This document shows, one piece after another, positions 1-64,000 of a DNA stretch of 64,000 bases. The stretch is from a virus. The notes under the pieces are model-generated. The model made no database searches and was not told where the DNA came from. It saw only the letters and a list, made by a program, of their open reading frames with translations. The number at the start of each line of letters is the position of its first letter. Within the stretch, counting starts at the first letter, position 1. The translations under genes were made by a program, and so were the position numbers. The stretch covers positions 64,001 through 128,000 of IMG/VR virus record IMGVR_UViG_3300042884_001120, one strand, 5' to 3'.

Positions 1-362
1 TTAAGGTTCTGTTCAAAGATCTCTTCCAGTCCCAATACGGAAATCAGCCTTTCGTATGCGTTATTATGAATAACCTCTACATTGGCCATTACATAACCAA
101 GATCTTGAAGCGATGGGTGTGGGAGATTTTCCCCTAATTTTGCCCAAAAGGTCTTTACAGCTACTTCTATCTGCCCAATAGCCGATAGGGTGCGAATAAT
201 AATTTCCCTCTCTTGGTCAGAGAGATTTACCTTAAATTGCTGTATATCTGATTTAAAGGAGAATTCTTTATCTGTCCAAAACCCGTTGTGCATTGACTCG
301 ATAAAACTATCTACCCAAGGGTATAAGTTTGGTTTTCTGGAAATCTGTTCTTCAAATATCAT
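1..362 (-). CDS. nrdB: Ribonucleotide reductase class I beta subunit, N-terminal part (truncated by window edge)
   Basis: Not in ORF track. Manual translation from ATG 362: MIFEEQISRKPNLYPW...HNGFWTDKEFSFKSDIQQF...LSAIGQIEVAV...MANVEVIHNNAYERL, showing the FW..E motif and the ExxHxxxY iron/tyrosyl-radical motif. Confidence 0.9.
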   Translation of the reverse strand, partial: MIFEEQISRKPNLYPWVDSFIESMHNGFWTDKEFSFKSDIQQFKVNLSDQEREIIIRTLSAIGQIEVAVKTFWAKLGENLPHPSLQDLGYVMANVEVIHNNAYERLISVLGLEEIFEQNL

Positions 363-467
363 ATTATACTATAGTGTTGTAGTAATATTACAATATATTG
401 GCTAGTATTGAAAATAAAAAATGAAAAACTTAAAATTTTGGGGTAAGATTTAAAAAATTTGATTGTA

Positions 468-785
468 CTATTGCATCTTTCTGCGCTTTTTCCAATCTTT
501 AGAGAATTCTTTCTTTACTGGGTCGTTTTTTTTACCACCCCTTCTTTCGCTCATTTCTTTAGACAAATCCATAATATCTCCCAATGTGCCACCTTTATCT
601 GTTTTTTTAACAAAAGCTTTTGAGTCATGTGGATCTATTTTAGTGTCAAAGGCAAATAATGTTGGAAAATAAACACGATTCCATTCCGTGCCATTCTCAT
701 CTATATAAAACTTTTTATCATTCATTCCAAATGATAATTCTATAGTTTGTCCAGTTTTGGGATGTTCAAAAACGTAATTTGCCAC
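468..785 (-). CDS. FmdB-like small regulatory protein (Cys-less variant)
   Basis: MxxYxF...G...E N-terminus and phage FmdB-like layout; GTG start. Confidence 0.45.
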   Translation of the reverse strand: MANYVFEHPKTGQTIELSFGMNDKKFYIDENGTEWNRVYFPTLFAFDTKIDPHDSKAFVKKTDKGGTLGDIMDLSKEMSERRGGKKNDPVKKEFSKDWKKRRKMQ

Positions 786-789
786 AATT

Positions 790-963
790 TTACTTTTCTT
801 TTCTAATTATATACGCACGTTTGGAAGATCTTACCAGTTGACCATTTGGCATTCTAAAATAAGATGTCCCATCTTTAAACACTATCTGTTGTAAAGATTC
901 TGATGCAGATTTTATTAATTCTATATCTTTATTATTTGAATTGTCAGTATTTTCAGTTGTCAT
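790..963 (-). CDS. Hypothetical protein, 57 aa
   Basis: Manual ORF MTTENTDNS...YFRMPNGQLVRSSKRAYIIRKEK; overlaps the upstream stop (ATGA) and fills the gap to the next gene. Confidence 0.65.
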   Translation of the reverse strand: MTTENTDNSNNKDIELIKSASESLQQIVFKDGTSYFRMPNGQLVRSSKRAYIIRKEK

Positions 964-2048
964 AGCGATTTCATTATTTCTAGTATTGAATCTACCATTT
1001 TTTTATAGGTAAATTTATTTTGAAGTTCTAGACCATCGGTATTTACAGGGTTATTTCTAAACCTTTTCTCAACTTCTTCTAGTCCATTGATAAAGTCGTC
1101 TTCATTCCAGTCGAAGATATTCCCTTGATTAATATCCATGCCCTCTTTAAAGAACATGTTGTCATATACTGGGATTTTTCCAGATGGATTTATTAGAACT
1201 GTATTTTTATCTGTCATCCAGTCTTTATAGGCATGAGCATTTAAACCTACGCAGTGCTTGCCTAGGGCCACGCTCTGAAACTCTGGCAGTCCCCACCCTT
1301 CGCCGCCACTCATAGCAATTGCTATGTCATTATTATTAATAAATTTATTATAAGTTTCATTTGGGCCAATATATGGAATAAAATTTATATTCCAATATTT
1401 TTGTCCATTCAGTGCTTGCGTGATCAGCTGAGATTGCATGTTGGGGTCTAAAAACCTATTAAATATGTTGCAATTTAACATATACCCCTGTTTGTTGCCA
1501 TACTTTTTCACCCAAGAGGTTAGGATTTTCAAGTGACGTTTTCTGCTTGGCTCTAATTTTCCAAACATTCCAAATTGAATTATATCATTATTTTGTTCTT
1601 TTTCTGTTAAATTAAAATGGGTATCGTCAAAAGCTAATGGAATAAATTTAACATTTTCACACCCAGCCCAAAAAAATATATCTACAGAGTAATTACTGGA
1701 TAGTAAAACATTGGAATTATTTTTTACAATGTTTATTTCTGTCTCGGTTGGGGAATCTAGTTCGTAAAAACTAAGAAGAACTTGTTTGTCTGAAAAACTT
1801 TCTAAGCTACCAGATATGTGCCATAGTTTGAATACTGGAACATTTCTATTATGCTTTTTATTAGAAGAAAGAACACTTTTTTGTATCCACTCGAAAAAGT
1901 TAGAATCGTGTTTTTGAGTAGATAAGTCTATCTCTCCAATTGGAAATAGGCAGACTTCCATCCCACGAGAATATATTTCTCGCAGGATGGAAAGACTTAC
2001 TTGCCCTAGAGATGTCGAATTAAGAGGTAGGTGTAGGGCTATCTTCAC
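960..2048 (-). CDS. Glycosyltransferase, GT-B fold (GT4-like)
   Basis: MKIALH...SLGQVS N-terminus, RKRH, SGGEGWGLPEFQSVALGK donor-binding motif. Likely start is GTG 2048, because the track's 2132 start overlaps the upstream gene. Confidence 0.85.
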   Translation of the reverse strand: MKIALHLPLNSTSLGQVSLSILREIYSRGMEVCLFPIGEIDLSTQKHDSNFFEWIQKSVLSSNKKHNRNVPVFKLWHISGSLESFSDKQVLLSFYELDSPTETEINIVKNNSNVLLSSNYSVDIFFWAGCENVKFIPLAFDDTHFNLTEKEQNNDIIQFGMFGKLEPSRKRHLKILTSWVKKYGNKQGYMLNCNIFNRFLDPNMQSQLITQALNGQKYWNINFIPYIGPNETYNKFINNNDIAIAMSGGEGWGLPEFQSVALGKHCVGLNAHAYKDWMTDKNTVLINPSGKIPVYDNMFFKEGMDINQGNIFDWNEDDFINGLEEVEKRFRNNPVNTDGLELQNKFTYKKMVDSILEIMKSL

Positions 2049-2052
2049 AAGA

Positions 2053-2325
2053 TTAGAAAGGAATCTCGTCTGACTTCTCTGGCTTAGCCTGCTTAACAGG
2101 TGCGGAGTTGCTTGTGCCGACTGGGTTATCAAAATAAACCCTATAATCAGGCTGGTTAGAACCCTCTGGCTTATTAGAGTTGCTAAAAATAAGCAACTTG
2201 ATTTCCTGACCGTCCTTGGTCTTTACGCTACCGTTTAGGTAGGTGGTACCACTCTTACTAACGCGCTTCCATAGTGCTCCAGCTTCTTCTAGCTTCGGCT
2301 TGTTTGATGTGTTTGTATTTTCCAT
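2053..2325 (-). CDS. DUF736-like putative ssDNA-binding protein
   Basis: GALW...YLNG...PDYRVY core and an SSB-type acidic tail ending DEIPF. Confidence 0.65.
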   Translation of the reverse strand: MENTNTSNKPKLEEAGALWKRVSKSGTTYLNGSVKTKDGQEIKLLIFSNSNKPEGSNQPDYRVYFDNPVGTSNSAPVKQAKPEKSDEIPF

Positions 2326-2335
2326 AACAATTCAA

Positions 2336-2364
2336 ATTATAATATTAATGTTTCACGATGTCAA
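2336..2364 (-). promoter_or_regulatory. Consensus sigma70 promoter
   Basis: TTGACA (2364-2359), 17 bp spacer, TATAAT (2341-2336), 10 nt before ATG 2325. Confidence 0.85.
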
Positions 2365-2937
2365 TTTTTTTTTCGCTAGATCTATGAATTTGTTGTGCCA
2401 ATTCAGGGCTGTTTGAGGCGTAACGTTAAGAATCTTAGCAACTTCTGCATAATTCAAAATTTTATTTTTATTTGATAAATACCTGTAATAGATAGCATCT
2501 TTAATATTTTTATCTTCAATCTTGTCTAAAAGATCTATAATAGTATTGATAGCTTCTACTTTATTTGAATCTCTTGTTTCGCAGTTGTTCTTATTTAAGA
2601 GAAATTCAATTAAATCTTCTTCGGAGTTTACATATTTTGATATTTTATTTTTTAAGTTCAGACAGAAATATTTAACATTATTTGCCAACCATGTAGAAAA
2701 TTTAGATCCCATATCTGGCTTAAACGATAGAGCTGAAGAGTATATTATCCAATCTTTATTATCACTAAGCTCATTAAACTGGGCAGTAGACGCATTTAAG
2801 ATTTTTTTTCCAATTGAGAAGCATATGCCACTATGCCTAGATATAAGCTCAATTAGACTATCGTTACATGATTTTAACTTTATCTGTTTAACTAGATAAT
2901 TATCATCCACTATTTTTTTAGATTTTGTAGTTTTCAT
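2353..2937 (-). CDS. Phage sigma70-family sigma factor
   Basis: Region 2 (FKPDMGSKFSTWLAN) and region 4 HTH (NYAEVAKILNVTPQTA). Confidence 0.8.
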   Translation of the reverse strand: MKTTKSKKIVDDNYLVKQIKLKSCNDSLIELISRHSGICFSIGKKILNASTAQFNELSDNKDWIIYSSALSFKPDMGSKFSTWLANNVKYFCLNLKNKISKYVNSEEDLIEFLLNKNNCETRDSNKVEAINTIIDLLDKIEDKNIKDAIYYRYLSNKNKILNYAEVAKILNVTPQTALNWHNKFIDLAKKKLTS

Positions 2938-2950
2938 TTAAACTAGATTA

Positions 2951-2979
2951 GTTATAAACCTTTTTATACTTAAAGTCAA
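2951..2979 (-). promoter_or_regulatory. Sigma70-type promoter for sigma factor gene
   Basis: TTGACT, 17 bp spacer, TATAAC on the minus strand. Confidence 0.65.
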
Positions 2980-3019
2980 TTTAATTAGATTTTTTAAATA
3001 TTAAAAATAATAATAATTA

Positions 3020-3096
3020 TATTACGAACGGAGTGAGTAATAAACATTTACGAACAACGTGAGTAAATATTGTATGTGAGCTTGCGAACATGCAAT
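3020..3096 (+). repeat. Three tandem hairpins with internal GA/GA mismatches
   Basis: TATTAC-GA-AC-GGA-GT-GA-GTAATA; ATTTAC-GA-AC-AAC-GT-GA-GTAAAT; ATTGTATGT-GA-GC-TT-GC-GA-ACATGCAAT. Confidence 0.75.
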
Positions 3097-3134
3097 CAAC
3101 GAATATATACCTATATATATATTTTTTTATACCT

Positions 3135-3533
3135 ATGTCAATATTAATTTTAATCTTACTCTGTATTTTATTTTCTTCTATATCGCATTTATGGTTTAAT
3201 ACTGACTTTTTTCCTTTCTACGTTAAGCTATTTAAACCGCTCTGTCCAAAGAAGATTTATTCTTGGTTACTGATACAAGAATATTTTAACCGGCCAGTTA
3301 ATGAGATGAACTACTCTTCTTATATAGAGTATTTATCTGAAAAGAAACAGTTTTCAAAAAATTTCACAATAGTCTTTCTATTGAAGATTTTTTCATGCCA
3401 GTTGTGTTTAGGCATGTGGCTTTCTATTTTTTCAGTACTGTTATCTGGATCTAGTTTACTTTTTATTGGTTTTGCCTTTGTTTTAATTAGGGCCATAGAT
3501 AGTGTGTTAAATTATTTTTTAAAAATTCACTAA
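3135..3533 (+). CDS. Membrane protein, DUF1360-like
   Basis: Hydrophobic segments and a CQLCLGMW (CxxC...W) motif; likely start ATG 3135. Confidence 0.55.
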   Translation: MSILILILLCILFSSISHLWFNTDFFPFYVKLFKPLCPKKIYSWLLIQEYFNRPVNEMNYSSYIEYLSEKKQFSKNFTIVFLLKIFSCQLCLGMWLSIFSVLLSGSSLLFIGFAFVLIRAIDSVLNYFLKIH

Positions 3534-3552
3534 TTCCTATTATCATCTTTTA

Positions 3553-3996
3553 ATGAAAAGAATAGAGTTTTATAAACCACAGAAATCTGGAAATGGCACT
3601 TGTGCAACTTTTGAGAACGTAACTGCAATAGATGACCAGAAGAAAAATGGGTTTTATGTAAACCTATTAAAGCAGCACTCATGGAACGACTCTTCAAAGA
3701 CAGGGTCATTCAAGGAGAATGTAAATATCGCAGAAAAACATAAGAAAATAAAACTAAATGATTTAGAGCTTTGTAATATTCTATATGTTTTAGAGTCAAA
3801 TTCTGAAAAAAAATTCTCAACAGTACATAAAAATGTGGATAAGACCACCCCAATATTCTTCGAGCCATATATCAAAGATGGGGCTTTTATTGGTCACGTA
3901 TTAAAAATAGATGGAGTAGGAATAGCTTTTAATCTTGTAGAGTCAATCAAATTAAGAGAGTATATTAAAGCATCACTGCAAAATCTATATTCCTGA
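3553..3996 (+). CDS. Hypothetical protein (possibly nucleic-acid binding)
   Basis: 147-aa ORF in operon context. Confidence 0.6.
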   Translation: MKRIEFYKPQKSGNGTCATFENVTAIDDQKKNGFYVNLLKQHSWNDSSKTGSFKENVNIAEKHKKIKLNDLELCNILYVLESNSEKKFSTVHKNVDKTTPIFFEPYIKDGAFIGHVLKIDGVGIAFNLVESIKLREYIKASLQNLYS

Positions 3997-3997
3997 T

Positions 3998-5929
3998 ATG
4001 ACAAATAGAAAGAAGAGGGTTCTATTCCTTAGCGATTATGCCGGAGCGTTTACTGGATTCGGTAAAAATACTAAATTATTATTAAAGTATTTATACAAAA
4101 CCAAAAAATACGAAATATGTAATGCCGCACAGGGCTTACCAAAAGATGGCCCACATAATGATAGATTTCCTTGGAAAACAGTTGGAGTGCTCCCAAGCGA
4201 TCCGGCAAAAATTAATCAAATACAAAAAGATCCAAACCTAGGCAGGATGACTGCTTATGGTGACATGGAAATAGAAAATATAGTTAAAGAATTTAAACCA
4301 GACGTAATTTTTTCAGTAAATGATACTTGGGGATCGCATTTTGTGGTAGAGAAAAATTTCTTTAACACAATACCCACGGTATGCTGGAATACTTTTGATT
4401 CGCTCCCCCTACTTCCGGATACTGTAGAAAAAAGTAAAAAAATAAAGCATTATTGGACATGGAGTAACTTTGCTACAAAAGTATTTCATAAATACAATCA
4501 TTCACATGTAAAAAATCAATATCCTCTAGTTAATACAGATAACTTTTACAAGTTACCAGAAAGTAAAATAAAAGAAACTCTATTAAAGCATGGTCTACCA
4601 GAGGACTCATTTATTATTGGTTTTGTATTTAGGAATCAATTAAGAAAACTAATTAATACTCAAATTGAAGCTTACGCGCAATTTAAAAGACTTAATCCAG
4701 AGGTTAAAAATACATTTTTATACACCCATACTCACTATGGGGAAGGTTGGGACATACACAGACTATGTGAACAATACGGCGTAGATAAAAAAGAAATCTT
4801 GTGTACATATATTTGCAAAAGAACAAAAGAATATTTCATATTGCCATATACTGGACAAGACATTGAAAACCCCAAAACAAAAGAAAAAACACTAATAACA
4901 TCTAATTCCGGCTTTGGTATAACTGATGAACAGCTAAATGAAATATATAATATTTTTAGCTTTTACTCGCACCCAGCCACTTCCGGAGCTTGTGAGTTGC
5001 CATGTGTAGAAGCAGCGTTAACAGAAAAAATAATAGCTACTTGCGCTTACTCGTTTGGAGAAGATATCATAGAATTAAACAAGGGCTCAATAGGATACAA
5101 GTTTAGTTTTTATACTGAACATGGTACACAGTTTTTAAAATCCCAACCATCCGCTTCAAACATGTCACAAGTTTTCAAAAAAATATATGACATGAATAAA
5201 GACAAGAAGCGTGGTCTTGAAAAACTCTCAAGAGAGTGGGCGCTGGAAAATTACTCTATAGACGTTAATGGAGAAAAAATAGAAAATTTTATTGATAGCT
5301 TAAAAACACTAGAAGAAAAAGATTTTGACTTCGAAGGTTCGAAAACTAAATCAAATCCTCAAGCTCAAATTATTCATATTGAAGATAATAGGGAATGGAT
5401 AAAACAACTTTACTGCAAGATTCTAGGTAGGGAATCTATTGAAAATAATGACGAAGGCCTGATACATTGGGAAAAGCAATTATCAATTGGCGCACAAAGG
5501 AATGATATAGAAAAATACTTTAGAAATGTAGCCATTAACGAAGAAATTAAAAATAAACCCATTCAGTTATCTGATCTTTTCGATAAAGACGAAGGACTTA
5601 AAAGAGTTCTTCTAGTTCAACCAGAAAGCTTGGGAGATGTTTTCCTTGTTACAGCGCTATTCGAATCCTTGAGAAAAAGATACCCTCAAGATACTTATAA
5701 AATCTACATAGCAACAAAGCCAGAATATAGAGACATCATAGACGGCAACCCATTTATTGATAAGTGGATACCATACCATGAAATAATGGACTCGGCACTA
5801 GCAATGGAGGGCAGAGGAGAAGATAAGGGTTATTGTGATATTGTTTACCATCCATATTTTTCAACTCAAAGATTGTTAGATTATACACACAATGGTATTG
5901 ATAAAATTGATTTAGATATACATAATTAA
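3998..5929 (+). CDS. Multidomain glycosyltransferase: GT4-like + DUF4214-like + GT9 N-terminal domain
   Basis: RVLFLSD...TGFG, RNQLRK, GACELPCVEA (GT4); WIKQLYCKILGR...DEGLIHW (DUF4214-like); RVLLVQPESLGDVFLVTALFESLRKRYP...NPFID (GT9 N-domain). Confidence 0.85.
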   Translation: MTNRKKRVLFLSDYAGAFTGFGKNTKLLLKYLYKTKKYEICNAAQGLPKDGPHNDRFPWKTVGVLPSDPAKINQIQKDPNLGRMTAYGDMEIENIVKEFKPDVIFSVNDTWGSHFVVEKNFFNTIPTVCWNTFDSLPLLPDTVEKSKKIKHYWTWSNFATKVFHKYNHSHVKNQYPLVNTDNFYKLPESKIKETLLKHGLPEDSFIIGFVFRNQLRKLINTQIEAYAQFKRLNPEVKNTFLYTHTHYGEGWDIHRLCEQYGVDKKEILCTYICKRTKEYFILPYTGQDIENPKTKEKTLITSNSGFGITDEQLNEIYNIFSFYSHPATSGACELPCVEAALTEKIIATCAYSFGEDIIELNKGSIGYKFSFYTEHGTQFLKSQPSASNMSQVFKKIYDMNKDKKRGLEKLSREWALENYSIDVNGEKIENFIDSLKTLEEKDFDFEGSKTKSNPQAQIIHIEDNREWIKQLYCKILGRESIENNDEGLIHWEKQLSIGAQRNDIEKYFRNVAINEEIKNKPIQLSDLFDKDEGLKRVLLVQPESLGDVFLVTALFESLRKRYPQDTYKIYIATKPEYRDIIDGNPFIDKWIPYHEIMDSALAMEGRGEDKGYCDIVYHPYFSTQRLLDYTHNGIDKIDLDIHN

Positions 5930-5954
5930 TATCAATAAAAATGGAGGAATTATT

Positions 5955-7133
5955 TTGCACCTACTAGAAACATACGCCCTATCTACAGCAAGCAAGATAG
6001 GAAAGCCATATATACTTAAAAAATATTTTCCAATAGATGCGGAAAAATATATAACTATTCAAAATAGTAGCGGAATGCCCGGCAAATGTTATGATTTTTT
6101 TGAAGAAGTTGTTAAATTTTTAAAACCGTTACTGGATAGTAACAATTATAAAATAGTACAAATAGGAGACGAAAAAGATAGAAAAATATCCGAAGCCTTA
6201 GATTTAACTGGTAAAACTAATATAAATCAAACTGCACACGTAATATCAAGATCCTTACTTCATTTGGGTAATGATAGTTTCGCGGTTCATATGGCCAGTG
6301 CATTTGATGTCCCAACAGTTGCTCTTTATGGAATAACAACTCCAGAAATAGCTGGGCCATACTGGTCGAATAAAAAGATTAATTTATACTCAAATAAATT
6401 CAAGCCAAGCTTTAATCCAAATGAGTCTCCCAAAACTGTTAATAATATAAAAATAGAAGAAGTCGTTACCGCATGTGAACAACTACTATTTGGTAAAAAA
6501 TCTATAAATATAACCACTAATTATATTGGTTCTAGATATAATGATAGAATCATAGAAAGCATACCAAATCAAGTTATAAACAAAGAATTCTTTAAAGATA
6601 CTATCTTAAATCTAAGGTTTGACTATTTGGATGATGTAAGTGACCTTTCTAGTACTTTTTATAATTTATCGCAAAGAAGGTGTGCCATTGTTACTGATAA
6701 GGCCATAAATATAGAAAATTTAGAAAATGTAAAACAAAATATCGAAATAGTAATATACGATGTTAGTAAAGATGTTGATATTAGTTTTATAAAAAAACTA
6801 GAGAAGTTTGGCATAAATTATGTCTGTACAGTTGATAAAAGTTCTGTAAATGAGGATGTTATAGAAACAAGAAAATTTGAATTAATGGATTTTTGTAATA
6901 TTAATTTATATTTTTCTACTCCTGAAAACTTACCGTTAGAAATTAAAAATGAAACCCTATTTAAATCTAATAGAATTATTTTAAGCAATGGTAAAATCTA
7001 CAATAGTAGAAGTGCCCAGCTTAGCGATATACCGATTGTCGCGCCGAATGCGCCAATAAAATACTCTGATATTAAAGATAAAAAAGAGTTTTTAAAAGAT
7101 ATTGATTACTGTTTCTTATATACTGAAAATTAA
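5955..7133 (+). CDS. GT9 (heptosyltransferase-like) C-terminal domain fused to unknown domain
   Basis: IVQIG...DLTGKTNINQTAHVI...HLGNDSFAVHMASAFDVPTVALYG.T.P...GP motif; TTG start. Confidence 0.85.
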   Translation: MHLLETYALSTASKIGKPYILKKYFPIDAEKYITIQNSSGMPGKCYDFFEEVVKFLKPLLDSNNYKIVQIGDEKDRKISEALDLTGKTNINQTAHVISRSLLHLGNDSFAVHMASAFDVPTVALYGITTPEIAGPYWSNKKINLYSNKFKPSFNPNESPKTVNNIKIEEVVTACEQLLFGKKSINITTNYIGSRYNDRIIESIPNQVINKEFFKDTILNLRFDYLDDVSDLSSTFYNLSQRRCAIVTDKAINIENLENVKQNIEIVIYDVSKDVDISFIKKLEKFGINYVCTVDKSSVNEDVIETRKFELMDFCNINLYFSTPENLPLEIKNETLFKSNRIILSNGKIYNSRSAQLSDIPIVAPNAPIKYSDIKDKKEFLKDIDYCFLYTEN

Positions 7134-7135
7134 AC

Positions 7136-7164
7136 TTGACTTATTTAGAAATTTTTCAGAAAAT
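7136..7164 (+). promoter_or_regulatory. Sigma70-type promoter, leaderless geometry
   Basis: TTGACT, 17 bp spacer, GAAAAT, then 6 nt to ATG 7171. Confidence 0.55.
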
Positions 7165-7170
7165 ATGTAA

Positions 7171-7992
7171 ATGGCAAGACAAAAGTTATCAAATACAGAA
7201 TCAATAGAAAAAGATTCCCCCCTCAATGTAGAGCTAGAAGCTCCTACACCTACTCGTTACCTAGACAAGGTAGACGGATTTTCTAGAGATAAAAATGGAT
7301 TTATACAATCTATAGAGTATGGGTTTAATCCAGATAATACAATTAATTGGCGTGGAATGATTAAGCCTGAACATCTAGTTCCTAACAGGGATTCCTTTAA
7401 AAATTCTCCAGACATAAATCTAAAGGAAATAGACGTATCAACACTTCCAGACAACAAGCTCCTGATTTTACTTGCTGGTATTAAAGAACTGGCGCAAATT
7501 CGTGGTTATGAAAACGTAGAATATGAGGTAATAGAGGCTCGTCCGGATTACGTTGCGGTAAAATGCACGATTAACTGGATAGGCAATTATGAAACCAGAA
7601 ATTCAAAAGTCAGTTTTTCTGCACTAGCGGATGCCCATTGGGATAATACACATAATTTTGCAAAAAACTTTTTAATGGCAATTGCTGAAAATAGAGCATT
7701 TGTTCGTGCTGTTAGAAATTTCTTAAAAATTAATATTGTTGGAAGTGACGAAATGGGTGGTAAGAATTCCCCAGTTTCGAATACTGAATACGAGCCATCT
7801 ACAGGCCCAGACCCAGTATCACTTTTGCAAAAAACAATGAATGATTATAATATATCATTCGATAAAATCAAAGATGGGGCAATAAAAAAGGGTATAGAAG
7901 GCGCAGAAACATGGTCATCCTGTGATGATATTCCCCCATTATCTATATTTACTATAGTTAGCGGAATAAAAAGTAAAAATAAGTTATCTTAA
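7171..7992 (+). CDS. Putative single-strand annealing protein (Rad52/Sak-like)
   Basis: MAIAENRAFVRAVRNFLKINIVGSDE helix motif typical of phage SSAPs. Confidence 0.55.
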   Translation: MARQKLSNTESIEKDSPLNVELEAPTPTRYLDKVDGFSRDKNGFIQSIEYGFNPDNTINWRGMIKPEHLVPNRDSFKNSPDINLKEIDVSTLPDNKLLILLAGIKELAQIRGYENVEYEVIEARPDYVAVKCTINWIGNYETRNSKVSFSALADAHWDNTHNFAKNFLMAIAENRAFVRAVRNFLKINIVGSDEMGGKNSPVSNTEYEPSTGPDPVSLLQKTMNDYNISFDKIKDGAIKKGIEGAETWSSCDDIPPLSIFTIVSGIKSKNKLS

Positions 7993-8207
7993 TGAAATCC
8001 ACCGGAATTATTGTTCAGAACACTAATCCTACAAGTCAATTAGGAATATCTAAATTCGAAACTTGTTCATTTAGAACAGATAATAAAATTATTAAAAAAT
8101 CTTGCTGTTCAACAAATAATGTTTCTGGCTATAAGTGTAATTTAAGAAATATTTTTCCACTTTCGTATATACAGCATTGCGAAAAATGCGATAAGTATCA
8201 GCCTTAA
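7992..8207 (+). CDS. Small Cys-rich hypothetical protein
   Basis: 71 aa with 6 Cys; TAATG overlap with the upstream gene. Confidence 0.55.
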   Translation: MKSTGIIVQNTNPTSQLGISKFETCSFRTDNKIIKKSCCSTNNVSGYKCNLRNIFPLSYIQHCEKCDKYQP

Positions 8208-9067
8208 ATTAGCTTACCACCAAATCTTTGACCAAGAGTAGATACAGTGCTTTCACAATCTTTTTTACATGTTTCATTAAACCTACTTTCGTCTCCCCCA
8301 TCCCAATAAAATCTATCACAACATCTTGTTCCTATTTCTATAGAGCCATCAACAGAAACCAAAGTTGGCGTATTTCGCGAGAAACTTGAACCATAAAATG
8401 GTATTACCCCATAAGTTGAAAACTTGACGCCACCTAATACATTTATATTTCCCGCATATCCTGCGATTTTAGACGACATAGATAAGGATGAAGATTGTAA
8501 TAAAATAAATATTTTAGGCCAATATAATCTTTTGGCAAAAACTATATCAGACATATCTATTTTTATATAGCCACTTGCACCAACGAATGTATGAATTGGA
8601 CCAGCTGAGCATAAGACTCCTTCATTAACCCTTACAATTGAACTAGTTAGAATATTTGGAGATATAGATTTATCAATCTCTACTGTTTTTTGTGTAACAC
8701 CATTTATAACACCTTCTCTTTCTTTTCTTATTTTTTTTCTATAAGTATTTATAATTTTCGTATAGCCATTTAAATTAGCGTTATTACCAGACCCTCCAAG
8801 ATTTATATTAGCTAAACCAGCATTTGCGCCAATTATACCCCCCGTGTTCCCACCTCCTTCTATAAACTGAGTGAACGGATCATCACCACCAATAGACGAA
8901 GAACCAATACGTACTCTATAACTTCTAACGGTCCAATATAATTTTACCATCTCTCCCAATGTTAAACCAATTGGCCTATCGCTACCAGATCCAGTCAAAT
9001 AATTTCTTTCTGGTAACTCGTCAGGATTATATGGCAAATGGCCTAAAAAATTTACATTAAAGCTCAT
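8204..9067 (-). CDS. Putative tail-associated protein
   Basis: Last gene of the late operon; Cys-rich C-terminus. Confidence 0.55.
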   Translation of the reverse strand: MSFNVNFLGHLPYNPDELPERNYLTGSGSDRPIGLTLGEMVKLYWTVRSYRVRIGSSSIGGDDPFTQFIEGGGNTGGIIGANAGLANINLGGSGNNANLNGYTKIINTYRKKIRKEREGVINGVTQKTVEIDKSISPNILTSSIVRVNEGVLCSAGPIHTFVGASGYIKIDMSDIVFAKRLYWPKIFILLQSSSLSMSSKIAGYAGNINVLGGVKFSTYGVIPFYGSSFSRNTPTLVSVDGSIEIGTRCCDRFYWDGGDESRFNETCKKDCESTVSTLGQRFGGKLI

Positions 9068-9683
9068 TTACAGAATTTATAGAATTTAAATGATTTGAGC
9101 CACCTAAATATGGACTTGGAAAAATAATTGGCACCCCACTCATCATGGAGGCCAATAAGATTATGTCTGTACTTAATATTTGAACAGGGGAAAAAGATGC
9201 TCCATCTGTTGGTAGTGGTTTTGTGCCGCCATTTTTATTCGTATCATCGCTTCTATAACCAATTAATGAGTAACATTTAATTTGACGTTTTCCATCTACT
9301 AGTTTTTTTACTCTGCCACTAGAATCAAACTCGTCTGTTGGGTTTATCCAGAACATATCTGGATAACTTTTCCATAAATTTGGATTATTCTGATTTACAT
9401 TTCCAGCCTCTGCTCCAACCGTTGTACACTTAATCTCGGCACCACTTACTTGAAGATTAGGTAATATTGTAAAATCTATATATATTTTTTGATTTGCCTC
9501 AAATGCTAATTTCTGATTTAAGCCCTTTATTGGTATAAAACTGCCAGTATTATAGCTAAAAGTAGAAAAACAAACACCATTGCTAACCATATAACCACTA
9601 CCCTCTCCAGTCCAAGGAACTATTTCAAATGGAATGTTTCTAGCTTCTTCTTGTGGAGTACTTTTTCTTCTAAAATAAGACAT
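9057..9683 (-). CDS. Putative tail-associated protein
   Basis: Likely start ATG 9683 (MSYFRRK), just after the upstream stop. Confidence 0.55.
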   Translation of the reverse strand: MSYFRRKSTPQEEARNIPFEIVPWTGEGSGYMVSNGVCFSTFSYNTGSFIPIKGLNQKLAFEANQKIYIDFTILPNLQVSGAEIKCTTVGAEAGNVNQNNPNLWKSYPDMFWINPTDEFDSSGRVKKLVDGKRQIKCYSLIGYRSDDTNKNGGTKPLPTDGASFSPVQILSTDIILLASMMSGVPIIFPSPYLGGSNHLNSINSVNEL

Positions 9684-9696
9684 AATAATATATAAA

Positions 9697-12600
9697 TTAT
9701 AAATTTTTAATACCAAGTAATCTAAATGTAATACCAGTACCAGAAGGCCCAAAGTTCTTACCGCTAATAACGATATCCGCCACATCTATCTGCTCATTAT
9801 CTAAAGTATTTAAAATATTAGAGTAAAAAGATCTAAGCTGAATTACAGAAGAATTATTACCTATCGAGTTAGATTGTATAGAGTTATAGTAATTTAGCCC
9901 ACTTAAAAGATTATTATCCCTATATGAAATAATATTAAAGTTCATTCCAGTTTCTATATCCCAAACACCAGTAAAGGATCTTACTCCGGTAAATTTATTA
10001 ATATATCCTGTTATTGCACCAGAAGCGTATCCAGTATAATAACCTGTTGAAGCAAACGATACAGATGCCATTCCTGAAAAATTACTAGATGGAGACATTT
10101 GTAAATAAGAAGTTTTACCGCCAATTAATGTAGGATTTGGGATATTAATACCTGAGGTATTTGATGTTAAAGTAATAGAATTTCCAGAATCCCCAATAGC
10201 TATTGAAGTTAAAATTATTCCACTAGGCCCAAAAGCTGATCCAGTGCATAGAAAAACTCCCGAATTATTATTGATAATATCAACTAAGGCAGCTCTGGTA
10301 TTAAAAAAATCTGGTGCCAAATAATTTAAAGTATCATCATTATATGATATACTCTTATTATTAATAGATATAAAATCAAAATTATTTAATTTAGTATTAT
10401 CAATATAAACAACTCCAGTAGATTGCTGAAGCCCAGTTATTAATGGGTAATATGGATAATTATTATTATCAATATAATATCCACTTCCAGTAGCCATAAA
10501 TGATTGATTGTAATATCCATCATTGGAAAGGCCTCCTGTAATACCAGTTAGATAAAAATATCCAGTTACTCCAGTTTCACTATAACTCACTCCAGTTAAT
10601 AATCCAGTAAATTGTCCACTGGTTTTACCTGTTACATAAATATTATTATTTGAAAATAAACCACCAAGTGAGGTCGCCTTATCCACAATTGATTTTTTTA
10701 TAATAGTTTCCTCCGTAGAAAAAATACCACTTCCAGTAATATTTTTTGTATAAGTTTTGTCAAAAACCACTTCTTTAGTTCCAGTGTCGTAAAAATAATA
10801 ACCATCAAAAGTATGCGATAATAAGCCAGTTCCAGTAAAATTTCTAGTCAAAAATCCCGTAATATTACCAATATACTTACCGCTTCTATTTAGAAACTTT
10901 ACATTCCCTTCATTTACTGTTGGAATATATTGAATTTCTTCATTATAAGCTCTATAAACACCACTCATAGAGTCTCCACTAATAGTATAGTTATAATCTC
11001 CACTAAAAATAAGTGGTACAATATCACCTATATTAACAGTATAATCAGCACCTATTAAACATGATGACTGTCCAGAATGAGTGGTGATTCCAGTTTTTAA
11101 AGCGGAAAATAAATTTAAATTTTTGAAATAAACTTCATTTTTAGGTATTGAATAACTTTCCCTTCCTGCTGGTATTACGCCACTGAAATTTCTTGCAACT
11201 ATTCTATATCTATCAAAATTCAAATTAGTAATATCATATCCACTATTTGATAACCAGCAATTTAAATATTGTCCAGTTGGATCTAATACCCATCCAGTTC
11301 TAATATAAGATAAATATACATCTTCACTTTTTCCCTTATCTCCAATATTATCTGCCGTTACTCCCGAGCATAAATAACAATTGGTATCTGGAAAACTATA
11401 TTTAATAGCTATCGTAGGAACGTTTCCCTTGGAACACGCTTCCGAATCTTGTACTAAATTTAATTTTAATTTTTCAGACCATTTTGCGCAAGGGTCAACC
11501 AGATCGCTCCCACTGCACCCATTTACTCCAATTGGCCAACCAGTTGGGGTTTCAACTTTTATATCTCTAGATACTTGAATGGGCCCTCCACACTCTGGTT
11601 TAAGGTTTAGTGTTGATAATTGCGTTAAATCTAAAATAGTTTTAAAACCACCACTTATAGGATTTTCCACAAGAGTAATTTCTTCATTAGTAAAGTCTTG
11701 ATCTAATGACGCCATGCCTTGTCCAGAAGACAAGAAGTTATCATTTTGCATGTTTAATTTAATCGTGTCACCCTTTCCTGTAAGAAGTTTATACAATCCA
11801 CTTCTACGATCCAGTACTGCCCACCTACCATCAAGAGATCTCATAGCATTTGTTTGGCCCTGTATTTCTATAACATCTGGAATTAAGTAATCAAAACCAT
11901 TTTTTATGCTTTTTGTATAAGTTTCAGAATACTGTGGACTCCTATCCACTAAACTAAGACTGAAATTAAAACCTGATATATAATTTCTAAGAGATTTAAA
12001 TCTAATGATATTATTGTAATCTTCCTTGCCACTGTATTCTATACCAGTTAGTTTTTCGAATTGCATTAAACTTCCAGTTATATAAATCCCACTTGACTGC
12101 CCAGACAAACATTCATATGGATACCACACTGGGTAAGATCTTCCTAACCTATTATTAAGTGCGGAATTTAAACTGTCAATGCTATTAAAATCGTTTGGAT
12201 AAAATAATGAAAATCCAGTTGTTGGATAAATTGGATTATTATTTAAATGATAAGCTTTATACAAACCAGTATAGTCATAAGTATATAAAGAAAAAGACAA
12301 ACTGTCACCACTAATGAAATTGTTATATTTAATTTCACCAGTTCTAGTTGCAAAAAAATCAGTAATTGAAGAATTCTGTGTTACAGTATTTTGAGAAGCC
12401 GCACCATCGAAACCTTTAAAGAACGGATCACTTTTAAATCCAGATTTAAGTCCAGATATGTATTGATCATATGCAGTACCAGAAAGTGCTCCAGTATAAC
12501 ATATAACAATATCTTCAGGTGTCTCAATATCACCACACTCCGTAGGTTTAATACAGTAACCAGAATACGATGTAAAACTAATGCCAGTTGATTGCGAAAG

Positions 12601-14184
12601 AGATGGTATCTTTAAACTTTTTAAATAATTTAGTTTATTTTGTTCTTCATACCCACTATTAACTACTATATTATCAAAAGTAATTTTTTGAACAAGTTCT
12701 ACGGCATAAGAAAAAACATTCTTAGATAAACCTGACATATTAACACCCGTAGAAACATCATAAGCAGCCCAAATTTTATCATCCGCTGACAGTACTGAAT
12801 AAGTTGGCGGCTTAAAATTTAAATTTTTTACTTTAACACCTTGCCTAACTAGCTGTTGTGGAGAGAAAGTATCTTTAATTTTAAAATTTGTACTATAAAA
12901 ATCTTCATAAAAATAATCTGACACAATAACACCAGCATCTCCAGTAGCGATCCCAGTATAATTAAATTTTGCAAATTCTCCACTATTTTCTAACCAAGAA
13001 TCTCCACTTTTATATAGCCATAAATTTTTATATACCTCTATTGCCGTGTCAGTTGGATAGCTATACCTATCATCGTTTTGATATAATATATTACGACCAG
13101 ATCCATTATTATATATAGTAGATACTTGCAATGGTGAAATTGTTTTATTCCATATAGCAACTTCATCTACTAATCCACTAAATGGATTAAACATAATGTC
13201 TCCACTAACAAAACCGCCAAGACCGAATCCAGTAAATAGTCTATCAAATGTACTTGAATAAGAACCGGCCAAACTACCATTCCAGTACAATTTCATGCCA
13301 ACATTTTGCTGCGATGTTAACACAACATGATTCCATCTATTTGGTAGCCAAGGTTGATATTGTGCAATATTAGCACTCTCCACCCCATCATATACCCAAC
13401 CACCTAATCCAGTATTATCTTTATCAGCTAAAACTAGCGCCTGATTTCTTCCAGTTATTCCAGTTCCAGATATGGTACCAAGCGTCCAAATACAAGAAAG
13501 TTGATCAATGCCGCTCATGTTATAAGCATTAAACCAACAAGAAATAGAGTAATTATTTGGACCAACAACTATTCCAGTAGAGTTAAGGTAGTTAAGTCTG
13601 GAGTCTGAAACAAAAGCTGCGGCAGCGTTATTAATTCCACTTGCAGACCCGACAAAGCCTGATTGTAATAAAGTATTATTTTGCCCATTAATGCTATTGG
13701 GCCTATTTCCGGCAAATTGATTTAGTTTCCAATAAGCAATCAAATCATTAGTTAAAAATCCACTATATATCCCACTTCCACTTCCAATAGTTTGACCAAG
13801 AGAAACTATAGCTCGATTATATTCAGAACCTATAGACCCATTATTAGTAGCTATAATTAAGTTATTTCTTAAAAAATCTCCAGAACCAGAGGTGTAAGTA
13901 GAAATAAATTCAAATTCATCAATAAAATCTAAATTGGTAGTATTAAATACCTCGAAGGCATATTGCCATGTAGGAGTTGGCGTTGGGGTTGGGGTCGGCG
14001 TGGGGGTTGGGGTAGAAGTTGGGGTTGGTGTAGGCTCAGTAACATCCACTAAAATAGCTAAATTATAAGTGTTACCAGCCGAAATACCACTAGCCAATCT
14101 TCCAGTAACTAAATTCGGGACATAGTTCTCCAAAGAGTCGCCAGAACCCCAAGCATATAGATATCCAGTTTGATTAGTTGCCAT
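9697..14184 (-). CDS. Large tail fibre/spike protein: single RCC1 repeat, PT linker, LamG/concanavalin domain, S/T-G-rich body
   Basis: LIAYWKLN...YSISCWFN...WNHVVLT...KLYWNG...FSGLVDEVAIWNKTIS is a LamG_3 pattern; (PT)n linker. Confidence 0.75.
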   Translation of the reverse strand: MATNQTGYLYAWGSGDSLENYVPNLVTGRLASGISAGNTYNLAILVDVTEPTPTPTSTPTPTPTPTPTPTPTWQYAFEVFNTTNLDFIDEFEFISTYTSGSGDFLRNNLIIATNNGSIGSEYNRAIVSLGQTIGSGSGIYSGFLTNDLIAYWKLNQFAGNRPNSINGQNNTLLQSGFVGSASGINNAAAAFVSDSRLNYLNSTGIVVGPNNYSISCWFNAYNMSGIDQLSCIWTLGTISGTGITGRNQALVLADKDNTGLGGWVYDGVESANIAQYQPWLPNRWNHVVLTSQQNVGMKLYWNGSLAGSYSSTFDRLFTGFGLGGFVSGDIMFNPFSGLVDEVAIWNKTISPLQVSTIYNNGSGRNILYQNDDRYSYPTDTAIEVYKNLWLYKSGDSWLENSGEFAKFNYTGIATGDAGVIVSDYFYEDFYSTNFKIKDTFSPQQLVRQGVKVKNLNFKPPTYSVLSADDKIWAAYDVSTGVNMSGLSKNVFSYAVELVQKITFDNIVVNSGYEEQNKLNYLKSLKIPSLSQSTGISFTSYSGYCIKPTECGDIETPEDIVICYTGALSGTAYDQYISGLKSGFKSDPFFKGFDGAASQNTVTQNSSITDFFATRTGEIKYNNFISGDSLSFSLYTYDYTGLYKAYHLNNNPIYPTTGFSLFYPNDFNSIDSLNSALNNRLGRSYPVWYPYECLSGQSSGIYITGSLMQFEKLTGIEYSGKEDYNNIIRFKSLRNYISGFNFSLSLVDRSPQYSETYTKSIKNGFDYLIPDVIEIQGQTNAMRSLDGRWAVLDRRSGLYKLLTGKGDTIKLNMQNDNFLSSGQGMASLDQDFTNEEITLVENPISGGFKTILDLTQLSTLNLKPECGGPIQVSRDIKVETPTGWPIGVNGCSGSDLVDPCAKWSEKLKLNLVQDSEACSKGNVPTIAIKYSFPDTNCYLCSGVTADNIGDKGKSEDVYLSYIRTGWVLDPTGQYLNCWLSNSGYDITNLNFDRYRIVARNFSGVIPAGRESYSIPKNEVYFKNLNLFSALKTGITTHSGQSSCLIGADYTVNIGDIVPLIFSGDYNYTISGDSMSGVYRAYNEEIQYIPTVNEGNVKFLNRSGKYIGNITGFLTRNFTGTGLLSHTFDGYYFYDTGTKEVVFDKTYTKNITGSGIFSTEETIIKKSIVDKATSLGGLFSNNNIYVTGKTSGQFTGLLTGVSYSETGVTGYFYLTGITGGLSNDGYYNQSFMATGSGYYIDNNNYPYYPLITGLQQSTGVVYIDNTKLNNFDFISINNKSISYNDDTLNYLAPDFFNTRAALVDIINNNSGVFLCTGSAFGPSGIILTSIAIGDSGNSITLTSNTSGINIPNPTLIGGKTSYLQMSPSSNFSGMASVSFASTGYYTGYASGAITGYINKFTGVRSFTGVWDIETGMNFNIISYRDNNLLSGLNYYNSIQSNSIGNNSSVIQLRSFYSNILNTLDNEQIDVADIVISGKNFGPSGTGITFRLLGIKNL
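13970..14040 (-). repeat. Pro-Thr tandem repeat (linker)
   Basis: TEPTPTPTSTPTPTPTPTPTPTPT, 6-bp periodicity. Confidence 0.9.
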
Positions 14185-14243
14185 ATTATTCCTTTTGCCT
14201 TATAATATTACACTTGATATATTATTTTTTTAAATTTATATGA

Positions 14244-15071
14244 TTAATAATCATAGTAATAAATGCCCAAACACGGCGGTATTGGCTTTGGAGGAGAACC
14301 GCTAGATTGTGGCGTACTAGTTAATAATAAGCCATGTGGATAATTTATATCAATATCCCTTACTCCAGTTAAACCTGTTGGGAACGGGTTTGGGAAAAGG
14401 CCTTCCTCACCACCCCATATCTGAATACCTGAACCTGCTCCACTATGAAAAGTAACTGTACAGTAATCATCTGCATAGATATCATAAATATCTGCTAAAA
14501 CTGTTGGAAAACTTAATTGACCATAGCTATCGTCTCCCCATCCAGTAATAGTATTATCATTTAACAATGCCACCGCGTGTGTCCATCCAGCCGAGATTTT
14601 TTTTACGCCAGTTAATGAATCACCTCCATATACTCGATTATAATAATCTATTCCCCATCCAGTTATTTTATTTTGTAATGTAATTGCCAATCCGTAGTAT
14701 GAATTTACTGATATAGATTTTATTCCAGTTAGCTTCGGTACAATTTTTTCAGAATACATTTGCCCACAACCAGTTACAGTACTATTGCTATCTAGAATGT
14801 AAGTAGTGTATTGATCCACCGCTATATCAACAGCTGGATAACTAAAATTTGGAATATTTTTTTGTCCAAAATCTGAATCTCCAGTTCCCCAAGCCAGTAC
14901 TTGTCCATTGTCAGTAAGCGCAATAGCGTGTTCTATTCCAGCGGCCACTTTTTTTACATTGTATAGCCCACTAGCAAAATTAAATTTTTCTATAAATTTA
15001 CCTCCGTTTGGTAAATCCAAAGTCTTATTGCTATTATTTCCCCAACCTATTGCTTGTGTTGTTATAATCAT
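14244..15071 (-). CDS. RCC1-repeat protein (six repeats)
   Basis: Repeats such as VAAGIEHAIALTDNGQVLAWG and ISAGWTHAVALLNDNTITGWGDDSYGQ. Confidence 0.85.
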   Translation of the reverse strand: MIITTQAIGWGNNSNKTLDLPNGGKFIEKFNFASGLYNVKKVAAGIEHAIALTDNGQVLAWGTGDSDFGQKNIPNFSYPAVDIAVDQYTTYILDSNSTVTGCGQMYSEKIVPKLTGIKSISVNSYYGLAITLQNKITGWGIDYYNRVYGGDSLTGVKKISAGWTHAVALLNDNTITGWGDDSYGQLSFPTVLADIYDIYADDYCTVTFHSGAGSGIQIWGGEEGLFPNPFPTGLTGVRDIDINYPHGLLLTSTPQSSGSPPKPIPPCLGIYYYDY

Positions 15072-15074
15072 ATA

Positions 15075-18000
15075 TTATGGACATGGGCACCAATCGCCAC
15101 CACAGTCTAATGGTGCGTTTCGAGTTAAAACTGAGCTACCGATTACTAGCGAGGCGCCAGCTGCGGCCTCTTCGCCTTGTAGTTTTTTATTGCTAGCATA
15201 AACTCTAGTATTAGATGCATCAAAAGCCTGCGCTTCGACACTAGCATAAGTCGGTGTCCATAGCGGCATTGGACTAGGCCAAGATACGGTAATGGTATCT
15301 TCCGGCCCATTTAAGGTGCCGACTAATACTGGAGCACATCCAGCAGCTGCCGAATTTCCCGGTGCGGAGGCATACCCACCAGTTCTATAAACTCTTACAG
15401 GATAAGCAATCTCGTCACAACCTGCCGGTGATGATGGGTATGGAACCAATTCGACATCAACCACGCGCTCATGTGGTCTCCAATAACCGCCATCTCTATC
15501 AAATACACCGTCGGGACAGTTCGAGTCTAATGGTATGTCAAATTTACTAAAAGCAAAATTTCCTCGATGTACTATTAACTGTAAAGTTCCTCTTGAAGAT
15601 GGTTTTATAAAAGACACTGGATATCTATATATAAAACTAAAATTATTATTAGTTCTTGTTATAAGTGACTGCATCCCGCCATTTCTTCTATCATAAACAA
15701 TTCTTCCGCCATTAACTAGGTAAACTCTATAATCCACACTAGGATCACCCCCCATAATCTCTCCATCAATAACCCATGTACTACCACAAACATTAGAGTT
15801 CTCACAACAATATGCTTGAGATAGATTTACTCCATATTCAAACGGTGTACCTCGACCATTTATGGTGGGAAATTCTGGACACTCTCTAGGTGGTGGTGTG
15901 GGTCGTGGCGGATATACGGTTGGTGGAGGATTAAATACGTTGTCACAATCCGGACATTGTGGCGGTTCTGGCGGTTCTGGCGGTTCTGGTGGTTCTGGAG
16001 GCTGTGGCGGCTCTGGAGGCTCTGGAGGCTGTGGTGGTTCTGGGGGTTCTGGCGGTTCTGGTGGCTGAGGCGGAGGGGGCAATATATTTGGATCTATAAG
16101 CTTAAAATCTATAAAAGAACTATTATTGTAAGGATACACCACCTCGTTAACTGGTGTTACAGTTTTTGAGCAATTGCCGGACTCATCATCATATAGTGAA
16201 AAGGTAGCTGTTGTTCTTGCATAATTAACCGAAGGATGTTCAAATATATTACCAAGTTTATAATTTGTATTAACTTGAAGGGATAAGGTTCCATTGCTAG
16301 TTTTTTCGTATTTACTGTTTGGGTAAACTGGTATAGCAAAATACTTAACGCTTTCATTAGGTTTTAGTATATAATCAAATATAAAACCACTAATTCTATT
16401 TTCATCTGAAAGATAGGGCAAATTATTATTTGTATTTTGAAATTGGGCAACCAATGTTCCACTTTGCGTATAATTTGTATATCCAGTTCTATTAACTTGA
16501 AAAGCAATATATTGATCTTTCTCGCATCCAGTATAGTCGCTATGACTCAAATAAATATTAGAAGACATTTGGCTTGGCACTATATTTTTAGATCTTAATT
16601 CTAAAGTATGATAACCAGTAGAAAAATTTTGAGTAACATTTAATCCACCAGTTTGTCCTAATAAATTGTTATTATAATTTATGTAATACCCACCACTCCA
16701 CTGCGTACCAGTTCTCGTTTTTTCATAAAAAACATTTCCAAAACCTGTTTTAACAACTATTTCAGATGGTGCCACTTTATACAATATATTTTTATTATAA
16801 AATACACCCGTAGTACCAGTAAAAAACCCCAAAACCCCACTAACGTTCATACCAGAATAAACGCCGGAAGATATAAAATAACCTGTTTCAAAATTTAAAT
16901 AATTCAATTTATAGAAATTAGCATATAGCATTTCTCCAGTTGTTACTGATTTGAAATTAAATGACAATGGATATTGTATATAACTTTTACCTGTAATTTT
17001 AAAATTAACACTAGTATAATCTTCATCATCAAATAAATTATACTTACCAGATACGTATGTTATGTTTTGATATTGGGAAACTTTCTTATAGCCAGTTTCT
17101 TCCGTTGTTAATAATGGCTGTTTCCAACCTAGAAAATCTATTCCATAGCCTGAAATTTTGCTATTATCTTTTGATATATAACCACCGGTAAAATATGGTT
17201 TTTGATATATATTATCATATACACCACTAGTCCCGCCTATGGTTGTTCTTTTATATTGATAACCACCAATTCCAGTATTTTTTTCATAAACAAATTCACC
17301 GCTATCAACAGGTAAATTATATAATTTAACTATAGGTGTAAAAACTCCAGTTTCATCTTCCAAAGAAATGGAGTTAGGTATTCCAGTTACAGGAATTTCA
17401 AAATCTAAATCTATTTCGTCACATCCAGCAAAACTTTTTCCAGTGGATATTATTTGTGAAATTATACCTGTTGTGAACTTAGTTTCATCAAACTTATCTT
17501 TAATTGGATTAAAATTTTCTATTAAATTAGTATTCCCACTAACCATTCCACTAAATGGCCTTGAAAATACATAATAACCGGGTTCATATATTGAACCGAA
17601 GTCGCCCATAAACTTGCCAGAAAGCCTTTCTCCAGTTGCAAAACCATATCCAATTAGGCGAATTTTATCTGTAAAATTTCCAGTAACAAATATTGTTGGA
17701 CTGGTTAAATTAATAATTTCCAAATCCTTGGAAGCAAAATCACCAGTAATTTTTCCAGTATATGGCACGAATCCATTGAAATTACCACCACTAGATATAA
17801 TTCCATATACAAACTGATTAAATATAACTCCAGAAGCGTTACCAGTAATATTGCCACCAGTAACATTGCCACCTAAATAAGAAATGTATCCACTATAATT
17901 TATATTATTTGAATAGCCAGTTGCTAATAGGTCAGTAGTTCCTTGTATATCACCAATACCAGTAGCCAATGTACTATAAAAACCACTTACAATCTTATCA

Positions 18001-18992
18001 TCCGATATTTTATATAAAGAACCTAATCCGGTTCCAGTTCCAAATTCGTATTGTGAATTTAGCGCGTTTAAACCACTTAATAATCCAGTTATATTTCCAG
18101 ATAAATACCCAGTACCAGAAATAAATCCTGATACTATTCCAGAATTTTGAAATCCAGTAGACTCTACATTTCTATAATAATTTCCAGTTATTCCGCTAAC
18201 GTAATTCAAACCTATACTTAAATCAACACCAGAAGGATTTCTGAAAGATATATTATATAAATTATAGTTATTATTATAAATCGTATCATTTTCTGGCCCA
18301 AACGTAAGATAATATAAATCATCAGTAATTAGTCTACCAGAAATTTGAACGTATAAATCTTTTTTACCAATATCGCTATATATTGATATAGGTATATCTT
18401 GTGTTGCGGTATTGCCAGTTAACGAATTAACAATAAAGAAAGATGCGTTACCGTTAGCTGGAACAACTAAATTTGTTGCACCACTTAATGTAAAATTTCT
18501 ATTATTTGTACTGCCAGAAAATATAGTAAATGGACTAGATCCACTATTATATATAGTAAATGGAACTATCTCTCCAGCATAGAATACCAAGAATGGATTG
18601 TATGAAGTTTGTGGCGTTTTTCCTAAAATTGTTAAATTATTTAAATTAACACATTGTCCACTAACATCTTTAAGAACCACCTTATTCAGATCGCCAGTAG
18701 TATTTCTCTCTAAACCCAAATATAAAGGTATGTTATTTTTATATAAATCTAATGTTTTTGTACCAATATTTCCGGATAACCCCAAAATTTCATTGTTCAG
18801 ATATGAACCAACTACTTCGTTCTTTGGCGAAAGAATCTTACCATTATGAAGAGTAAATATATTACAATTACCACCGATCCCAGAAAAAGATGCCGAAAAT
18901 TTTCCATAAGTGTTTGCAATTTCATATGAAGAACTCCAATTTATACTTTTTTGTGGATAGATTGTCCTATACCTTTCACCTGTAATTACCAT
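15075..18992 (-). CDS. Large tail protein: S/T-G-rich region, Calx-beta-like domain, Pro-rich linker, Cys-rich C-terminus
   Basis: E...FQVNRTG...PNESVKYFAIPV...YE...ATFSLYDDE resembles Calx-beta; position after the baseplate genes. Confidence 0.65.
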   Translation of the reverse strand: MVITGERYRTIYPQKSINWSSSYEIANTYGKFSASFSGIGGNCNIFTLHNGKILSPKNEVVGSYLNNEILGLSGNIGTKTLDLYKNNIPLYLGLERNTTGDLNKVVLKDVSGQCVNLNNLTILGKTPQTSYNPFLVFYAGEIVPFTIYNSGSSPFTIFSGSTNNRNFTLSGATNLVVPANGNASFFIVNSLTGNTATQDIPISIYSDIGKKDLYVQISGRLITDDLYYLTFGPENDTIYNNNYNLYNISFRNPSGVDLSIGLNYVSGITGNYYRNVESTGFQNSGIVSGFISGTGYLSGNITGLLSGLNALNSQYEFGTGTGLGSLYKISDDKIVSGFYSTLATGIGDIQGTTDLLATGYSNNINYSGYISYLGGNVTGGNITGNASGVIFNQFVYGIISSGGNFNGFVPYTGKITGDFASKDLEIINLTSPTIFVTGNFTDKIRLIGYGFATGERLSGKFMGDFGSIYEPGYYVFSRPFSGMVSGNTNLIENFNPIKDKFDETKFTTGIISQIISTGKSFAGCDEIDLDFEIPVTGIPNSISLEDETGVFTPIVKLYNLPVDSGEFVYEKNTGIGGYQYKRTTIGGTSGVYDNIYQKPYFTGGYISKDNSKISGYGIDFLGWKQPLLTTEETGYKKVSQYQNITYVSGKYNLFDDEDYTSVNFKITGKSYIQYPLSFNFKSVTTGEMLYANFYKLNYLNFETGYFISSGVYSGMNVSGVLGFFTGTTGVFYNKNILYKVAPSEIVVKTGFGNVFYEKTRTGTQWSGGYYINYNNNLLGQTGGLNVTQNFSTGYHTLELRSKNIVPSQMSSNIYLSHSDYTGCEKDQYIAFQVNRTGYTNYTQSGTLVAQFQNTNNNLPYLSDENRISGFIFDYILKPNESVKYFAIPVYPNSKYEKTSNGTLSLQVNTNYKLGNIFEHPSVNYARTTATFSLYDDESGNCSKTVTPVNEVVYPYNNSSFIDFKLIDPNILPPPPQPPEPPEPPEPPQPPEPPEPPQPPEPPEPPEPPEPPQCPDCDNVFNPPPTVYPPRPTPPPRECPEFPTINGRGTPFEYGVNLSQAYCCENSNVCGSTWVIDGEIMGGDPSVDYRVYLVNGGRIVYDRRNGGMQSLITRTNNNFSFIYRYPVSFIKPSSRGTLQLIVHRGNFAFSKFDIPLDSNCPDGVFDRDGGYWRPHERVVDVELVPYPSSPAGCDEIAYPVRVYRTGGYASAPGNSAAAGCAPVLVGTLNGPEDTITVSWPSPMPLWTPTYASVEAQAFDASNTRVYASNKKLQGEEAAAGASLVIGSSVLTRNAPLDCGGDWCPCP
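15958..16080 (-). repeat. (PPE/PPQ)n 9-bp tandem repeat
   Basis: Units such as GGCGGTTCT/GGAGGCTGT encoding PPQPPEPPEPPEPPQ. Confidence 0.9.
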
Positions 18993-19010
18993 AATAATTA
19001 TTTACACTTT

Positions 19011-21599
19011 TTATATACCCGAATCTTTTAAGAAATTTATTTCGTTTGTTGTGGGCATATTACCATTCAGACTACCAACTGGTCTAATTTTGTCTATTAG
19101 GTTCTGCATTATATACTCATCACTTGGTGGTTGTACAACCTTATCTTCAAATGAATAAGAAGTATATATACCATTATCTGACACAGTTATCTGTATAGAA
19201 GAGAGCCCGTCACTAACATTATACTGAACTGGCATTAAACCAGCTACTTTAAATGACGCTGTTTTTTGCACTTCTATCATTTCATAGCTAGAGTTATCAT
19301 AAATAGAATCTACATAATTTTTAATATCCCCTTCTGGTATTATACAATTTTGCGAATTACCTCTTACTAAATTTAAGTTATCTTCTCTAATTTCTTTAAA
19401 ATTATAATCAATTTGTGCTACATTAGTACTACTAATATCTCTAGTTATAGTATATTGAATTTTTGGTATTACTTTTGAGAAACTTGCGGAAGCGCGTATA
19501 TGAATATCATATCCCGCATCTCCATCATTAAAATTACTTAAATCACTCAAACATTGCGATGGGGTAAATATTTCCATGCCCGGCAGCGTAATTTTGGCAC
19601 ACTGATTACTTTTTAATCCATACTTACCCAGAACCTTGCTTACTTGATCGCCATTTGTAGATTCAATAGACTCTACCTTATCTGTTTGGGCCGGAGTATC
19701 TAATGGGTGCGCCGATGCACCAATTTTTACTGAAAAATCATTTAATTCTCTGGCAAAAAATAATTTAATATTTGTATTTTGCCTTGCTTCGGGAAACAGT
19801 CTGAAAAGAAAGTTAGGTCTTCCTTCAGTATTCCCAAAAACTTTTGGCAAATGCTCCTCGTACCATTTGAAAAGCGAATCGTAATATTTTAAGTCATCGC
19901 CACTTGGACTCCATTTAGCATCTCTATTTAACAATAAAAAAGAACTACTTGCACGAATTTTTTTATCTTTATCGCCACCATTCGCCTGAGTAAATGGATC
20001 TTGATTTTGCTGTTGATCTGACTTTAAATCGTTCTTTAACCCAGCAACTAAAGAACCAGACTGGTGCCCAAAATTAAAAATATCTAATCCATTAAGATCT
20101 TGACGCGCTGGATACCATTGAACGCCGCCATCTGGACTCTCCGCGTCTATCTGAGTTCTACTATTACTCGCTCCGGGTACTGGGGTATTAAATTTTTTAT
20201 GCCAGAATTTACCCAAAAAATTCTTAGCCATATACTCAGCATCTGAAAACTGCTTTTCAGCTAACTCTTCATTTACTTCGGCAACAAAAAAGTAATAAGA
20301 CGGGTTAGTAAGCGGATCTCTATTGTTTTTCTTGTCAAAATCCTGAAGATTTTTTAAATCTTCTTTTGCTAGCTTTTTTTTGCACGACACGAAATTAGCA
20401 CTACCATTAACAGCAGAATATACATCAAGTATTTTCATATTGCCAAACTGACTCAATATCTTGTTCTGCTGAGATGGTAACTCTTGACTATCTTCGCCTT
20501 TTTGTATTTTATAGTAATTATTGGCTGTATCGGCATTTAATATTGCGTAATAACGAAACCAAACAAAGGCATCTCTTACAGATCTGCCATAATACGATAA
20601 TGCCGCCTCAAGTTCTTTTAATTTTATAAACTCAGTCCCATTCGGGTTTTCTTCGCTATAAACACTAGGATCTAATAGATCCTTCATAGTTAAGCACTTT
20701 AAATTTTGGAAAGATTGGCTTTGAGATAATTCGCATGGATAGTTTTTTACAAGGCCTTCTTTTGCAAAGTAACCTAATAAACCCCTACTAAATGTATTTT
20801 GTTTACTACCACCATATTGCAAATCAATAACATTACTAATTCCTTCTAACTCCGAAATTGCGGGAATTTTTAATGGGTGTTTTCTATCTACAAAAAACAA
20901 CTTATTAACTATTGGGTCCCAATAATAAGCCAATCCCAAATCAGAACACCATGCGCCTAAAACATCCTTTAGTTTTCCAGTATGTTGGGCACGAAACCTA
21001 TTATTAATATTAGATGGCGCATCGTAGGAGAGTGGTAATTTACCTAATAAATCATTGAATGTATAATATACATCCAAGATTTGAAAATCTGCTAAAGACT
21101 GATCACAGGTACTTTGATATTTATTTTCTGGAGTATTGGGGCATGGATCACAAGGGTCTATAATAGTTTCATTAAGTTCTTGATAACTTACAGTAGAATC
21201 ATAATTTTTATCGCATGGATGATACTCTTTTCCAACAATAATCAAATTCTTTGCACCACCGCTCTGAAGGCCATGTCTTTTATAAAGGCCAACATACCAT
21301 CTATCTAAATCTGCACTTTTATCTACATACTTTAAATTTAGTATTTTTTGATCTGGTGATTTGCTTATATCATAACTAACTAAATAACCATTAAAAACAA
21401 AAGAACCTATGCTAACTTTAGCAGTATCTTCGAAAGTTAGCTCGTTATCAATATCTGGATACCGACCATTTTCACTCACTACGCTAACAGATAGTGTAGA
21501 TGGTGATGATCCATCATTAAAATCCCAAGATATATTATAGGGTAGCCCCCCATAAAAATTTCCCTTGATATCACTAACTGTAAGAATTTTTGTAGGCAT
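19011..21599 (-). CDS. Putative baseplate hub/tail tip protein
   Basis: N-terminal PSTLSVSVV...FVFNGYLVSY...LKYVD pattern and YYWD motif of hub-like proteins; synteny. Confidence 0.55.
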   Translation of the reverse strand: MPTKILTVSDIKGNFYGGLPYNISWDFNDGSSPSTLSVSVVSENGRYPDIDNELTFEDTAKVSIGSFVFNGYLVSYDISKSPDQKILNLKYVDKSADLDRWYVGLYKRHGLQSGGAKNLIIVGKEYHPCDKNYDSTVSYQELNETIIDPCDPCPNTPENKYQSTCDQSLADFQILDVYYTFNDLLGKLPLSYDAPSNINNRFRAQHTGKLKDVLGAWCSDLGLAYYWDPIVNKLFFVDRKHPLKIPAISELEGISNVIDLQYGGSKQNTFSRGLLGYFAKEGLVKNYPCELSQSQSFQNLKCLTMKDLLDPSVYSEENPNGTEFIKLKELEAALSYYGRSVRDAFVWFRYYAILNADTANNYYKIQKGEDSQELPSQQNKILSQFGNMKILDVYSAVNGSANFVSCKKKLAKEDLKNLQDFDKKNNRDPLTNPSYYFFVAEVNEELAEKQFSDAEYMAKNFLGKFWHKKFNTPVPGASNSRTQIDAESPDGGVQWYPARQDLNGLDIFNFGHQSGSLVAGLKNDLKSDQQQNQDPFTQANGGDKDKKIRASSSFLLLNRDAKWSPSGDDLKYYDSLFKWYEEHLPKVFGNTEGRPNFLFRLFPEARQNTNIKLFFARELNDFSVKIGASAHPLDTPAQTDKVESIESTNGDQVSKVLGKYGLKSNQCAKITLPGMEIFTPSQCLSDLSNFNDGDAGYDIHIRASASFSKVIPKIQYTITRDISSTNVAQIDYNFKEIREDNLNLVRGNSQNCIIPEGDIKNYVDSIYDNSSYEMIEVQKTASFKVAGLMPVQYNVSDGLSSIQITVSDNGIYTSYSFEDKVVQPPSDEYIMQNLIDKIRPVGSLNGNMPTTNEINFLKDSGI

Positions 21600-21603
21600 T
21601 TTG

Positions 21604-23748
21604 TTAAAAAAGGTCGTTATTATTATATAATATATCAGAATTTATATCAAAAATACCGCTTCCAGCATTACTGTCAAAATTCGGCAATTCTAAATAATCT
21701 ACCCCAACATTTAAACGTTTTCCAGACAAATATACTTCCGAATAGTTAGTATAATATCTATTTTCAGCTTTAATTAAATTACTATTTCCAGTGATATTAT
21801 AATCAAATATGGCTGGCAGTAATAACAAATCTCCAGATCCGTAAGAAAAAATCCCATTATATTCATCAAAATATAAACCCGATGGGGTTACAGCGTAATC
21901 ACAATTAATTCCAATATTTTCAATTTTTCCAGAAATCATTTTCCTGCCAGAAAAGAATAGCCTACTATTGGTTGGCCAATCAAGAATAAATCCAACTCCA
22001 GATGGATAATAACCAGAAGCCATACAGCCCGAAGAATTAATTAATCTATATGTAACCCAAGACCATATGTTTAGCGAAGAACCATTACCAATTGCTCTTA
22101 TTTTACTAAAATTATTATTCAATCTAGGTATAATACTTGAATATCCACCAGATATATTATTAATTAATGCTATATTAATCCCACTTTCAAGTCCACTTAT
22201 CTCACTTAAAATTTGTAAAGATACTGACCCAACCCCAGCGCCACTAGCATATATAAATATTAAGGAACTTTCCCCTGAAGATACGTCAACCCAATCACCA
22301 GTAAAATCTACTGACTGTCCAGTTGCTAAAAATCCAGTTTTTATTTCTGCAGATTCAGAATAACAGCCGCCCAAACTAAAATCTTTTATATATAAATTAG
22401 TATTATAAGCGTTTTCAACGCTATCAATTATAACCATGTCATTATCACTAGAATTACTACTAAAAAATACTTCATTTCTAGAATTAACCAAATAATCATT
22501 TGATATATTATTTTTTATGTCATATACAGAACCACTTGTAATATTTATTCCAGAAATTTTTGCCAATCCATTTTTTGAAATATAGTAAAAATAATTAGCA
22601 TCATAATTATTAAAAAAAGAGTTTTTGACATAGTCATATTGGCCCTTTAAATTTGTTCTATATGTATAATCATAATTGCCGGTTGGAACGCTTATATCAA
22701 CAACCGCATTATCTTGCATATTGTTTAATATATTTATTTTTGATCTACCAAAAGAATTGACAAAATTACTGTTAAAAACAACATATCCACCACTATATCC
22801 AGTTGACTCAATCACCCTTTGTCCAGAAAGAGGAATTATTCCAGTACCATATTCTGTACCAGTAAGTGCTATTTGGGAATAGCCAGTATACTCAATACCA
22901 AAATCATCAATAAGAACACCAGTAGCAATAATTGAATAACCAGTTATATTAGAATAATACTCAGTTATGCCAGTAGAATATCCAGTTATTTCATTAATAG
23001 TGACCTGTTCGACATAGGGAGTATCTGGTATAAAACTATGTGCAAAACCAGTATTTAAGTATACAATATCATTTAGATATACATAAGGACTAAACAGCAT
23101 AAACTGCTGCATATAGCCAGTGAATCTTTTATTATAGTTATAACTATTTACTACATTGGTATTATAACCTAAGTATATATTTTTAGGATCAAAAATATAA
23201 TTACCATCAATTAAAAAATTATTCGAATTTAGTTTGTTATAAAAATAATTATAATCACCAAATGAAATTTTATTATTGGTTACCGTTAAATATACAGAAC
23301 CCTTATCCGATAGCGTGGAACTAGAAGTGAAAACCTGAGGGCCATTATTTGTATAATATTCGAAATATAAAGCGTTATTAGCAGTGAAACCAAATTCAAA
23401 GCCCTTGTAATAGAATCCCGAGCCGTTATTTCCGGTATCTACTGTTGATATTAAAGTGCCTCCTCCACTAGCCAAATTTTCATAAACTACTACATAAGTA
23501 CTATCTGATAAATTAATATCATTTCCAGTATTTGTTATCTTAACAGAATTACCAGAAAAAAATCCATTTCCAGAATTATTCCAGAAACCATTTAATGTGG
23601 GAACTATCTGTCCGCTAACTTCCGCACCAATTCCACTAATATTAGTAATAGAATTTCCAGTTAAATTAAAATCAAAAAACACCCTGCAATTATCATTTGC
23701 AACGCTATTATATAAGTTTAAAAAATATGGAACTGAGTGATTTGACAT
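21604..23748 (-). CDS. Tail protein with N-terminal LamG-like domain
   Basis: VFFDFN...YLGY...FTGYMQQFMLFS pattern; S/T-G rich. Confidence 0.6.
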   Translation of the reverse strand: MSNHSVPYFLNLYNSVANDNCRVFFDFNLTGNSITNISGIGAEVSGQIVPTLNGFWNNSGNGFFSGNSVKITNTGNDINLSDSTYVVVYENLASGGGTLISTVDTGNNGSGFYYKGFEFGFTANNALYFEYYTNNGPQVFTSSSTLSDKGSVYLTVTNNKISFGDYNYFYNKLNSNNFLIDGNYIFDPKNIYLGYNTNVVNSYNYNKRFTGYMQQFMLFSPYVYLNDIVYLNTGFAHSFIPDTPYVEQVTINEITGYSTGITEYYSNITGYSIIATGVLIDDFGIEYTGYSQIALTGTEYGTGIIPLSGQRVIESTGYSGGYVVFNSNFVNSFGRSKINILNNMQDNAVVDISVPTGNYDYTYRTNLKGQYDYVKNSFFNNYDANYFYYISKNGLAKISGINITSGSVYDIKNNISNDYLVNSRNEVFFSSNSSDNDMVIIDSVENAYNTNLYIKDFSLGGCYSESAEIKTGFLATGQSVDFTGDWVDVSSGESSLIFIYASGAGVGSVSLQILSEISGLESGINIALINNISGGYSSIIPRLNNNFSKIRAIGNGSSLNIWSWVTYRLINSSGCMASGYYPSGVGFILDWPTNSRLFFSGRKMISGKIENIGINCDYAVTPSGLYFDEYNGIFSYGSGDLLLLPAIFDYNITGNSNLIKAENRYYTNYSEVYLSGKRLNVGVDYLELPNFDSNAGSGIFDINSDILYNNNDLF

Positions 23749-25340
23749 TATATTGAAAAAATTGATGTTTCTGCGGTATCGCTTATAGTGAAAGAATACG
23801 TATATCCATTATCTTCTGCTCGCAAATTTCTTTCAACTCTATCTTCAACTCTTAATCTATTGCTAAAACCCACAGTATATAAATTTAAAATTTCTATTGC
23901 CTTGTTTCTTACTAACGAAGTTTTGTCATCCGAAGTTTCAAAAGTTGCACTACCCTGCACTGAAATTTGTCCACGACTAAACATATTTAAATTAAAAGCA
24001 CCATTATTGCCATCAAGATATTGTATTGGATTGTATTTATTTATTGAAGGGGTTATTGACAAATTCCATTCAAAAGTTTTAAAACCAGCTGGTGGAATCT
24101 GACTGTTATCAAAACTTGACTGGATAGAAATAGTTCCATTTATTCTATCTCTCTTAACGCTATAATTTTTAGCGTTGGTATTCATCGGTAAACTGGGATT
24201 AGTTACATTTTGTAAATAAAATTGTTGGCATAGTGGTATTATATTTAAATTATTTAAAGCGGCCTCTGCTTTGGCCAATCTACTGGATTCTGGCCCCCTT
24301 GCTGTTAAAGTTCCATTAAAACCAACCGAAACCTGATCGGTTAGAAATTCGTTATTAATATCTATATTATAATCGAATTTTATATCTTGAGGATCACTTG
24401 TGTAACTATAATTAAAATCTATCTTGTTATCAATGTCGTTCTCGTTAATTGAAAAACTTTCTGGCTCAATATTTAAATAAGTATAATTTGTTAATTTAGT
24501 AAAATTAGTTAATGTTATATTATATGGTTTAAAATTAGCAAACTCTGCTCTTAACTGCGCCATTGTTTTACATGACCCGCCATCTAAATTTCCATTAATA
24601 GATGCGGTATACAAACCTCTCTCATCATCATAATCAGCATCTACATTATAAGATATTATGCTAGAAGTTCTTGCGCCTTTTCTTAAAAGATAATCAATAT
24701 CAATGCTGTACTCGGAATTAAATCTATTAACTGTTTCTGAAATTTTTCTTGGACACAAGTTAGATTGCGATGGCGTAATATTAATAAATTTCGGCAGAAT
24801 TAAAGAACTAACCCCAGTTAAAGATTGTACATAAGACCTAGCATTACTTAGGGCATTATTTGTACCATTTGAAGTATTAAATCCTCGCGCTGAAAATGAT
24901 CTAGTAATTGCCACTGTTCCATCTTGCTGTTCCGTATATTTAATAGTAGAGACCGGATCTAACACCCCATATGTACCCGTAAATAAGTTTTCCGAATAAG
25001 ATGTTAAATCTATAGTAAAATTTAACATACCAACATAATTAGACTGATCAAAGTCAATAGAGTTTACTTTTATATATTTACCACTAAAAAGAGATTGCCC
25101 ATCTTGTTTGATTTCAAGATTTTTAAAATCCTCACGAAAACCAGAAAAAACCTTGTTTTGTTTAAATATTAAATCTGAATAGGAATCAGAGCATATACCA
25201 GTAACCATTCCCTGTAATGTTATCTTTTTTGACACGCCCCATCTCTGACCATAACTAATAAACTCGTCATCAATACCTATGAATGGCGTAGGTGCTACGC
25301 CACTAAAAACATCAATTCCATTGTAAAAAACCTTTACCAT
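23748..25340 (-). CDS. Putative distal tail protein (paralogue-like of upstream gene)
   Basis: Second gene after the tape measure; beta-rich; start ATG 25340 or TTG 25349. Confidence 0.55.
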   Translation of the reverse strand: MVKVFYNGIDVFSGVAPTPFIGIDDEFISYGQRWGVSKKITLQGMVTGICSDSYSDLIFKQNKVFSGFREDFKNLEIKQDGQSLFSGKYIKVNSIDFDQSNYVGMLNFTIDLTSYSENLFTGTYGVLDPVSTIKYTEQQDGTVAITRSFSARGFNTSNGTNNALSNARSYVQSLTGVSSLILPKFINITPSQSNLCPRKISETVNRFNSEYSIDIDYLLRKGARTSSIISYNVDADYDDERGLYTASINGNLDGGSCKTMAQLRAEFANFKPYNITLTNFTKLTNYTYLNIEPESFSINENDIDNKIDFNYSYTSDPQDIKFDYNIDINNEFLTDQVSVGFNGTLTARGPESSRLAKAEAALNNLNIIPLCQQFYLQNVTNPSLPMNTNAKNYSVKRDRINGTISIQSSFDNSQIPPAGFKTFEWNLSITPSINKYNPIQYLDGNNGAFNLNMFSRGQISVQGSATFETSDDKTSLVRNKAIEILNLYTVGFSNRLRVEDRVERNLRAEDNGYTYSFTISDTAETSIFSI

Positions 25341-25374
25341 AAGTACCAATACTTATTTACACTTTTTTGAACAC

Positions 25375-26913
25375 TTATGGCAATGAAGTTATCGATGCAT
25401 TTAGAGAAAAACTTCTTGAAAATGGGTTATAAGTATAGCTAACATCAGATAAAAACTCGCTAGAGCTATTTAATGGCGATATATAAGACTTAGCGGCCGC
25501 CAAGTAAGTGCCCAAACTGGTTGTAGCCTTACCATTCAAGTTTACAGTATAGGAAATTGTATTTGGTAATAAATTTGGCTGTTTTTGTAATATTTCCTTA
25601 TAATTAACAATATTAAAAGTACTGGCCAAGTTTCTATTAAAAGTTTTACTAATTGTTATTAGAGCTTTTCTTACATCTATATTGCTACCCAAATTAGAAT
25701 CGGAATTTGTATATTTTACAGTATAATCTACTTTTCCAGCAACCTTGTTAAATGTAGTTGACTGTGTAACAATTTTAATACCATTAACATAAGAAGATAA
25801 TCTTGAAGATATATTTGGACTAATTGCTAGCCAACCGTTTCTAGCATTTTGATATTTTACATCTATAATATGGTCAAAACCAACAACACTTCCCTGTTCT
25901 GTCAGTGTATATTGCCCAGCTTCCGATTTATCTACTGTAATTTCATATTGCCAATAGTAAGAGCTTTGAATTCTTTCTGTATTAGAGAAAACTATAGTAT
26001 AACTAACAGTGCCCTCAAATGGGGCCGCTGCCCAAGATTTAGTTATTGGATTTGTAGCTAAAGTATTATTACTAGCAGTTGGTAGGTAGTTTGTAAAAAT
26101 AGTATTACATCTTGAATAAGCATTAGCAATATCAGCTTTTGCCTGAGTGTTTGCAGTATCAAATGCAGTTGTTGTATGTCCAACATATTCAGCTTTTTCT
26201 GTTATTTTACCAACGCCAGCGTTATCAAAATCAATACTATGACTTAAACTTAAAGAGTAAACAGAATTAGAGTCTTTATTTATTTCAAAATTTCTTGAGA
26301 ATTGATACTCATTATTAATACTATCATAACTTTCATCGTAGTATTTTTTAATCTGCGAATCGTTGTATTTATTTCCAACAGTATTAATTAAATTATTATT
26401 GTTAAAGAAGTTTTCGGCCATTGTTTTGGCCGCTGTAACTGCGTCCAAAGAATACGGCCCCTTTAAACTAAAATTAATCGACTGCGAATAATTATCTTTA
26501 TTTAAGTTACGATCAAACGTACTAGATTCCGAGAAGTTCTCCAAGTACTTGGAATAAGTAAATATTAGTCCACCATAATCAGTTCCCAATAAACTAGAAA
26601 AATCCCCTTCTTCTGGAATGTCTATATTGACAGTGTAAGTTTTTGTTCTTACGTCATTACCATTGGCAAAACTAATACTTGTTATTGTACCAAGTCCAAA
26701 ATCATTACCATTAATTACTATTGGTTGCCAATTTTCAGAATCTAGTTCAAAAGATTTTAAATCAGTAATAATGCCAGTAACACCATCAGAATTTGTCAGG
26801 TCTAATAATAAACCTTCTATAGCTAATTTTTTAACTGTTCTATAACGAACTGTATCTGAAAAAAACTCAGAAGTTCTGGAAACAGAAAGTAATGTAGCAT
26901 TATTAAAGTTCAT
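25375..26913 (-). CDS. Putative distal tail protein
   Basis: Immediately downstream of the tape measure gene; beta-rich. Confidence 0.55.
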   Translation of the reverse strand: MNFNNATLLSVSRTSEFFSDTVRYRTVKKLAIEGLLLDLTNSDGVTGIITDLKSFELDSENWQPIVINGNDFGLGTITSISFANGNDVRTKTYTVNIDIPEEGDFSSLLGTDYGGLIFTYSKYLENFSESSTFDRNLNKDNYSQSINFSLKGPYSLDAVTAAKTMAENFFNNNNLINTVGNKYNDSQIKKYYDESYDSINNEYQFSRNFEINKDSNSVYSLSLSHSIDFDNAGVGKITEKAEYVGHTTTAFDTANTQAKADIANAYSRCNTIFTNYLPTASNNTLATNPITKSWAAAPFEGTVSYTIVFSNTERIQSSYYWQYEITVDKSEAGQYTLTEQGSVVGFDHIIDVKYQNARNGWLAISPNISSRLSSYVNGIKIVTQSTTFNKVAGKVDYTVKYTNSDSNLGSNIDVRKALITISKTFNRNLASTFNIVNYKEILQKQPNLLPNTISYTVNLNGKATTSLGTYLAAAKSYISPLNSSSEFLSDVSYTYNPFSRSFSLNASITSLP

Positions 26914-26916
26914 TTA

Positions 26917-29900
26917 TTAAGTGATGTTAAGACCAAGAACGTTGAAAAGAGGTTTTGGTTTTTTGGGCGGCGGATTTAAACTTGGATCCTTAGTTACGGT
27001 TGCGGCTGCTATTGCCTCTACTTTGGCTAATCTTCCCTGTATAACATCAATAATTTCCTGATCAACACCTTGAAGCTCTTGTTGAATTTGTTGCCCCTGA
27101 GCTTGTGATGCGGCATTTATTGCGATTGTAATTGGAGAATTAAAACTAAGAGATGATTCGCCCGCTTGTGCTTGAGTCATATTTCTTTGAGTTTCTTCTT
27201 TTTGTCTTTGTATAACATCCATTTCCCCCTGAGTACTTAGCATCATACCCTGATATGGATTTGCTAGAGGGGAACCCGGTAAGGTCTGAGCCCTTTGTGA
27301 TTCAAGTGCGGCATCTGGCATTGTGAACCTTTCTCTATACATTTGGTTAGGTGCTGATTCTAGTAAATTACGCCCACCCATTAAAGCCGCACTATTCATG
27401 CCAACAGCTGGATTAAATATTGTTGACAAGTCTCCCCCTTTTTGTACTTCTTGTGCCGCCATGCCCGGAAGCTGCGCACCTTGTCCAGCTAACCCTCCCA
27501 AAATACTTACCATATTAGAAAGATAGCCATTTGACATTCCTATCTGCGTTGTAAAAACATCTCCTAGACTTCTTATTCCGTCTGGAATTTTATTGACCTC
27601 TTCTGTAGCCGCGCCGTATGTTGCCGATAAAGCAGCGCCTTCCGGACCTAGTTTGCTTATTATATCAGATTGCTTGCCCCTAAGTTGTTCAACTCGCGCG
27701 CTTTGTATATTAGCATCAGTTGGCTTAAATGCTATACCAGCCTTAACCTTTGCCGCCTCCATCAAGCCCTGTTCTGAAGTAAGCGCACCAGTGGTTTGCC
27801 TAACGGTTCTTGCAGCCATTGCTGGATCCAAACCAACTTTCGCTAAATTAGCCTCAATTGACGCCTGTTGTTTTTGACCAATTTTAGCCATAGATTCTAC
27901 CGCCATTTGATACATTGGATTGCTTGTGTCTATAGTGCCTCCTGTGGCTTGATAGGCTTTTATCCAATCGCTAGCGGCCTGTCCCCTTTGTTCGTCCGTA
28001 GCTGTCGTGTCTTTTTGTACGGCAATAAAATTATCTGTGGCCTCTGTAAATTTATCTGACACTGAATTGTCTCCCATTCCGCCATCGTTAAACATCTGAT
28101 CCATCGTTCCACCCAATTTATCCATTTCCTGAATAGTTACTTTAATTAACTCGTCCAGACGCTGAACAGTTTTGGTAGCAGCATCTTTTTGCGCAGCGAA
28201 TAGTAATTTATTATTACTATTGAATGTTTCTCTAAGTTTATTAAGCTGCTCCTCATCTTTAACCCCATTTTCTTTTAATGCAGAAATCATTCCCTCAGTA
28301 TCATATTGCTCTAATGGGCCCAAGGGCCCTTGTATTGTATTAGTTTTAACTGACCCAATTTTAGCAGATATATCTTGAATTTTTTTTGAAAAATCTTGAT
28401 TGCCAGTCACTCCAGATAAGTCACCTAACTGACCTCTTATATCATTATACTGACTAAAATCTTTAACTCCAGTGGCTGTTGGTATTGCTTTTTCGAACGC
28501 TGTATTCAAAGACTGTTTAATGGCCTCATCTATGTCTGCCGCAGATTTAGTTTGCTGTGCGCCAATAGTATCTTGATATATATTTTTTGTTTTAAGGTTT
28601 GATGCAGCTTTTTCAAACCCAAGTGCCTCTAAAATATCAACCTGTCCAGTTGATTTTGTTCTTTTAAAATCCGAAGCAAATTCTGCACCTGAAGTTGCAA
28701 TGCTTGTTCTCGTTGCAATATCCATACTTGATATTACTTTTTTCAACTTGTTTTCAAAATCTTGCAAGGCTTTTACGGCCGCCTGATTACGATCCACAAA
28801 ACCCTTGGCCGTATTCCTAGCCCCATCTAGTCTTATTCTTTTTTCTTCTGAAATTGCCTTGGCTAAATCTTGTGCAAAACTCTGCCAAGAATTTCCAAAC
28901 TGTTGTTCTAATTTTCCAGCTTGCTCCTCAGTAAGTCCTAGCGCACCTCTCAATTTACTTAAATCAATAGTTGCAGATGATAATTCATCACCCATTGCCT
29001 TAAGTTCAGCGTCAGTCTTTCCGCTAATAGCTTGCTTTGATATTTGCGCACCAAATTGTTCTTTATTAATTTTTCCGCCAATAGCGGCTTCAGCAATAGA
29101 AGTTGACTGAACTGCCGCTCCTTGTTTTGCTAGTCTATCACTTAAAGTTTTTAATACATCAGTTAGATTTTTTTGAGTTTTTGCGAAATCAAGACCACCA
29201 GCACTTATAGCCTTTTGTGCTTCTGGACTTGCATTACTTGCGATAGCTCTAATTTCTTTTTCTAACGCTACGGCCTCTCTAGAACCAGCATTACCACCTT
29301 GTCTTAATTCTTGCAGTTGTTCTAATTTTGGAAGTACAGCTTGAGTAACTTCGGCAAGCCTTGATTGCTCTTCCGATGTTTTTTTGGTGGATGCCTGCAA
29401 TTCTGGAAGGTTTGTCCTCGACTCATTTAACGCTTTAGTCCAAGCAGTTAATCCGCCGACAGCCAAACCAAGCGCCCCACCAATAGCGGTTCCGACAGGC
29501 CCTAAGGCGCTACCAACTAAAGCCCCAGTACCAGCGGCAGATAGGGCGGTTCCAATGCCAGTAACTGCGGCAGATTTAACTCTACCTTCTTTATTTGTGG
29601 TATCTATAGATGAGGCAACGGTTTCAGCTATAATCGGTGCAAAAGCCAACGCTGTTCCAGCAGCGCCAGCACCAGCCTGTAGCCTTGATGCGTTACGGGC
29701 GCCACGACTCAGTGTTTCGGCACCACCAGCTTGAATTGTTTTTAGTTTTGCGCGCCTGTCTTTAATTTCTTGGGCAAGCTGATTTCTTTCCTGCGTCTGT
29801 GTTGCGCTTAATTGTTTTGCCGCCTCACGCCTCTGGGAAATTTCTTCGGTAGTAACCTGTATTAAAGCCGCTTTTCTTGTGGCAATTTCTTCTTGATACG

Positions 29901-32706
29901 AGCGCTTGACATTTGGAATTTGAAAAGCTAGTAGTGTTGCAAAACTTGTAAGTTGCGCGCCAACAGCTGTAACAGTTGAACTAATACTAGTACCATCTCC
30001 CTCTGCAAAATTTGGTATATATCCCTTTGCATAACCACGATTTGACATCGCGCGTTTATCGGCTGAGGTAGAGCCCTCGTCTCGCTTGTTAAACACGCCA
30101 ACACCCATTGGATTACTAGAATTTACTAGCTCTGGATATTGTCTGGTATATATGCCGCTCTTCGGTACTCCAGCGCCAATTTCGCGTGATATTGATTCGT
30201 TTAAGGCATTTGCAAAGTTAGGAATATAGCCACTTGCAAATCCGGGCTTTCTTCTTGCTGGCTTACCGGGTGCTTTTCTTTTCGTTCGCTGTTCGGCACT
30301 GCTTCCAAGTATGGCATCTCTACCACCCCTTTCTTTAATAACTTTATCAGCAAAACTTAAAAGATTACCAGAAGATGCGGATACTTTAAAATCAGCAAGA
30401 TTTCCAGCATAACCAAATAATTGTTTTAATTTATCAGCGTTTTGTCCACCCCTTACGTCAAAATCTCCCATATTTGCTGTAGATTTTGCCGCTATATAAT
30501 CTAACGATTTAGATATAGCAACTTCAAACGCAGACCCAACAAAACCCTGTAAAGCGCCATAAGCACCCCTAGACCCACCATCTTTTTCACTTAAAAAACT
30601 CTGACTCAGAACTGATTCATCAACACCCTGACCAAGTGGTTGTAAAGTTTTTATATAATCAGCAACTGTCTGTAATCCTTGTTTTTTTATCAACTCATTT
30701 AAATTACCAGCTGGTTTTACTGCGCCCTTTTTATATCCACGGACTGGTATATCCGTTACTAATATATCTCTATTATTTTTTCCAACTGAACTTGCGTTCG
30801 GAAATGTTCCATATTCTGGAACTAACACGCTTGCATTAGAGTTTATACTAGTTTTTGCATTAGATTCTGCAAAATTAGGAATATATCCACGACCATACAT
30901 TGGAATAACAGCAGAATCACCATTTTTACCAAATCTTGGTATTTCCACTTCTTCACTATTCTTAATAAATTTCTTACCACCAATAGTTCCTCTACTTAAT
31001 TGCGCCCTTGGGTTTTTAGCACCTAATGCTTTAGCTTGCGCTTCTTCCATTGCGTACTGATCAGCAAAATTTGGAATATAACCAGCGGCTTTCGTAGTTA
31101 CTGGGACTTGACTGCCCTTTGGAACTCTAACACCAGCGCCAAATAAATTTTTTGATATTTGGGAAGTTAATGCGGCCTGTTGCTGCATTTGTGTAGTTTG
31201 TTGCTGAAGAACTGTTAATAAAACCTGAGAAGCCTGATTGACACTCATTGCCCCACTCGCCATTTGTTGATACAGCTGTGGATTTTTTGCTAATATTGCA
31301 GAAATACTAGCTTGAATACCTTGCTGTTGAGATGCCGTTGCGTTTAAACCTAGCAACTCCTTCACACTTCCTGCTGAAAATTTTGCGAAGTCTCCAAAAA
31401 GTTTTAACAAAACACCACCAACAAGTGCCAAACCGGGACCAGCGATAATATCTCCTAGCCCCTTTAAGATGCCATTTCCAATTTTGCCGCCAACACTTTC
31501 GCTATCTACATTATTTAAAGACTCTAATAAACTATTTCCTCCACCAACTAAATTTTCTAGCGCTGGGCCAAAAAGAGACTCTCCAGATTTTGCGGCAAAC
31601 TGGGTTGCATTTTGCTTTAGGGCGTTAACTTGCGCAGCTAAAGTTTTGTTTAATTGATCATTTCTTGTAATCGCCTCGTTTGTCGCAGTAGAAGATATTT
31701 GAACTGCGTTATTATAAACAGAATACTCTTTACCCAAATCAGATAGGGCAGCTTTTAAAATGTTAATCTGGAAAACACCACCGACAGCTTCAGCAACCGA
31801 AGCCTGTTGTTGAGAGCCAAGAGTATCATAAACCTTTCCAAGATCTTTTAATAAATCAATAGTTGATCTTAGTTGTCCACTAGCATCCGTAGTTTCGATA
31901 CCGAGACTACCAAGTAAGTCAACAACCTTACCACGCTGAAGCCTTGTAAAAATTGTCTTAAACGAGTTACCAATAACTGCACCACCACGGGCAGTTGTCT
32001 GCTGTGCAGAGGTAACCAAACCAATAAGTTCATCTAACTGAACACCAGATTGAGAAGCACTGCTACCAACACGACTAATTGCTTCTGCCAAGTCAGCGGA
32101 ACTAACCGCGAACGCCGCATCAACTGTTGCAAACTTATTAACTATTTGCGTTGCAGTTACAGACTGAGAGGCGAAACTGTTAACAGCTGCCGTTAATGCC
32201 TCAACGCTCTTTACTGTATCTAAACCGCTTAATCTTGCTAAAATCAGGGCCTCGCTTGTACGTTTTAGCGTCTCCTCTACACCAAGGCCCTGACGTGAAA
32301 ATTCTGTAGCGGCCTTTGCGACTTCCGCAAACGACTGGCCGGTATTTTTTGCAACATTAAAAAGAGAATCGCCAAATTTAGCTATTTGTTTATCAGATAC
32401 ATTTAAAATTACATTAATATCTGCAAGAGATTTCTCTACTTCAATCGTAGATGTTATTAATGATTCGAAAGCCTTATTTAAACCATATAAAATAGTTGCA
32501 CTAGCACCGAAAGCAACAACACGCGCGTTTGCCGCATCCAAGGATTTATTAAATTCAGAAAGCTGTCCAGTAATTCTACCTAATGGCTGGTTGCCCTTAG
32601 TGCTTAAATTTAAATTAAGATTATACTGTTGATTAACTAGTTTTTGTATCGCAGCATATGCTGGAGATACATTAGCATTAATATTAACTGTTGCTTGTGC
32701 GGGCAT
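26917..32706 (-). CDS. Tail tape measure protein (TP901-type core) with internal GYIPNFA-delimited cassette
   Basis: 1929 aa, Ala/Gln-rich helical; AATEFSRQG...TARGGAVIGNSFKTIFTRL TMP core; hydrophobic segments; follows chaperones and tail tube. Confidence 0.92.
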   Translation of the reverse strand: MPAQATVNINANVSPAYAAIQKLVNQQYNLNLNLSTKGNQPLGRITGQLSEFNKSLDAANARVVAFGASATILYGLNKAFESLITSTIEVEKSLADINVILNVSDKQIAKFGDSLFNVAKNTGQSFAEVAKAATEFSRQGLGVEETLKRTSEALILARLSGLDTVKSVEALTAAVNSFASQSVTATQIVNKFATVDAAFAVSSADLAEAISRVGSSASQSGVQLDELIGLVTSAQQTTARGGAVIGNSFKTIFTRLQRGKVVDLLGSLGIETTDASGQLRSTIDLLKDLGKVYDTLGSQQQASVAEAVGGVFQINILKAALSDLGKEYSVYNNAVQISSTATNEAITRNDQLNKTLAAQVNALKQNATQFAAKSGESLFGPALENLVGGGNSLLESLNNVDSESVGGKIGNGILKGLGDIIAGPGLALVGGVLLKLFGDFAKFSAGSVKELLGLNATASQQQGIQASISAILAKNPQLYQQMASGAMSVNQASQVLLTVLQQQTTQMQQQAALTSQISKNLFGAGVRVPKGSQVPVTTKAAGYIPNFADQYAMEEAQAKALGAKNPRAQLSRGTIGGKKFIKNSEEVEIPRFGKNGDSAVIPMYGRGYIPNFAESNAKTSINSNASVLVPEYGTFPNASSVGKNNRDILVTDIPVRGYKKGAVKPAGNLNELIKKQGLQTVADYIKTLQPLGQGVDESVLSQSFLSEKDGGSRGAYGALQGFVGSAFEVAISKSLDYIAAKSTANMGDFDVRGGQNADKLKQLFGYAGNLADFKVSASSGNLLSFADKVIKERGGRDAILGSSAEQRTKRKAPGKPARRKPGFASGYIPNFANALNESISREIGAGVPKSGIYTRQYPELVNSSNPMGVGVFNKRDEGSTSADKRAMSNRGYAKGYIPNFAEGDGTSISSTVTAVGAQLTSFATLLAFQIPNVKRSYQEEIATRKAALIQVTTEEISQRREAAKQLSATQTQERNQLAQEIKDRRAKLKTIQAGGAETLSRGARNASRLQAGAGAAGTALAFAPIIAETVASSIDTTNKEGRVKSAAVTGIGTALSAAGTGALVGSALGPVGTAIGGALGLAVGGLTAWTKALNESRTNLPELQASTKKTSEEQSRLAEVTQAVLPKLEQLQELRQGGNAGSREAVALEKEIRAIASNASPEAQKAISAGGLDFAKTQKNLTDVLKTLSDRLAKQGAAVQSTSIAEAAIGGKINKEQFGAQISKQAISGKTDAELKAMGDELSSATIDLSKLRGALGLTEEQAGKLEQQFGNSWQSFAQDLAKAISEEKRIRLDGARNTAKGFVDRNQAAVKALQDFENKLKKVISSMDIATRTSIATSGAEFASDFKRTKSTGQVDILEALGFEKAASNLKTKNIYQDTIGAQQTKSAADIDEAIKQSLNTAFEKAIPTATGVKDFSQYNDIRGQLGDLSGVTGNQDFSKKIQDISAKIGSVKTNTIQGPLGPLEQYDTEGMISALKENGVKDEEQLNKLRETFNSNNKLLFAAQKDAATKTVQRLDELIKVTIQEMDKLGGTMDQMFNDGGMGDNSVSDKFTEATDNFIAVQKDTTATDEQRGQAASDWIKAYQATGGTIDTSNPMYQMAVESMAKIGQKQQASIEANLAKVGLDPAMAARTVRQTTGALTSEQGLMEAAKVKAGIAFKPTDANIQSARVEQLRGKQSDIISKLGPEGAALSATYGAATEEVNKIPDGIRSLGDVFTTQIGMSNGYLSNMVSILGGLAGQGAQLPGMAAQEVQKGGDLSTIFNPAVGMNSAALMGGRNLLESAPNQMYRERFTMPDAALESQRAQTLPGSPLANPYQGMMLSTQGEMDVIQRQKEETQRNMTQAQAGESSLSFNSPITIAINAASQAQGQQIQQELQGVDQEIIDVIQGRLAKVEAIAAATVTKDPSLNPPPKKPKPLFNVLGLNIT

Positions 32707-32745
32707 ACCTTGTTCCGAGTATTTTTACTCACACTTATTTACACT

Positions 32746-33765
32746 TTACAACTTATCGCGCGCATTAAGATATTCGGATTTTTCGAGTGTACCGCCACTT
32801 TCTTCGGCCAACTGTAATAAACTTTTGCCGCCAATTTTTTCAACCTTTACTCCCAAGTCCTTTAAATCTGATTGCGTGGCGCCAACATGACCAGTTACTC
32901 TGGTAGAACTATTTTTTAAGTTTTGTTTACTTTTTGCGCTAGAACCACTAGATTGTGAATCCACCCAAGACACAAGCCTTTCTGGATCAGACAGTATTTC
33001 ATCATTGATCGGTTTGCCACCCTCAGCAGAATTTTGTATTATATTTTTAAACATTTTACCATAAATAAGTAAATCTATTTGATACTTTGTACAAAGAGCC
33101 GTCGCCTTACCCCAAAAATTCATGGGAATACAGTCTGTAATATAAATTAAATTTTGAAAAAACATACAAGCAGATACTAACCTGATATTTTCTAGACTTA
33201 ATCTTGATATATGTCCATTAAAACCCGTCCGTATATCCTCCACAACGTCTTCAGATAAATAATAATAATCATTCTCTGACTCGAACACCCTTTCTGTCAA
33301 ACCTTCGTTTTTATAGGTTAATTTCAAGATTGTTTCATCATAAAATTTATCGTTAGCATACTTCTCCAAAGTATAGCCCACAACCTCATTTCTTTGCTTA
33401 TGATAAGTAAGTAAGACCCTCTCATTTCTAACTATCTGTTTTTGAATATCTTCTTTTTGCGATTTATATAATAACTTTTCTTTTGTTTTATGTAGGTTTT
33501 TAACAGTCTTTTTTAAGAAATCTATGGTAACTTCGTTTTGTGACGACCACCACCCTTCAGCAATAGCTCTTTCTAACTTCTCCGCTTCTGTCTCTAGGCC
33601 ACGATTTTTTGCATCTTGATATATTATATCATACCTATCATATATACTAAAGTGCTCGGCTTGACTTGGGTGTTTAAAGAAATAGTCTATACCATTTATC
33701 GTTTTCTTGGAAAACCCACAGGCTATTTCATTATAAATCCTGCCGTACTCTGTAGATTTATCCAC
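32746..33765 (-). CDS. Putative tail assembly chaperone 2
   Basis: Position directly before the TMP; helical; GTG start. Confidence 0.5.
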   Translation of the reverse strand: MDKSTEYGRIYNEIACGFSKKTINGIDYFFKHPSQAEHFSIYDRYDIIYQDAKNRGLETEAEKLERAIAEGWWSSQNEVTIDFLKKTVKNLHKTKEKLLYKSQKEDIQKQIVRNERVLLTYHKQRNEVVGYTLEKYANDKFYDETILKLTYKNEGLTERVFESENDYYYLSEDVVEDIRTGFNGHISRLSLENIRLVSACMFFQNLIYITDCIPMNFWGKATALCTKYQIDLLIYGKMFKNIIQNSAEGGKPINDEILSDPERLVSWVDSQSSGSSAKSKQNLKNSSTRVTGHVGATQSDLKDLGVKVEKIGGKSLLQLAEESGGTLEKSEYLNARDKL

Positions 33766-33770
33766 ATCGC

Positions 33771-34532
33771 TTAAGAGTTACCTTCAGGGGTGGTATTTTC
33801 CAACTCCTTAGTTTCGGTTTTATCTGGCTGTTTATTAGCGGCCTCATCTAGTTGCTTGAAGTCTTCTTCGGTTTCTGCGCGGCCTAGGAACCATAAAGTA
33901 ATTAGGTAAGAAACACGTCTAATTGATGATTGTAATGCCTCGTCGTCGGACTCTTCAATCTCATCATATCTATCAAGATTTTCATCTAACGTATTCTTGT
34001 CAAAGAATTTAGCAAAATCAGTGCCCTTTTCTTGATAAAGTAGATTTGTAATCCACCATAGGATAGTGCGATTTCTAGCCTTTGCTTCGGCAGTGTTTTC
34101 AAAAATATTAATCTGCGCGCTTTCAAAAGATTGAATTTGCCTTCTAACCTCATCTAATTCTGTTGTTAGTTTATTTAATAATTGCTTGTCTTCTTCCGTA
34201 CGAACACCATCGGTCTTAATCAAAAGAGACTGAATGTCAAAAGTCTTATCACGAAATGCGGTTAATAGTTCTCCATATACTTCCCTATCTTGCTCGCTTA
34301 TGCTTCCACCACCATTTGACAAAATTGTATTCCAAGCGGCCTTTGGTAAAACGCCAGCTTTTGCAAACCTAGAAACTTCACTAGCAAAAAATAATTCGCC
34401 ATCCTCACGCAGTCTCCTATTTGGTTTAAGTAGAGCAAAATTTAAAACTTCCTTATTAGAGGTTCCGTCCGAGTTTTTTACTTCTTTTTCGGTACTAAAT
34501 TTATAATACCATTTCTTGTTATTTTGTTGCAT
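33771..34532 (-). CDS. Putative tail assembly chaperone 1
   Basis: Position between tail tube and TMP; coiled coil. Confidence 0.5.
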   Translation of the reverse strand: MQQNNKKWYYKFSTEKEVKNSDGTSNKEVLNFALLKPNRRLREDGELFFASEVSRFAKAGVLPKAAWNTILSNGGGSISEQDREVYGELLTAFRDKTFDIQSLLIKTDGVRTEEDKQLLNKLTTELDEVRRQIQSFESAQINIFENTAEAKARNRTILWWITNLLYQEKGTDFAKFFDKNTLDENLDRYDEIEESDDEALQSSIRRVSYLITLWFLGRAETEEDFKQLDEAANKQPDKTETKELENTTPEGNS

Positions 34533-34540
34533 ATAATATA

Positions 34541-34765
34541 TTATTTCTGCTTGAATGTGAAATCAAAATTATCTAACTGTTCTTCCATATTACGAATGCA
34601 GTTATTTCCATAATCTAATATACGCTTTCTGGTATATTGAAAATCTTCTTCACTTATCTTATCTTTATTTTTTAAATCTTCTATTGTGTATAGAAGTGAC
34701 AAGTAAAGTTTCTTAACCTCACGTGAGGTCGCGCCAATGACAAAATTATTAATATCAAAACTCAT
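34541..34765 (-). CDS. Hypothetical protein
   Basis: 74-aa ORF with own GTGTAA motif (34802-34807). Confidence 0.65.
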   Translation of the reverse strand: MSFDINNFVIGATSREVKKLYLSLLYTIEDLKNKDKISEEDFQYTRKRILDYGNNCIRNMEEQLDNFDFTFKQK

Positions 34766-34811
34766 CCTTTTACCTTTGTTACCTTATTATACCAAATATA
34801 ATTACACCTAT

Positions 34812-34847
34812 AAAAAAATAATGGGCACCTTTTACGGTGCCCATTAT
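34812..34847 (-). terminator. Rho-independent terminator after major tail gene
   Basis: 12-bp stem ATAATGGGCACC/GGTGCCCATTAT followed by a T-run on the minus strand. Confidence 0.85.
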
Positions 34848-34870
34848 AATTATAGTTTAATTTTTATTAA

Positions 34871-35962
34871 TTAAAGGTAACTTCCAGAGATGAAAACGCC
34901 CCTATTTAAGTCTTGAGGACCACCAATCTGCACCTGATACTCTGCACTAAATGTGGCATTATCACCAATCGAAGTGGAAATTGATTGAGAATTTACTTTA
35001 GCTCCCTTTAGGGTATAAGCTAGAGAAGGTGTCCCCAAAGCTCCACATGCTGGCTTTCTCATAATAACAGATAAGTCAAAAGTTCCAGTCTGACAGATCA
35101 TATCTGCTAAATTACCATCCTGTAAATCTCCAAGAATTGCTTCTACAGAAAGAGTAGCCTGTACTGGGAAATCAATTTCACGAGAGAAGGCGAATCTATT
35201 ACCCAGTTTCTGTAATGGAGTTCTACCTAGGTCAAAGGCTAATGAAAAACTCTGAACCTTTAAGTCGTCGATATTAACACCAGTTAAACCATCAATATTT
35301 AAAGTAATATCTCCGGGCTGTAGTGCTGTTACTTGTGAGGCATTATCATTAGTGCTTGCAACTGGCAACTTGAAAAACGATCCTGTAACTGGCTGACCAT
35401 TAGCTGCATTAATAGCTGGAATTACAGTTGATGCAGTAATATCTGAATAAACTCTAATATTTAGGGCCTCTAAGTCAACACTGGTAGTTGGGATATCACC
35501 CACGGCACCTTCTACGGAATAGGAGGTAATGAAAGCATTTCCAACACCTATAACTCCACTGCGTGTTCCAGCATACCCAACGGCATCATTTCCTTCGTCA
35601 GCAATCAAGAGGAAGTAATTCTTTTCGTCACTTGTCTTGTTCAAGATACCCGATAAGCAAGAAACTGCTGTCTGCGAACCGGTTGTTACAGTTAATCCAA
35701 GATATTTTTCATTACTGCCATCTGTAGGATAGTAACTGAAACTAGAACTTACGGTTGGTGCTTCAACTTCAACACGGTCTATAGCAGCAAGATTTCCATA
35801 TTGGTTAACATCAGTGAAGTTTCTTGAAAAGTCTTCATCAAAAGATTGAACACGAGTTAGTTGCTTGATAGTACCAACTCCAGTATGTTGACCTGTAGCG
35901 CTACCAGTAACTTGCCCCGCAAAGAGTGATAACACATTATATATTGTACGATTTCTTGGCAT
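34871..35962 (-). CDS. Major tail tube protein
   Basis: MPRNR start, RVQS motifs in two similar halves, strong terminator downstream, synteny. Confidence 0.75.
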   Translation of the reverse strand: MPRNRTIYNVLSLFAGQVTGSATGQHTGVGTIKQLTRVQSFDEDFSRNFTDVNQYGNLAAIDRVEVEAPTVSSSFSYYPTDGSNEKYLGLTVTTGSQTAVSCLSGILNKTSDEKNYFLLIADEGNDAVGYAGTRSGVIGVGNAFITSYSVEGAVGDIPTTSVDLEALNIRVYSDITASTVIPAINAANGQPVTGSFFKLPVASTNDNASQVTALQPGDITLNIDGLTGVNIDDLKVQSFSLAFDLGRTPLQKLGNRFAFSREIDFPVQATLSVEAILGDLQDGNLADMICQTGTFDLSVIMRKPACGALGTPSLAYTLKGAKVNSQSISTSIGDNATFSAEYQVQIGGPQDLNRGVFISGSYL

Positions 35963-36020
35963 AAAGTTTTAAAAGGTTACTATTAATTACATTCATCTAC
36001 CTAAAATAGACACTATAGAA

Positions 36021-36875
36021 TTAATTAAATCTTGGGGTTCTTACGTCAGATAGCTCGAAGTCAACGATTGCCGCCACTAACTTGCTATTCATTTTTTTAT
36101 TTTCTGTTTCAGACAATCTAGAAACAGTCACCCTATCCACGTAAACCCAATCATTTTGTCCAGTACATAAATCAAAATAATTATAACTAGATAATCCAGA
36201 TTTTAAATCTCCATATATATTATATGGTAATTTTTGCGGTGATACTAGTGGGAATGTTTTTCTAGCACTATCCGCCATAATAGAAATTGCACCATCTAGC
36301 GAATATATGTTCTCCGCCAAAATAACACACCTCATAGAACTCATCGTATTATCCTGCCCACCAAAAGCAAATGGTTTATTTTGAATACTTGTATTCTTAA
36401 AGAATATACAGGGATATGGATCATCATTCCAAGCTAATGCACCAGTAACTCTAGTTACTTTTGGCATTGGATCATATCTTTTTTCAAATAGTAAGTTTTC
36501 TTCTTTTTCATCTGTATAGTACAGATTGAATTCCTTAAAAGAATAGGCAATAGATAAGTTTTGTAAATTTTGAGATACCGTATTATTAAATAACACTCTT
36601 CCTCTATTAAAATCTAAAGCAGTTCCACTTATCCCCCTAGGAATAAAAGTGCCATTTGAAAAAACGCCGCTAGGAATCAATGCGTTCTGTACACTAGTGT
36701 CTAGAACCCACTGCTTAAAAGGTGAGCCATAAATTGTATTTTGTGAAAAAGTTGGGTCTTGAGATAAATATAACTTACCACTAAAATTCTGAAAGGCCTC
36801 TCCCTTATAAAGCATTTCATGGTCTAACCATAAATAAAAACTAGATGTTAAACTATTTAAATAAGTAGGTTTCAT
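36021..36875 (-). CDS. Putative tail terminator/completion protein
   Basis: YPCIF...PFAFGG motif; directly upstream of the tail tube. Confidence 0.55.
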   Translation of the reverse strand: MKPTYLNSLTSSFYLWLDHEMLYKGEAFQNFSGKLYLSQDPTFSQNTIYGSPFKQWVLDTSVQNALIPSGVFSNGTFIPRGISGTALDFNRGRVLFNNTVSQNLQNLSIAYSFKEFNLYYTDEKEENLLFEKRYDPMPKVTRVTGALAWNDDPYPCIFFKNTSIQNKPFAFGGQDNTMSSMRCVILAENIYSLDGAISIMADSARKTFPLVSPQKLPYNIYGDLKSGLSSYNYFDLCTGQNDWVYVDRVTVSRLSETENKKMNSKLVAAIVDFELSDVRTPRFN

Positions 36876-37450
36876 TTTAGTCTTTTTACGAAGTTTTCAA
36901 GCATACTAGAAAAGTATGGCACGGGCTTAAAACCCGTACTCCTTACACTTTTTTCGGATTGTGCTCCAGAGCCAGATCTTGATTTATTATATTTACCATA
37001 AAGATACTGACCCAAGCCAGATATTGATCTTTCTACATCATACAACCAACTCCTACCAGCCTCCCAAGGCATTTTAGTAACCGCTTCAAACTCTGACTTT
37101 GCAGGAATTTTAACGGCAAAAGTAAATATACCACTATCACTCGCCTTGAGGAATTTGCCCAATGTTATTTGACTTATTAGTTCACGAACTGGTTGTACGG
37201 GATTTGATTCTCTATTAAAACCTATAAATGAAAATAAATTTCCTATCCCACCCAAAGTGCCCGAAGAATTTGAAGTATCTGGGCCAGCCTGAATTTCCTT
37301 TGTAACTGGATGATCATTAAAGTCTTTTTGTAAATTGTTTTTATTTTCTGCAACAATTTTCTCTGCTTGTGTCTGTATATATGCCCTAAGTTCCTTATCG
37401 GAAAAAATTTCCCTATTAAGTTGCTTGAGATTTATCGTACCCTTTGCCAT
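36872..37450 (-). CDS. Putative neck/tail completion protein
   Basis: Synteny; GNLFSFIGF, PWE motifs. Confidence 0.5.
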   Translation of the reverse strand: MAKGTINLKQLNREIFSDKELRAYIQTQAEKIVAENKNNLQKDFNDHPVTKEIQAGPDTSNSSGTLGGIGNLFSFIGFNRESNPVQPVRELISQITLGKFLKASDSGIFTFAVKIPAKSEFEAVTKMPWEAGRSWLYDVERSISGLGQYLYGKYNKSRSGSGAQSEKSVRSTGFKPVPYFSSMLENFVKRLK

Positions 37451-37887
37451 TATAGTGACTCCTCTAAATATAAAGTATAGAAATCACCAGTAAATAGACC
37501 ATGTGATTTACCTATTTTATTTGCACTAACTAAACTAAATGCCCTGCCATCTATTTCTATTTTTTCCGCACCACTTATATAGGCAACAGCATCGGCCTGA
37601 ACTTTGATTCTGCAAGTATTTCCAAGTATGTTTTCTCTTATATCTTTTTGGTCGTGTGTAATAGCTTGGTCACTCCACTTTATGCGCGCATTAAAGATGC
37701 CACTTGATGGAACAAAAGACTGGTCAATATCTGGCTGTTCTTGATATAAAAAATTATAGTTTTGAGTTGTGGATATAATTGTCCTATTTGGTATTTTCCA
37801 TACGATAATAGGCCTAGAAAAAGTATCATGTATATTAACAAATACTTGACTATATGCATTTTTTTCGCCCAGTGTTAATAAATCCAT
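37450..37887 (-). CDS. Putative head closure (stopper) protein
   Basis: Size, beta-rich, IEIDGRAF motif, synteny. Confidence 0.5.
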   Translation of the reverse strand: MDLLTLGEKNAYSQVFVNIHDTFSRPIIVWKIPNRTIISTTQNYNFLYQEQPDIDQSFVPSSGIFNARIKWSDQAITHDQKDIRENILGNTCRIKVQADAVAYISGAEKIEIDGRAFSLVSANKIGKSHGLFTGDFYTLYLEESL

Positions 37888-37888
37888 A

Positions 37889-38428
37889 CTAATATAATTC
37901 CCTATAATAATTTCTATTATATTCTACAATAACATAATTATTTAAAGCCACTGTATCGTCCCCAACCACCTGATTTGGAGTAGCTTCATACTTTAGATAC
38001 ATTTTTACAGATTTATCTAAATTCTGCTTGGTGTCGGACGCAATACCCCTGAGAGTTTTACTGACTTCATTTTTATTTACGCGACTTATTCTACTATCTC
38101 CCTCCGCAAGCGATGTCCAGTCTCCAGCCGCTGTGCTAGCGCTAATTGCCGTGTCTCTAGCCAGTTGTGAATAATAATTATATTCAAATACTAAAGAATA
38201 AATTGCTAACTCATTATTGCCCGGCTGTGGGGTTATTGCATATCCAGTTACCCCAGTTACTCCAGTTATATATTCTGAAATATAATTTGTCCCAATTAGG
38301 TTATTTAGTTTACCTAAATTTGAATTATCCAACACCCATCCACTTACTCTACTTAAAGAATAAGCGGTAGGTTCCCCAATCTGCCCATAAATACTATTTA
38401 CAAAGTTGTCTAAATAATTATTGCTCAC
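37889..38428 (-). CDS. Putative head-tail adaptor
   Basis: Helical with SLAEGDSRISR hairpin motif; synteny. Confidence 0.55.
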   Translation of the reverse strand: MSNNYLDNFVNSIYGQIGEPTAYSLSRVSGWVLDNSNLGKLNNLIGTNYISEYITGVTGVTGYAITPQPGNNELAIYSLVFEYNYYSQLARDTAISASTAAGDWTSLAEGDSRISRVNKNEVSKTLRGIASDTKQNLDKSVKMYLKYEATPNQVVGDDTVALNNYVIVEYNRNYYRELY

Positions 38429-38457
38429 ATACTATTTTACACATAATATCGTTGCAA

Positions 38458-38832
38458 TCACGCACCTTCTCTAAGTATCTTTTGCGCTCTTTGGTTAATA
38501 TCGTTAATTGTCTTAGATAGCCCACCAATATCGTGTGGAGTCATACGAGTATTCCAGCGTTCAAATTCCGTACATAGCCTTGAAATTAAAACCCTGCGAT
38601 CTTCTATTGGAACTAATCCAATTTTATAGGCATGAGTCTGCAAATCTGTTTGATTCATTTCGGAAATCTGATTTTTATAATCTTCTATATTTGTAACTGA
38701 ATACAAGGACAAGCACTCACCCATAATCGAATCTAAAGAACCAGCAATCTGAACTTGTGGTTTCTCATCGCACTTTCCATCTAGTTGTGCCTGTTTATCT
38801 AGTTTTACGGAGTTCTTTTTAGTTTTGCTCAT
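38458..38832 (-). CDS. Hypothetical protein
   Basis: Likely start ATG 38832 (MSKTKK). Confidence 0.6.
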   Translation of the reverse strand: MSKTKKNSVKLDKQAQLDGKCDEKPQVQIAGSLDSIMGECLSLYSVTNIEDYKNQISEMNQTDLQTHAYKIGLVPIEDRRVLISRLCTEFERWNTRMTPHDIGGLSKTINDINQRAQKILREGA

Positions 38833-38876
38833 ATATATTATTAACTGATTAATATTAATTATCAATTTTAATTACA

Positions 38877-38911
38877 AAAGAAAAAGCCGCCATTTCTGGC
38901 GGCTTTTCTTT
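38877..38911 (-). terminator. Rho-independent terminator after major capsid gene
   Basis: AAAAGCCGCCA-TTTC-TGGCGGCTTTT with A/T tails on both sides. Confidence 0.9.
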
Positions 38912-38930
38912 GATAGTTGTTTAAGTCTTA

Positions 38931-40040
38931 TTAGACGATTAAACCGCAAACTGCACGAGCGTCAGTTACTACACGGCCCTCTTCAACATAACTGTAGAAG
39001 CCAACCTTCTGACTGCGAGCTAGGAACTGGTCATCAGGAAGAACCTTAACCTGTCCACGTGTCTCACTCTGGATGGAAACTGGGCGTAAGAAAGCGTTAC
39101 GTGTGGAATCCACACCAACGATTACCTGACTTGTGGATCCATTGAAAGTACTTCCACCGTAGGAAGTTCCACCAGCGAAGGCGGCGAATAGATCGTTGTA
39201 CTTACGTCCAACACCTAGTTCTAGTAACTCATGGATTGTAACACCAAAGATCTCACTTGTTCCAGCACTGCGATAGATTTCCTCACGGATACTATCAGGT
39301 AGTGCAATGGCTGTGTTACTCTGTGTGGATCCAGTAGAACCAGTACGAGTATTCATTGGCTGATAAGCAAACCCACGGATCTGCTCCTTGACCTCTGGAC
39401 TTACGAATAAGTCTGTTAGACCACGACTCTGTAGTGCGGAAGGTGTTCCACCAGTGTAGGCGGCATTCAATCTACGAACTAGTGTCCATAGCTTGTTCAT
39501 GTCGTCTAGCTGATATGTACCAGCTGTTCCAGTGCGGATGATGTGCTTCTGGGACTGAGTAGAAGCCTCGGCAAGAGCCTTAAGGACAACTGCCCACGCA
39601 TTACGCTCCTGCTTAACAAGAAGCTCGTTGGCCATACGCTCTAATCCAGCTGCAACAACGTCTAAACGTGCTCTGCGGACATAACGCTTCTCCATGGAGA
39701 TTGCGCTATCTAAGCGATATGTACTAACCTTCATCTCCTGAGTGCCCTGTACGAAGTTAGTTGGTAGGCCACCACCGACTGTCTGACTCCAGACACTAAT
39801 GGTTCCTTCCTGTGCTCCATAGTATAGATCTAGAGGGATTGATGGAGAATCATCTTCATCAAACTCAATATCACGATAAATAGCGCTAGCAGTACCAGTC
39901 TGTAGTAGCACTTGCTGAACTACCTGACTAATGAAAGCTGCGAAAGCTTCCTGAGCCTCTAGGGCTGTTGATTTATTGTCCGAGGCAAGAGCCTTGATTA
40001 GCTCAACCTGTTCTGGATTTTTTTCGAATTGGATTTTCAT
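38931..40040 (-). CDS. Major capsid protein (HK97 fold)
   Basis: 369 aa; follows protease/scaffold and decoration genes; biased codon use; terminator downstream. Confidence 0.85.
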   Translation of the reverse strand: MKIQFEKNPEQVELIKALASDNKSTALEAQEAFAAFISQVVQQVLLQTGTASAIYRDIEFDEDDSPSIPLDLYYGAQEGTISVWSQTVGGGLPTNFVQGTQEMKVSTYRLDSAISMEKRYVRRARLDVVAAGLERMANELLVKQERNAWAVVLKALAEASTQSQKHIIRTGTAGTYQLDDMNKLWTLVRRLNAAYTGGTPSALQSRGLTDLFVSPEVKEQIRGFAYQPMNTRTGSTGSTQSNTAIALPDSIREEIYRSAGTSEIFGVTIHELLELGVGRKYNDLFAAFAGGTSYGGSTFNGSTSQVIVGVDSTRNAFLRPVSIQSETRGQVKVLPDDQFLARSQKVGFYSYVEEGRVVTDARAVCGLIV

Positions 40041-40059
40041 ATTTTTAAATTTTTAGATA

Positions 40060-40596
40060 TTATAGCTCGATTTTTAGAAGAGCGAAACCTTCGTCATTCT
40101 TAGGGCCAAGGAACTTACCTACAGTTGCATTACCATAAGTAACAACCTTGATCTCGCCATTTCCGGAATCGGAAACTGCTGCTCCACTGCCGAAAGCTGG
40201 TGTTCCAACGACGGGGCCAACTAGTACAACACCCTTTGTTAGAATTGGGGCTGCCTGTCCACTAATAATTACGTCCATTTCAGCGGCCTTACGGGGCTTA
40301 AATAGAAGTTTTTCGCCATTTTCATCAACGCTACGAACGTCCTTTAGAAGAAGACCAACAATCTGGCCCTTTGCTGCGCCAGATGGTGCTGGAGAAACTG
40401 TCCAAGGAACTCCTAGGTGGGATGAAACGCTATTTCCAAATACGGAAATGTTATCAACTAAAGTTGAATCTTTGAGGTTAATACCCTGTCCATCGGCTAC
40501 GACGACAGTGCCCTTATCGACACTTGCGCCAGAGACAGCGAATAGGTTAATAACATCGTGTTCACTATAATCACGGAATGGTTTTAAGTTACTCAT
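40060..40596 (-). CDS. Capsid decoration/cement protein
   Basis: Small Gly/Val-rich beta protein between scaffold and MCP. Confidence 0.7.
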   Translation of the reverse strand: MSNLKPFRDYSEHDVINLFAVSGASVDKGTVVVADGQGINLKDSTLVDNISVFGNSVSSHLGVPWTVSPAPSGAAKGQIVGLLLKDVRSVDENGEKLLFKPRKAAEMDVIISGQAAPILTKGVVLVGPVVGTPAFGSGAAVSDSGNGEIKVVTYGNATVGKFLGPKNDEGFALLKIEL

Positions 40597-40627
40597 ATGT
40601 TTTTGTTTAAATTTTTGTTAGATATAA

Positions 40628-42340
40628 TTATCTATTGATCTTTACACTATTTTTATTGAAAGCGGCACTTATTTTTTCAACTAAGCTAATTTCTTGTGTG
40701 CTAGATGTGTTTGGGATGATTTGTTTCTCTTCTTTTACCGAAGAAACAATCTCTTCAACAGACTTCTCTTCTGATGGAGACTCTTCGGTTTCTACAACAA
40801 CAGCTTCTTCAGCGACCTCTTTGGCGGGAGCTTCAACAGCAGCTTCTTCCTCAACGGTACTAGCAACTACTTCTACTGTTTTATTTGTTTTTTTCTTAGC
40901 GGAAGCGATTGTGCTGAATTTGTTATACCACTTCTCGAAAGCCTCGTCATTCTCGATAGCATGTAAATCTTCTGCAATAATTTCACGATCCTCGTTGGAT
41001 AGATTAAACTCTTCATCAACAAGCGACATACGACGCTGGAAAGTTGCTTCAATTTCCTGAGCCTTGATAGCGTCCTGCATGGAATTGAATTCTTCTTTAA
41101 GCTTTTCGCTCTCAGTCTTCATCGCTTCTATCTCGCCCTTAAGCATGTTAACTTTTTCTTCGGCATTAACTAGTGCGTTATCTTTTTCTTCTACTTTGGA
41201 TTGCCAATCTTTTGAAAGGTCAGCAATACTATTAGAAATAAATTCACGAACTGCGCTTGCAGAAACTTCCTTAATGGAATCTTCTGTGATGTCTTCAATC
41301 TTATTAATTTGCATAGTACTTTTTACATCATAATTATCACAAGGGACACTTTTTTTATTAATTTCATTCTCTTGATTTTCATTTTTATTATTAGCGTCTT
41401 CTTCTACTATCTCAATTTCTTGCTTATCATAGGAAATAACTACACCCTTAACTTCCGCTGCCGGGTTGTTAGTGAAGCCTATTCCTAATGGCAATACTGT
41501 TCCTTGTAGATTCAGTAAAAGTAAATTACCGTCCTCATCTGAACCCTTTCCACCAAAGACTCTTAAAGAATCTTTTATTTTTAAAATTTCTTCCTCATCG
41601 TCTATTATATAGGCTTCAGCCAAATTCTTGCTTCCTTTAGCTATATTAAACTCGTTAAAACCAAGCTCCCAACTAGCACTAACCGATAGATAGTCTGTAG
41701 AGCTTGGGTCACTGCTCTTAACAAGTTCTTCCGCAAACTCTGGATTAACAATTTTCCATACATAGCCAGAAAGAACTACGTTGAAAGGTTCTTTACTTGC
41801 AGATACCTGTTCAAGAGTTAATGGATTGCTAGTACCAAATTCACTAAAACCATAACCAGTACAAAAACCTACAACAGTTTTTCTATTATGTTCAATATTA
41901 AAAGGCTTATTAACAAAATTTTCAACCATAGCTAGTGCTACTTCTGTACTAATTATATGACCATTTTTGTTACCACGATTTACAACAAATGCGTCAAAAG
42001 CTACGCCCATTAAGTCTTTATTTATATCCAAATCAACTTTTTGTGGCAGATATGATTTTAATTGATCAATAGATGCTACAGCTAAATACTTATCTTCCTC
42101 AAATGGAACCATTGCCTGTACTATAATGCCATCAAACTTTACTTGGTATTTAAATTTATCCATGTTAAAATTTACACTGTCTGCCTGAATATGCGCAATA
42201 TTTTTTAATTTACGATTTACTAATAATTCATTATTTGCATTATTTGCAAATTCAAATGCACATAAATTAGTTTTACTACCGGGCCTGTATTCTAGATCAG
42301 AATAATCGAAACCTGTTTGCGCTTTTTCTTCTATTATCAT
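40628..42340 (-). CDS. Prohead protease-scaffold fusion (nested starts at 42163 and 41314)
   Basis: NKNG, KPFNIEH, VSASWE, GIGFTNNPA protease motifs; acidic coiled-coil C-terminal scaffold. Confidence 0.85.
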   Translation of the reverse strand: MIIEEKAQTGFDYSDLEYRPGSKTNLCAFEFANNANNELLVNRKLKNIAHIQADSVNFNMDKFKYQVKFDGIIVQAMVPFEEDKYLAVASIDQLKSYLPQKVDLDINKDLMGVAFDAFVVNRGNKNGHIISTEVALAMVENFVNKPFNIEHNRKTVVGFCTGYGFSEFGTSNPLTLEQVSASKEPFNVVLSGYVWKIVNPEFAEELVKSSDPSSTDYLSVSASWELGFNEFNIAKGSKNLAEAYIIDDEEEILKIKDSLRVFGGKGSDEDGNLLLLNLQGTVLPLGIGFTNNPAAEVKGVVISYDKQEIEIVEEDANNKNENQENEINKKSVPCDNYDVKSTMQINKIEDITEDSIKEVSASAVREFISNSIADLSKDWQSKVEEKDNALVNAEEKVNMLKGEIEAMKTESEKLKEEFNSMQDAIKAQEIEATFQRRMSLVDEEFNLSNEDREIIAEDLHAIENDEAFEKWYNKFSTIASAKKKTNKTVEVVASTVEEEAAVEAPAKEVAEEAVVVETEESPSEEKSVEEIVSSVKEEKQIIPNTSSTQEISLVEKISAAFNKNSVKINR

Positions 42341-42376
42341 ATATTTATATTATAAATTTTTACAAATAAAAACAAA

Positions 42377-42991
42377 TTAATTTATACAGGAAAGGATTAA
42401 ATTTGACTCTGCATCGCGTCTTTCCAATAGGCCATCTAGCCCCCTGTCCTTCCATATACGTTTCATTTTTTGAAACTCAAGGGCAATACTTCTATAATCC
42501 TTTTTCGGCACAAGGATTTTTATTTCCCTCATTTCCCTACGACTATCACCAGTTAAGCTAGACCCACGGTTAAAAACTAATGAGACAATTGCACCATACG
42601 CATTATCACATAGCTTATCTAGTTCTGGGAAAGCTCTTTCGGCAAGCTTGGCAAACTTAGGCCAAATAAGATCATTAAAAATATCTACAGCTTGATCCCA
42701 AGTTATAATTATACCACTATTTTTATATTGATTTGTATACTCCTTACCGGCTAGCCCCTTTTTGCCAGACGCGCCTTTAACAATGTCTAATTGCTTTTTA
42801 GGTAAAAAATTAAATATCTTTTCTAGCTCTGCGGGAGTATAGTAACCACAATCCACTCCTATACCAAGCGTCATGCCGCTTGCGCCACCGGGCCACGTTG
42901 GCTTGGCTAAAAACCTATCGTAATACGACTTACCACCCCCTACTTCGTACTTCAATATTAAATCTAGTGCTTTTGGTGAAGGTTTTTTCAT
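42377..42991 (-). CDS. Endolysin (lysozyme fold, pesticin-C-like)
   Basis: KYEVGG...WPGGASGMTLGIGVDCG...AIVSLVFNRG...GLLERRDAE. Confidence 0.85.
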   Translation of the reverse strand: MKKPSPKALDLILKYEVGGGKSYYDRFLAKPTWPGGASGMTLGIGVDCGYYTPAELEKIFNFLPKKQLDIVKGASGKKGLAGKEYTNQYKNSGIIITWDQAVDIFNDLIWPKFAKLAERAFPELDKLCDNAYGAIVSLVFNRGSSLTGDSRREMREIKILVPKKDYRSIALEFQKMKRIWKDRGLDGLLERRDAESNLILSCIN

Positions 42992-43425
42992 ATTAATATC
43001 TCAGAAATATCGTAATCATCTTCTTTTGTATTATGCGTCAGAATAACTTCTTTCTTTTCAACCACAATCTCTCCCCTTACCTCTGCATTAGAAGCACTGT
43101 TATATTTTAAATCAACAACAGCTTCAACACCAAGGTACGAAGCAATGATAATGGCAAATATTTCTATAGTTTTAGAAAATAAGGTAACAAAGGCCGCCAC
43201 ATGTTCAGGCATTCTTATTGCAAGAAGTATTGCAACACTAGAATAATATAAAGCAGCTAACATTAATATTGAGGTAAATATAACAAAGAATTTTTTTGAA
43301 GAAAGATGGTTAGTCTCTTCCATTTTTTGTTTTAAATAATCAGGAGTATTTGGGGGCACCTTACCATTTTGTAGAAAAGCGCTAGCCGACCTTGCAATAC
43401 CCGTAATATTTTCAAATAAGCGCAT
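42988..43425 (-). CDS. Putative holin
   Basis: SSKKF followed by two TM segments; overlaps the endolysin start. Confidence 0.65.
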   Translation of the reverse strand: MRLFENITGIARSASAFLQNGKVPPNTPDYLKQKMEETNHLSSKKFFVIFTSILMLAALYYSSVAILLAIRMPEHVAAFVTLFSKTIEIFAIIIASYLGVEAVVDLKYNSASNAEVRGEIVVEKKEVILTHNTKEDDYDISEILI

Positions 43426-43426
43426 A

Positions 43427-44011
43427 TTAAAATAATCTAAATCCGCTATTCATTCTAATATAGATATATCCACCAATTGCTGCAATAAGAACTGCAATAA
43501 TAATATTTCTCCAAAGTATAGCTAAGTCTTTCTCTAGCAATTTCTTTTGCATAACATTAAGATCCCTTACCATCTTATTTTGCATTTCCTGTTGCTTTGT
43601 ACGTTCAGCATCAAACTCACTTCTAGCCCTTGTTAAAATTTCATTATCTTTCTTTAATTGAACAGCAATATCTTTATCCTTTAACAGGTTATCATATTCT
43701 GTGGAGTTAACTACTACTACTTTATCACTTTTATACTGCTCTGGAACAATTACAATTCTCTGTTTTGAATCATTTACCTGTATAGGATTTTGATAAATAG
43801 CACTAATTCCAATTCTTTTTTTAGGTGGATTAATTAACTTTACAGTTTCGTTAATATAACTTTCAGCTAAATCAATTCTAGCCAAATCAATAGAATCTTT
43901 GGTAGCATAAACAGATTGGCTTACTGCCTCTGTTTGCTTTTCGGTATAAACTGTACAGCCACTTAGTACAAATATACTTAATATAATTAATATATTAAAT
44001 GCTATTCTCAT
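43427..44011 (-). CDS. Putative unimolecular spanin
   Basis: Lipoprotein signal (LSG/C), coiled coil, C-terminal TM; adjacent to holin and endolysin. Confidence 0.7.
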   Translation of the reverse strand: MRIAFNILIILSIFVLSGCTVYTEKQTEAVSQSVYATKDSIDLARIDLAESYINETVKLINPPKKRIGISAIYQNPIQVNDSKQRIVIVPEQYKSDKVVVVNSTEYDNLLKDKDIAVQLKKDNEILTRARSEFDAERTKQQEMQNKMVRDLNVMQKKLLEKDLAILWRNIIIAVLIAAIGGYIYIRMNSGFRLF

Positions 44012-44044
44012 ATTATGATTTACACATAATATTAATAACTTTAA

Positions 44045-45994
44045 CTATTCTATTTCGCTGTGTAGTAAAAGTATAGCTGTTTTACGATCAACCGAATGTT
44101 TTTGAGATATCTCATCAACCTTAGTCATATTATCCGTAACCTTGACTGGGTTATTGATATAAGACGCGATGCTCTCATTCCATTTATCTGGAGTTTCATT
44201 TGTTGCAATGGTCTCAGCAACTTCTTTAATTATATTTTTTTGCTCTTTAGATAACTTATTTTTCTTATAAGACTTCTTGAGGGAGTCTTCGATACTGGAA
44301 ATAAGTGAATCAAATTTAACTAGATTCTCTGCTAATTTTTTTGCACTTAATTTTGACTGCTGTTTTTCTTCACTGCTTCCGCCAATTTTACCTATTCTGT
44401 TTGTAATTTTAGGCGTACCTGTACCCGCTGGTCTACCGGGCATATTATTGGCTACCTTAGATTTTTTTTCTTCTGGCTTACCACTAGAGCCAGTCTGTTG
44501 CACCTTATTTAGTAGTGGCTGATACAAGCCCTGATCTTGAAGTTCTACAAATTTTTTCTGAGACTCAATGCTCTCTTCGGGTAACGGAAGCCTACCAGTT
44601 TCAATTGCAGTTATTCCTTCCTCTGGAGTTAATGCCCCCAACTCAACAAGTCTTGTATATATACGAGTAAGATTTGCGTCATCTCTAAAATCCGAATCTG
44701 TAAATCTAGCAGTAGGTATAGATTTAAACCCTAATTTTTTACCAATATCTTTCATTTCTGGTACAAGAAATTGATTTAAAAACGCCTCTCTAGCATGTTT
44801 TAATCTGGACAAAAATACTTCTACCTTTGTGCTAGTATTCGAATATTTTTCATCACCAACTAGTACGTTATTTAGTCCGTATCTAATATCTCTATCAACA
44901 ACTTCATATTTTTTAGGATCTAGTATTTGACCAATTTCTGGTATGACAAATTTTATATTAGTAGTATAATCAGTTACTAAAATACGACCCACACTTTCAT
45001 TTTCGAAAATTTTTCTTAAATTTACTATCTGCTCTTTACTTGGCATTCCAACCTCGTCGTTACCCATTGTAACCAATAAGATGGCCTGTTGTACGGTTCG
45101 GCTAATTGCCATGTCAATATTTTTTAATTCCTGTTTCCAGTTAATATCCTCAAGAACGGGGAAACCCATTGGCACACTGAATGGCTCGTAGTCTTGTTTT
45201 TTATAAAAAACCGCCTTCACGCGACTAGGATCTAAATTAAACATTAGAAACTGATTTCCCTGATTCATTTTTCCACCCTGACGTATTTCTCCGAATTCTT
45301 TTATTTTTTGAGCTAATTCCTTATCCTCATCCGTTTGTGGATTAGTCATTACCTGTATTTCAAAATCATTTAATACTTTTACGTAACGCGGACTCACAAA
45401 AGATGCCGAACCAATAGATTGAATATCAGCTGGGTTTAATACTATATATCTTATAGGAATATCCTGATTTTGGGCAGCTAGAATTTCACTGATCTGCATC
45501 ATATCATCTTTACTGAACTCTGCATTTAATTTATACAAAAATACGTTTCCACTACGGAAAAACTCCCTGAAAAACATATCCTGTAATTTCCATAGGTTAA
45601 CTCTTTCACCCCAAGCTTTAAAAAATTTGAGTGATTGCGAGTTTCCACCAGTAAAATATATTGACGAACATGTAAAATCCGTCATTAAGTCAATTGTATT
45701 TCTAAAAATTGAAAAATTATAATAAGCCTTTTGACAAAGAATAATAGCATCACGAATACTTACTGTAGAAGTGTACTTGCCGAGACCACCACCATAAGCG
45801 AATGGTATAACACCACCTTCTATATTTGCATACTTATCAGTACGGGCAATAGTAGATGCCGCGTTTCTGCGAACGGTGGAACCCACTTCACCACGAGAAG
45901 AGGCCGCAATTTCTATATTTTTTTTATTACCATTACTGGAACCCTCGATTATCTGTGGTTCTGGAAAAGATAAATTTTTCGCCTTATTGCTCAT
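44045..45994 (-). CDS. Portal protein
   Basis: Follows TerL; YYNFSIFRNTIDLM, FREFFRSGNVF portal-like motifs. Confidence 0.85.
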   Translation of the reverse strand: MSNKAKNLSFPEPQIIEGSSNGNKKNIEIAASSRGEVGSTVRRNAASTIARTDKYANIEGGVIPFAYGGGLGKYTSTVSIRDAIILCQKAYYNFSIFRNTIDLMTDFTCSSIYFTGGNSQSLKFFKAWGERVNLWKLQDMFFREFFRSGNVFLYKLNAEFSKDDMMQISEILAAQNQDIPIRYIVLNPADIQSIGSASFVSPRYVKVLNDFEIQVMTNPQTDEDKELAQKIKEFGEIRQGGKMNQGNQFLMFNLDPSRVKAVFYKKQDYEPFSVPMGFPVLEDINWKQELKNIDMAISRTVQQAILLVTMGNDEVGMPSKEQIVNLRKIFENESVGRILVTDYTTNIKFVIPEIGQILDPKKYEVVDRDIRYGLNNVLVGDEKYSNTSTKVEVFLSRLKHAREAFLNQFLVPEMKDIGKKLGFKSIPTARFTDSDFRDDANLTRIYTRLVELGALTPEEGITAIETGRLPLPEESIESQKKFVELQDQGLYQPLLNKVQQTGSSGKPEEKKSKVANNMPGRPAGTGTPKITNRIGKIGGSSEEKQQSKLSAKKLAENLVKFDSLISSIEDSLKKSYKKNKLSKEQKNIIKEVAETIATNETPDKWNESIASYINNPVKVTDNMTKVDEISQKHSVDRKTAILLLHSEIE

Positions 45995-46030
45995 ATTTTA
46001 TTATAAAGATTAATTACACCAAAATCTGTT

Positions 46031-47932
46031 TTAAATCAGCACGGCTACAAATTCAGTGTTCTTTTTCTTATTATTTTCTGGAGATATCATATCAAAATAA
46101 CATTTTACAGCCCAATTACCTAACATTAGTGTTGTATAATTATCCTTTCTCGCACGATTAACGCTAGTTGACTTTCTTAAGTGCGAAGGTAGGTCAAAGC
46201 TTTGTGTTCCCCTAGAAGTGGTCGTAACTTCAACATTGGCACACTGGTCTTTTGTATCCTTAACAATAAAGTCTTGCTGTTCTATAAATTCTCTAACTGT
46301 TAATTTTTTTGTTTCATATTCATTATCAGCACGATCTCCAATACCCCTTGGATAAACATAATCCATTGGCAAATTCATAGTAAACATATTTTCTAAAATT
46401 TCAGGGTGATTACTAGCTCTAGATGCAAACCATATTTTTTTATGATCAATACAAGTCTGCAAATAAGAGTTGGCTCTACCTAAAAACGCTGACGTGAAAT
46501 ACTGCTTTACGCAAATCGCCCCAATATCTTTATTATATTGCCTAGCTGCCTCTTTTAACATTTTACTATAATCTTCATTTTCCGCATCGGAATCAAAATC
46601 TATAAACTTAATAGACCTGTTCATGTCTTTAAAATATTGAGAATTATTTACAGCATCAATAAAGGTATCTGCACCAGCATGGTCAATAATCATGAATGTT
46701 ATATTAAAATTCTTAAATATATAATATAAATACTTAATATGATCCTGTAAAGAACTGCCAGCCGCTTGATACCCATGAACAAGTATTCCCTGTTTCTTTT
46801 CCTCGTCTAGCTCAATAACGCTCATTGCAAAATAGTCAGAGCTTCTAGAAGAAGAGAAGTTAGGATCTATAGCAAGTATATACTTTTTATCAGCATCTCC
46901 AATAATTTTTGTAGTTGGATATTCACCATCTGGTATTGTACAGACATGCATTTTCTTTGGCGAAAAATAACTATCACCACCATCAATAAATCTTGCACAA
47001 TATTCTCGAAGGAATGAGTTGTGTGAACTGCCTCCATTTTTGGCTAATTGAATTGCAGCCTGATCTACCATGTGATTAGGTAATGCCTCATAACCTAACT
47101 GTGATATAAAGTACGTACCGGGTAATTCCCCTTCTTTTGCCTCTTGCTCTTCTGGATTTTCAATTAAATTCGCCCATTGCTCGTGTACCCTAAACAAATG
47201 CTCGAAAGTATAGCTAGCAGAACTAAGTGCTAGCATTTGAGAAGTGTTTTCAAAAATTTGTTTATTATCTGGATGCAATAAACCCTTTTTAATAAGTTCT
47301 TCTTCTAACTTTCTAGTTCTAATTCTATCACTAACATCTCTTGGTGAACTCAAGAACGGCATTAGCACGTTATCAATAATATCTGGAGGCAACAATAGAA
47401 ACTCGTCAAGAATAAGAACGTTTGCACGAATACCACGAATCTTTTCGCCAGTAAGCGGGATAGCAGTAATGCTACCACCATTGATTAGCCATTCGTATTG
47501 ATCATTACGTTTCATTTTGTCACCAAAACATTGTCTTGCCAACGATGCCTCTGGACTTGCTAAAAATTTCTCAATTTCATTAAACAGTCTTCTACTTGTA
47601 CGAAAGTTAATTGACGCGATTAATATTTTAGTACCGGGCTCGAAAATGCATTTTAGTACGCAGTAAACAGCTGCACTAAAACTTTTTGCGCAACCACGAC
47701 CCCAAACCAACATGCAATAATTACGATTAAAAAATGATTTTATCGTTAATTCCTGATAGGACTCTAAAGTAATGCCAAGTGCTAACTCAGTGGTAAAGCC
47801 CAAGTTATGGCGCATGAATTTAGCCAGTGACCGTCTAGCGTCTTCATCACTAAGCTCACCAGTAAGTTTTAATAACTCCTCGTTAACGTTAGTGGGATTT
47901 TTACTGCGTTGACTTCCTACTATTAAGCTCAT
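46031..47932 (-). CDS. terL: Terminase large subunit
   Basis: Walker A GRGCAKS, Walker B RGIRANVLILDE, LSSA coupling motif, nuclease AIDP...SDY...KD. Confidence 0.93.
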   Translation of the reverse strand: MSLIVGSQRSKNPTNVNEELLKLTGELSDEDARRSLAKFMRHNLGFTTELALGITLESYQELTIKSFFNRNYCMLVWGRGCAKSFSAAVYCVLKCIFEPGTKILIASINFRTSRRLFNEIEKFLASPEASLARQCFGDKMKRNDQYEWLINGGSITAIPLTGEKIRGIRANVLILDEFLLLPPDIIDNVLMPFLSSPRDVSDRIRTRKLEEELIKKGLLHPDNKQIFENTSQMLALSSASYTFEHLFRVHEQWANLIENPEEQEAKEGELPGTYFISQLGYEALPNHMVDQAAIQLAKNGGSSHNSFLREYCARFIDGGDSYFSPKKMHVCTIPDGEYPTTKIIGDADKKYILAIDPNFSSSRSSDYFAMSVIELDEEKKQGILVHGYQAAGSSLQDHIKYLYYIFKNFNITFMIIDHAGADTFIDAVNNSQYFKDMNRSIKFIDFDSDAENEDYSKMLKEAARQYNKDIGAICVKQYFTSAFLGRANSYLQTCIDHKKIWFASRASNHPEILENMFTMNLPMDYVYPRGIGDRADNEYETKKLTVREFIEQQDFIVKDTKDQCANVEVTTTSRGTQSFDLPSHLRKSTSVNRARKDNYTTLMLGNWAVKCYFDMISPENNKKKNTEFVAVLI

Positions 47933-48867
47933 AGCTTTACCTCGTTATCAAATAGATATTGTAAATCAGTAGTTTTAGCTTTTTCTTTCATATCTAAAAT
48001 GTATAATACTTTTTTTGTTAAATCTGCCCTGCCATCACAAAAGACAAACTGAACATTATCAAATTGTCTACATATTTTTCTCATATGGTGCATTATATAG
48101 TCACCACTGCACATTCCGAAAGTTCTTTTGCAATAAAGCGCAGTATTTAGAGGTGATTCAATTAAAACTACTATATAAATCCCAAGTTTTTTAGCTCTTT
48201 CTATTTCCCTAACAAACCTATCAAACCCACCACTTAATGTAGAGAAGAAGTCACTTATACTTTTTCTCTCTATAACTAAACTATCATCTTTATGTACAGC
48301 GTAATCCCCACATTCTAATTTGGAAGAAATTATTTTTAAATCATTAAACTGTAAGGGTTTTTGCTCTCTAGTATCTACAACCATTTGATCTAATGATATG
48401 TTATTTAAGTCTTTTATAGTATGTTTTTCTTTATAATTAAAATTACATTTTAATTTCAATGAACTAGCTATGTCACAAAAAGATTTTCCACAAAACTCAT
48501 GAAATGTTTCAATAGATGGCAAACAAGCTATTGTTTTTATTTGCGACTGACTTGGAATACAGTCTAATCCCTTAACTAAACAATAATCAGTAAGTTTAGA
48601 TATTAAATAATTGCACGAAGATTCTAAATCAGACTCTTTTAGCCATTTTTTTAAATTTCTTTTATTGATAAAATCATTTAAATAGTATTGTTCAAAGGAT
48701 TTATATTCTATTTTTTGCGCATCAAGGAAATCTGATTTTGGGTAGTACTGTGTAAAGTATTTTTTTGCAGTAATTTTGTGTATTTTTACGTGCTTTACAA
48801 TTTCATCCCCATTTTCAAAATTCTTATTGCAAATTTTGCACTGTAAGTATATAGAATATTTATTCAT
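47929..48867 (-). CDS. C2H2 zinc finger + ERCC4 (XPF/Mus81-type) nuclease
   Basis: CKIC...HVKIH; VDTREQ...GDY...IERKSISDF. Confidence 0.88.
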   Translation of the reverse strand: MNKYSIYLQCKICNKNFENGDEIVKHVKIHKITAKKYFTQYYPKSDFLDAQKIEYKSFEQYYLNDFINKRNLKKWLKESDLESSCNYLISKLTDYCLVKGLDCIPSQSQIKTIACLPSIETFHEFCGKSFCDIASSLKLKCNFNYKEKHTIKDLNNISLDQMVVDTREQKPLQFNDLKIISSKLECGDYAVHKDDSLVIERKSISDFFSTLSGGFDRFVREIERAKKLGIYIVVLIESPLNTALYCKRTFGMCSGDYIMHHMRKICRQFDNVQFVFCDGRADLTKKVLYILDMKEKAKTTDLQYLFDNEVKL

Positions 48868-48872
48868 AATTG

Positions 48873-49991
48873 TTATCCATTAACCATGTCATTTATATCT
48901 ATTCCACGAATAACCGCCTTTAATTCGTCCATGGAAGATAATCTCGCAGCCTCCTGCTTTAAGTTTTCTTTTTGGGCTTCAGCTAGTAATATAATACCCT
49001 TTCTTCTTTCCTCGTCTTTCCATGCTTGTACTAAATTTAAAATACTCGCATTCTCATCTTTACGCTGCTGTAGGCGTTTAGACCTATCATCAACAAGGGA
49101 TTTATACAATTTTTGCTGTCGAGATCTACATTGGTTATATTCTGTATGTAGATTATTTATAGCGTCATTAAGTTGCATTTTAATATTTCTACCCTCGCCA
49201 TCTCCACTACTATTTCTTAACATCTCTCTCAACTCTTCTACTTGCTGTAAAACACTTGCGGCAGTAACTACTTCAGTACATAGAACAATAAACTGATCCA
49301 ACTCTTCCTGACTAAGCGCTTCCTTGTCATACGTATATCTTATGAAAGCATCTTCAAATAACTGCCGATCTCCAGAAGTTTTATATGTATTTATCTGATA
49401 ACAAAAACTAAAAGTATTTAAATATCTTTGTAGTACGTCAATTTGTTTTAACTGCGATGCTTTTAAAACGTCGAGTGACCAACCTAAATTTAAATATTTA
49501 TTTATTCTAAATAGAACCTGATCTTGCCTTCTGGGTGGGAAATAAGCACCCACTGGGGTTTGCGCATCCCTATCGGGGTTATAATTAATAGTTTCCAGAT
49601 GTTCTGGATCTTGCTTTTGTAAAGACTGTATATAAGCATTGACCTCCCTACATTCAAGAGTTACATGTGTTAACCTGTCATTAGTAAATAGTGTTTTTGC
49701 TAATTCAACATAATGCTGATCTTTATAATTATTTTTAATAAATTCCTTTTGCTCGTCCGTTAATTCAACCCTCTCTCTTTGGGTAACTGACTTGTTTTTA
49801 TAAGTAATTTTATTATCAAGTAAAAATTTCTTTACATTCCGCCCTTCCTTACTTCTACTATCAATAGAATCGTCCTGATATGCATATGCAGTTAACTCAG
49901 TAATTGTTGCATCTGGGTTTTTGGCCACCAATTCTCTTATCCTCTGTTTTTGCTCTGGCAGTAAATCTGCATCAGTTATCTCTTCGCTCAT
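48873..49991 (-). CDS. Hypothetical helical protein (small terminase candidate by position)
   Basis: N-terminal HTH-like segments and C-terminal coiled coil upstream of TerL. Confidence 0.45.
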   Translation of the reverse strand: MSEEITDADLLPEQKQRIRELVAKNPDATITELTAYAYQDDSIDSRSKEGRNVKKFLLDNKITYKNKSVTQRERVELTDEQKEFIKNNYKDQHYVELAKTLFTNDRLTHVTLECREVNAYIQSLQKQDPEHLETINYNPDRDAQTPVGAYFPPRRQDQVLFRINKYLNLGWSLDVLKASQLKQIDVLQRYLNTFSFCYQINTYKTSGDRQLFEDAFIRYTYDKEALSQEELDQFIVLCTEVVTAASVLQQVEELREMLRNSSGDGEGRNIKMQLNDAINNLHTEYNQCRSRQQKLYKSLVDDRSKRLQQRKDENASILNLVQAWKDEERRKGIILLAEAQKENLKQEAARLSSMDELKAVIRGIDINDMVNG

Positions 49992-50680
49992 AGTATTTCC
50001 TTTGCAAGTTCTCTAGCTTTTTGTAAAACTTTAGATTTAATTTTACTTATTTGTCTATAAGCTGGCCTGCCATCTTTATAACTTAATTTATATCCCATTT
50101 TTTTTGCTATAGCGGCCTCCTCTAAGTGCTGTAAAAACATTAAATCATATAATTTCCATTCAATATTCGACAAGTTTTTTTTCATTATATCGTTAAATGA
50201 TGGAATCATTCCTTCGATATCTATATAAGATTCCTTGCTTTCTATAAGAGACTCTAAATTTGTTTCTGGATTTTGTGTGTTTGGAGTATGTATGCTTACT
50301 GGAAATTTTATATCATAAGCATTCTTTTTTGTTTTTTCCCATTTAGAATAAGATTTACAAGAATTGTTCTGTGTGCCGTATACCGAGCAATTATGGTCTC
50401 CGGTATTGTATGGACATTTTAAACATGGTCGTGAAAAATTTGAATAATGATTTCTTAACATGTTCGTAATCTGATGGTTAATTACTTGATTTAACCAAGG
50501 TCTTAATGGCCTTACGTCATCCCATTTATCCCATTTATTATAAATATGAATCCTAAGCCTCTGTGATACATCTTGAAAATCCATCCAAGCAATAGCAGTT
50601 AAGTGCCAGCGATTTTTACGTTTACTAATTTCTTCGTCAATAATATCAATACTATCTTCAAATGAAGGCTTTATTGTCAT
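49988..50680 (-). CDS. Phage sigma factor-like protein (late sigma candidate)
   Basis: DFQDVSQ...WDDVRPLRPWLNQVI region-2-like segment; C-terminal HTH (EAAIAKKMGY). Confidence 0.7.
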   Translation of the reverse strand: MTIKPSFEDSIDIIDEEISKRKNRWHLTAIAWMDFQDVSQRLRIHIYNKWDKWDDVRPLRPWLNQVINHQITNMLRNHYSNFSRPCLKCPYNTGDHNCSVYGTQNNSCKSYSKWEKTKKNAYDIKFPVSIHTPNTQNPETNLESLIESKESYIDIEGMIPSFNDIMKKNLSNIEWKLYDLMFLQHLEEAAIAKKMGYKLSYKDGRPAYRQISKIKSKVLQKARELAKEIL

Positions 50681-50691
50681 AATAAATTATT

Positions 50692-51231
50692 TTAAGCCTG
50701 TCCGTTATTACCACGAAGTGAACCCGCCTCTTTTTGAAAATCACTCAGAACATCATCAGCTGTCCTATTATGAATCGGGGCATTATCATTAAATGAGTCA
50801 CTTGATGGTTTATAATTATTTACGTAACCATTTGTTAATAAATTCTCGAAAGAAATTCCCTCGGCCCTTCGTGCTTCAACTTTAAATTGTGGCTTTATGT
50901 ATTTAAATTTACTAGTATCAAAATCTTCAGAATCTATATATTCAATATCATCACTAGCGAACTGTTGCTCACTTGAAGTATCTTCGGATAAAATGTTTAC
51001 CCTATATTGTGGTGGCATGATCTTTTCAAGAGTAGCATTTATACGCTCATTCTGCTCTTGGCTCAATGGCTTGGCTTCTGCTAGGGACGCAGAGTTAGAC
51101 GGGAAGAGTTTTTTTAAATTATCGGACACATTTGGTTTGGTCGCAAAGCTAACACCACATTCCGAACAAAATTTTGGCATGTTTAAATTATATATAGTGG
51201 GCTTACCACACGAGGAGCAGAAATATTTCAT
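50692..51231 (-). CDS. Zinc-ribbon protein
   Basis: YFCSSCG...PKFCSECG. Confidence 0.7.
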   Translation of the reverse strand: MKYFCSSCGKPTIYNLNMPKFCSECGVSFATKPNVSDNLKKLFPSNSASLAEAKPLSQEQNERINATLEKIMPPQYRVNILSEDTSSEQQFASDDIEYIDSEDFDTSKFKYIKPQFKVEARRAEGISFENLLTNGYVNNYKPSSDSFNDNAPIHNRTADDVLSDFQKEAGSLRGNNGQA

Positions 51232-51318
51232 ACACTTATTATCAAATAATTACACATAAAATTCTAAATTCTCTTTTGAATGGCCTTTTGGTAATATTCA
51301 CAGTGTAATATTATATTA

Positions 51319-51909
51319 ATGCTTTCGTTAACTAGTTCGGATATTTTTAAAACAATACAAAACGATTTGGCTGAAAATGATGGTAAAATTTTTATACAAA
51401 AAGGCAAGTATTGCGCTGGTCATAGCAAGTGCGAAGGAATCTTTTACTTTAATAGTAAAGAACAACCTATAATAAAAGTAGCAACTGGCGGCAAAACACA
51501 AGAAGAATGGGTTGGCGTATTAATTCATGAGTACTGTCATTTTTTACAATGGCATGAGAATAGTAAAATTTGGGAAGAGTTTGATAACCAAGACTTTACG
51601 TTTGAAAATGTTATAAGTAATCCCAAAAAATTTAAGAAAGAGATTTTAGTTTTATTGAAATTAGAATTAGACTGTGAAAAACGTGCGGTTAAAATAATAA
51701 AAAATAATAAACTATTTTGTACTAAAGAGTACGCCAAATTTGCTAACGCGATTCTCTATAAATATGGTTATTTATATGTAAATAACATTTGGCCGAATTC
51801 TGGCGCTAAATATAGAGCAATAGCAGATCACTGCCCAAATGTTCTATTAAAATCGCATCTTAACTATATAGAAATACCTAATTCTATAAGTACACTATAC
51901 TCAAGTTAA
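51319..51909 (+). CDS. Zincin-like metallopeptidase
   Basis: LIHEYCH (HExxH) plus downstream ELDCE. Confidence 0.65.
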   Translation: MLSLTSSDIFKTIQNDLAENDGKIFIQKGKYCAGHSKCEGIFYFNSKEQPIIKVATGGKTQEEWVGVLIHEYCHFLQWHENSKIWEEFDNQDFTFENVISNPKKFKKEILVLLKLELDCEKRAVKIIKNNKLFCTKEYAKFANAILYKYGYLYVNNIWPNSGAKYRAIADHCPNVLLKSHLNYIEIPNSISTLYSS

Positions 51910-51910
51910 C

Positions 51911-52645
51911 TTATCCGCCCCGTCTAAGGCTCTCAAAGCTTTCAATAACATAGGAAAGAATTTCAGATCTTACAATATCTTCTTTTCCAAATTGGAAAGT
52001 ATGTATACCATGTTGTTTTGATACATCATTATCAAACAGATTATAAACACGGTTAAAACCGCTGTTTTTAATATCTGATTGTTGATCATCACCAAGGATG
52101 TATAGATTTGAAAAATTAGCCATACGGCTCATTACGAGTAGGAAGTCTTCCACGCGGCAGTTCTGGGCTTCGTCCATGATAAATGCGGCGTTTGCAATAT
52201 TTAAACCACGTAGGAACCCTAGTGGTAAACCTATAAAACGATTGTCATTACTTAATGCCCTGACTTGTGGTTCTGGTAATAGCTCATTTAATTTGTCCAT
52301 TAATGGCTGTATGTATGGACTCATTTTTTCATCTGTTGTTCCCTTTATATATCCGATACCATGAATTGAACTCTCAACAGGTACTCTGCTATAATAAATT
52401 TCTGATATCTTTTTTTCCTTTATTTTTTTCAGGGCCATGTATGTGGCAAGTAATGTTTTGGATGTTCCAGCGACACCCTTGATTATGATAACCCTTGTAT
52501 TTTTATCATTTGCTAGTTCAAAAAACTGCTTTTGTTTATCAGTCCAAGGTAATTCTCTTAAACTTAAATCAATACTTACTTTTGTTCTTTTCTTGTCAAC
52601 ATAGGGAGAAGTATCTTTTTTGCTTTTATCTGTTTTATTTTTCAT
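51911..52645 (-). CDS. phoH: PhoH-like ATPase
   Basis: GVAGTSKT, FLRG, MDEAQN, LGDDQQSD, DIVRS motifs. Confidence 0.93.
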   Translation of the reverse strand: MKNKTDKSKKDTSPYVDKKRTKVSIDLSLRELPWTDKQKQFFELANDKNTRVIIIKGVAGTSKTLLATYMALKKIKEKKISEIYYSRVPVESSIHGIGYIKGTTDEKMSPYIQPLMDKLNELLPEPQVRALSNDNRFIGLPLGFLRGLNIANAAFIMDEAQNCRVEDFLLVMSRMANFSNLYILGDDQQSDIKNSGFNRVYNLFDNDVSKQHGIHTFQFGKEDIVRSEILSYVIESFESLRRGG

Positions 52646-52783
52646 AAAAATTTTTGTAGGAACAAATTCTCGAACGTGAGAATTTATGGGGCGAAGTTTT
52701 GAAAAAGTGTCTGAAGACAGTTTGGGCCACTTGAAAATCTATTCCCGAACTATGGGAGGCCAATATATTCACTACTATATATA

Positions 52784-53461
52784 TTACACTTTATGTAATG
52801 TAATTTTACCTAAATTATCTATTGTAATGTAAGAACATTCCGCATAGGTAAAACATCCGGTATTGGCATATGTAATATCTTCAACATTTGTGTGTTCGTG
52901 CTGATGAACATGTGAACAAATAATTGAATTATAATTTTGATTTTTTGCCCACTTAATTGCATTTTGCCGCACTCTACTTGCGGCGTGTATCCAATTCTTG
53001 CTACGCTTTTTGAAAAAACCCGGCACACGCTGTTCTTTTGGGTCTATTGCCTGTAACCAGTAATATATTCCGCCCGCTATGTGTGTTAATATAGGATGAT
53101 CTCCTATGAAACTATCAAATTGATCGCCATGAGTTACAATAATTTTATTATTATTAACATTAATTCTAACTTCTCTTGAGTGCTCGTATCCTATGAATTC
53201 AGACAGTATCTTTGAAACATCTTCATCGTGATTACCGGCATTCCAGTAACACTTGCTATTTTTAGTTAGTTTTCGTAAACTCGATAACAGGTGCCAATCT
53301 TTTTTGCCTAATCTTTTTGTATGGTTTACATCTATTATATCACCATTTAGTATAATATTTTTAGCCGGAATATTTTTTATAACCCATTCGAACTTATCAT
53401 GTTGACAAACCAAACTCGTAAGGTGTAAATCTGAAACAATTAAATACTCATATTCTTTCAC
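52784..53461 (-). CDS. Calcineurin-like metallophosphoesterase (LpxH/YbbF-like)
   Basis: SDLHL, GDIID, GNHD, HGD, SHVH motifs; likely GTG start at 53461. Confidence 0.85.
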   Translation of the reverse strand: MKEYEYLIVSDLHLTSLVCQHDKFEWVIKNIPAKNIILNGDIIDVNHTKRLGKKDWHLLSSLRKLTKNSKCYWNAGNHDEDVSKILSEFIGYEHSREVRINVNNNKIIVTHGDQFDSFIGDHPILTHIAGGIYYWLQAIDPKEQRVPGFFKKRSKNWIHAASRVRQNAIKWAKNQNYNSIICSHVHQHEHTNVEDITYANTGCFTYAECSYITIDNLGKITLHKV

Positions 53462-53536
53462 ACTATATATTACAAAGTTTTTTTGAACATTCCAACAAAA
53501 GTTTTGTCTCAATATTGTAACAAAAATTACAACAAT

Positions 53537-53986
53537 ATGAATATAACACTAGTACCTAAAAAAATAGTAAACATACCCAATTATACAGTTGGAAGTATTA
53601 ATTCGTCTTATGATCCATTTCAAATACTTGACACTTGGTCTAGTAAATGGTCTGGAATTTGGGACGACTTCGACGCGGTCACCAGCCCATCATTCAACTC
53701 TAAGCTATTGAATAAGTGGAAGCAAGACGAGACCAATCAGGATAAATTCAAACTTGAAATTGAACTTCCAAGGTTTAAATCTGAGAATATTAATGTATCC
53801 ATAGATAATGGCGTACTACATGTGTCCGCCGAACAGGATAGTTTAAAATTCTATTCTTCGGAAAGTTTTCCTGACTTTTTAGATGCGAAAACCATTGCGG
53901 CCAAACTTGACCACGGCGTTCTTTACGTGTCGGCAAGCAAATTAGAAGCGGCGAAACCAAGAAAAATTAAAGTACAGGTTGGGTAA
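53537..53986 (+). CDS. Small heat shock protein (Hsp20)
   Basis: LEIELP...INVSIDNGVLHVSAE...IAAKLDHGVLYV...PRKIKV; likely start ATG 53537. Confidence 0.9.
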   Translation: MNITLVPKKIVNIPNYTVGSINSSYDPFQILDTWSSKWSGIWDDFDAVTSPSFNSKLLNKWKQDETNQDKFKLEIELPRFKSENINVSIDNGVLHVSAEQDSLKFYSSESFPDFLDAKTIAAKLDHGVLYVSASKLEAAKPRKIKVQVG

Positions 53987-53992
53987 GTAATA

Positions 53993-54265
53993 CTAAACCG
54001 AATCTTTGGTTGGCGAGTCAGGCTCTTGTTTGGCTCGCCAATTTTTTTTGTACTCACTAACCTTGTTTAAATTATTCTTTTGCCACTCGCGAACCTCGGC
54101 AATACGATCCTTTTTTATTATTTCGTATCTTTCGCGCTCTACCTTGCGACAGCAGGTTTTGCACCAAGCGTGAAAACCGTCCCTGCTCTTGCGGTTAATA
54201 CTAAAGCAAATTAAGGGTATTTCAGTTCGACAAAGGCCGCAGATTTTAGTGACTTCTGCTTGCAT
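53993..54265 (-). CDS. Stand-alone Cys4 zinc domain of the type found N-terminal to HNH/endoVII homing nucleases
   Basis: KICGLC...F...DG...WCKTC, with no nuclease domain following. Confidence 0.6.
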   Translation of the reverse strand: MQAEVTKICGLCRTEIPLICFSINRKSRDGFHAWCKTCCRKVERERYEIIKKDRIAEVREWQKNNLNKVSEYKKNWRAKQEPDSPTKDSV

Positions 54266-54275
54266 TCGGAAAGTT

Positions 54276-54608
54276 TTAATTTATATCCTCTTCAGTTGTG
54301 CCTGATTCGGTTGCGTCCTCTTCAGTTGTGACTGGTTCGGTAATATCCCATTGTATTGGAGGCGCGTCCTCTATCACTTGAGGAACAGGTACTTCCTCAA
54401 TCACGGGAGGGCGAACCAGATTGTTGTCAATTATATACTGCTCACACTCCTCTAGTGTTCCGACGAAAAGATTCGCCTGTGTTGATGTATATAAGGGTTC
54501 CAGATTATAAGAAATAATATTTTTACTGTCATCAAAAACTAAATGCCAAAGGTTTTCATGCTCTTCGGCACTAAATGACCATCCTTGTGAATTTTTTTCT
54601 ATAATCAT
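54276..54608 (-). CDS. Hypothetical acidic protein (possible fibre chaperone)
   Basis: Directly downstream of an adhesin-like gene. Confidence 0.55.
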   Translation of the reverse strand: MIIEKNSQGWSFSAEEHENLWHLVFDDSKNIISYNLEPLYTSTQANLFVGTLEECEQYIIDNNLVRPPVIEEVPVPQVIEDAPPIQWDITEPVTTEEDATESGTTEEDIN

Positions 54609-54615
54609 ATTATTT

Positions 54616-56547
54616 TTAGTTAGTTAGTGTTAGTGTGGAACTGGCGCTATCATACGTGGCAGTTCTTCCGGCAGCTGAACCCTGTAGGGTTATTACGGAA
54701 TAATTATTAACTGTAGGTCCGGCGAATAGTTGAAAAGACTCTCCGAGTGCGGGGACAGAATTGAACACCACAATTAAACTAGTGCCTGCGCTGAACGATG
54801 CAGAAGTTATTCTTGCGTACGGGTCACTAAATGGCAGACGATTTACTAATGTACCACCTGTTATGGTTGTGGAGCCAGTATATGTCGGACCAATATTTAA
54901 AGCAGGGACACCTGAAAGAGTTAATGTACTAAATGGATTTGTTTTAATTAAATTAATATTACCAGAAATACTTCCATTGTATATTGAGTTATGGGCATTT
55001 TGAGGATTGATTGTTAAATTAGCAACGGTTGAAGAGTTATTAAATATCTTACATCCCGTCCCTCCGTTGTTAATACTTCTAAAGATTTGACCGTTTCCAT
55101 TTAAATTAATGGTTTCTGTGCCTCCAAAAGTTATATTATCATTATTAATTGCAAGTGGAACATCGCATCTAACATTACTGCCACCAATAATTCTTAAGGT
55201 TTGAAACCTATTCCCACTAACAGCTATAATTGCTGTTGTCACGCCTATAAAACCAAAATTAACAGCTGTACTATTAAAAATTACAGGAGAGCCAGTTAAA
55301 ATAGCAGTTGTATTAGTGTTTCCAAAAATATTTACAAGAACTGCTCCCCAAGTTGGTGTTCCTGAAATACCACCATTAAATGTTAAAGTAATGGATGGAG
55401 CACCGAAAGCAAACTGAACATTTTGATTAACGGGACCGCCAGTAACAAAGGTAATCGGACCATTAAATGTTGTAGACTTTCCTACATTGATTAATGACAG
55501 AGTGCCTACACCGGAAACATAAGATGAATAAATAGGATTGTTGATAACAACAGTTGCTGGTATGGCAGTTGGTTGTATTAGAATAGGAAATGACGCAGTT
55601 GTTTGTAAATAAACACTTCCAGTTCCAAATGGGTTGCTATTAAAAACGCTCACAAAACCACTATTAATAAATGTATCTCCTGTATAGGTATTATTACCAC
55701 TCAATGATAATACTCCTGATCCAAGTTTTGTTAAATTTCCAGAGCCGCCAATATTTCCACCAAGAACAATTGGGCCACTATTACAATTTACACCCCTACG
55801 CGTTCCAGATAGTAGAATATCATTACGAATTGTCTGGGTTCTGCTGGTATTATTTACGATTCCACTATAGGTTAGAATAAATCTATTACCAGTAATAGTA
55901 ATTGCTCTGGAACCCGCATCAAATATTATACCATTGAATTGCGTGTCCGTTGGGAGATCGTTAAAAGCACGGTTAGGACCGATGGGGTCGCTGAAGTAAA
56001 TTGCGTCATAATTAACGGGAACCAGACCATTCGCCCAGTTTACTCCGCTGCTAAACACAGGGTTCTGCGTAGGTGTACCTGGCGCGCCATTAATCCATGC
56101 TTGATCTGCGTACCCATTTACCAAATAATCAACATTAAAATCCAACTTATCTATTTCCGCCTGATATTTATTAACATTATTTATTCTAATGGTTCTGTCT
56201 ATTGTGCCCATTTGTGCCCCGGTTAGATTAAAATTAACAGTCTTATTGGCGGCGCCGGTTATAGAATTACGATTGGCATAAATACCAGTTGCCACATCCT
56301 CCAAACTCTCTTTTGTTAGGTAGTTGTTTTCAAAACGCAGCGTTTGCAAAAGCGGGGCGCCAGATGTAGATATACCAGTGAGTACTGTTATACCATTACC
56401 AGATGCGGTAATGCCGGTAAGGTTAGGAAATATTGATAAATCAACAGTACCGCCCAGTGGCGTACCACCAACGCCAGTTGGGGAAGTTAACTCTAACCCG
56501 AGTTCCCTGATAAATGTTCCACCTAAAATTCCAATTTGTTCTGGCAT
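54616..56547 (-). CDS. Adhesin-like beta-helix protein with autotransporter-associated beta-strand repeats and LRR-like N-terminus
   Basis: GSGNLTKLGSGVLSLSGNNTYTGDTFINSG and TYTGSTTITGGTL repeats; DLSIFPNLTGI / LQTLRFENNYL. Confidence 0.75.
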   Translation of the reverse strand: MPEQIGILGGTFIRELGLELTSPTGVGGTPLGGTVDLSIFPNLTGITASGNGITVLTGISTSGAPLLQTLRFENNYLTKESLEDVATGIYANRNSITGAANKTVNFNLTGAQMGTIDRTIRINNVNKYQAEIDKLDFNVDYLVNGYADQAWINGAPGTPTQNPVFSSGVNWANGLVPVNYDAIYFSDPIGPNRAFNDLPTDTQFNGIIFDAGSRAITITGNRFILTYSGIVNNTSRTQTIRNDILLSGTRRGVNCNSGPIVLGGNIGGSGNLTKLGSGVLSLSGNNTYTGDTFINSGFVSVFNSNPFGTGSVYLQTTASFPILIQPTAIPATVVINNPIYSSYVSGVGTLSLINVGKSTTFNGPITFVTGGPVNQNVQFAFGAPSITLTFNGGISGTPTWGAVLVNIFGNTNTTAILTGSPVIFNSTAVNFGFIGVTTAIIAVSGNRFQTLRIIGGSNVRCDVPLAINNDNITFGGTETINLNGNGQIFRSINNGGTGCKIFNNSSTVANLTINPQNAHNSIYNGSISGNINLIKTNPFSTLTLSGVPALNIGPTYTGSTTITGGTLVNRLPFSDPYARITSASFSAGTSLIVVFNSVPALGESFQLFAGPTVNNYSVITLQGSAAGRTATYDSASSTLTLTN

Positions 56548-56648
56548 ATTAATTTATATTACACTGCGAGAAAATACCTGACACCTTGTATTGTATTATA
56601 CAAGATGTATTATATTATATAAAATATATTATATAAATTATAATTAGT

Positions 56649-56840
56649 ATGAAAAGTACATTAAATAAATTTAAACTAAATGATAATATTGAGTTTTTAG
56701 AGAAAAGTACTAGAAACTGGCGTTATGGCAAGATTGTCGAAATAATTAATGAGAATAAATATAAAATATATAGCGGAATGGATATTTTTTGGGCCAAACA
56801 AGTTAAAAACGGCGAAAAGTTTCAGCTTGAGACATTCTAA
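56649..56840 (+). CDS. Small hypothetical protein (SH3/Tudor-like)
   Basis: FKLNDNIEF...WRYGKIVEI pattern. Confidence 0.5.
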   Translation: MKSTLNKFKLNDNIEFLEKSTRNWRYGKIVEIINENKYKIYSGMDIFWAKQVKNGEKFQLETF

Positions 56841-56846
56841 TACTGT

Positions 56847-58277
56847 TTATATATAAATTAACGGACTGACTATATTAACGCCATTTTGTATTATCGCCTG
56901 TGCAATACGTTCGTCGCAAGTTGATACTATCTTGCGCTTGCCGCCAACAAGTAATCCGTTGAGTAGTGGTGCTGGTGCGCCTGATGCTAGCTGTAAATTC
57001 ACCAAACCTGTTAGGAATCCAGTCCATGGAACCTCTTTTGGGTTCTCGCCAAGGTGGTTTTCCCAGTTTAGTAATGTTGCCCACAGGCCGTCACCACCAG
57101 TGTTTGTGAAATATAGCGTTGCGGTGGCTTGTCCACCTATGTAATACGTGCCATTAATGTATAGGTCTCCATTAACTGTGCCCGTGTTGTAACTTGAGTC
57201 GAAAAACGCTGCGTTTCCATTAGTAACCGTGCCACTGTTGTAGCTAGTATCGTTAAAGGTGGCGTTTCCTATTACTATTCCTCCGCTAGCGTTATAGCTA
57301 AAGTCGTTAAACGTGGCATTTCCTGAGACTGTGCCAGCAGGAAAGGAGTTAAAGCTAGTATCGTTAAACGTGGCGTTGCCTGTTACTGTGTCGAAGTTGC
57401 GGCTAAGGCCGTTAAACGTGGCGTCTCCTGTTACTGTGCCGTTGTTACCGCTTTCTGAATCAAATGTGGCATTTCCTGAGACTGTGCCGCCGTTGTAACT
57501 ATATTCATTAAAGGTAGCGTTCCCTGAGACTGTGCCGTTGTTGTCGCCAGATTCGTTAAATGTGGCGTCTCCTGTTACTGTGCCGCTGTTGTAGCTATCC
57601 CCGTTAAACGTGGCGTCTCCTGTTACTGTGCCGCCGTTGGCGCTATAGTCGTTAAACGTGGCATCTCCCAAGACTGTGACGTAGTTGCGGCTAAGGCCGT
57701 TAAACGTGGCGTCTCCTGTTACTGTGCCTTGGTTGAAGGCACCCCCGTTAAACGTGGCGTCTCCTGTTACTGTGCCGAGGTTGTAACCACCACTAAACGT
57801 CCATGTTGGGTTGGCGGTTGTAAATATCCAACTGGAAGGGTCATAAGTCCAACTAAGATTACCATATGTAAATGTGACTGGAGTTTCGGAAGTAAAATTG
57901 TAAGAACCAGCACTACCAAACCTAATATCTACAAATGAACTTGCCGTAAACGTGGCATCTCCCGTTACTGTTCCATCGTTCTGGCTAAAGTCGTTAAACG
58001 TAGCGTCTCCTGAGACTGTGCCGTAGTTGCCGCTATAGTTGTTAAACGTGGCGTTTCCTACTGCTCCAGTAAAGTTCACAGGAACGGGATTATCAACATA
58101 AATATGAGCAAGAGTTACTGACGTAGATGGGCCGCTAAACATAGGACTCGACAGATACACAGTATCCCCATTAGCAGGGAGGGCTAACGCAGGAGTGATA
58201 AACGAGGCATCAGACCACCAGTTGCCTAGCGTGTCCCATGCATAATCTACTGCGTTGTTGTAGTAGAGGTTAGCCAT
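56847..58277 (-). CDS. Beta-solenoid repeat protein (16-aa repeats)
   Basis: About 15 copies of NxGTV(T/S)G(D/N)ATFNxxSx, flanked by W.T..NW motifs. Confidence 0.8.
   Translation of the reverse strand: MANLYYNNAVDYAWDTLGNWWSDASFITPALALPANGDTVYLSSPMFSGPSTSVTLAHIYVDNPVPVNFTGAVGNATFNNYSGNYGTVSGDATFNDFSQNDGTVTGDATFTASSFVDIRFGSAGSYNFTSETPVTFTYGNLSWTYDPSSWIFTTANPTWTFSGGYNLGTVTGDATFNGGAFNQGTVTGDATFNGLSRNYVTVLGDATFNDYSANGGTVTGDATFNGDSYNSGTVTGDATFNESGDNNGTVSGNATFNEYSYNGGTVSGNATFDSESGNNGTVTGDATFNGLSRNFDTVTGNATFNDTSFNSFPAGTVSGNATFNDFSYNASGGIVIGNATFNDTSYNSGTVTNGNAAFFDSSYNTGTVNGDLYINGTYYIGGQATATLYFTNTGGDGLWATLLNWENHLGENPKEVPWTGFLTGLVNLQLASGAPAPLLNGLLVGGKRKIVSTCDERIAQAIIQNGVNIVSPLIYI
57170..58060 (-). repeat. 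48-bp tandem repeat array
   Basis: Core CCGTTAAACGTGGCGTCTCCTGTTACTGTGCC repeated, with a non-repetitive break at about 57790-57940. Confidence 0.9.
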
Positions 58278-58585
58278 TAGCGTCTGGTTGCGGGAAGGAA
58301 TAGGTCAGATATTGCTTTAGCAGGATCCGTTCCCAGAATTTCGGATATACGAGCGTCTACATCCTGATCGGTAAATTGTCCGATAGCACTATATGCTTCC
58401 CCCGTCCAAAGAGTGATAGGACGATTAACCCCCTTAATAATCGCCATGGCAACCCTTGCTGTGTTATCATAAGTAACAATATAATCAATACTATCGAGGA
58501 CAACTGGCGCGAAGTGTTTTATTGTTCCATCAGACTTTTTGATGGAAGGTATGCTAATCGTGATGGGTGATTCTAGAGTTATCAT
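58277..58585 (-). CDS. Hypothetical protein
   Basis: LWTGEAYSAIGQFTD motif; TAATG overlap with the downstream gene; GTGTAA motif upstream. Confidence 0.7.
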   Translation of the reverse strand: MITLESPITISIPSIKKSDGTIKHFAPVVLDSIDYIVTYDNTARVAMAIIKGVNRPITLWTGEAYSAIGQFTDQDVDARISEILGTDPAKAISDLFLPATRR

Positions 58586-59030
58586 TATTATTATATATTA
58601 TAATATAAATTTACACTAATACAGTGGACACCTCCTCATTCATCCTTGTTTTTTGTTTTTTTACCATTGAGTTAGGGTTAATATAATATTTTTATTCATA
58701 TTTGGCACACGAGCGCGTAGCATTCGCGCGCGCATTTATTCGTAGCGGCGGATACTTTAGTATTTAGCCACTGAACTATTAGTTTAAACTGGTTTAAACT
58801 TTTAAACCGGTAGAAGTGGCGGTGATTTCTGAATAATGTATGTATTTTGTTGATGGAGATTGAAATTTGACCCTACCGGCATCTTACCCGGTCTTACAAG
58901 GTCAATTTTTCGGAAAAAGGGGGGGTATGCCTATGTGTGCGTGTTGTCATACATACTCACACTCAAAATAAAAATGAATTAAAATAAAAAAGTTCTTGTG
59001 TTTCTACATGAATGATCCTAGTATAGACAC

Positions 59031-59138
59031 ATGAACAATAAGAACACGCAGACGCTCGACGAGAGGATTGCTGAAGCTAATCGCAAGGCCGCACAGATCG
59101 CCCTTGCCAACCTCAAGGCTGATCCCTTGAATCAGTAA
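59031..59138 (+). CDS. Early microprotein, 35 aa
   Basis: MNNKNTQTLDERIAEANRKAAQIALANLKADPLNQ; own promoter. Confidence 0.7.
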   Translation: MNNKNTQTLDERIAEANRKAAQIALANLKADPLNQ

Positions 59139-59181
59139 TAAAAAACTTTACAACACACCACAAAACAACAACACTACATCA

Positions 59182-59373
59182 ATGAAAACATACAAAATCG
59201 TGAGAGGTTTCTTTGAGGGAAGAAGCAAGACAATCAAGCGCGGCCTTACTCTTGAAGAGGCTCGTGAACACTGCCGGAACCAAGAGACATCTTCGCGCAC
59301 TTGTTCGGAAGCTACCGCTAAGCGGCTCGGGCTAGTCGGTCGCGTGTGGTTTGATGGTTATGAAGAGGAATAA
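59182..59373 (+). CDS. Early hypothetical protein
   Basis: YKIVR...GLTLEEAREHC...WFDGY; own promoter. Confidence 0.8.
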   Translation: MKTYKIVRGFFEGRSKTIKRGLTLEEAREHCRNQETSSRTCSEATAKRLGLVGRVWFDGYEEE

Positions 59374-59414
59374 AAAACTTTACAGCACACAACAAAACAA
59401 TCACACTAGAACAA

Positions 59415-59528
59415 ATGAAACACCACCTCACAACGCTCCTAATCCTCATCGACTTTATCGCCTTTGGTCTTGTCGCGCTGTTTGCGGTCGGCTCGCTTGT
59501 CCTTGCAATGGAGACTTTCTCACGCTAA
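59415..59528 (+). CDS. Early membrane microprotein, 37 aa
   Basis: MKHHLTTLLILIDFIAFGLVALFAVGSLVLAMETFSR; own promoter. Confidence 0.7.
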   Translation: MKHHLTTLLILIDFIAFGLVALFAVGSLVLAMETFSR

Positions 59529-59538
59529 TCTCGCTACC

Positions 59539-59634
59539 ATGAAACGCATCGCCTTCCTTGTCTTACTTACCATAATCACCATGCTTCCCTTCGCTGCTAT
59601 CTTCTACTACGCTGACCAACTCTGTAACCACTAA
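59539..59634 (+). CDS. Early membrane microprotein, 31 aa
   Basis: MKRIAFLVLLTIITMLPFAAIFYYADQLCNH. Confidence 0.6.
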   Translation: MKRIAFLVLLTIITMLPFAAIFYYADQLCNH

Positions 59635-59693
59635 TGGAACTTCTCTTGATTTCTTTTGTGATTGCTGTTGCAATCTATCACAACAACGCATAG
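59634..59693 (+). CDS. Possible hydrophobic micropeptide, 19 aa
   Basis: MELLLISFVIAVAIYHNNA; TAATG coupling. Confidence 0.45.
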   Translation: MELLLISFVIAVAIYHNNA

Positions 59694-59702
59694 AATAAAC
59701 GC

Positions 59703-59849
59703 ATGATCCTCGCCATCTACAAACTATCACAACACTTCTTCCATCGCTCTGCATACCATGGTCGCAGGGGAAACCCTGTCAGGATGTGGGTTAGCTACTA
59801 CATCAGTCAGGCATTGCTTGAGACAAAGACATTCATCCAATCACGATGA
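59703..59849 (+). CDS. Early microprotein, 48 aa
   Basis: MILAIYKLSQHFF...; tiles the operon. Confidence 0.55.
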   Translation: MILAIYKLSQHFFHRSAYHGRRGNPVRMWVSYYISQALLETKTFIQSR

Positions 59850-59995
59850 GCATTGTCACACAACTGCAATGCAAGAAGGCGTTTGCCGAATGGTGCGCCC
59901 TGCATCGCATACCCATTAAGAAGTATCCTGCTTACGGCTTGCGCCTGTATGGTATATGGGAACGCAAATGGAATAGAAGGTATGACACTGTATAA
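59846..59995 (+). CDS. Early microprotein, 49 aa
   Basis: MSIVTQLQCKKAFAEW...; ATGA overlap. Confidence 0.6.
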   Translation: MSIVTQLQCKKAFAEWCALHRIPIKKYPAYGLRLYGIWERKWNRRYDTV

Positions 59996-59996
59996 C

Positions 59997-60167
59997 ATGA
60001 AGAAGATCATAGTAGAATCAAGATGGAAGGGTGACACCAAGTGGAGCTATCGTGCCGAGCTAGTAGGTAGCACAGAGACCAAGGCCCTGCTACAATACTA
60101 TAAGCTTGTCGCACAAGATGAGCGGCTCAAGTGCAAGAATGAATATAGGGTAAGGCTAGTGGAATAG
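59997..60167 (+). CDS. Early microprotein, 56 aa
   Basis: MKKIIVESRWKG...; likely real start within track ORF 59853..60167. Confidence 0.65.
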   Translation: MKKIIVESRWKGDTKWSYRAELVGSTETKALLQYYKLVAQDERLKCKNEYRVRLVE

Positions 60168-60169
60168 CT

Positions 60170-60214
60170 AAAGCCCTGAAGATCAACGACTTACGACGCC
60201 GGGCCCCGCCGGGC
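60170..60214 (+). repeat. Composite repeat copy 1 (imperfect palindrome + GC-rich element)
   Basis: AAAGCCCTGAAGATCAACGACTTACG-ACGCCGGGCCCCGCCGGGC. Confidence 0.9.
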
Positions 60215-60341
60215 ATACGATGCAAGACAACTGTAAGACAGTGCATATGTCAAGAGAAAAGATATTGTCATACACAAATAAAAATGTAAAAAAATAAAAG
60301 TTTTTGTTGCGTTCTGATCCGTTCTGCCCTATCTTAAAACC

Positions 60342-60551
60342 ATGAAGAACAAGACCGCCCCTCTAAACTTTGACAACGTGTGCAACATCCGCACTTACCT
60401 CGCCCTTTCGATCAAGGGGGAAATCAAGTTACGACGCGAAACTGTGACTTACTGGGGCGCATCTAGCGCAATGGCTAAACTGCACAATCAGCGAGTGCGT
60501 GACATGGTCAGGGCATACAGGGCCGCGAAAGGAATCGAAATAAAGTTTTGA
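60342..60551 (+). CDS. Early hypothetical protein
   Basis: Own promoter TTGCGT-17-TATCTT. Confidence 0.75.
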   Translation: MKNKTAPLNFDNVCNIRTYLALSIKGEIKLRRETVTYWGASSAMAKLHNQRVRDMVRAYRAAKGIEIKF

Positions 60552-60582
60552 CACGGCAATACCAAAAGACGATACTATGAAT

Positions 60583-60813
60583 ATGAAAACCGACATCACA
60601 CACAACACCACCTCCGAACTCATGCTCCGCGCCGTTAACGACCGCGAGCTTTCCACCCTCGTTGAGAGGAGCTTTGAGGAGTGCGACTTGGGGATCATCA
60701 AGCGTCAACTGATGAGGGCCTTTGTTTACACAGGGGCGCAGATGACGGCCTTTGAGCAGGAATGGGCGTTGTCATACAATGACTGGTATTCGGAACATTG
60801 CCCGAACGAATAA
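60583..60813 (+). CDS. Early hypothetical protein
   Basis: Promoter TTGACA-17-GATACT places the likely start at ATG 60583. Confidence 0.75.
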   Translation: MKTDITHNTTSELMLRAVNDRELSTLVERSFEECDLGIIKRQLMRAFVYTGAQMTAFEQEWALSYNDWYSEHCPNE

Positions 60814-60817
60814 TCAC

Positions 60818-60949
60818 ATGAACACCGAACGCTTTGTCATACAAGTGAAAGACATCCGCAAGCGCCAACGCTTTGCGCCCTTGCAGAAGTTAATTGCTTC
60901 AAAAAAGCTCTATAAAAGGAGAGCTAAACATCGGGCCGAACGGGATTAA
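60818..60949 (+). CDS. Basic microprotein, 43 aa
   Basis: MNTERFVIQVKDIRKRQRFAPLQKLIASKKLYKRRAKHRAERD. Confidence 0.7.
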   Translation: MNTERFVIQVKDIRKRQRFAPLQKLIASKKLYKRRAKHRAERD

Positions 60950-60952
60950 CAC

Positions 60953-61002
60953 AAAGCCCTGATAATCAACGACTTACGAAGCCGGGCCCCGCCGGGCGCG
61001 CG
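60953..61002 (+). repeat. Composite repeat copy 2
   Basis: AAAGCCCTGATAATCAACGACTTACG-AAGCCGGGCCCCGCCGGGCGCGCG. Confidence 0.9.
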
Positions 61003-61131
61003 TTGTCTTACAATCTCTCACTTGTTATATCATAGTTGCTCAGCCAGTGTCAAGCATTTTCTGCAAAAAAAATTTAAAAAAACAAAAAAATACCTATTGC
61101 TTTTCTCATGGGCGCATGATACATTTTAATC

Positions 61132-61350
61132 ATGAAAACGAAACTAGCACTAAACGGAAGGGAAGTTGATTCCCAGTCAATCAACATTGAAGGCGTGAAT
61201 CGCGCTGACTATCCAGACTTTGCAGATGCCTTCATCGGTGAAGCGGTTTGGATGAACGATGGAACAGCCTTGAATGACGAGGAGTTAGAGCAACTCACCG
61301 AGGAAAATGGCGAACTGGTAAACCAGTTGGCGCATGAAAACTTTTTTTAA
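61132..61350 (+). CDS. Acidic early protein
   Basis: DYPDFADAFI...LNDEELEQL; promoter TTGCTT-17-TACATT. Confidence 0.8.
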   Translation: MKTKLALNGREVDSQSINIEGVNRADYPDFADAFIGEAVWMNDGTALNDEELEQLTEENGELVNQLAHENFF

Positions 61351-61391
61351 TCTCCTGTTGACAAAATCGCAAAAACTGAAATAATCAAATC

Positions 61392-61703
61392 ATGAACAAC
61401 ACGAACACCAAGGAAGCAATCAGGGAACAGGCAAAGCAGAAACTCGCCGCGCTTGTGATTGGCAAGGTCTACTCTCACGAAAACGAAACTTTCGTTTACG
61501 AGGGTGACGACCGCGCAACTCTTCGCAACATGTCGGTTTCTAGCGGTGATGTTCCGTTGCTTCGGCATGACGGAAATCTGGTGAACATGTCTGTCCTCCT
61601 TGGTCTCAAGGAGTCTTACATGAGCAGGGAGGAGTTTGATGCGTCTTACAACAACACCTCTAACGCCATGACTGAATGGTGCCACAAAAACAATCAATAC
61701 TAA
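61392..61703 (+). CDS. Early hypothetical protein
   Basis: Promoter TTGACA-16-AATAAT. Confidence 0.75.
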   Translation: MNNTNTKEAIREQAKQKLAALVIGKVYSHENETFVYEGDDRATLRNMSVSSGDVPLLRHDGNLVNMSVLLGLKESYMSREEFDASYNNTSNAMTEWCHKNNQY

Positions 61704-61814
61704 TATAATATAACATGAGCCTACATAGAATCTCACTACATATAAATTGCTTGATTAATAGGCCAAAAAATTGGCGTTTCTACATGTTAGGTATTCTCAG
61801 AGAGCTGTCTCTAT

Positions 61815-61864
61815 AAAGTGTTGAGGATCAGGGACTTACAGTGCCCGGCCCCGCCCGGCCCGCG
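61815..61864 (+). repeat. Composite repeat copy 3 (arms swapped)
   Basis: AAAGTGTTGAGGATCAGGGACTTACA-GTGCCCGGCCCCGCCCGGCCCGCG. Confidence 0.85.
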
Positions 61865-61972
61865 TTGTCATACATTCTCGCACCACGTGTTGTCAAGCGT
61901 TTTCTCCCATCCGGTCGAAATTTTTTTATAAATAATTATTGCACACAGATCCCTTTGTGGTATTCTCTAATC

Positions 61973-62110
61973 ATGGAAAACGAAATGAACCCGAAGGAAC
62001 TAGCAACGGATGATCTCGCCGCCTATGCCGCCGAATATGAGGCATGGATTGACGAGATGGAAAAACTCGTCGCAGAGCATGGCAACCCTAACGCTTGGAG
62101 CTGGAAATAA
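61973..62110 (+). CDS. Acidic early microprotein, 45 aa
   Basis: MENEMNPKELATDDLAAY...; promoter TTGCAC-16-TATTCT. Confidence 0.75.
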   Translation: MENEMNPKELATDDLAAYAAEYEAWIDEMEKLVAEHGNPNAWSWK

Positions 62111-62146
62111 GTTGACACGATAATAAAAATCCTTTTTAATTACTTT

Positions 62147-62512
62147 ATGAACCCAGACACCAACAACGAGGTCGCCGCGACCCCTGCAACTATGACACCG
62201 CAAGAAATCAACCGACGAATCGCCATCGCCTGCGGGTGGAAGTTGCTTCCTAATAGCTTTCCCCCGAATAGCCGTTTATGGGAGCATCCTAGCGGGAAGA
62301 GAGCCTATGAGCCTGATGATCTCCCCAACTACCACGGCGACCTAAACGCGATGCATGAGGCGGAAAAGGTACTGTCACGCCAACAGACTGAGTGGTATGT
62401 CACAACACTATGCCTTGAGGTACAGCCAGAGCCATCGTTACACAACGCAACAGCCAGCCAACGAGCCGAGGCTTTCCTCCGCACAATCGGACAATGGGAG
62501 GAGGTAAAATGA
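62147..62512 (+). CDS. Phage ABA-sandwich-like domain protein
   Basis: INRRIAIACGW...PNYHGDLNAMHEAE...ATASQRAEAFL. Confidence 0.65.
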   Translation: MNPDTNNEVAATPATMTPQEINRRIAIACGWKLLPNSFPPNSRLWEHPSGKRAYEPDDLPNYHGDLNAMHEAEKVLSRQQTEWYVTTLCLEVQPEPSLHNATASQRAEAFLRTIGQWEEVK

Positions 62513-62808
62513 ACCACGAAACCGACACACCGCGAACGGATACCGCTATCTGGAGGCTAACTAAATTTGATTCCGCCCTACTTGAGCACGAAGGGGAGAC
62601 TCTAAATGAGATTCACTGCGCCTCACATGATGAGGCCGAATGTCTCGTTGATCTCCTAAACGAGAAGGAACGCGAACTCGCCGCATCCGAGGCCGAGGTT
62701 GAGAGGCTCCGTGAGGATAACCAAAAGCTACGCGCCCGCCTCAATTATGTTCAGGGGTGCGAATGCGACAACTACCTTCATCCCTACTGCAACAAACTAA
62801 CAAAATGA
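62509..62808 (+). CDS. Hypothetical protein with TDTPRTD motif and coiled coil
   Basis: ATG 62509 preceded by GGAGGAGGT; ATGA overlap. Confidence 0.7.
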   Translation: MNHETDTPRTDTAIWRLTKFDSALLEHEGETLNEIHCASHDEAECLVDLLNEKERELAASEAEVERLREDNQKLRARLNYVQGCECDNYLHPYCNKLTK

Positions 62809-63074
62809 ACACCAACACCACAAAGCAAATCGGTATCATCGCAATCGTCGCCCTCTCCTTTGGACTGGTTGACTCACTAGCAACCTCTCTTTACTGGCGG
62901 CATCTCGCCATTAAGCACGGCGCGGCATTCTATGAAACAAATAGCTGGGGCATTCCTAGCTTCAAATGGAATGATGTCTCGTTCGCACAAGCTCCGTTTC
63001 AAGACGGCACTTACTATTCAAAGAAAATGGAAGAGGCTGAAAGCAAGCGCATCCGTTCCCTTGGTATCAAATAA
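62805..63074 (+). CDS. Membrane-anchored hypothetical protein
   Basis: Start 62805; TM segment then AIKHGAAFY...FKW. Confidence 0.7.
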   Translation: MNTNTTKQIGIIAIVALSFGLVDSLATSLYWRHLAIKHGAAFYETNSWGIPSFKWNDVSFAQAPFQDGTYYSKKMEEAESKRIRSLGIK

Positions 63075-63083
63075 GAAAACAAT

Positions 63084-63311
63084 ATGATTAAAAACAATTT
63101 TAATAAAATGGATTTTGATCTTATGCTTGATGCCTTTGAAGAGGCAACGGCAAATGTTCCTCGCCGTGAGATGGTAAAGAAACTTCTGCAAATACAGGTT
63201 GAGCGTGATGCGGCAATTACCTTTGGCCTTGCGTTCTGTGAGACTACAGGCAATGTCTCTGGACTGATTAACGACTTCCGCGCATTCACAAGGGCAATCG
63301 GAGAGGCTTGA
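63084..63311 (+). CDS. Hypothetical protein
   Basis: Tiles the operon. Confidence 0.65.
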   Translation: MIKNNFNKMDFDLMLDAFEEATANVPRREMVKKLLQIQVERDAAITFGLAFCETTGNVSGLINDFRAFTRAIGEA

Positions 63312-63342
63312 CACTATAACCAAAAAATATTTTAATAACTAT

Positions 63343-63609
63343 ATGGAAAAAATTACCTACCGCATTGAAATGAAAATCTCTGCTCCTCATAAGGGATGGG
63401 GGAAATGGAATCTGCTTCATGTGTCCAGAACTGAACGTGCGGCATATAATTGGTTACGCAAAAATTCAACCAATGAAGATATATGGAAGCATAATAAAGT
63501 TTTTCGTATTGAAAAGATTGAGCCTCCATTCTCTATAACCATGCACACACTTTCCAAGAAAGCGTTGCACGATGCGGTTAACAAGATTGCGCCAATATTG
63601 ACCACCTAA
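63343..63609 (+). CDS. Early hypothetical protein
   Basis: Promoter TTGACA-17-TTTAAT. Confidence 0.75.
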   Translation: MEKITYRIEMKISAPHKGWGKWNLLHVSRTERAAYNWLRKNSTNEDIWKHNKVFRIEKIEPPFSITMHTLSKKALHDAVNKIAPILTT

Positions 63610-63706
63610 AGGGCTTGACGCACTAACCAAAAAATATATTCATCATAATATGAAAAACAAGAAAGTCCTTGACACCTCCTCCTAAAGCATATAGAATATA
63701 CAAATT

Positions 63707-63796
63707 ATGAACATTATAGACATCATTGCAATCAGTTTTCTTATCCCACCTTTTCTTGGCTTGGCTGTAGTTGTTCTTGATAAACTAGGCTTTTAA
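63707..63796 (+). CDS. Membrane microprotein, 29 aa
   Basis: MNIIDIIAISFLIPPFLGLAVVVLDKLGF; promoter TTGACA-17-TAGAAT. Confidence 0.6.
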   Translation: MNIIDIIAISFLIPPFLGLAVVVLDKLGF

Positions 63797-63870
63797 TAAT
63801 ATGACCAATAGACCCAATTTAACAGAAGAAGAGAAGGAGCACTATAACCAAAAAATACTTTAATAAGATT

Positions 63871-64000
63871 ATGAAGAAAGAACTATCTGAAAAAATTGTA
63901 TTACTCATGGGTGCAGTTTGTCTTGGTGGATTAATTGTATTCCTTAACGCTGTTCTGGTAGCCTTTCTCTGGAACTGGCTAATGCCCGCAATTTTCGGAA
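63871..64000 (+). CDS. Membrane protein (truncated by window edge)
   Basis: MKKELSEKIVLLMGAVCLGGLIVFLNAVLVAFLWNWLMPAIFG. Confidence 0.7.
   Translation, partial: MKKELSEKIVLLMGAVCLGGLIVFLNAVLVAFLWNWLMPAIFG

Follow-up and report, generated by a model that had tools for sequence, protein, structure and literature searches.

The window analysed here, a 64,000-nucleotide stretch from the genome of an uncultured lake phage (154 kb, treated as complete), contains a composite element that is repeated between small early genes, and the question is what this element marks and how it relates to the exchange of the genes between its copies. A search for its palindrome and GC box, allowing at most three mismatches, identified exactly three matches in the window, all on the plus strand, at positions 60169-60214, 60952-60997, and 61814-61859, which places the copies 783 and 862 bp apart. 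The same pattern was not matched in any of 100 shuffles of the window sequence. The three copies noted in an earlier, sequence-only reading of the window are thus real, with none expected by chance.

All parts of the three copies are located on the plus strand. In copy 1, the AT-rich palindrome of 26-27 bp (TAAAG..CTTAC, 60169-60194) begins two nucleotides past the TAG stop codon of the ORF at 59949-60167 and is followed by the GC box GCCGGGC-CCC-GCCGGGC, here called the G/G form (60198-60214). Its start-of-unit module (60215-60341) contains TGTAAGACA (60232-60240), TGTCAAG (60248-60254), TGTCATACA (60266-60274), an A/T tract near 60277-60305, and the hexamers TTGCGT (60307-60312) and TATCTT (60330-60335), which are separated by a 17-nt spacer and placed six nucleotides before the ATG at 60342. 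The palindrome of copy 2 (CAAAG..CTTAC, 60952-60977) is found two nucleotides past the TAA stop codon of the ORF at 60779-60949, its GC box is also of the G/G form (60981-60997), and its module (60998-61131) contains TGTCTTACA (61004-61012), TGTCAAG (61048-61054), an A/T tract (61065-61090), and TTGCTT (61097-61102) and TACATT (61120-61125) around a 17-nt spacer, with the ATG at 61132. In copy 3, the TAA of the palindrome itself (TAAAG..CTTAC, 61814-61839) is the stop codon of a 33-amino-acid ORF (61715-61816), and the GC box GCCCGGC-CCC-GCCCGGC (61843-61859) is of the C/C form. The module of this copy (61860-61972) contains TGTCATACA (61866-61874), TGTCAAG (61891-61897), an A/T tract, and TTGCAC (61939-61944) and TATTCT (61961-61966) around a 16-nt spacer, with the ATG at 61973. 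The TGTCAAG boxes start at 60248, 61048, and 61891, as reported earlier. The fixed order of parts proposed at the same time, running from the palindrome and GC element through TGTCWTACA, TGTCAAG, and the A/T tract to the promoter-like hexamers and ATG, holds for copies 2 and 3. In copy 1, however, TGTCAAG is preceded by an inverted TGTAAGACA (60232), and the forward TGTCATACA (60266) comes only after it. The start-of-unit modules combine an A/T tract with promoter-like hexamers (8/12 matches). The first such module of the plus-strand array (58941-59033, plus strand) contains the TGTCATACA box, the A/T tract, the promoter-like hexamers, and the ATG, but is not preceded by a palindrome or a GC box, which shows that the core at the end of a unit and the module at the start of the next are separable.

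Searches of the full genome and of its relatives, as had been proposed, revealed a larger array than first thought. The genome contains 13 copies, of which 12 are clear and one is degenerate, at genome positions 124,169 to 143,268, and the array lies in the GC-richer early arm. In total, 71 copies were identified in six genomes, namely the source phage and five related IMG/VR contigs, and the element is present at every unit boundary in all of them. No DNA match to the 7.5-kb region or to the element was found in deposited phages. The element is also absent from 185,579 bacterial and archaeal genomes, save for 13 single chance matches in high-GC genomes, which argues that it is not a copied or borrowed host repeat of the dif or REP type.

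The early region encodes rIIA, rIIB, and ORFans without Pfam matches. Sigma-70-type promoters are placed four to seven nucleotides before the ATGs, promoter-like sites are found ahead of nearly every gene, and Shine-Dalgarno motifs are rare (11/104 long ORFs). An N4-type hairpin promoter was dropped as a candidate, as there is no candidate for a virion RNA polymerase and the giant ORFs encode tape measure and tail proteins. The core is positioned directly after the last stop codon of units of one to nine genes, with the palindrome starting at or beside the stop codon; the upstream ORF stops at positions -36 to -16, and the next ATG is located 113 to 210 nt past the GC box. In the left block, the core is followed by a separate module of operator, A-tract, and promoter for the next unit. 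In the right block, some copies are instead placed upstream of genes, and copies are antisense to the adjoining genes. Since rIIA is also followed by a canonical terminator of its own, consisting of a hairpin and a T-run, a single, uniform end-of-unit role is too simple.

The conserved core covers 46 bp and consists of a 27-bp AT-rich palindrome with the consensus GTAAGT-SS-TTGA-NNN-TCAA-SS-ACTTAC, three base pairs, and, at its 3' side, a GC box of two heptamers 10 bp apart with the consensus GCCSGGC-CCC-GCCSGGY. Across the 71 copies, A-28, A-27, T-21, A-13, T-7, and T-6 vary little or not at all, and the same holds for 15 of the 17 positions in the GC box. The right half of the palindrome is an exact match to the IHF consensus WATCAANNNNTTR in 32/71 copies and deviates from it by no more than one mismatch in 50/71, although IHF is not universal, and the mirrored left half matches WATCAANNNNTTR with at most one mismatch in 28/71 copies. 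The inner pairs of the palindrome are complementary in just 43 to 62% of the copies. The exchange of inner arms described for copy 3 is present in the letters, but because these positions vary across the 71 copies and the arms show no association with the G/C state of the GC box, it does not represent a systematic flip, and a flip coupled to the letters of the GC box was rejected. The central pair of the GC box is G/G in 23 copies, C/C in 22, G/C in 22, and C/G in only one. The reading that we prefer below does not account for the rarity of this last form.

The location of the core after stop codons and ahead of the next promoter could also be explained by a signal at the RNA level, in which the GC box would serve as a terminator or as a hairpin protecting the 3' end and the palindrome as a second hairpin or an RNase III-type processing site, and conservation would stem from concerted evolution of the copies. 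Roughly one-third of the copies can indeed form a perfect GC stem of 6-7 bp with a CCC loop, the departures in the closing pair are mostly G-T, corresponding to G-U wobble pairs on the plus strand, and stem-loops with a terminator function are known from the promoter-early stem-loops (PeSLs) of T4-type phages (Arbiol et al. 2010, PMC2839356; Comeau et al. 2014, PMC4122927). However, the remaining two-thirds have a G-G or C-C mismatch at the centre of the stem, which is more than expected by chance, and compensatory changes were found neither in the palindrome nor in the GC box in the 71 copies. The RNA folds are no better than those of shuffled sequences (z from +1.2 to -0.6), and there is no T-run after the GC box, although the phage uses one after rIIA. 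The antisense copies in the right block are also difficult to reconcile with an RNA signal. An intrinsic (Rho-independent) terminator was rejected on the basis of the missing T-run, the mismatched stem, and the finding that terminator-like sites are no more common than expected by chance on the plus strand of the array. A scan against Rfam, with gathering and E-value thresholds, identified only tRNAs and a weak twister match elsewhere. The lack of compensatory change, the shuffle-like folds, and the missing T-run together suggest that the core is a sequence-specific DNA docking site rather than a plain terminator hairpin, and we consider the RNA-level signal unlikely.

Comparisons of the related genomes support the earlier claim that the element bounds gene cassettes. 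Among distant relatives, the adjacency of genes is kept in 34/119 cases (29%) across the element, as compared to 148/202 cases (73%) elsewhere, which gives an odds ratio of 0.15 and corresponds by odds to an approximately 7-fold enrichment of seams at the element. The content, order, and orientation of the cassettes differ between the relatives, with seams at the element. For example, cassette X, at 21782-22207 in the relative G005 and matching 16787-17155 in G003, has different neighbours in these two genomes and is absent from G000, where one hybrid element is left; its presence, absence, and relocation all involve the exact stretch from one element to the next. The GC box of copy 3 is the seam for an extra 425-bp cassette in G005, the closest relative, and the right-hand cassettes are found in three orders or orientations. 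In the related phages, the elements have been the sites of gains, losses, reordering, and inversions of gene units. The breakpoints, which had been expected to fall in the palindrome, do concentrate at the element but not at a single, fixed crossover point, with similarity between relatives breaking off at -38, within the GC box, at +17, and at +30. In the closest pair, G000 and G005, only one or two of about 10 indels are located at the element and most are at other repeats. The contigs obtained from four lake-metagenome runs were all short, and their joints were weak, with sides of at most 35 nt; these data are not used as evidence here. The clustering of seams at unit boundaries could by itself reflect only that selection tolerates breaks there.

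We give about an even chance to the explanation that the 46-bp core is a mark of the end of a unit, a putative protein-docking and insulating site, and that the cassettes are exchanged by way of the homology that the copies share. In this view, a sequence-specific protein would dock on the core in double-stranded DNA. It may bind as a dimer to the palindrome, with halves resembling mirrored IHF consensus sites, and the GC box may provide either a stiff clamp or another binding site. Once bound, the complex would insulate the adjoining early transcription units, either because it blocks read-through or because it organises the promoter that follows. As the same 46 bp or more are present at each boundary, ordinary homology-driven recombination can act between copies. 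It may do so within one genome or between co-infecting relatives and, by analogy with the T4-type PeSLs, would delete, insert, permute, and invert whole self-expressing units. Counting against this explanation, no RecA, RecT, or ERF recombination proteins were found in the phage. Genes for HU/IHF (PF00216, Bac_DNA_binding) and WhiB are absent from the phage genome, and the profile for T7-type RNA polymerase had no match in the phage, but its control was likewise silent in all genomes. It is conceivable, but rather doubtful, that a widely shared phage protein recognises the palindrome and GC core, insulates the early units, and actively promotes the exchange of units between co-infecting phages. 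Candidates for such a protein are the products of conserved early genes that accompany the arrays, namely a 168-amino-acid ORFan (genome positions 130,023-130,529), a GP88-family protein (130,522-131,262), and a DUF932 protein (131,629-132,435). A structure model of the DUF932 protein (pLDDT 74) had no fold match, and profile searches against PDB with this protein and the 168-amino-acid protein found nothing.

The sequence-only reading had instead favoured an integron-like, recombinase-driven system. In a dedicated site-specific system, a recombinase, either a phage protein that is not recognised as such or a host enzyme, would excise and integrate promoter-carrying cassettes, with the GC box as the crossover core and the palindrome as an accessory or bending arm. 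Such a layout of a core and a bend-site arm recalls att sites, and the palindrome, divided into 10 + 7 + 10 bp, has the dimensions of a core site for a tyrosine recombinase. A crossover in the GC box would also fit with the movement of cassette X as a unit between two elements, with the association of GC-box position 3 with the left cassette and position 13 with the right cassette, with the sole C/G box (G005 21782), in which the left half is C-type and the right half G-type, and with the single GC box shared by two palindromes at tail-to-tail junctions. The association of positions 3 and 13 with the cassettes and the tail-to-tail junctions also count in favour of the explanation that we prefer. 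However, the window contains no recombinase, as was already noted in the sequence-only reading, and profile searches detected no tyrosine (PF00589, Phage_integrase), serine (Resolvase), or HUH (IS200/RAYT-type Y1 transposase) recombinase in the complete genome, with positive controls (14/14 genomes for PF00589). Furthermore, many indels are located at promoter repeats away from the element, and the 3-bp spacer between the GC heptamers is too short for the overlap region of a tyrosine recombinase (dif sites have 11 + 6 + 11 bp). The absence of the element beyond chance from the prokaryote genomes argues against a host REP-type copy and makes a host dif-type copy less likely. With no recombinase detected in the genome, no fixed crossover point, and promoters within the cassettes themselves, the integron-like reading could not be upheld. 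The scattered crossovers (-38 to +30) and the lack of recombinases are better accommodated by homology-driven, PeSL-like exchange, and we regard site-specific recombination as improbable.

Another, very improbable, alternative is that the copies are polar sites for replication or other DNA transactions, such as fork barriers of the Ter type, sites of priming or R-loops, or targets for cruciform resolvases, and that recombination is a by-product of stalled forks or breaks. In G001, G002, and G003, two groups of copies face each other from either side of one cassette, although the genes are co-directional, and some copies have a strong leftward promoter with the -10 box abutting the GC box. Moreover, AT-rich palindromes next to a GC palindrome favour cruciform extrusion. 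However, the orientation of the copies was assigned by the CCC loop, which is shaky because several copies in the right block have palindromes on both sides, and a role in gene expression is indicated by the way in which the copies are placed relative to stop codons and promoters. A Ter-like reading of the GC skew was rejected, since the skew merely tracks gene direction. Least probable of all is a selfish, MITE- or REP-like miniature mobile element that spreads in intergenic DNA without a function for the phage, for although the copies are many and nearly identical, resemble BIME-1/RIP, in which an IHF site accompanies a GC-rich imperfect palindrome, and contain stop codons in two reading frames per strand in the palindrome, there are no terminal inverted repeats around a unit, no target-site duplications, and no transposase or RAYT, the copies are in fixed register with stop codons and promoter modules, and they are kept at orthologous boundaries in genomes whose genes share a DNA identity of only 72 to 82%.

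The preferred reading, of a docking site at unit boundaries, can also be viewed in the context of a wider family. In another 27 IMG/VR contigs of uncultured phages, the same 27-bp palindrome flanks a GC core on both sides as a twin pair, with offsets that are fixed within each lineage and a stop codon within the first palindrome. No covariation was observed between the twin palindromes. In one sister lineage, the core is a direct heptamer repeat, GCCGCGC-CCC-GCCGCGC, which is unable to pair and argues against an RNA signal. In some others, the core is a significant hairpin of lineage-specific sequence with UNCG-type loops (UACG or UUCG), a hint that the core may act in single-stranded form or as RNA. 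The source lineage is a one-armed variant of this palindrome-GC core-palindrome family: it shares the palindrome consensus, the GC-rich core, the stop codon in the first palindrome, and the arrays between early cassettes, but most of its copies have lost the second palindrome, which is replaced by the operator and promoter module, and its core is the fixed double heptamer GCCSGGC-CCC-GCCSGGY. No published account of twin-palindrome boundary elements in uncultured large phages was found in the literature. The early regions of large phages contain most of their uncharacterised host-takeover and counter-defence genes, and gene trading is poorly understood outside the T4-type phages. A sharply defined boundary element, with its twin form in dozens of uncultured phage lineages, provides a computational finder for early-gene cassettes, a concrete DNA site for fishing out its binding protein, and, in its arrays, a natural system for measuring modular exchange. 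If the more doubtful reading is true, in which one phage protein both insulates the units and promotes their exchange, large uncultured phages would have a dedicated system for cassette shuffling and regulation without a described counterpart, and should a dedicated protein take part, it would constitute a new regulatory or recombination module.

Several known systems share features with the element. Like integrons, the phage has a recombination-prone imperfect palindrome after the stop codon of each cassette and a variable content and order of cassettes. It differs in that it has no IntI, scattered crossover points, and units of one to nine genes with their own promoters rather than promoterless single-gene cassettes expressed from one Pc. 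The attC sites conserve structure, with free sequence and extrahelical bases, whereas the phage element conserves sequence. BIME-1/RIP elements are chromosomal host elements of enterobacteria that combine REP palindromes with an IHF site. They too have a GC-rich imperfect palindrome beside an IHF-consensus site after genes, but the element described here is restricted to phages, its palindrome itself bears the IHF-like motif twice in mirrored orientation, and the phage has no RAYT/Y1 transposase. In Cluster A mycobacteriophages, which are temperate, a monomeric immunity repressor binds to stoperators, asymmetric sites of 13 bp that are proposed to stop elongating RNA polymerase and are oriented along transcription (PMC9283540). 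They are similar in being many copies of one protein-binding site (putative in our case) in short intergenic spaces at gene ends, whereas the phage element is palindromic, 46 bp long, and of mixed orientation, with no known repressor or integrase.

The PeSLs of T4-type phages are reported to form mini-circles, and their recombination has been shown to delete, insert, permute, and invert units (PMC2839356, PMC4122927). Unlike their hosts, the source phage is not T4-type, as it encodes a 1929-amino-acid tape measure protein and lacks DNA matches to deposited phages. Furthermore, the conserved part of its element consists of the AT-rich palindrome and two GC heptamers of fixed sequence without covariation, the stem is perfect in only one-third of the copies, and the promoter module is separable and variable. 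Nevertheless, both are repeated composite motifs between small ORFan early genes of a plastic region (13 copies here). In both, an AT-rich tract and a sigma-70-type promoter come after a palindromic part rich in GC, and the units have their own expression signals. The comparison with PeSLs drawn in the sequence-only reading was apt, and indels and replacements between the relatives end in the element.

A scan of the window for a 27-bp AT-rich palindrome followed by a GC box, allowing up to three mismatches, gave exactly three matches, copies 1 to 3 at 60169-60214, 60952-60997, and 61814-61859, which are spaced 783 and 862 bp apart; the same pattern had no match in 100 shuffles of the window. 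Genome-wide, there are 12 clear copies between positions 124,169 and 143,268 (genome coordinates exceed window coordinates by 64,000), 11 of which are on the plus strand, and a degenerate thirteenth at about 134,877-134,953 (L004:16877-16953), in which a good palindrome on each side flanks a half-decayed GC box (GACCAAGGGGGCCCGGC). Two-armed, tail-to-tail copies of the latter kind are also located at 139,598-139,674 and 143,224-143,299. Five related IMG/VR contigs contain the element in 4 to 15 copies each, giving a total of 71 with this genome. The repeated element noticed in the sequence-only reading is confirmed, and extends well beyond its three copies in the window.

With the first G of the GC box numbered 0, the consensus of the 71 copies is (G)TAAGT-nG-CTGA-twA-TCAA-cg-ACTTAC-rGC-GCCSGGC-CCC-GCCSGGY. 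No variation is seen at A-28, A-13, T-7, or T-6; A-27 and T-21 are kept in 70 copies, and 15 of the 17 GC-box letters are kept in 70 copies or nearly so. The palindrome forms the left part of the element and is centered at -17. Its right half corresponds to the IHF consensus WATCAANNNNTTR exactly in 32 of the 71 copies and with at most one mismatch in 50, and the left half mirrors this sequence more weakly. The GC box can be read either as a 7-bp stem with a CCC loop or as two odd palindromic heptamers placed 10 bp apart. The heptamer center letters in the 71 boxes are G/G (25), C/C (22), G/C (23), or C/G (1); both letters change together at orthologous boundaries, and the G/C form is associated with a T at position 16. 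The exchange of palindrome arms previously described for copy 3 is not a general property, as the states at -22 and -12 are independent of the G/C state of the GC box.

A selected RNA hairpin, as the stem-and-loop reading of the GC box would have it, is not favored by the variation among copies. The inner palindrome pairs are complementary in just 43-62% of copies, and the center pair of the GC box, counted over 68 distinct copies, is G/G in 23, C/C in 22, G/C in 22, and C/G in one, so that its complementarity is below the expectation under independence. No compensatory double changes were found among the element copies, and RNA folding of either strand gave no stability beyond that of dinucleotide shuffles (z from +1.2 to -0.6). 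There is no T-run 3' of the GC box, no excess of terminator-like sites on the plus strand of the array, and no Rfam family that matches the element; a classical hairpin with a T-run is present after rIIA in the same phage. The evidence thus favors sequence recognition, and the conserved letters, combined with free spacer positions that do not covary, suggest that the core is a putative protein site on DNA.

In the left block, the final ORF of each unit stops between -36 and -16, sometimes at the TAA or TGA of the element itself, and the next ATG is located 113-210 nt downstream of the GC box. The boxes in between are placed at fixed distances, with TGTCWTACA at +21 to +34. In the short form of the flank, TGTCAAS follows at +40 to +68, and then an A/T tract and a promoter. 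The positions given earlier for TGTCAAG were correct, and the fixed box order held for copies 2 and 3, but not for copy 1, which has a forward TGTCATACA box after TGTCAAG and an inverted TGTAAGACA box before it. In the long form, GCATAAACAC occupies +41 and +100, counted from the GC box, and TGTCAAS occupies +121; the spacing of these boxes is fixed, and a conserved CTGyrGATGAAT is found between them. This form is present at 129,833-129,960 and 131,436-131,560 (L004:11833-11960 and 13436-13560) and in 19 copies in the relatives, has no Rfam match, and may be either an RNA or a group of DNA sites. At window 58941-59033, the promoter that opens the array comes with a TGTCATACA box and an A-tract but without palindrome or GC box, which indicates that the core at the end of a unit and the module at the start of the next one are separable. 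The right block, with tRNAs, rIIB, and rIIA, is less regular: the copy between rIIA and rIIB follows a canonical terminator and is itself located directly upstream of rIIB, and several other copies have one GC box with palindromes on both sides.

At 132,523-132,551 on the minus strand (L004:14523-14551), the GC box is abutted by the -10 box of a strong leftward promoter of the sigma-70 type (TTGACA-N17-TAGAAT or TATACT), and likewise in the related contigs G001 (10879), G002 (17824, 25738), G003 (16099, 16787), and G005 (21782). Transcription from this promoter would cross the element in antisense to the preceding gene. Its -35 box, read in reverse, is TGTCAAG.

The viral record is 154,360 bp long, with a 127-bp overlap of its ends that marks a circular assembly, and encodes a tape measure protein of 1929 amino acids and a large terminase. 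No DNA match was found among 50,697 deposited phage records; lake-water metagenomes contain near-identical DNA. The element array in the window is located at the beginning of an early arm at 120,000-148,000 (window 56,000-64,000 and beyond), where the G+C content is 42-49%, compared to 31-37% over most of the genome. This arm contains small ORFs that lack Pfam matches; it also contains rIIA (140,899-143,187) and rIIB (139,814-140,722), both on the minus strand, about 20 tRNA genes, a GP88-family protein, a DUF932 protein, and two adjacent paralogs of an Ogg-HhH (8-oxoguanine glycosylase-like) gene at 135,007-136,390 (L004:17007-18390), the first of which is lacking in G005, the closest relative. 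TTGACA-N17-TAnnnT promoters precede many genes, with the -10 box 4-7 nt upstream of the ATG, suggesting that the early genes are read by the host polymerase with a short or absent leader. Individual TTGACA-N16/17-TAnnnT promoters that end 4-7 nt upstream of the ATG are present for almost all small early genes (window 60548-60579, 61358-61394, 62112-62149, 63308-63345, and others), and Shine-Dalgarno-like motifs are scarce genome-wide (11 of 104 long ORFs); together, these features suggest leaderless early mRNAs. Across the whole genome, GTGTAAtAT recurs upstream of many long minus-strand (late) genes, 10-30 nt from the start codons of structural genes, and is probably a late-promoter motif. 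In related contigs, genes for an ECF-like sigma factor and for PhoH lie beside the arrays.

To compare the cassette order, the ORFs of the six genomes were clustered into a synteny table. The order was kept in a core run (genes 10-15, followed by 16-18, 20-21, 22, and 23). The units to the left of this run (genes 7, 8, 9, and 56-61) differ in order and combination, and those to the right are arranged as S-R-Q-P, P-Q-S-R, or P-Q'-R'-S' with an inversion. Cassette X, an extra unit bounded by two elements in G005 (21782-22207) and matching G003 (16787-17155), contains one ORF of 72-91 amino acids that is intact in both carriers and has different neighbors in each. The genome studied here lacks this cassette and has a single element left at that spot, the left flank of which resembles that of the G005 element at 21782 and the right flank that of the element at 22207. 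Between distant genome pairs, gene adjacency was conserved in 34 of 119 cases across an element, compared to 148 of 202 cases without an element in between (odds ratio 0.15; Fisher p ~5e-15, indicative only, since the counts are linked by common ancestry). Position 3 of the GC box tracks the left cassette (identity 0.75 vs. 0.47) and position 13 the right cassette (0.49 vs. 0.70), indicating that crossovers often occur inside the GC box. A gene order conserved throughout and lacking breakpoints at the element is thus not seen, and the proposal that the element bounds cassettes that are shuffled is supported.

As to how the exchange occurs, similarity in pairwise maps breaks off at different points (-38, inside the GC box, +17, or about +30) and not at a single crossover point. 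The closest pair, this genome and G005, differs by about ten indels, of which just one or two are located at the element; others are at repeated promoters. No tyrosine recombinase, serine recombinase, or Y1 transposase was detectable in the complete genome, and a search of 185,579 reference genomes did not show the element to be a host sequence, with only isolated chance matches in high-GC genomes. These observations fit exchange by homology-driven recombination between repeated boundary sequences, as demonstrated for the promoter/stem-loop seams (PeSLs) of T4-type phages; RecA, RecT, and ERF are absent from the phage. An enzyme not recognized by our searches may nevertheless act on the element. 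The integron-like, recombinase-driven system previously proposed is unsupported, given the scattered similarity ends and the lack of a detected recombinase.

A broader IMG/VR scan, requiring only "GCC" after the palindrome and followed by a weight-matrix scan, identified the same 27-bp palindrome in 27 further uncultured-phage contigs, almost always twinned around a GC-rich core (L147-L188, e.g. L159:846-12100, L155:7883-13160, and L166:523-4982). Within each lineage, the twins keep a constant start-to-start offset, which is 50 nt for 78 pairs, 41 or 42 nt for another 37, and 39, 47, 48, or 58 nt for other pairs. The twins form arrays between small genes, with up to 14 pairs in 12 kb. The most frequent gap from the upstream ORF to the first palindrome is -3, meaning that this ORF uses the TAA within GTAAGT as its stop codon; the next gene begins 50-130 nt past the second palindrome, and the layout is mirrored at minus-strand genes. 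Variable positions did not covary within the palindrome or between twins (paired in 41-54% of cases). The cores of short-core lineages differ in sequence and are genuine hairpins, some with UACG or UUCG loops (z from -2.5 to -3.9), whereas those of the 50-nt lineages are not, and in one lineage the core contains a heptamer in direct repeat, which is incapable of pairing. Compared to these twins, the lineage in the window is a one-armed variant, in which the second palindrome is mostly replaced by an operator and promoter module.

Taken together, the element is most likely a boundary mark of early transcription units at which a protein docks, and at the same time a seam for homologous recombination. 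It is closest in kind to the PeSLs, but differs from them in its architecture, which is sharply conserved.
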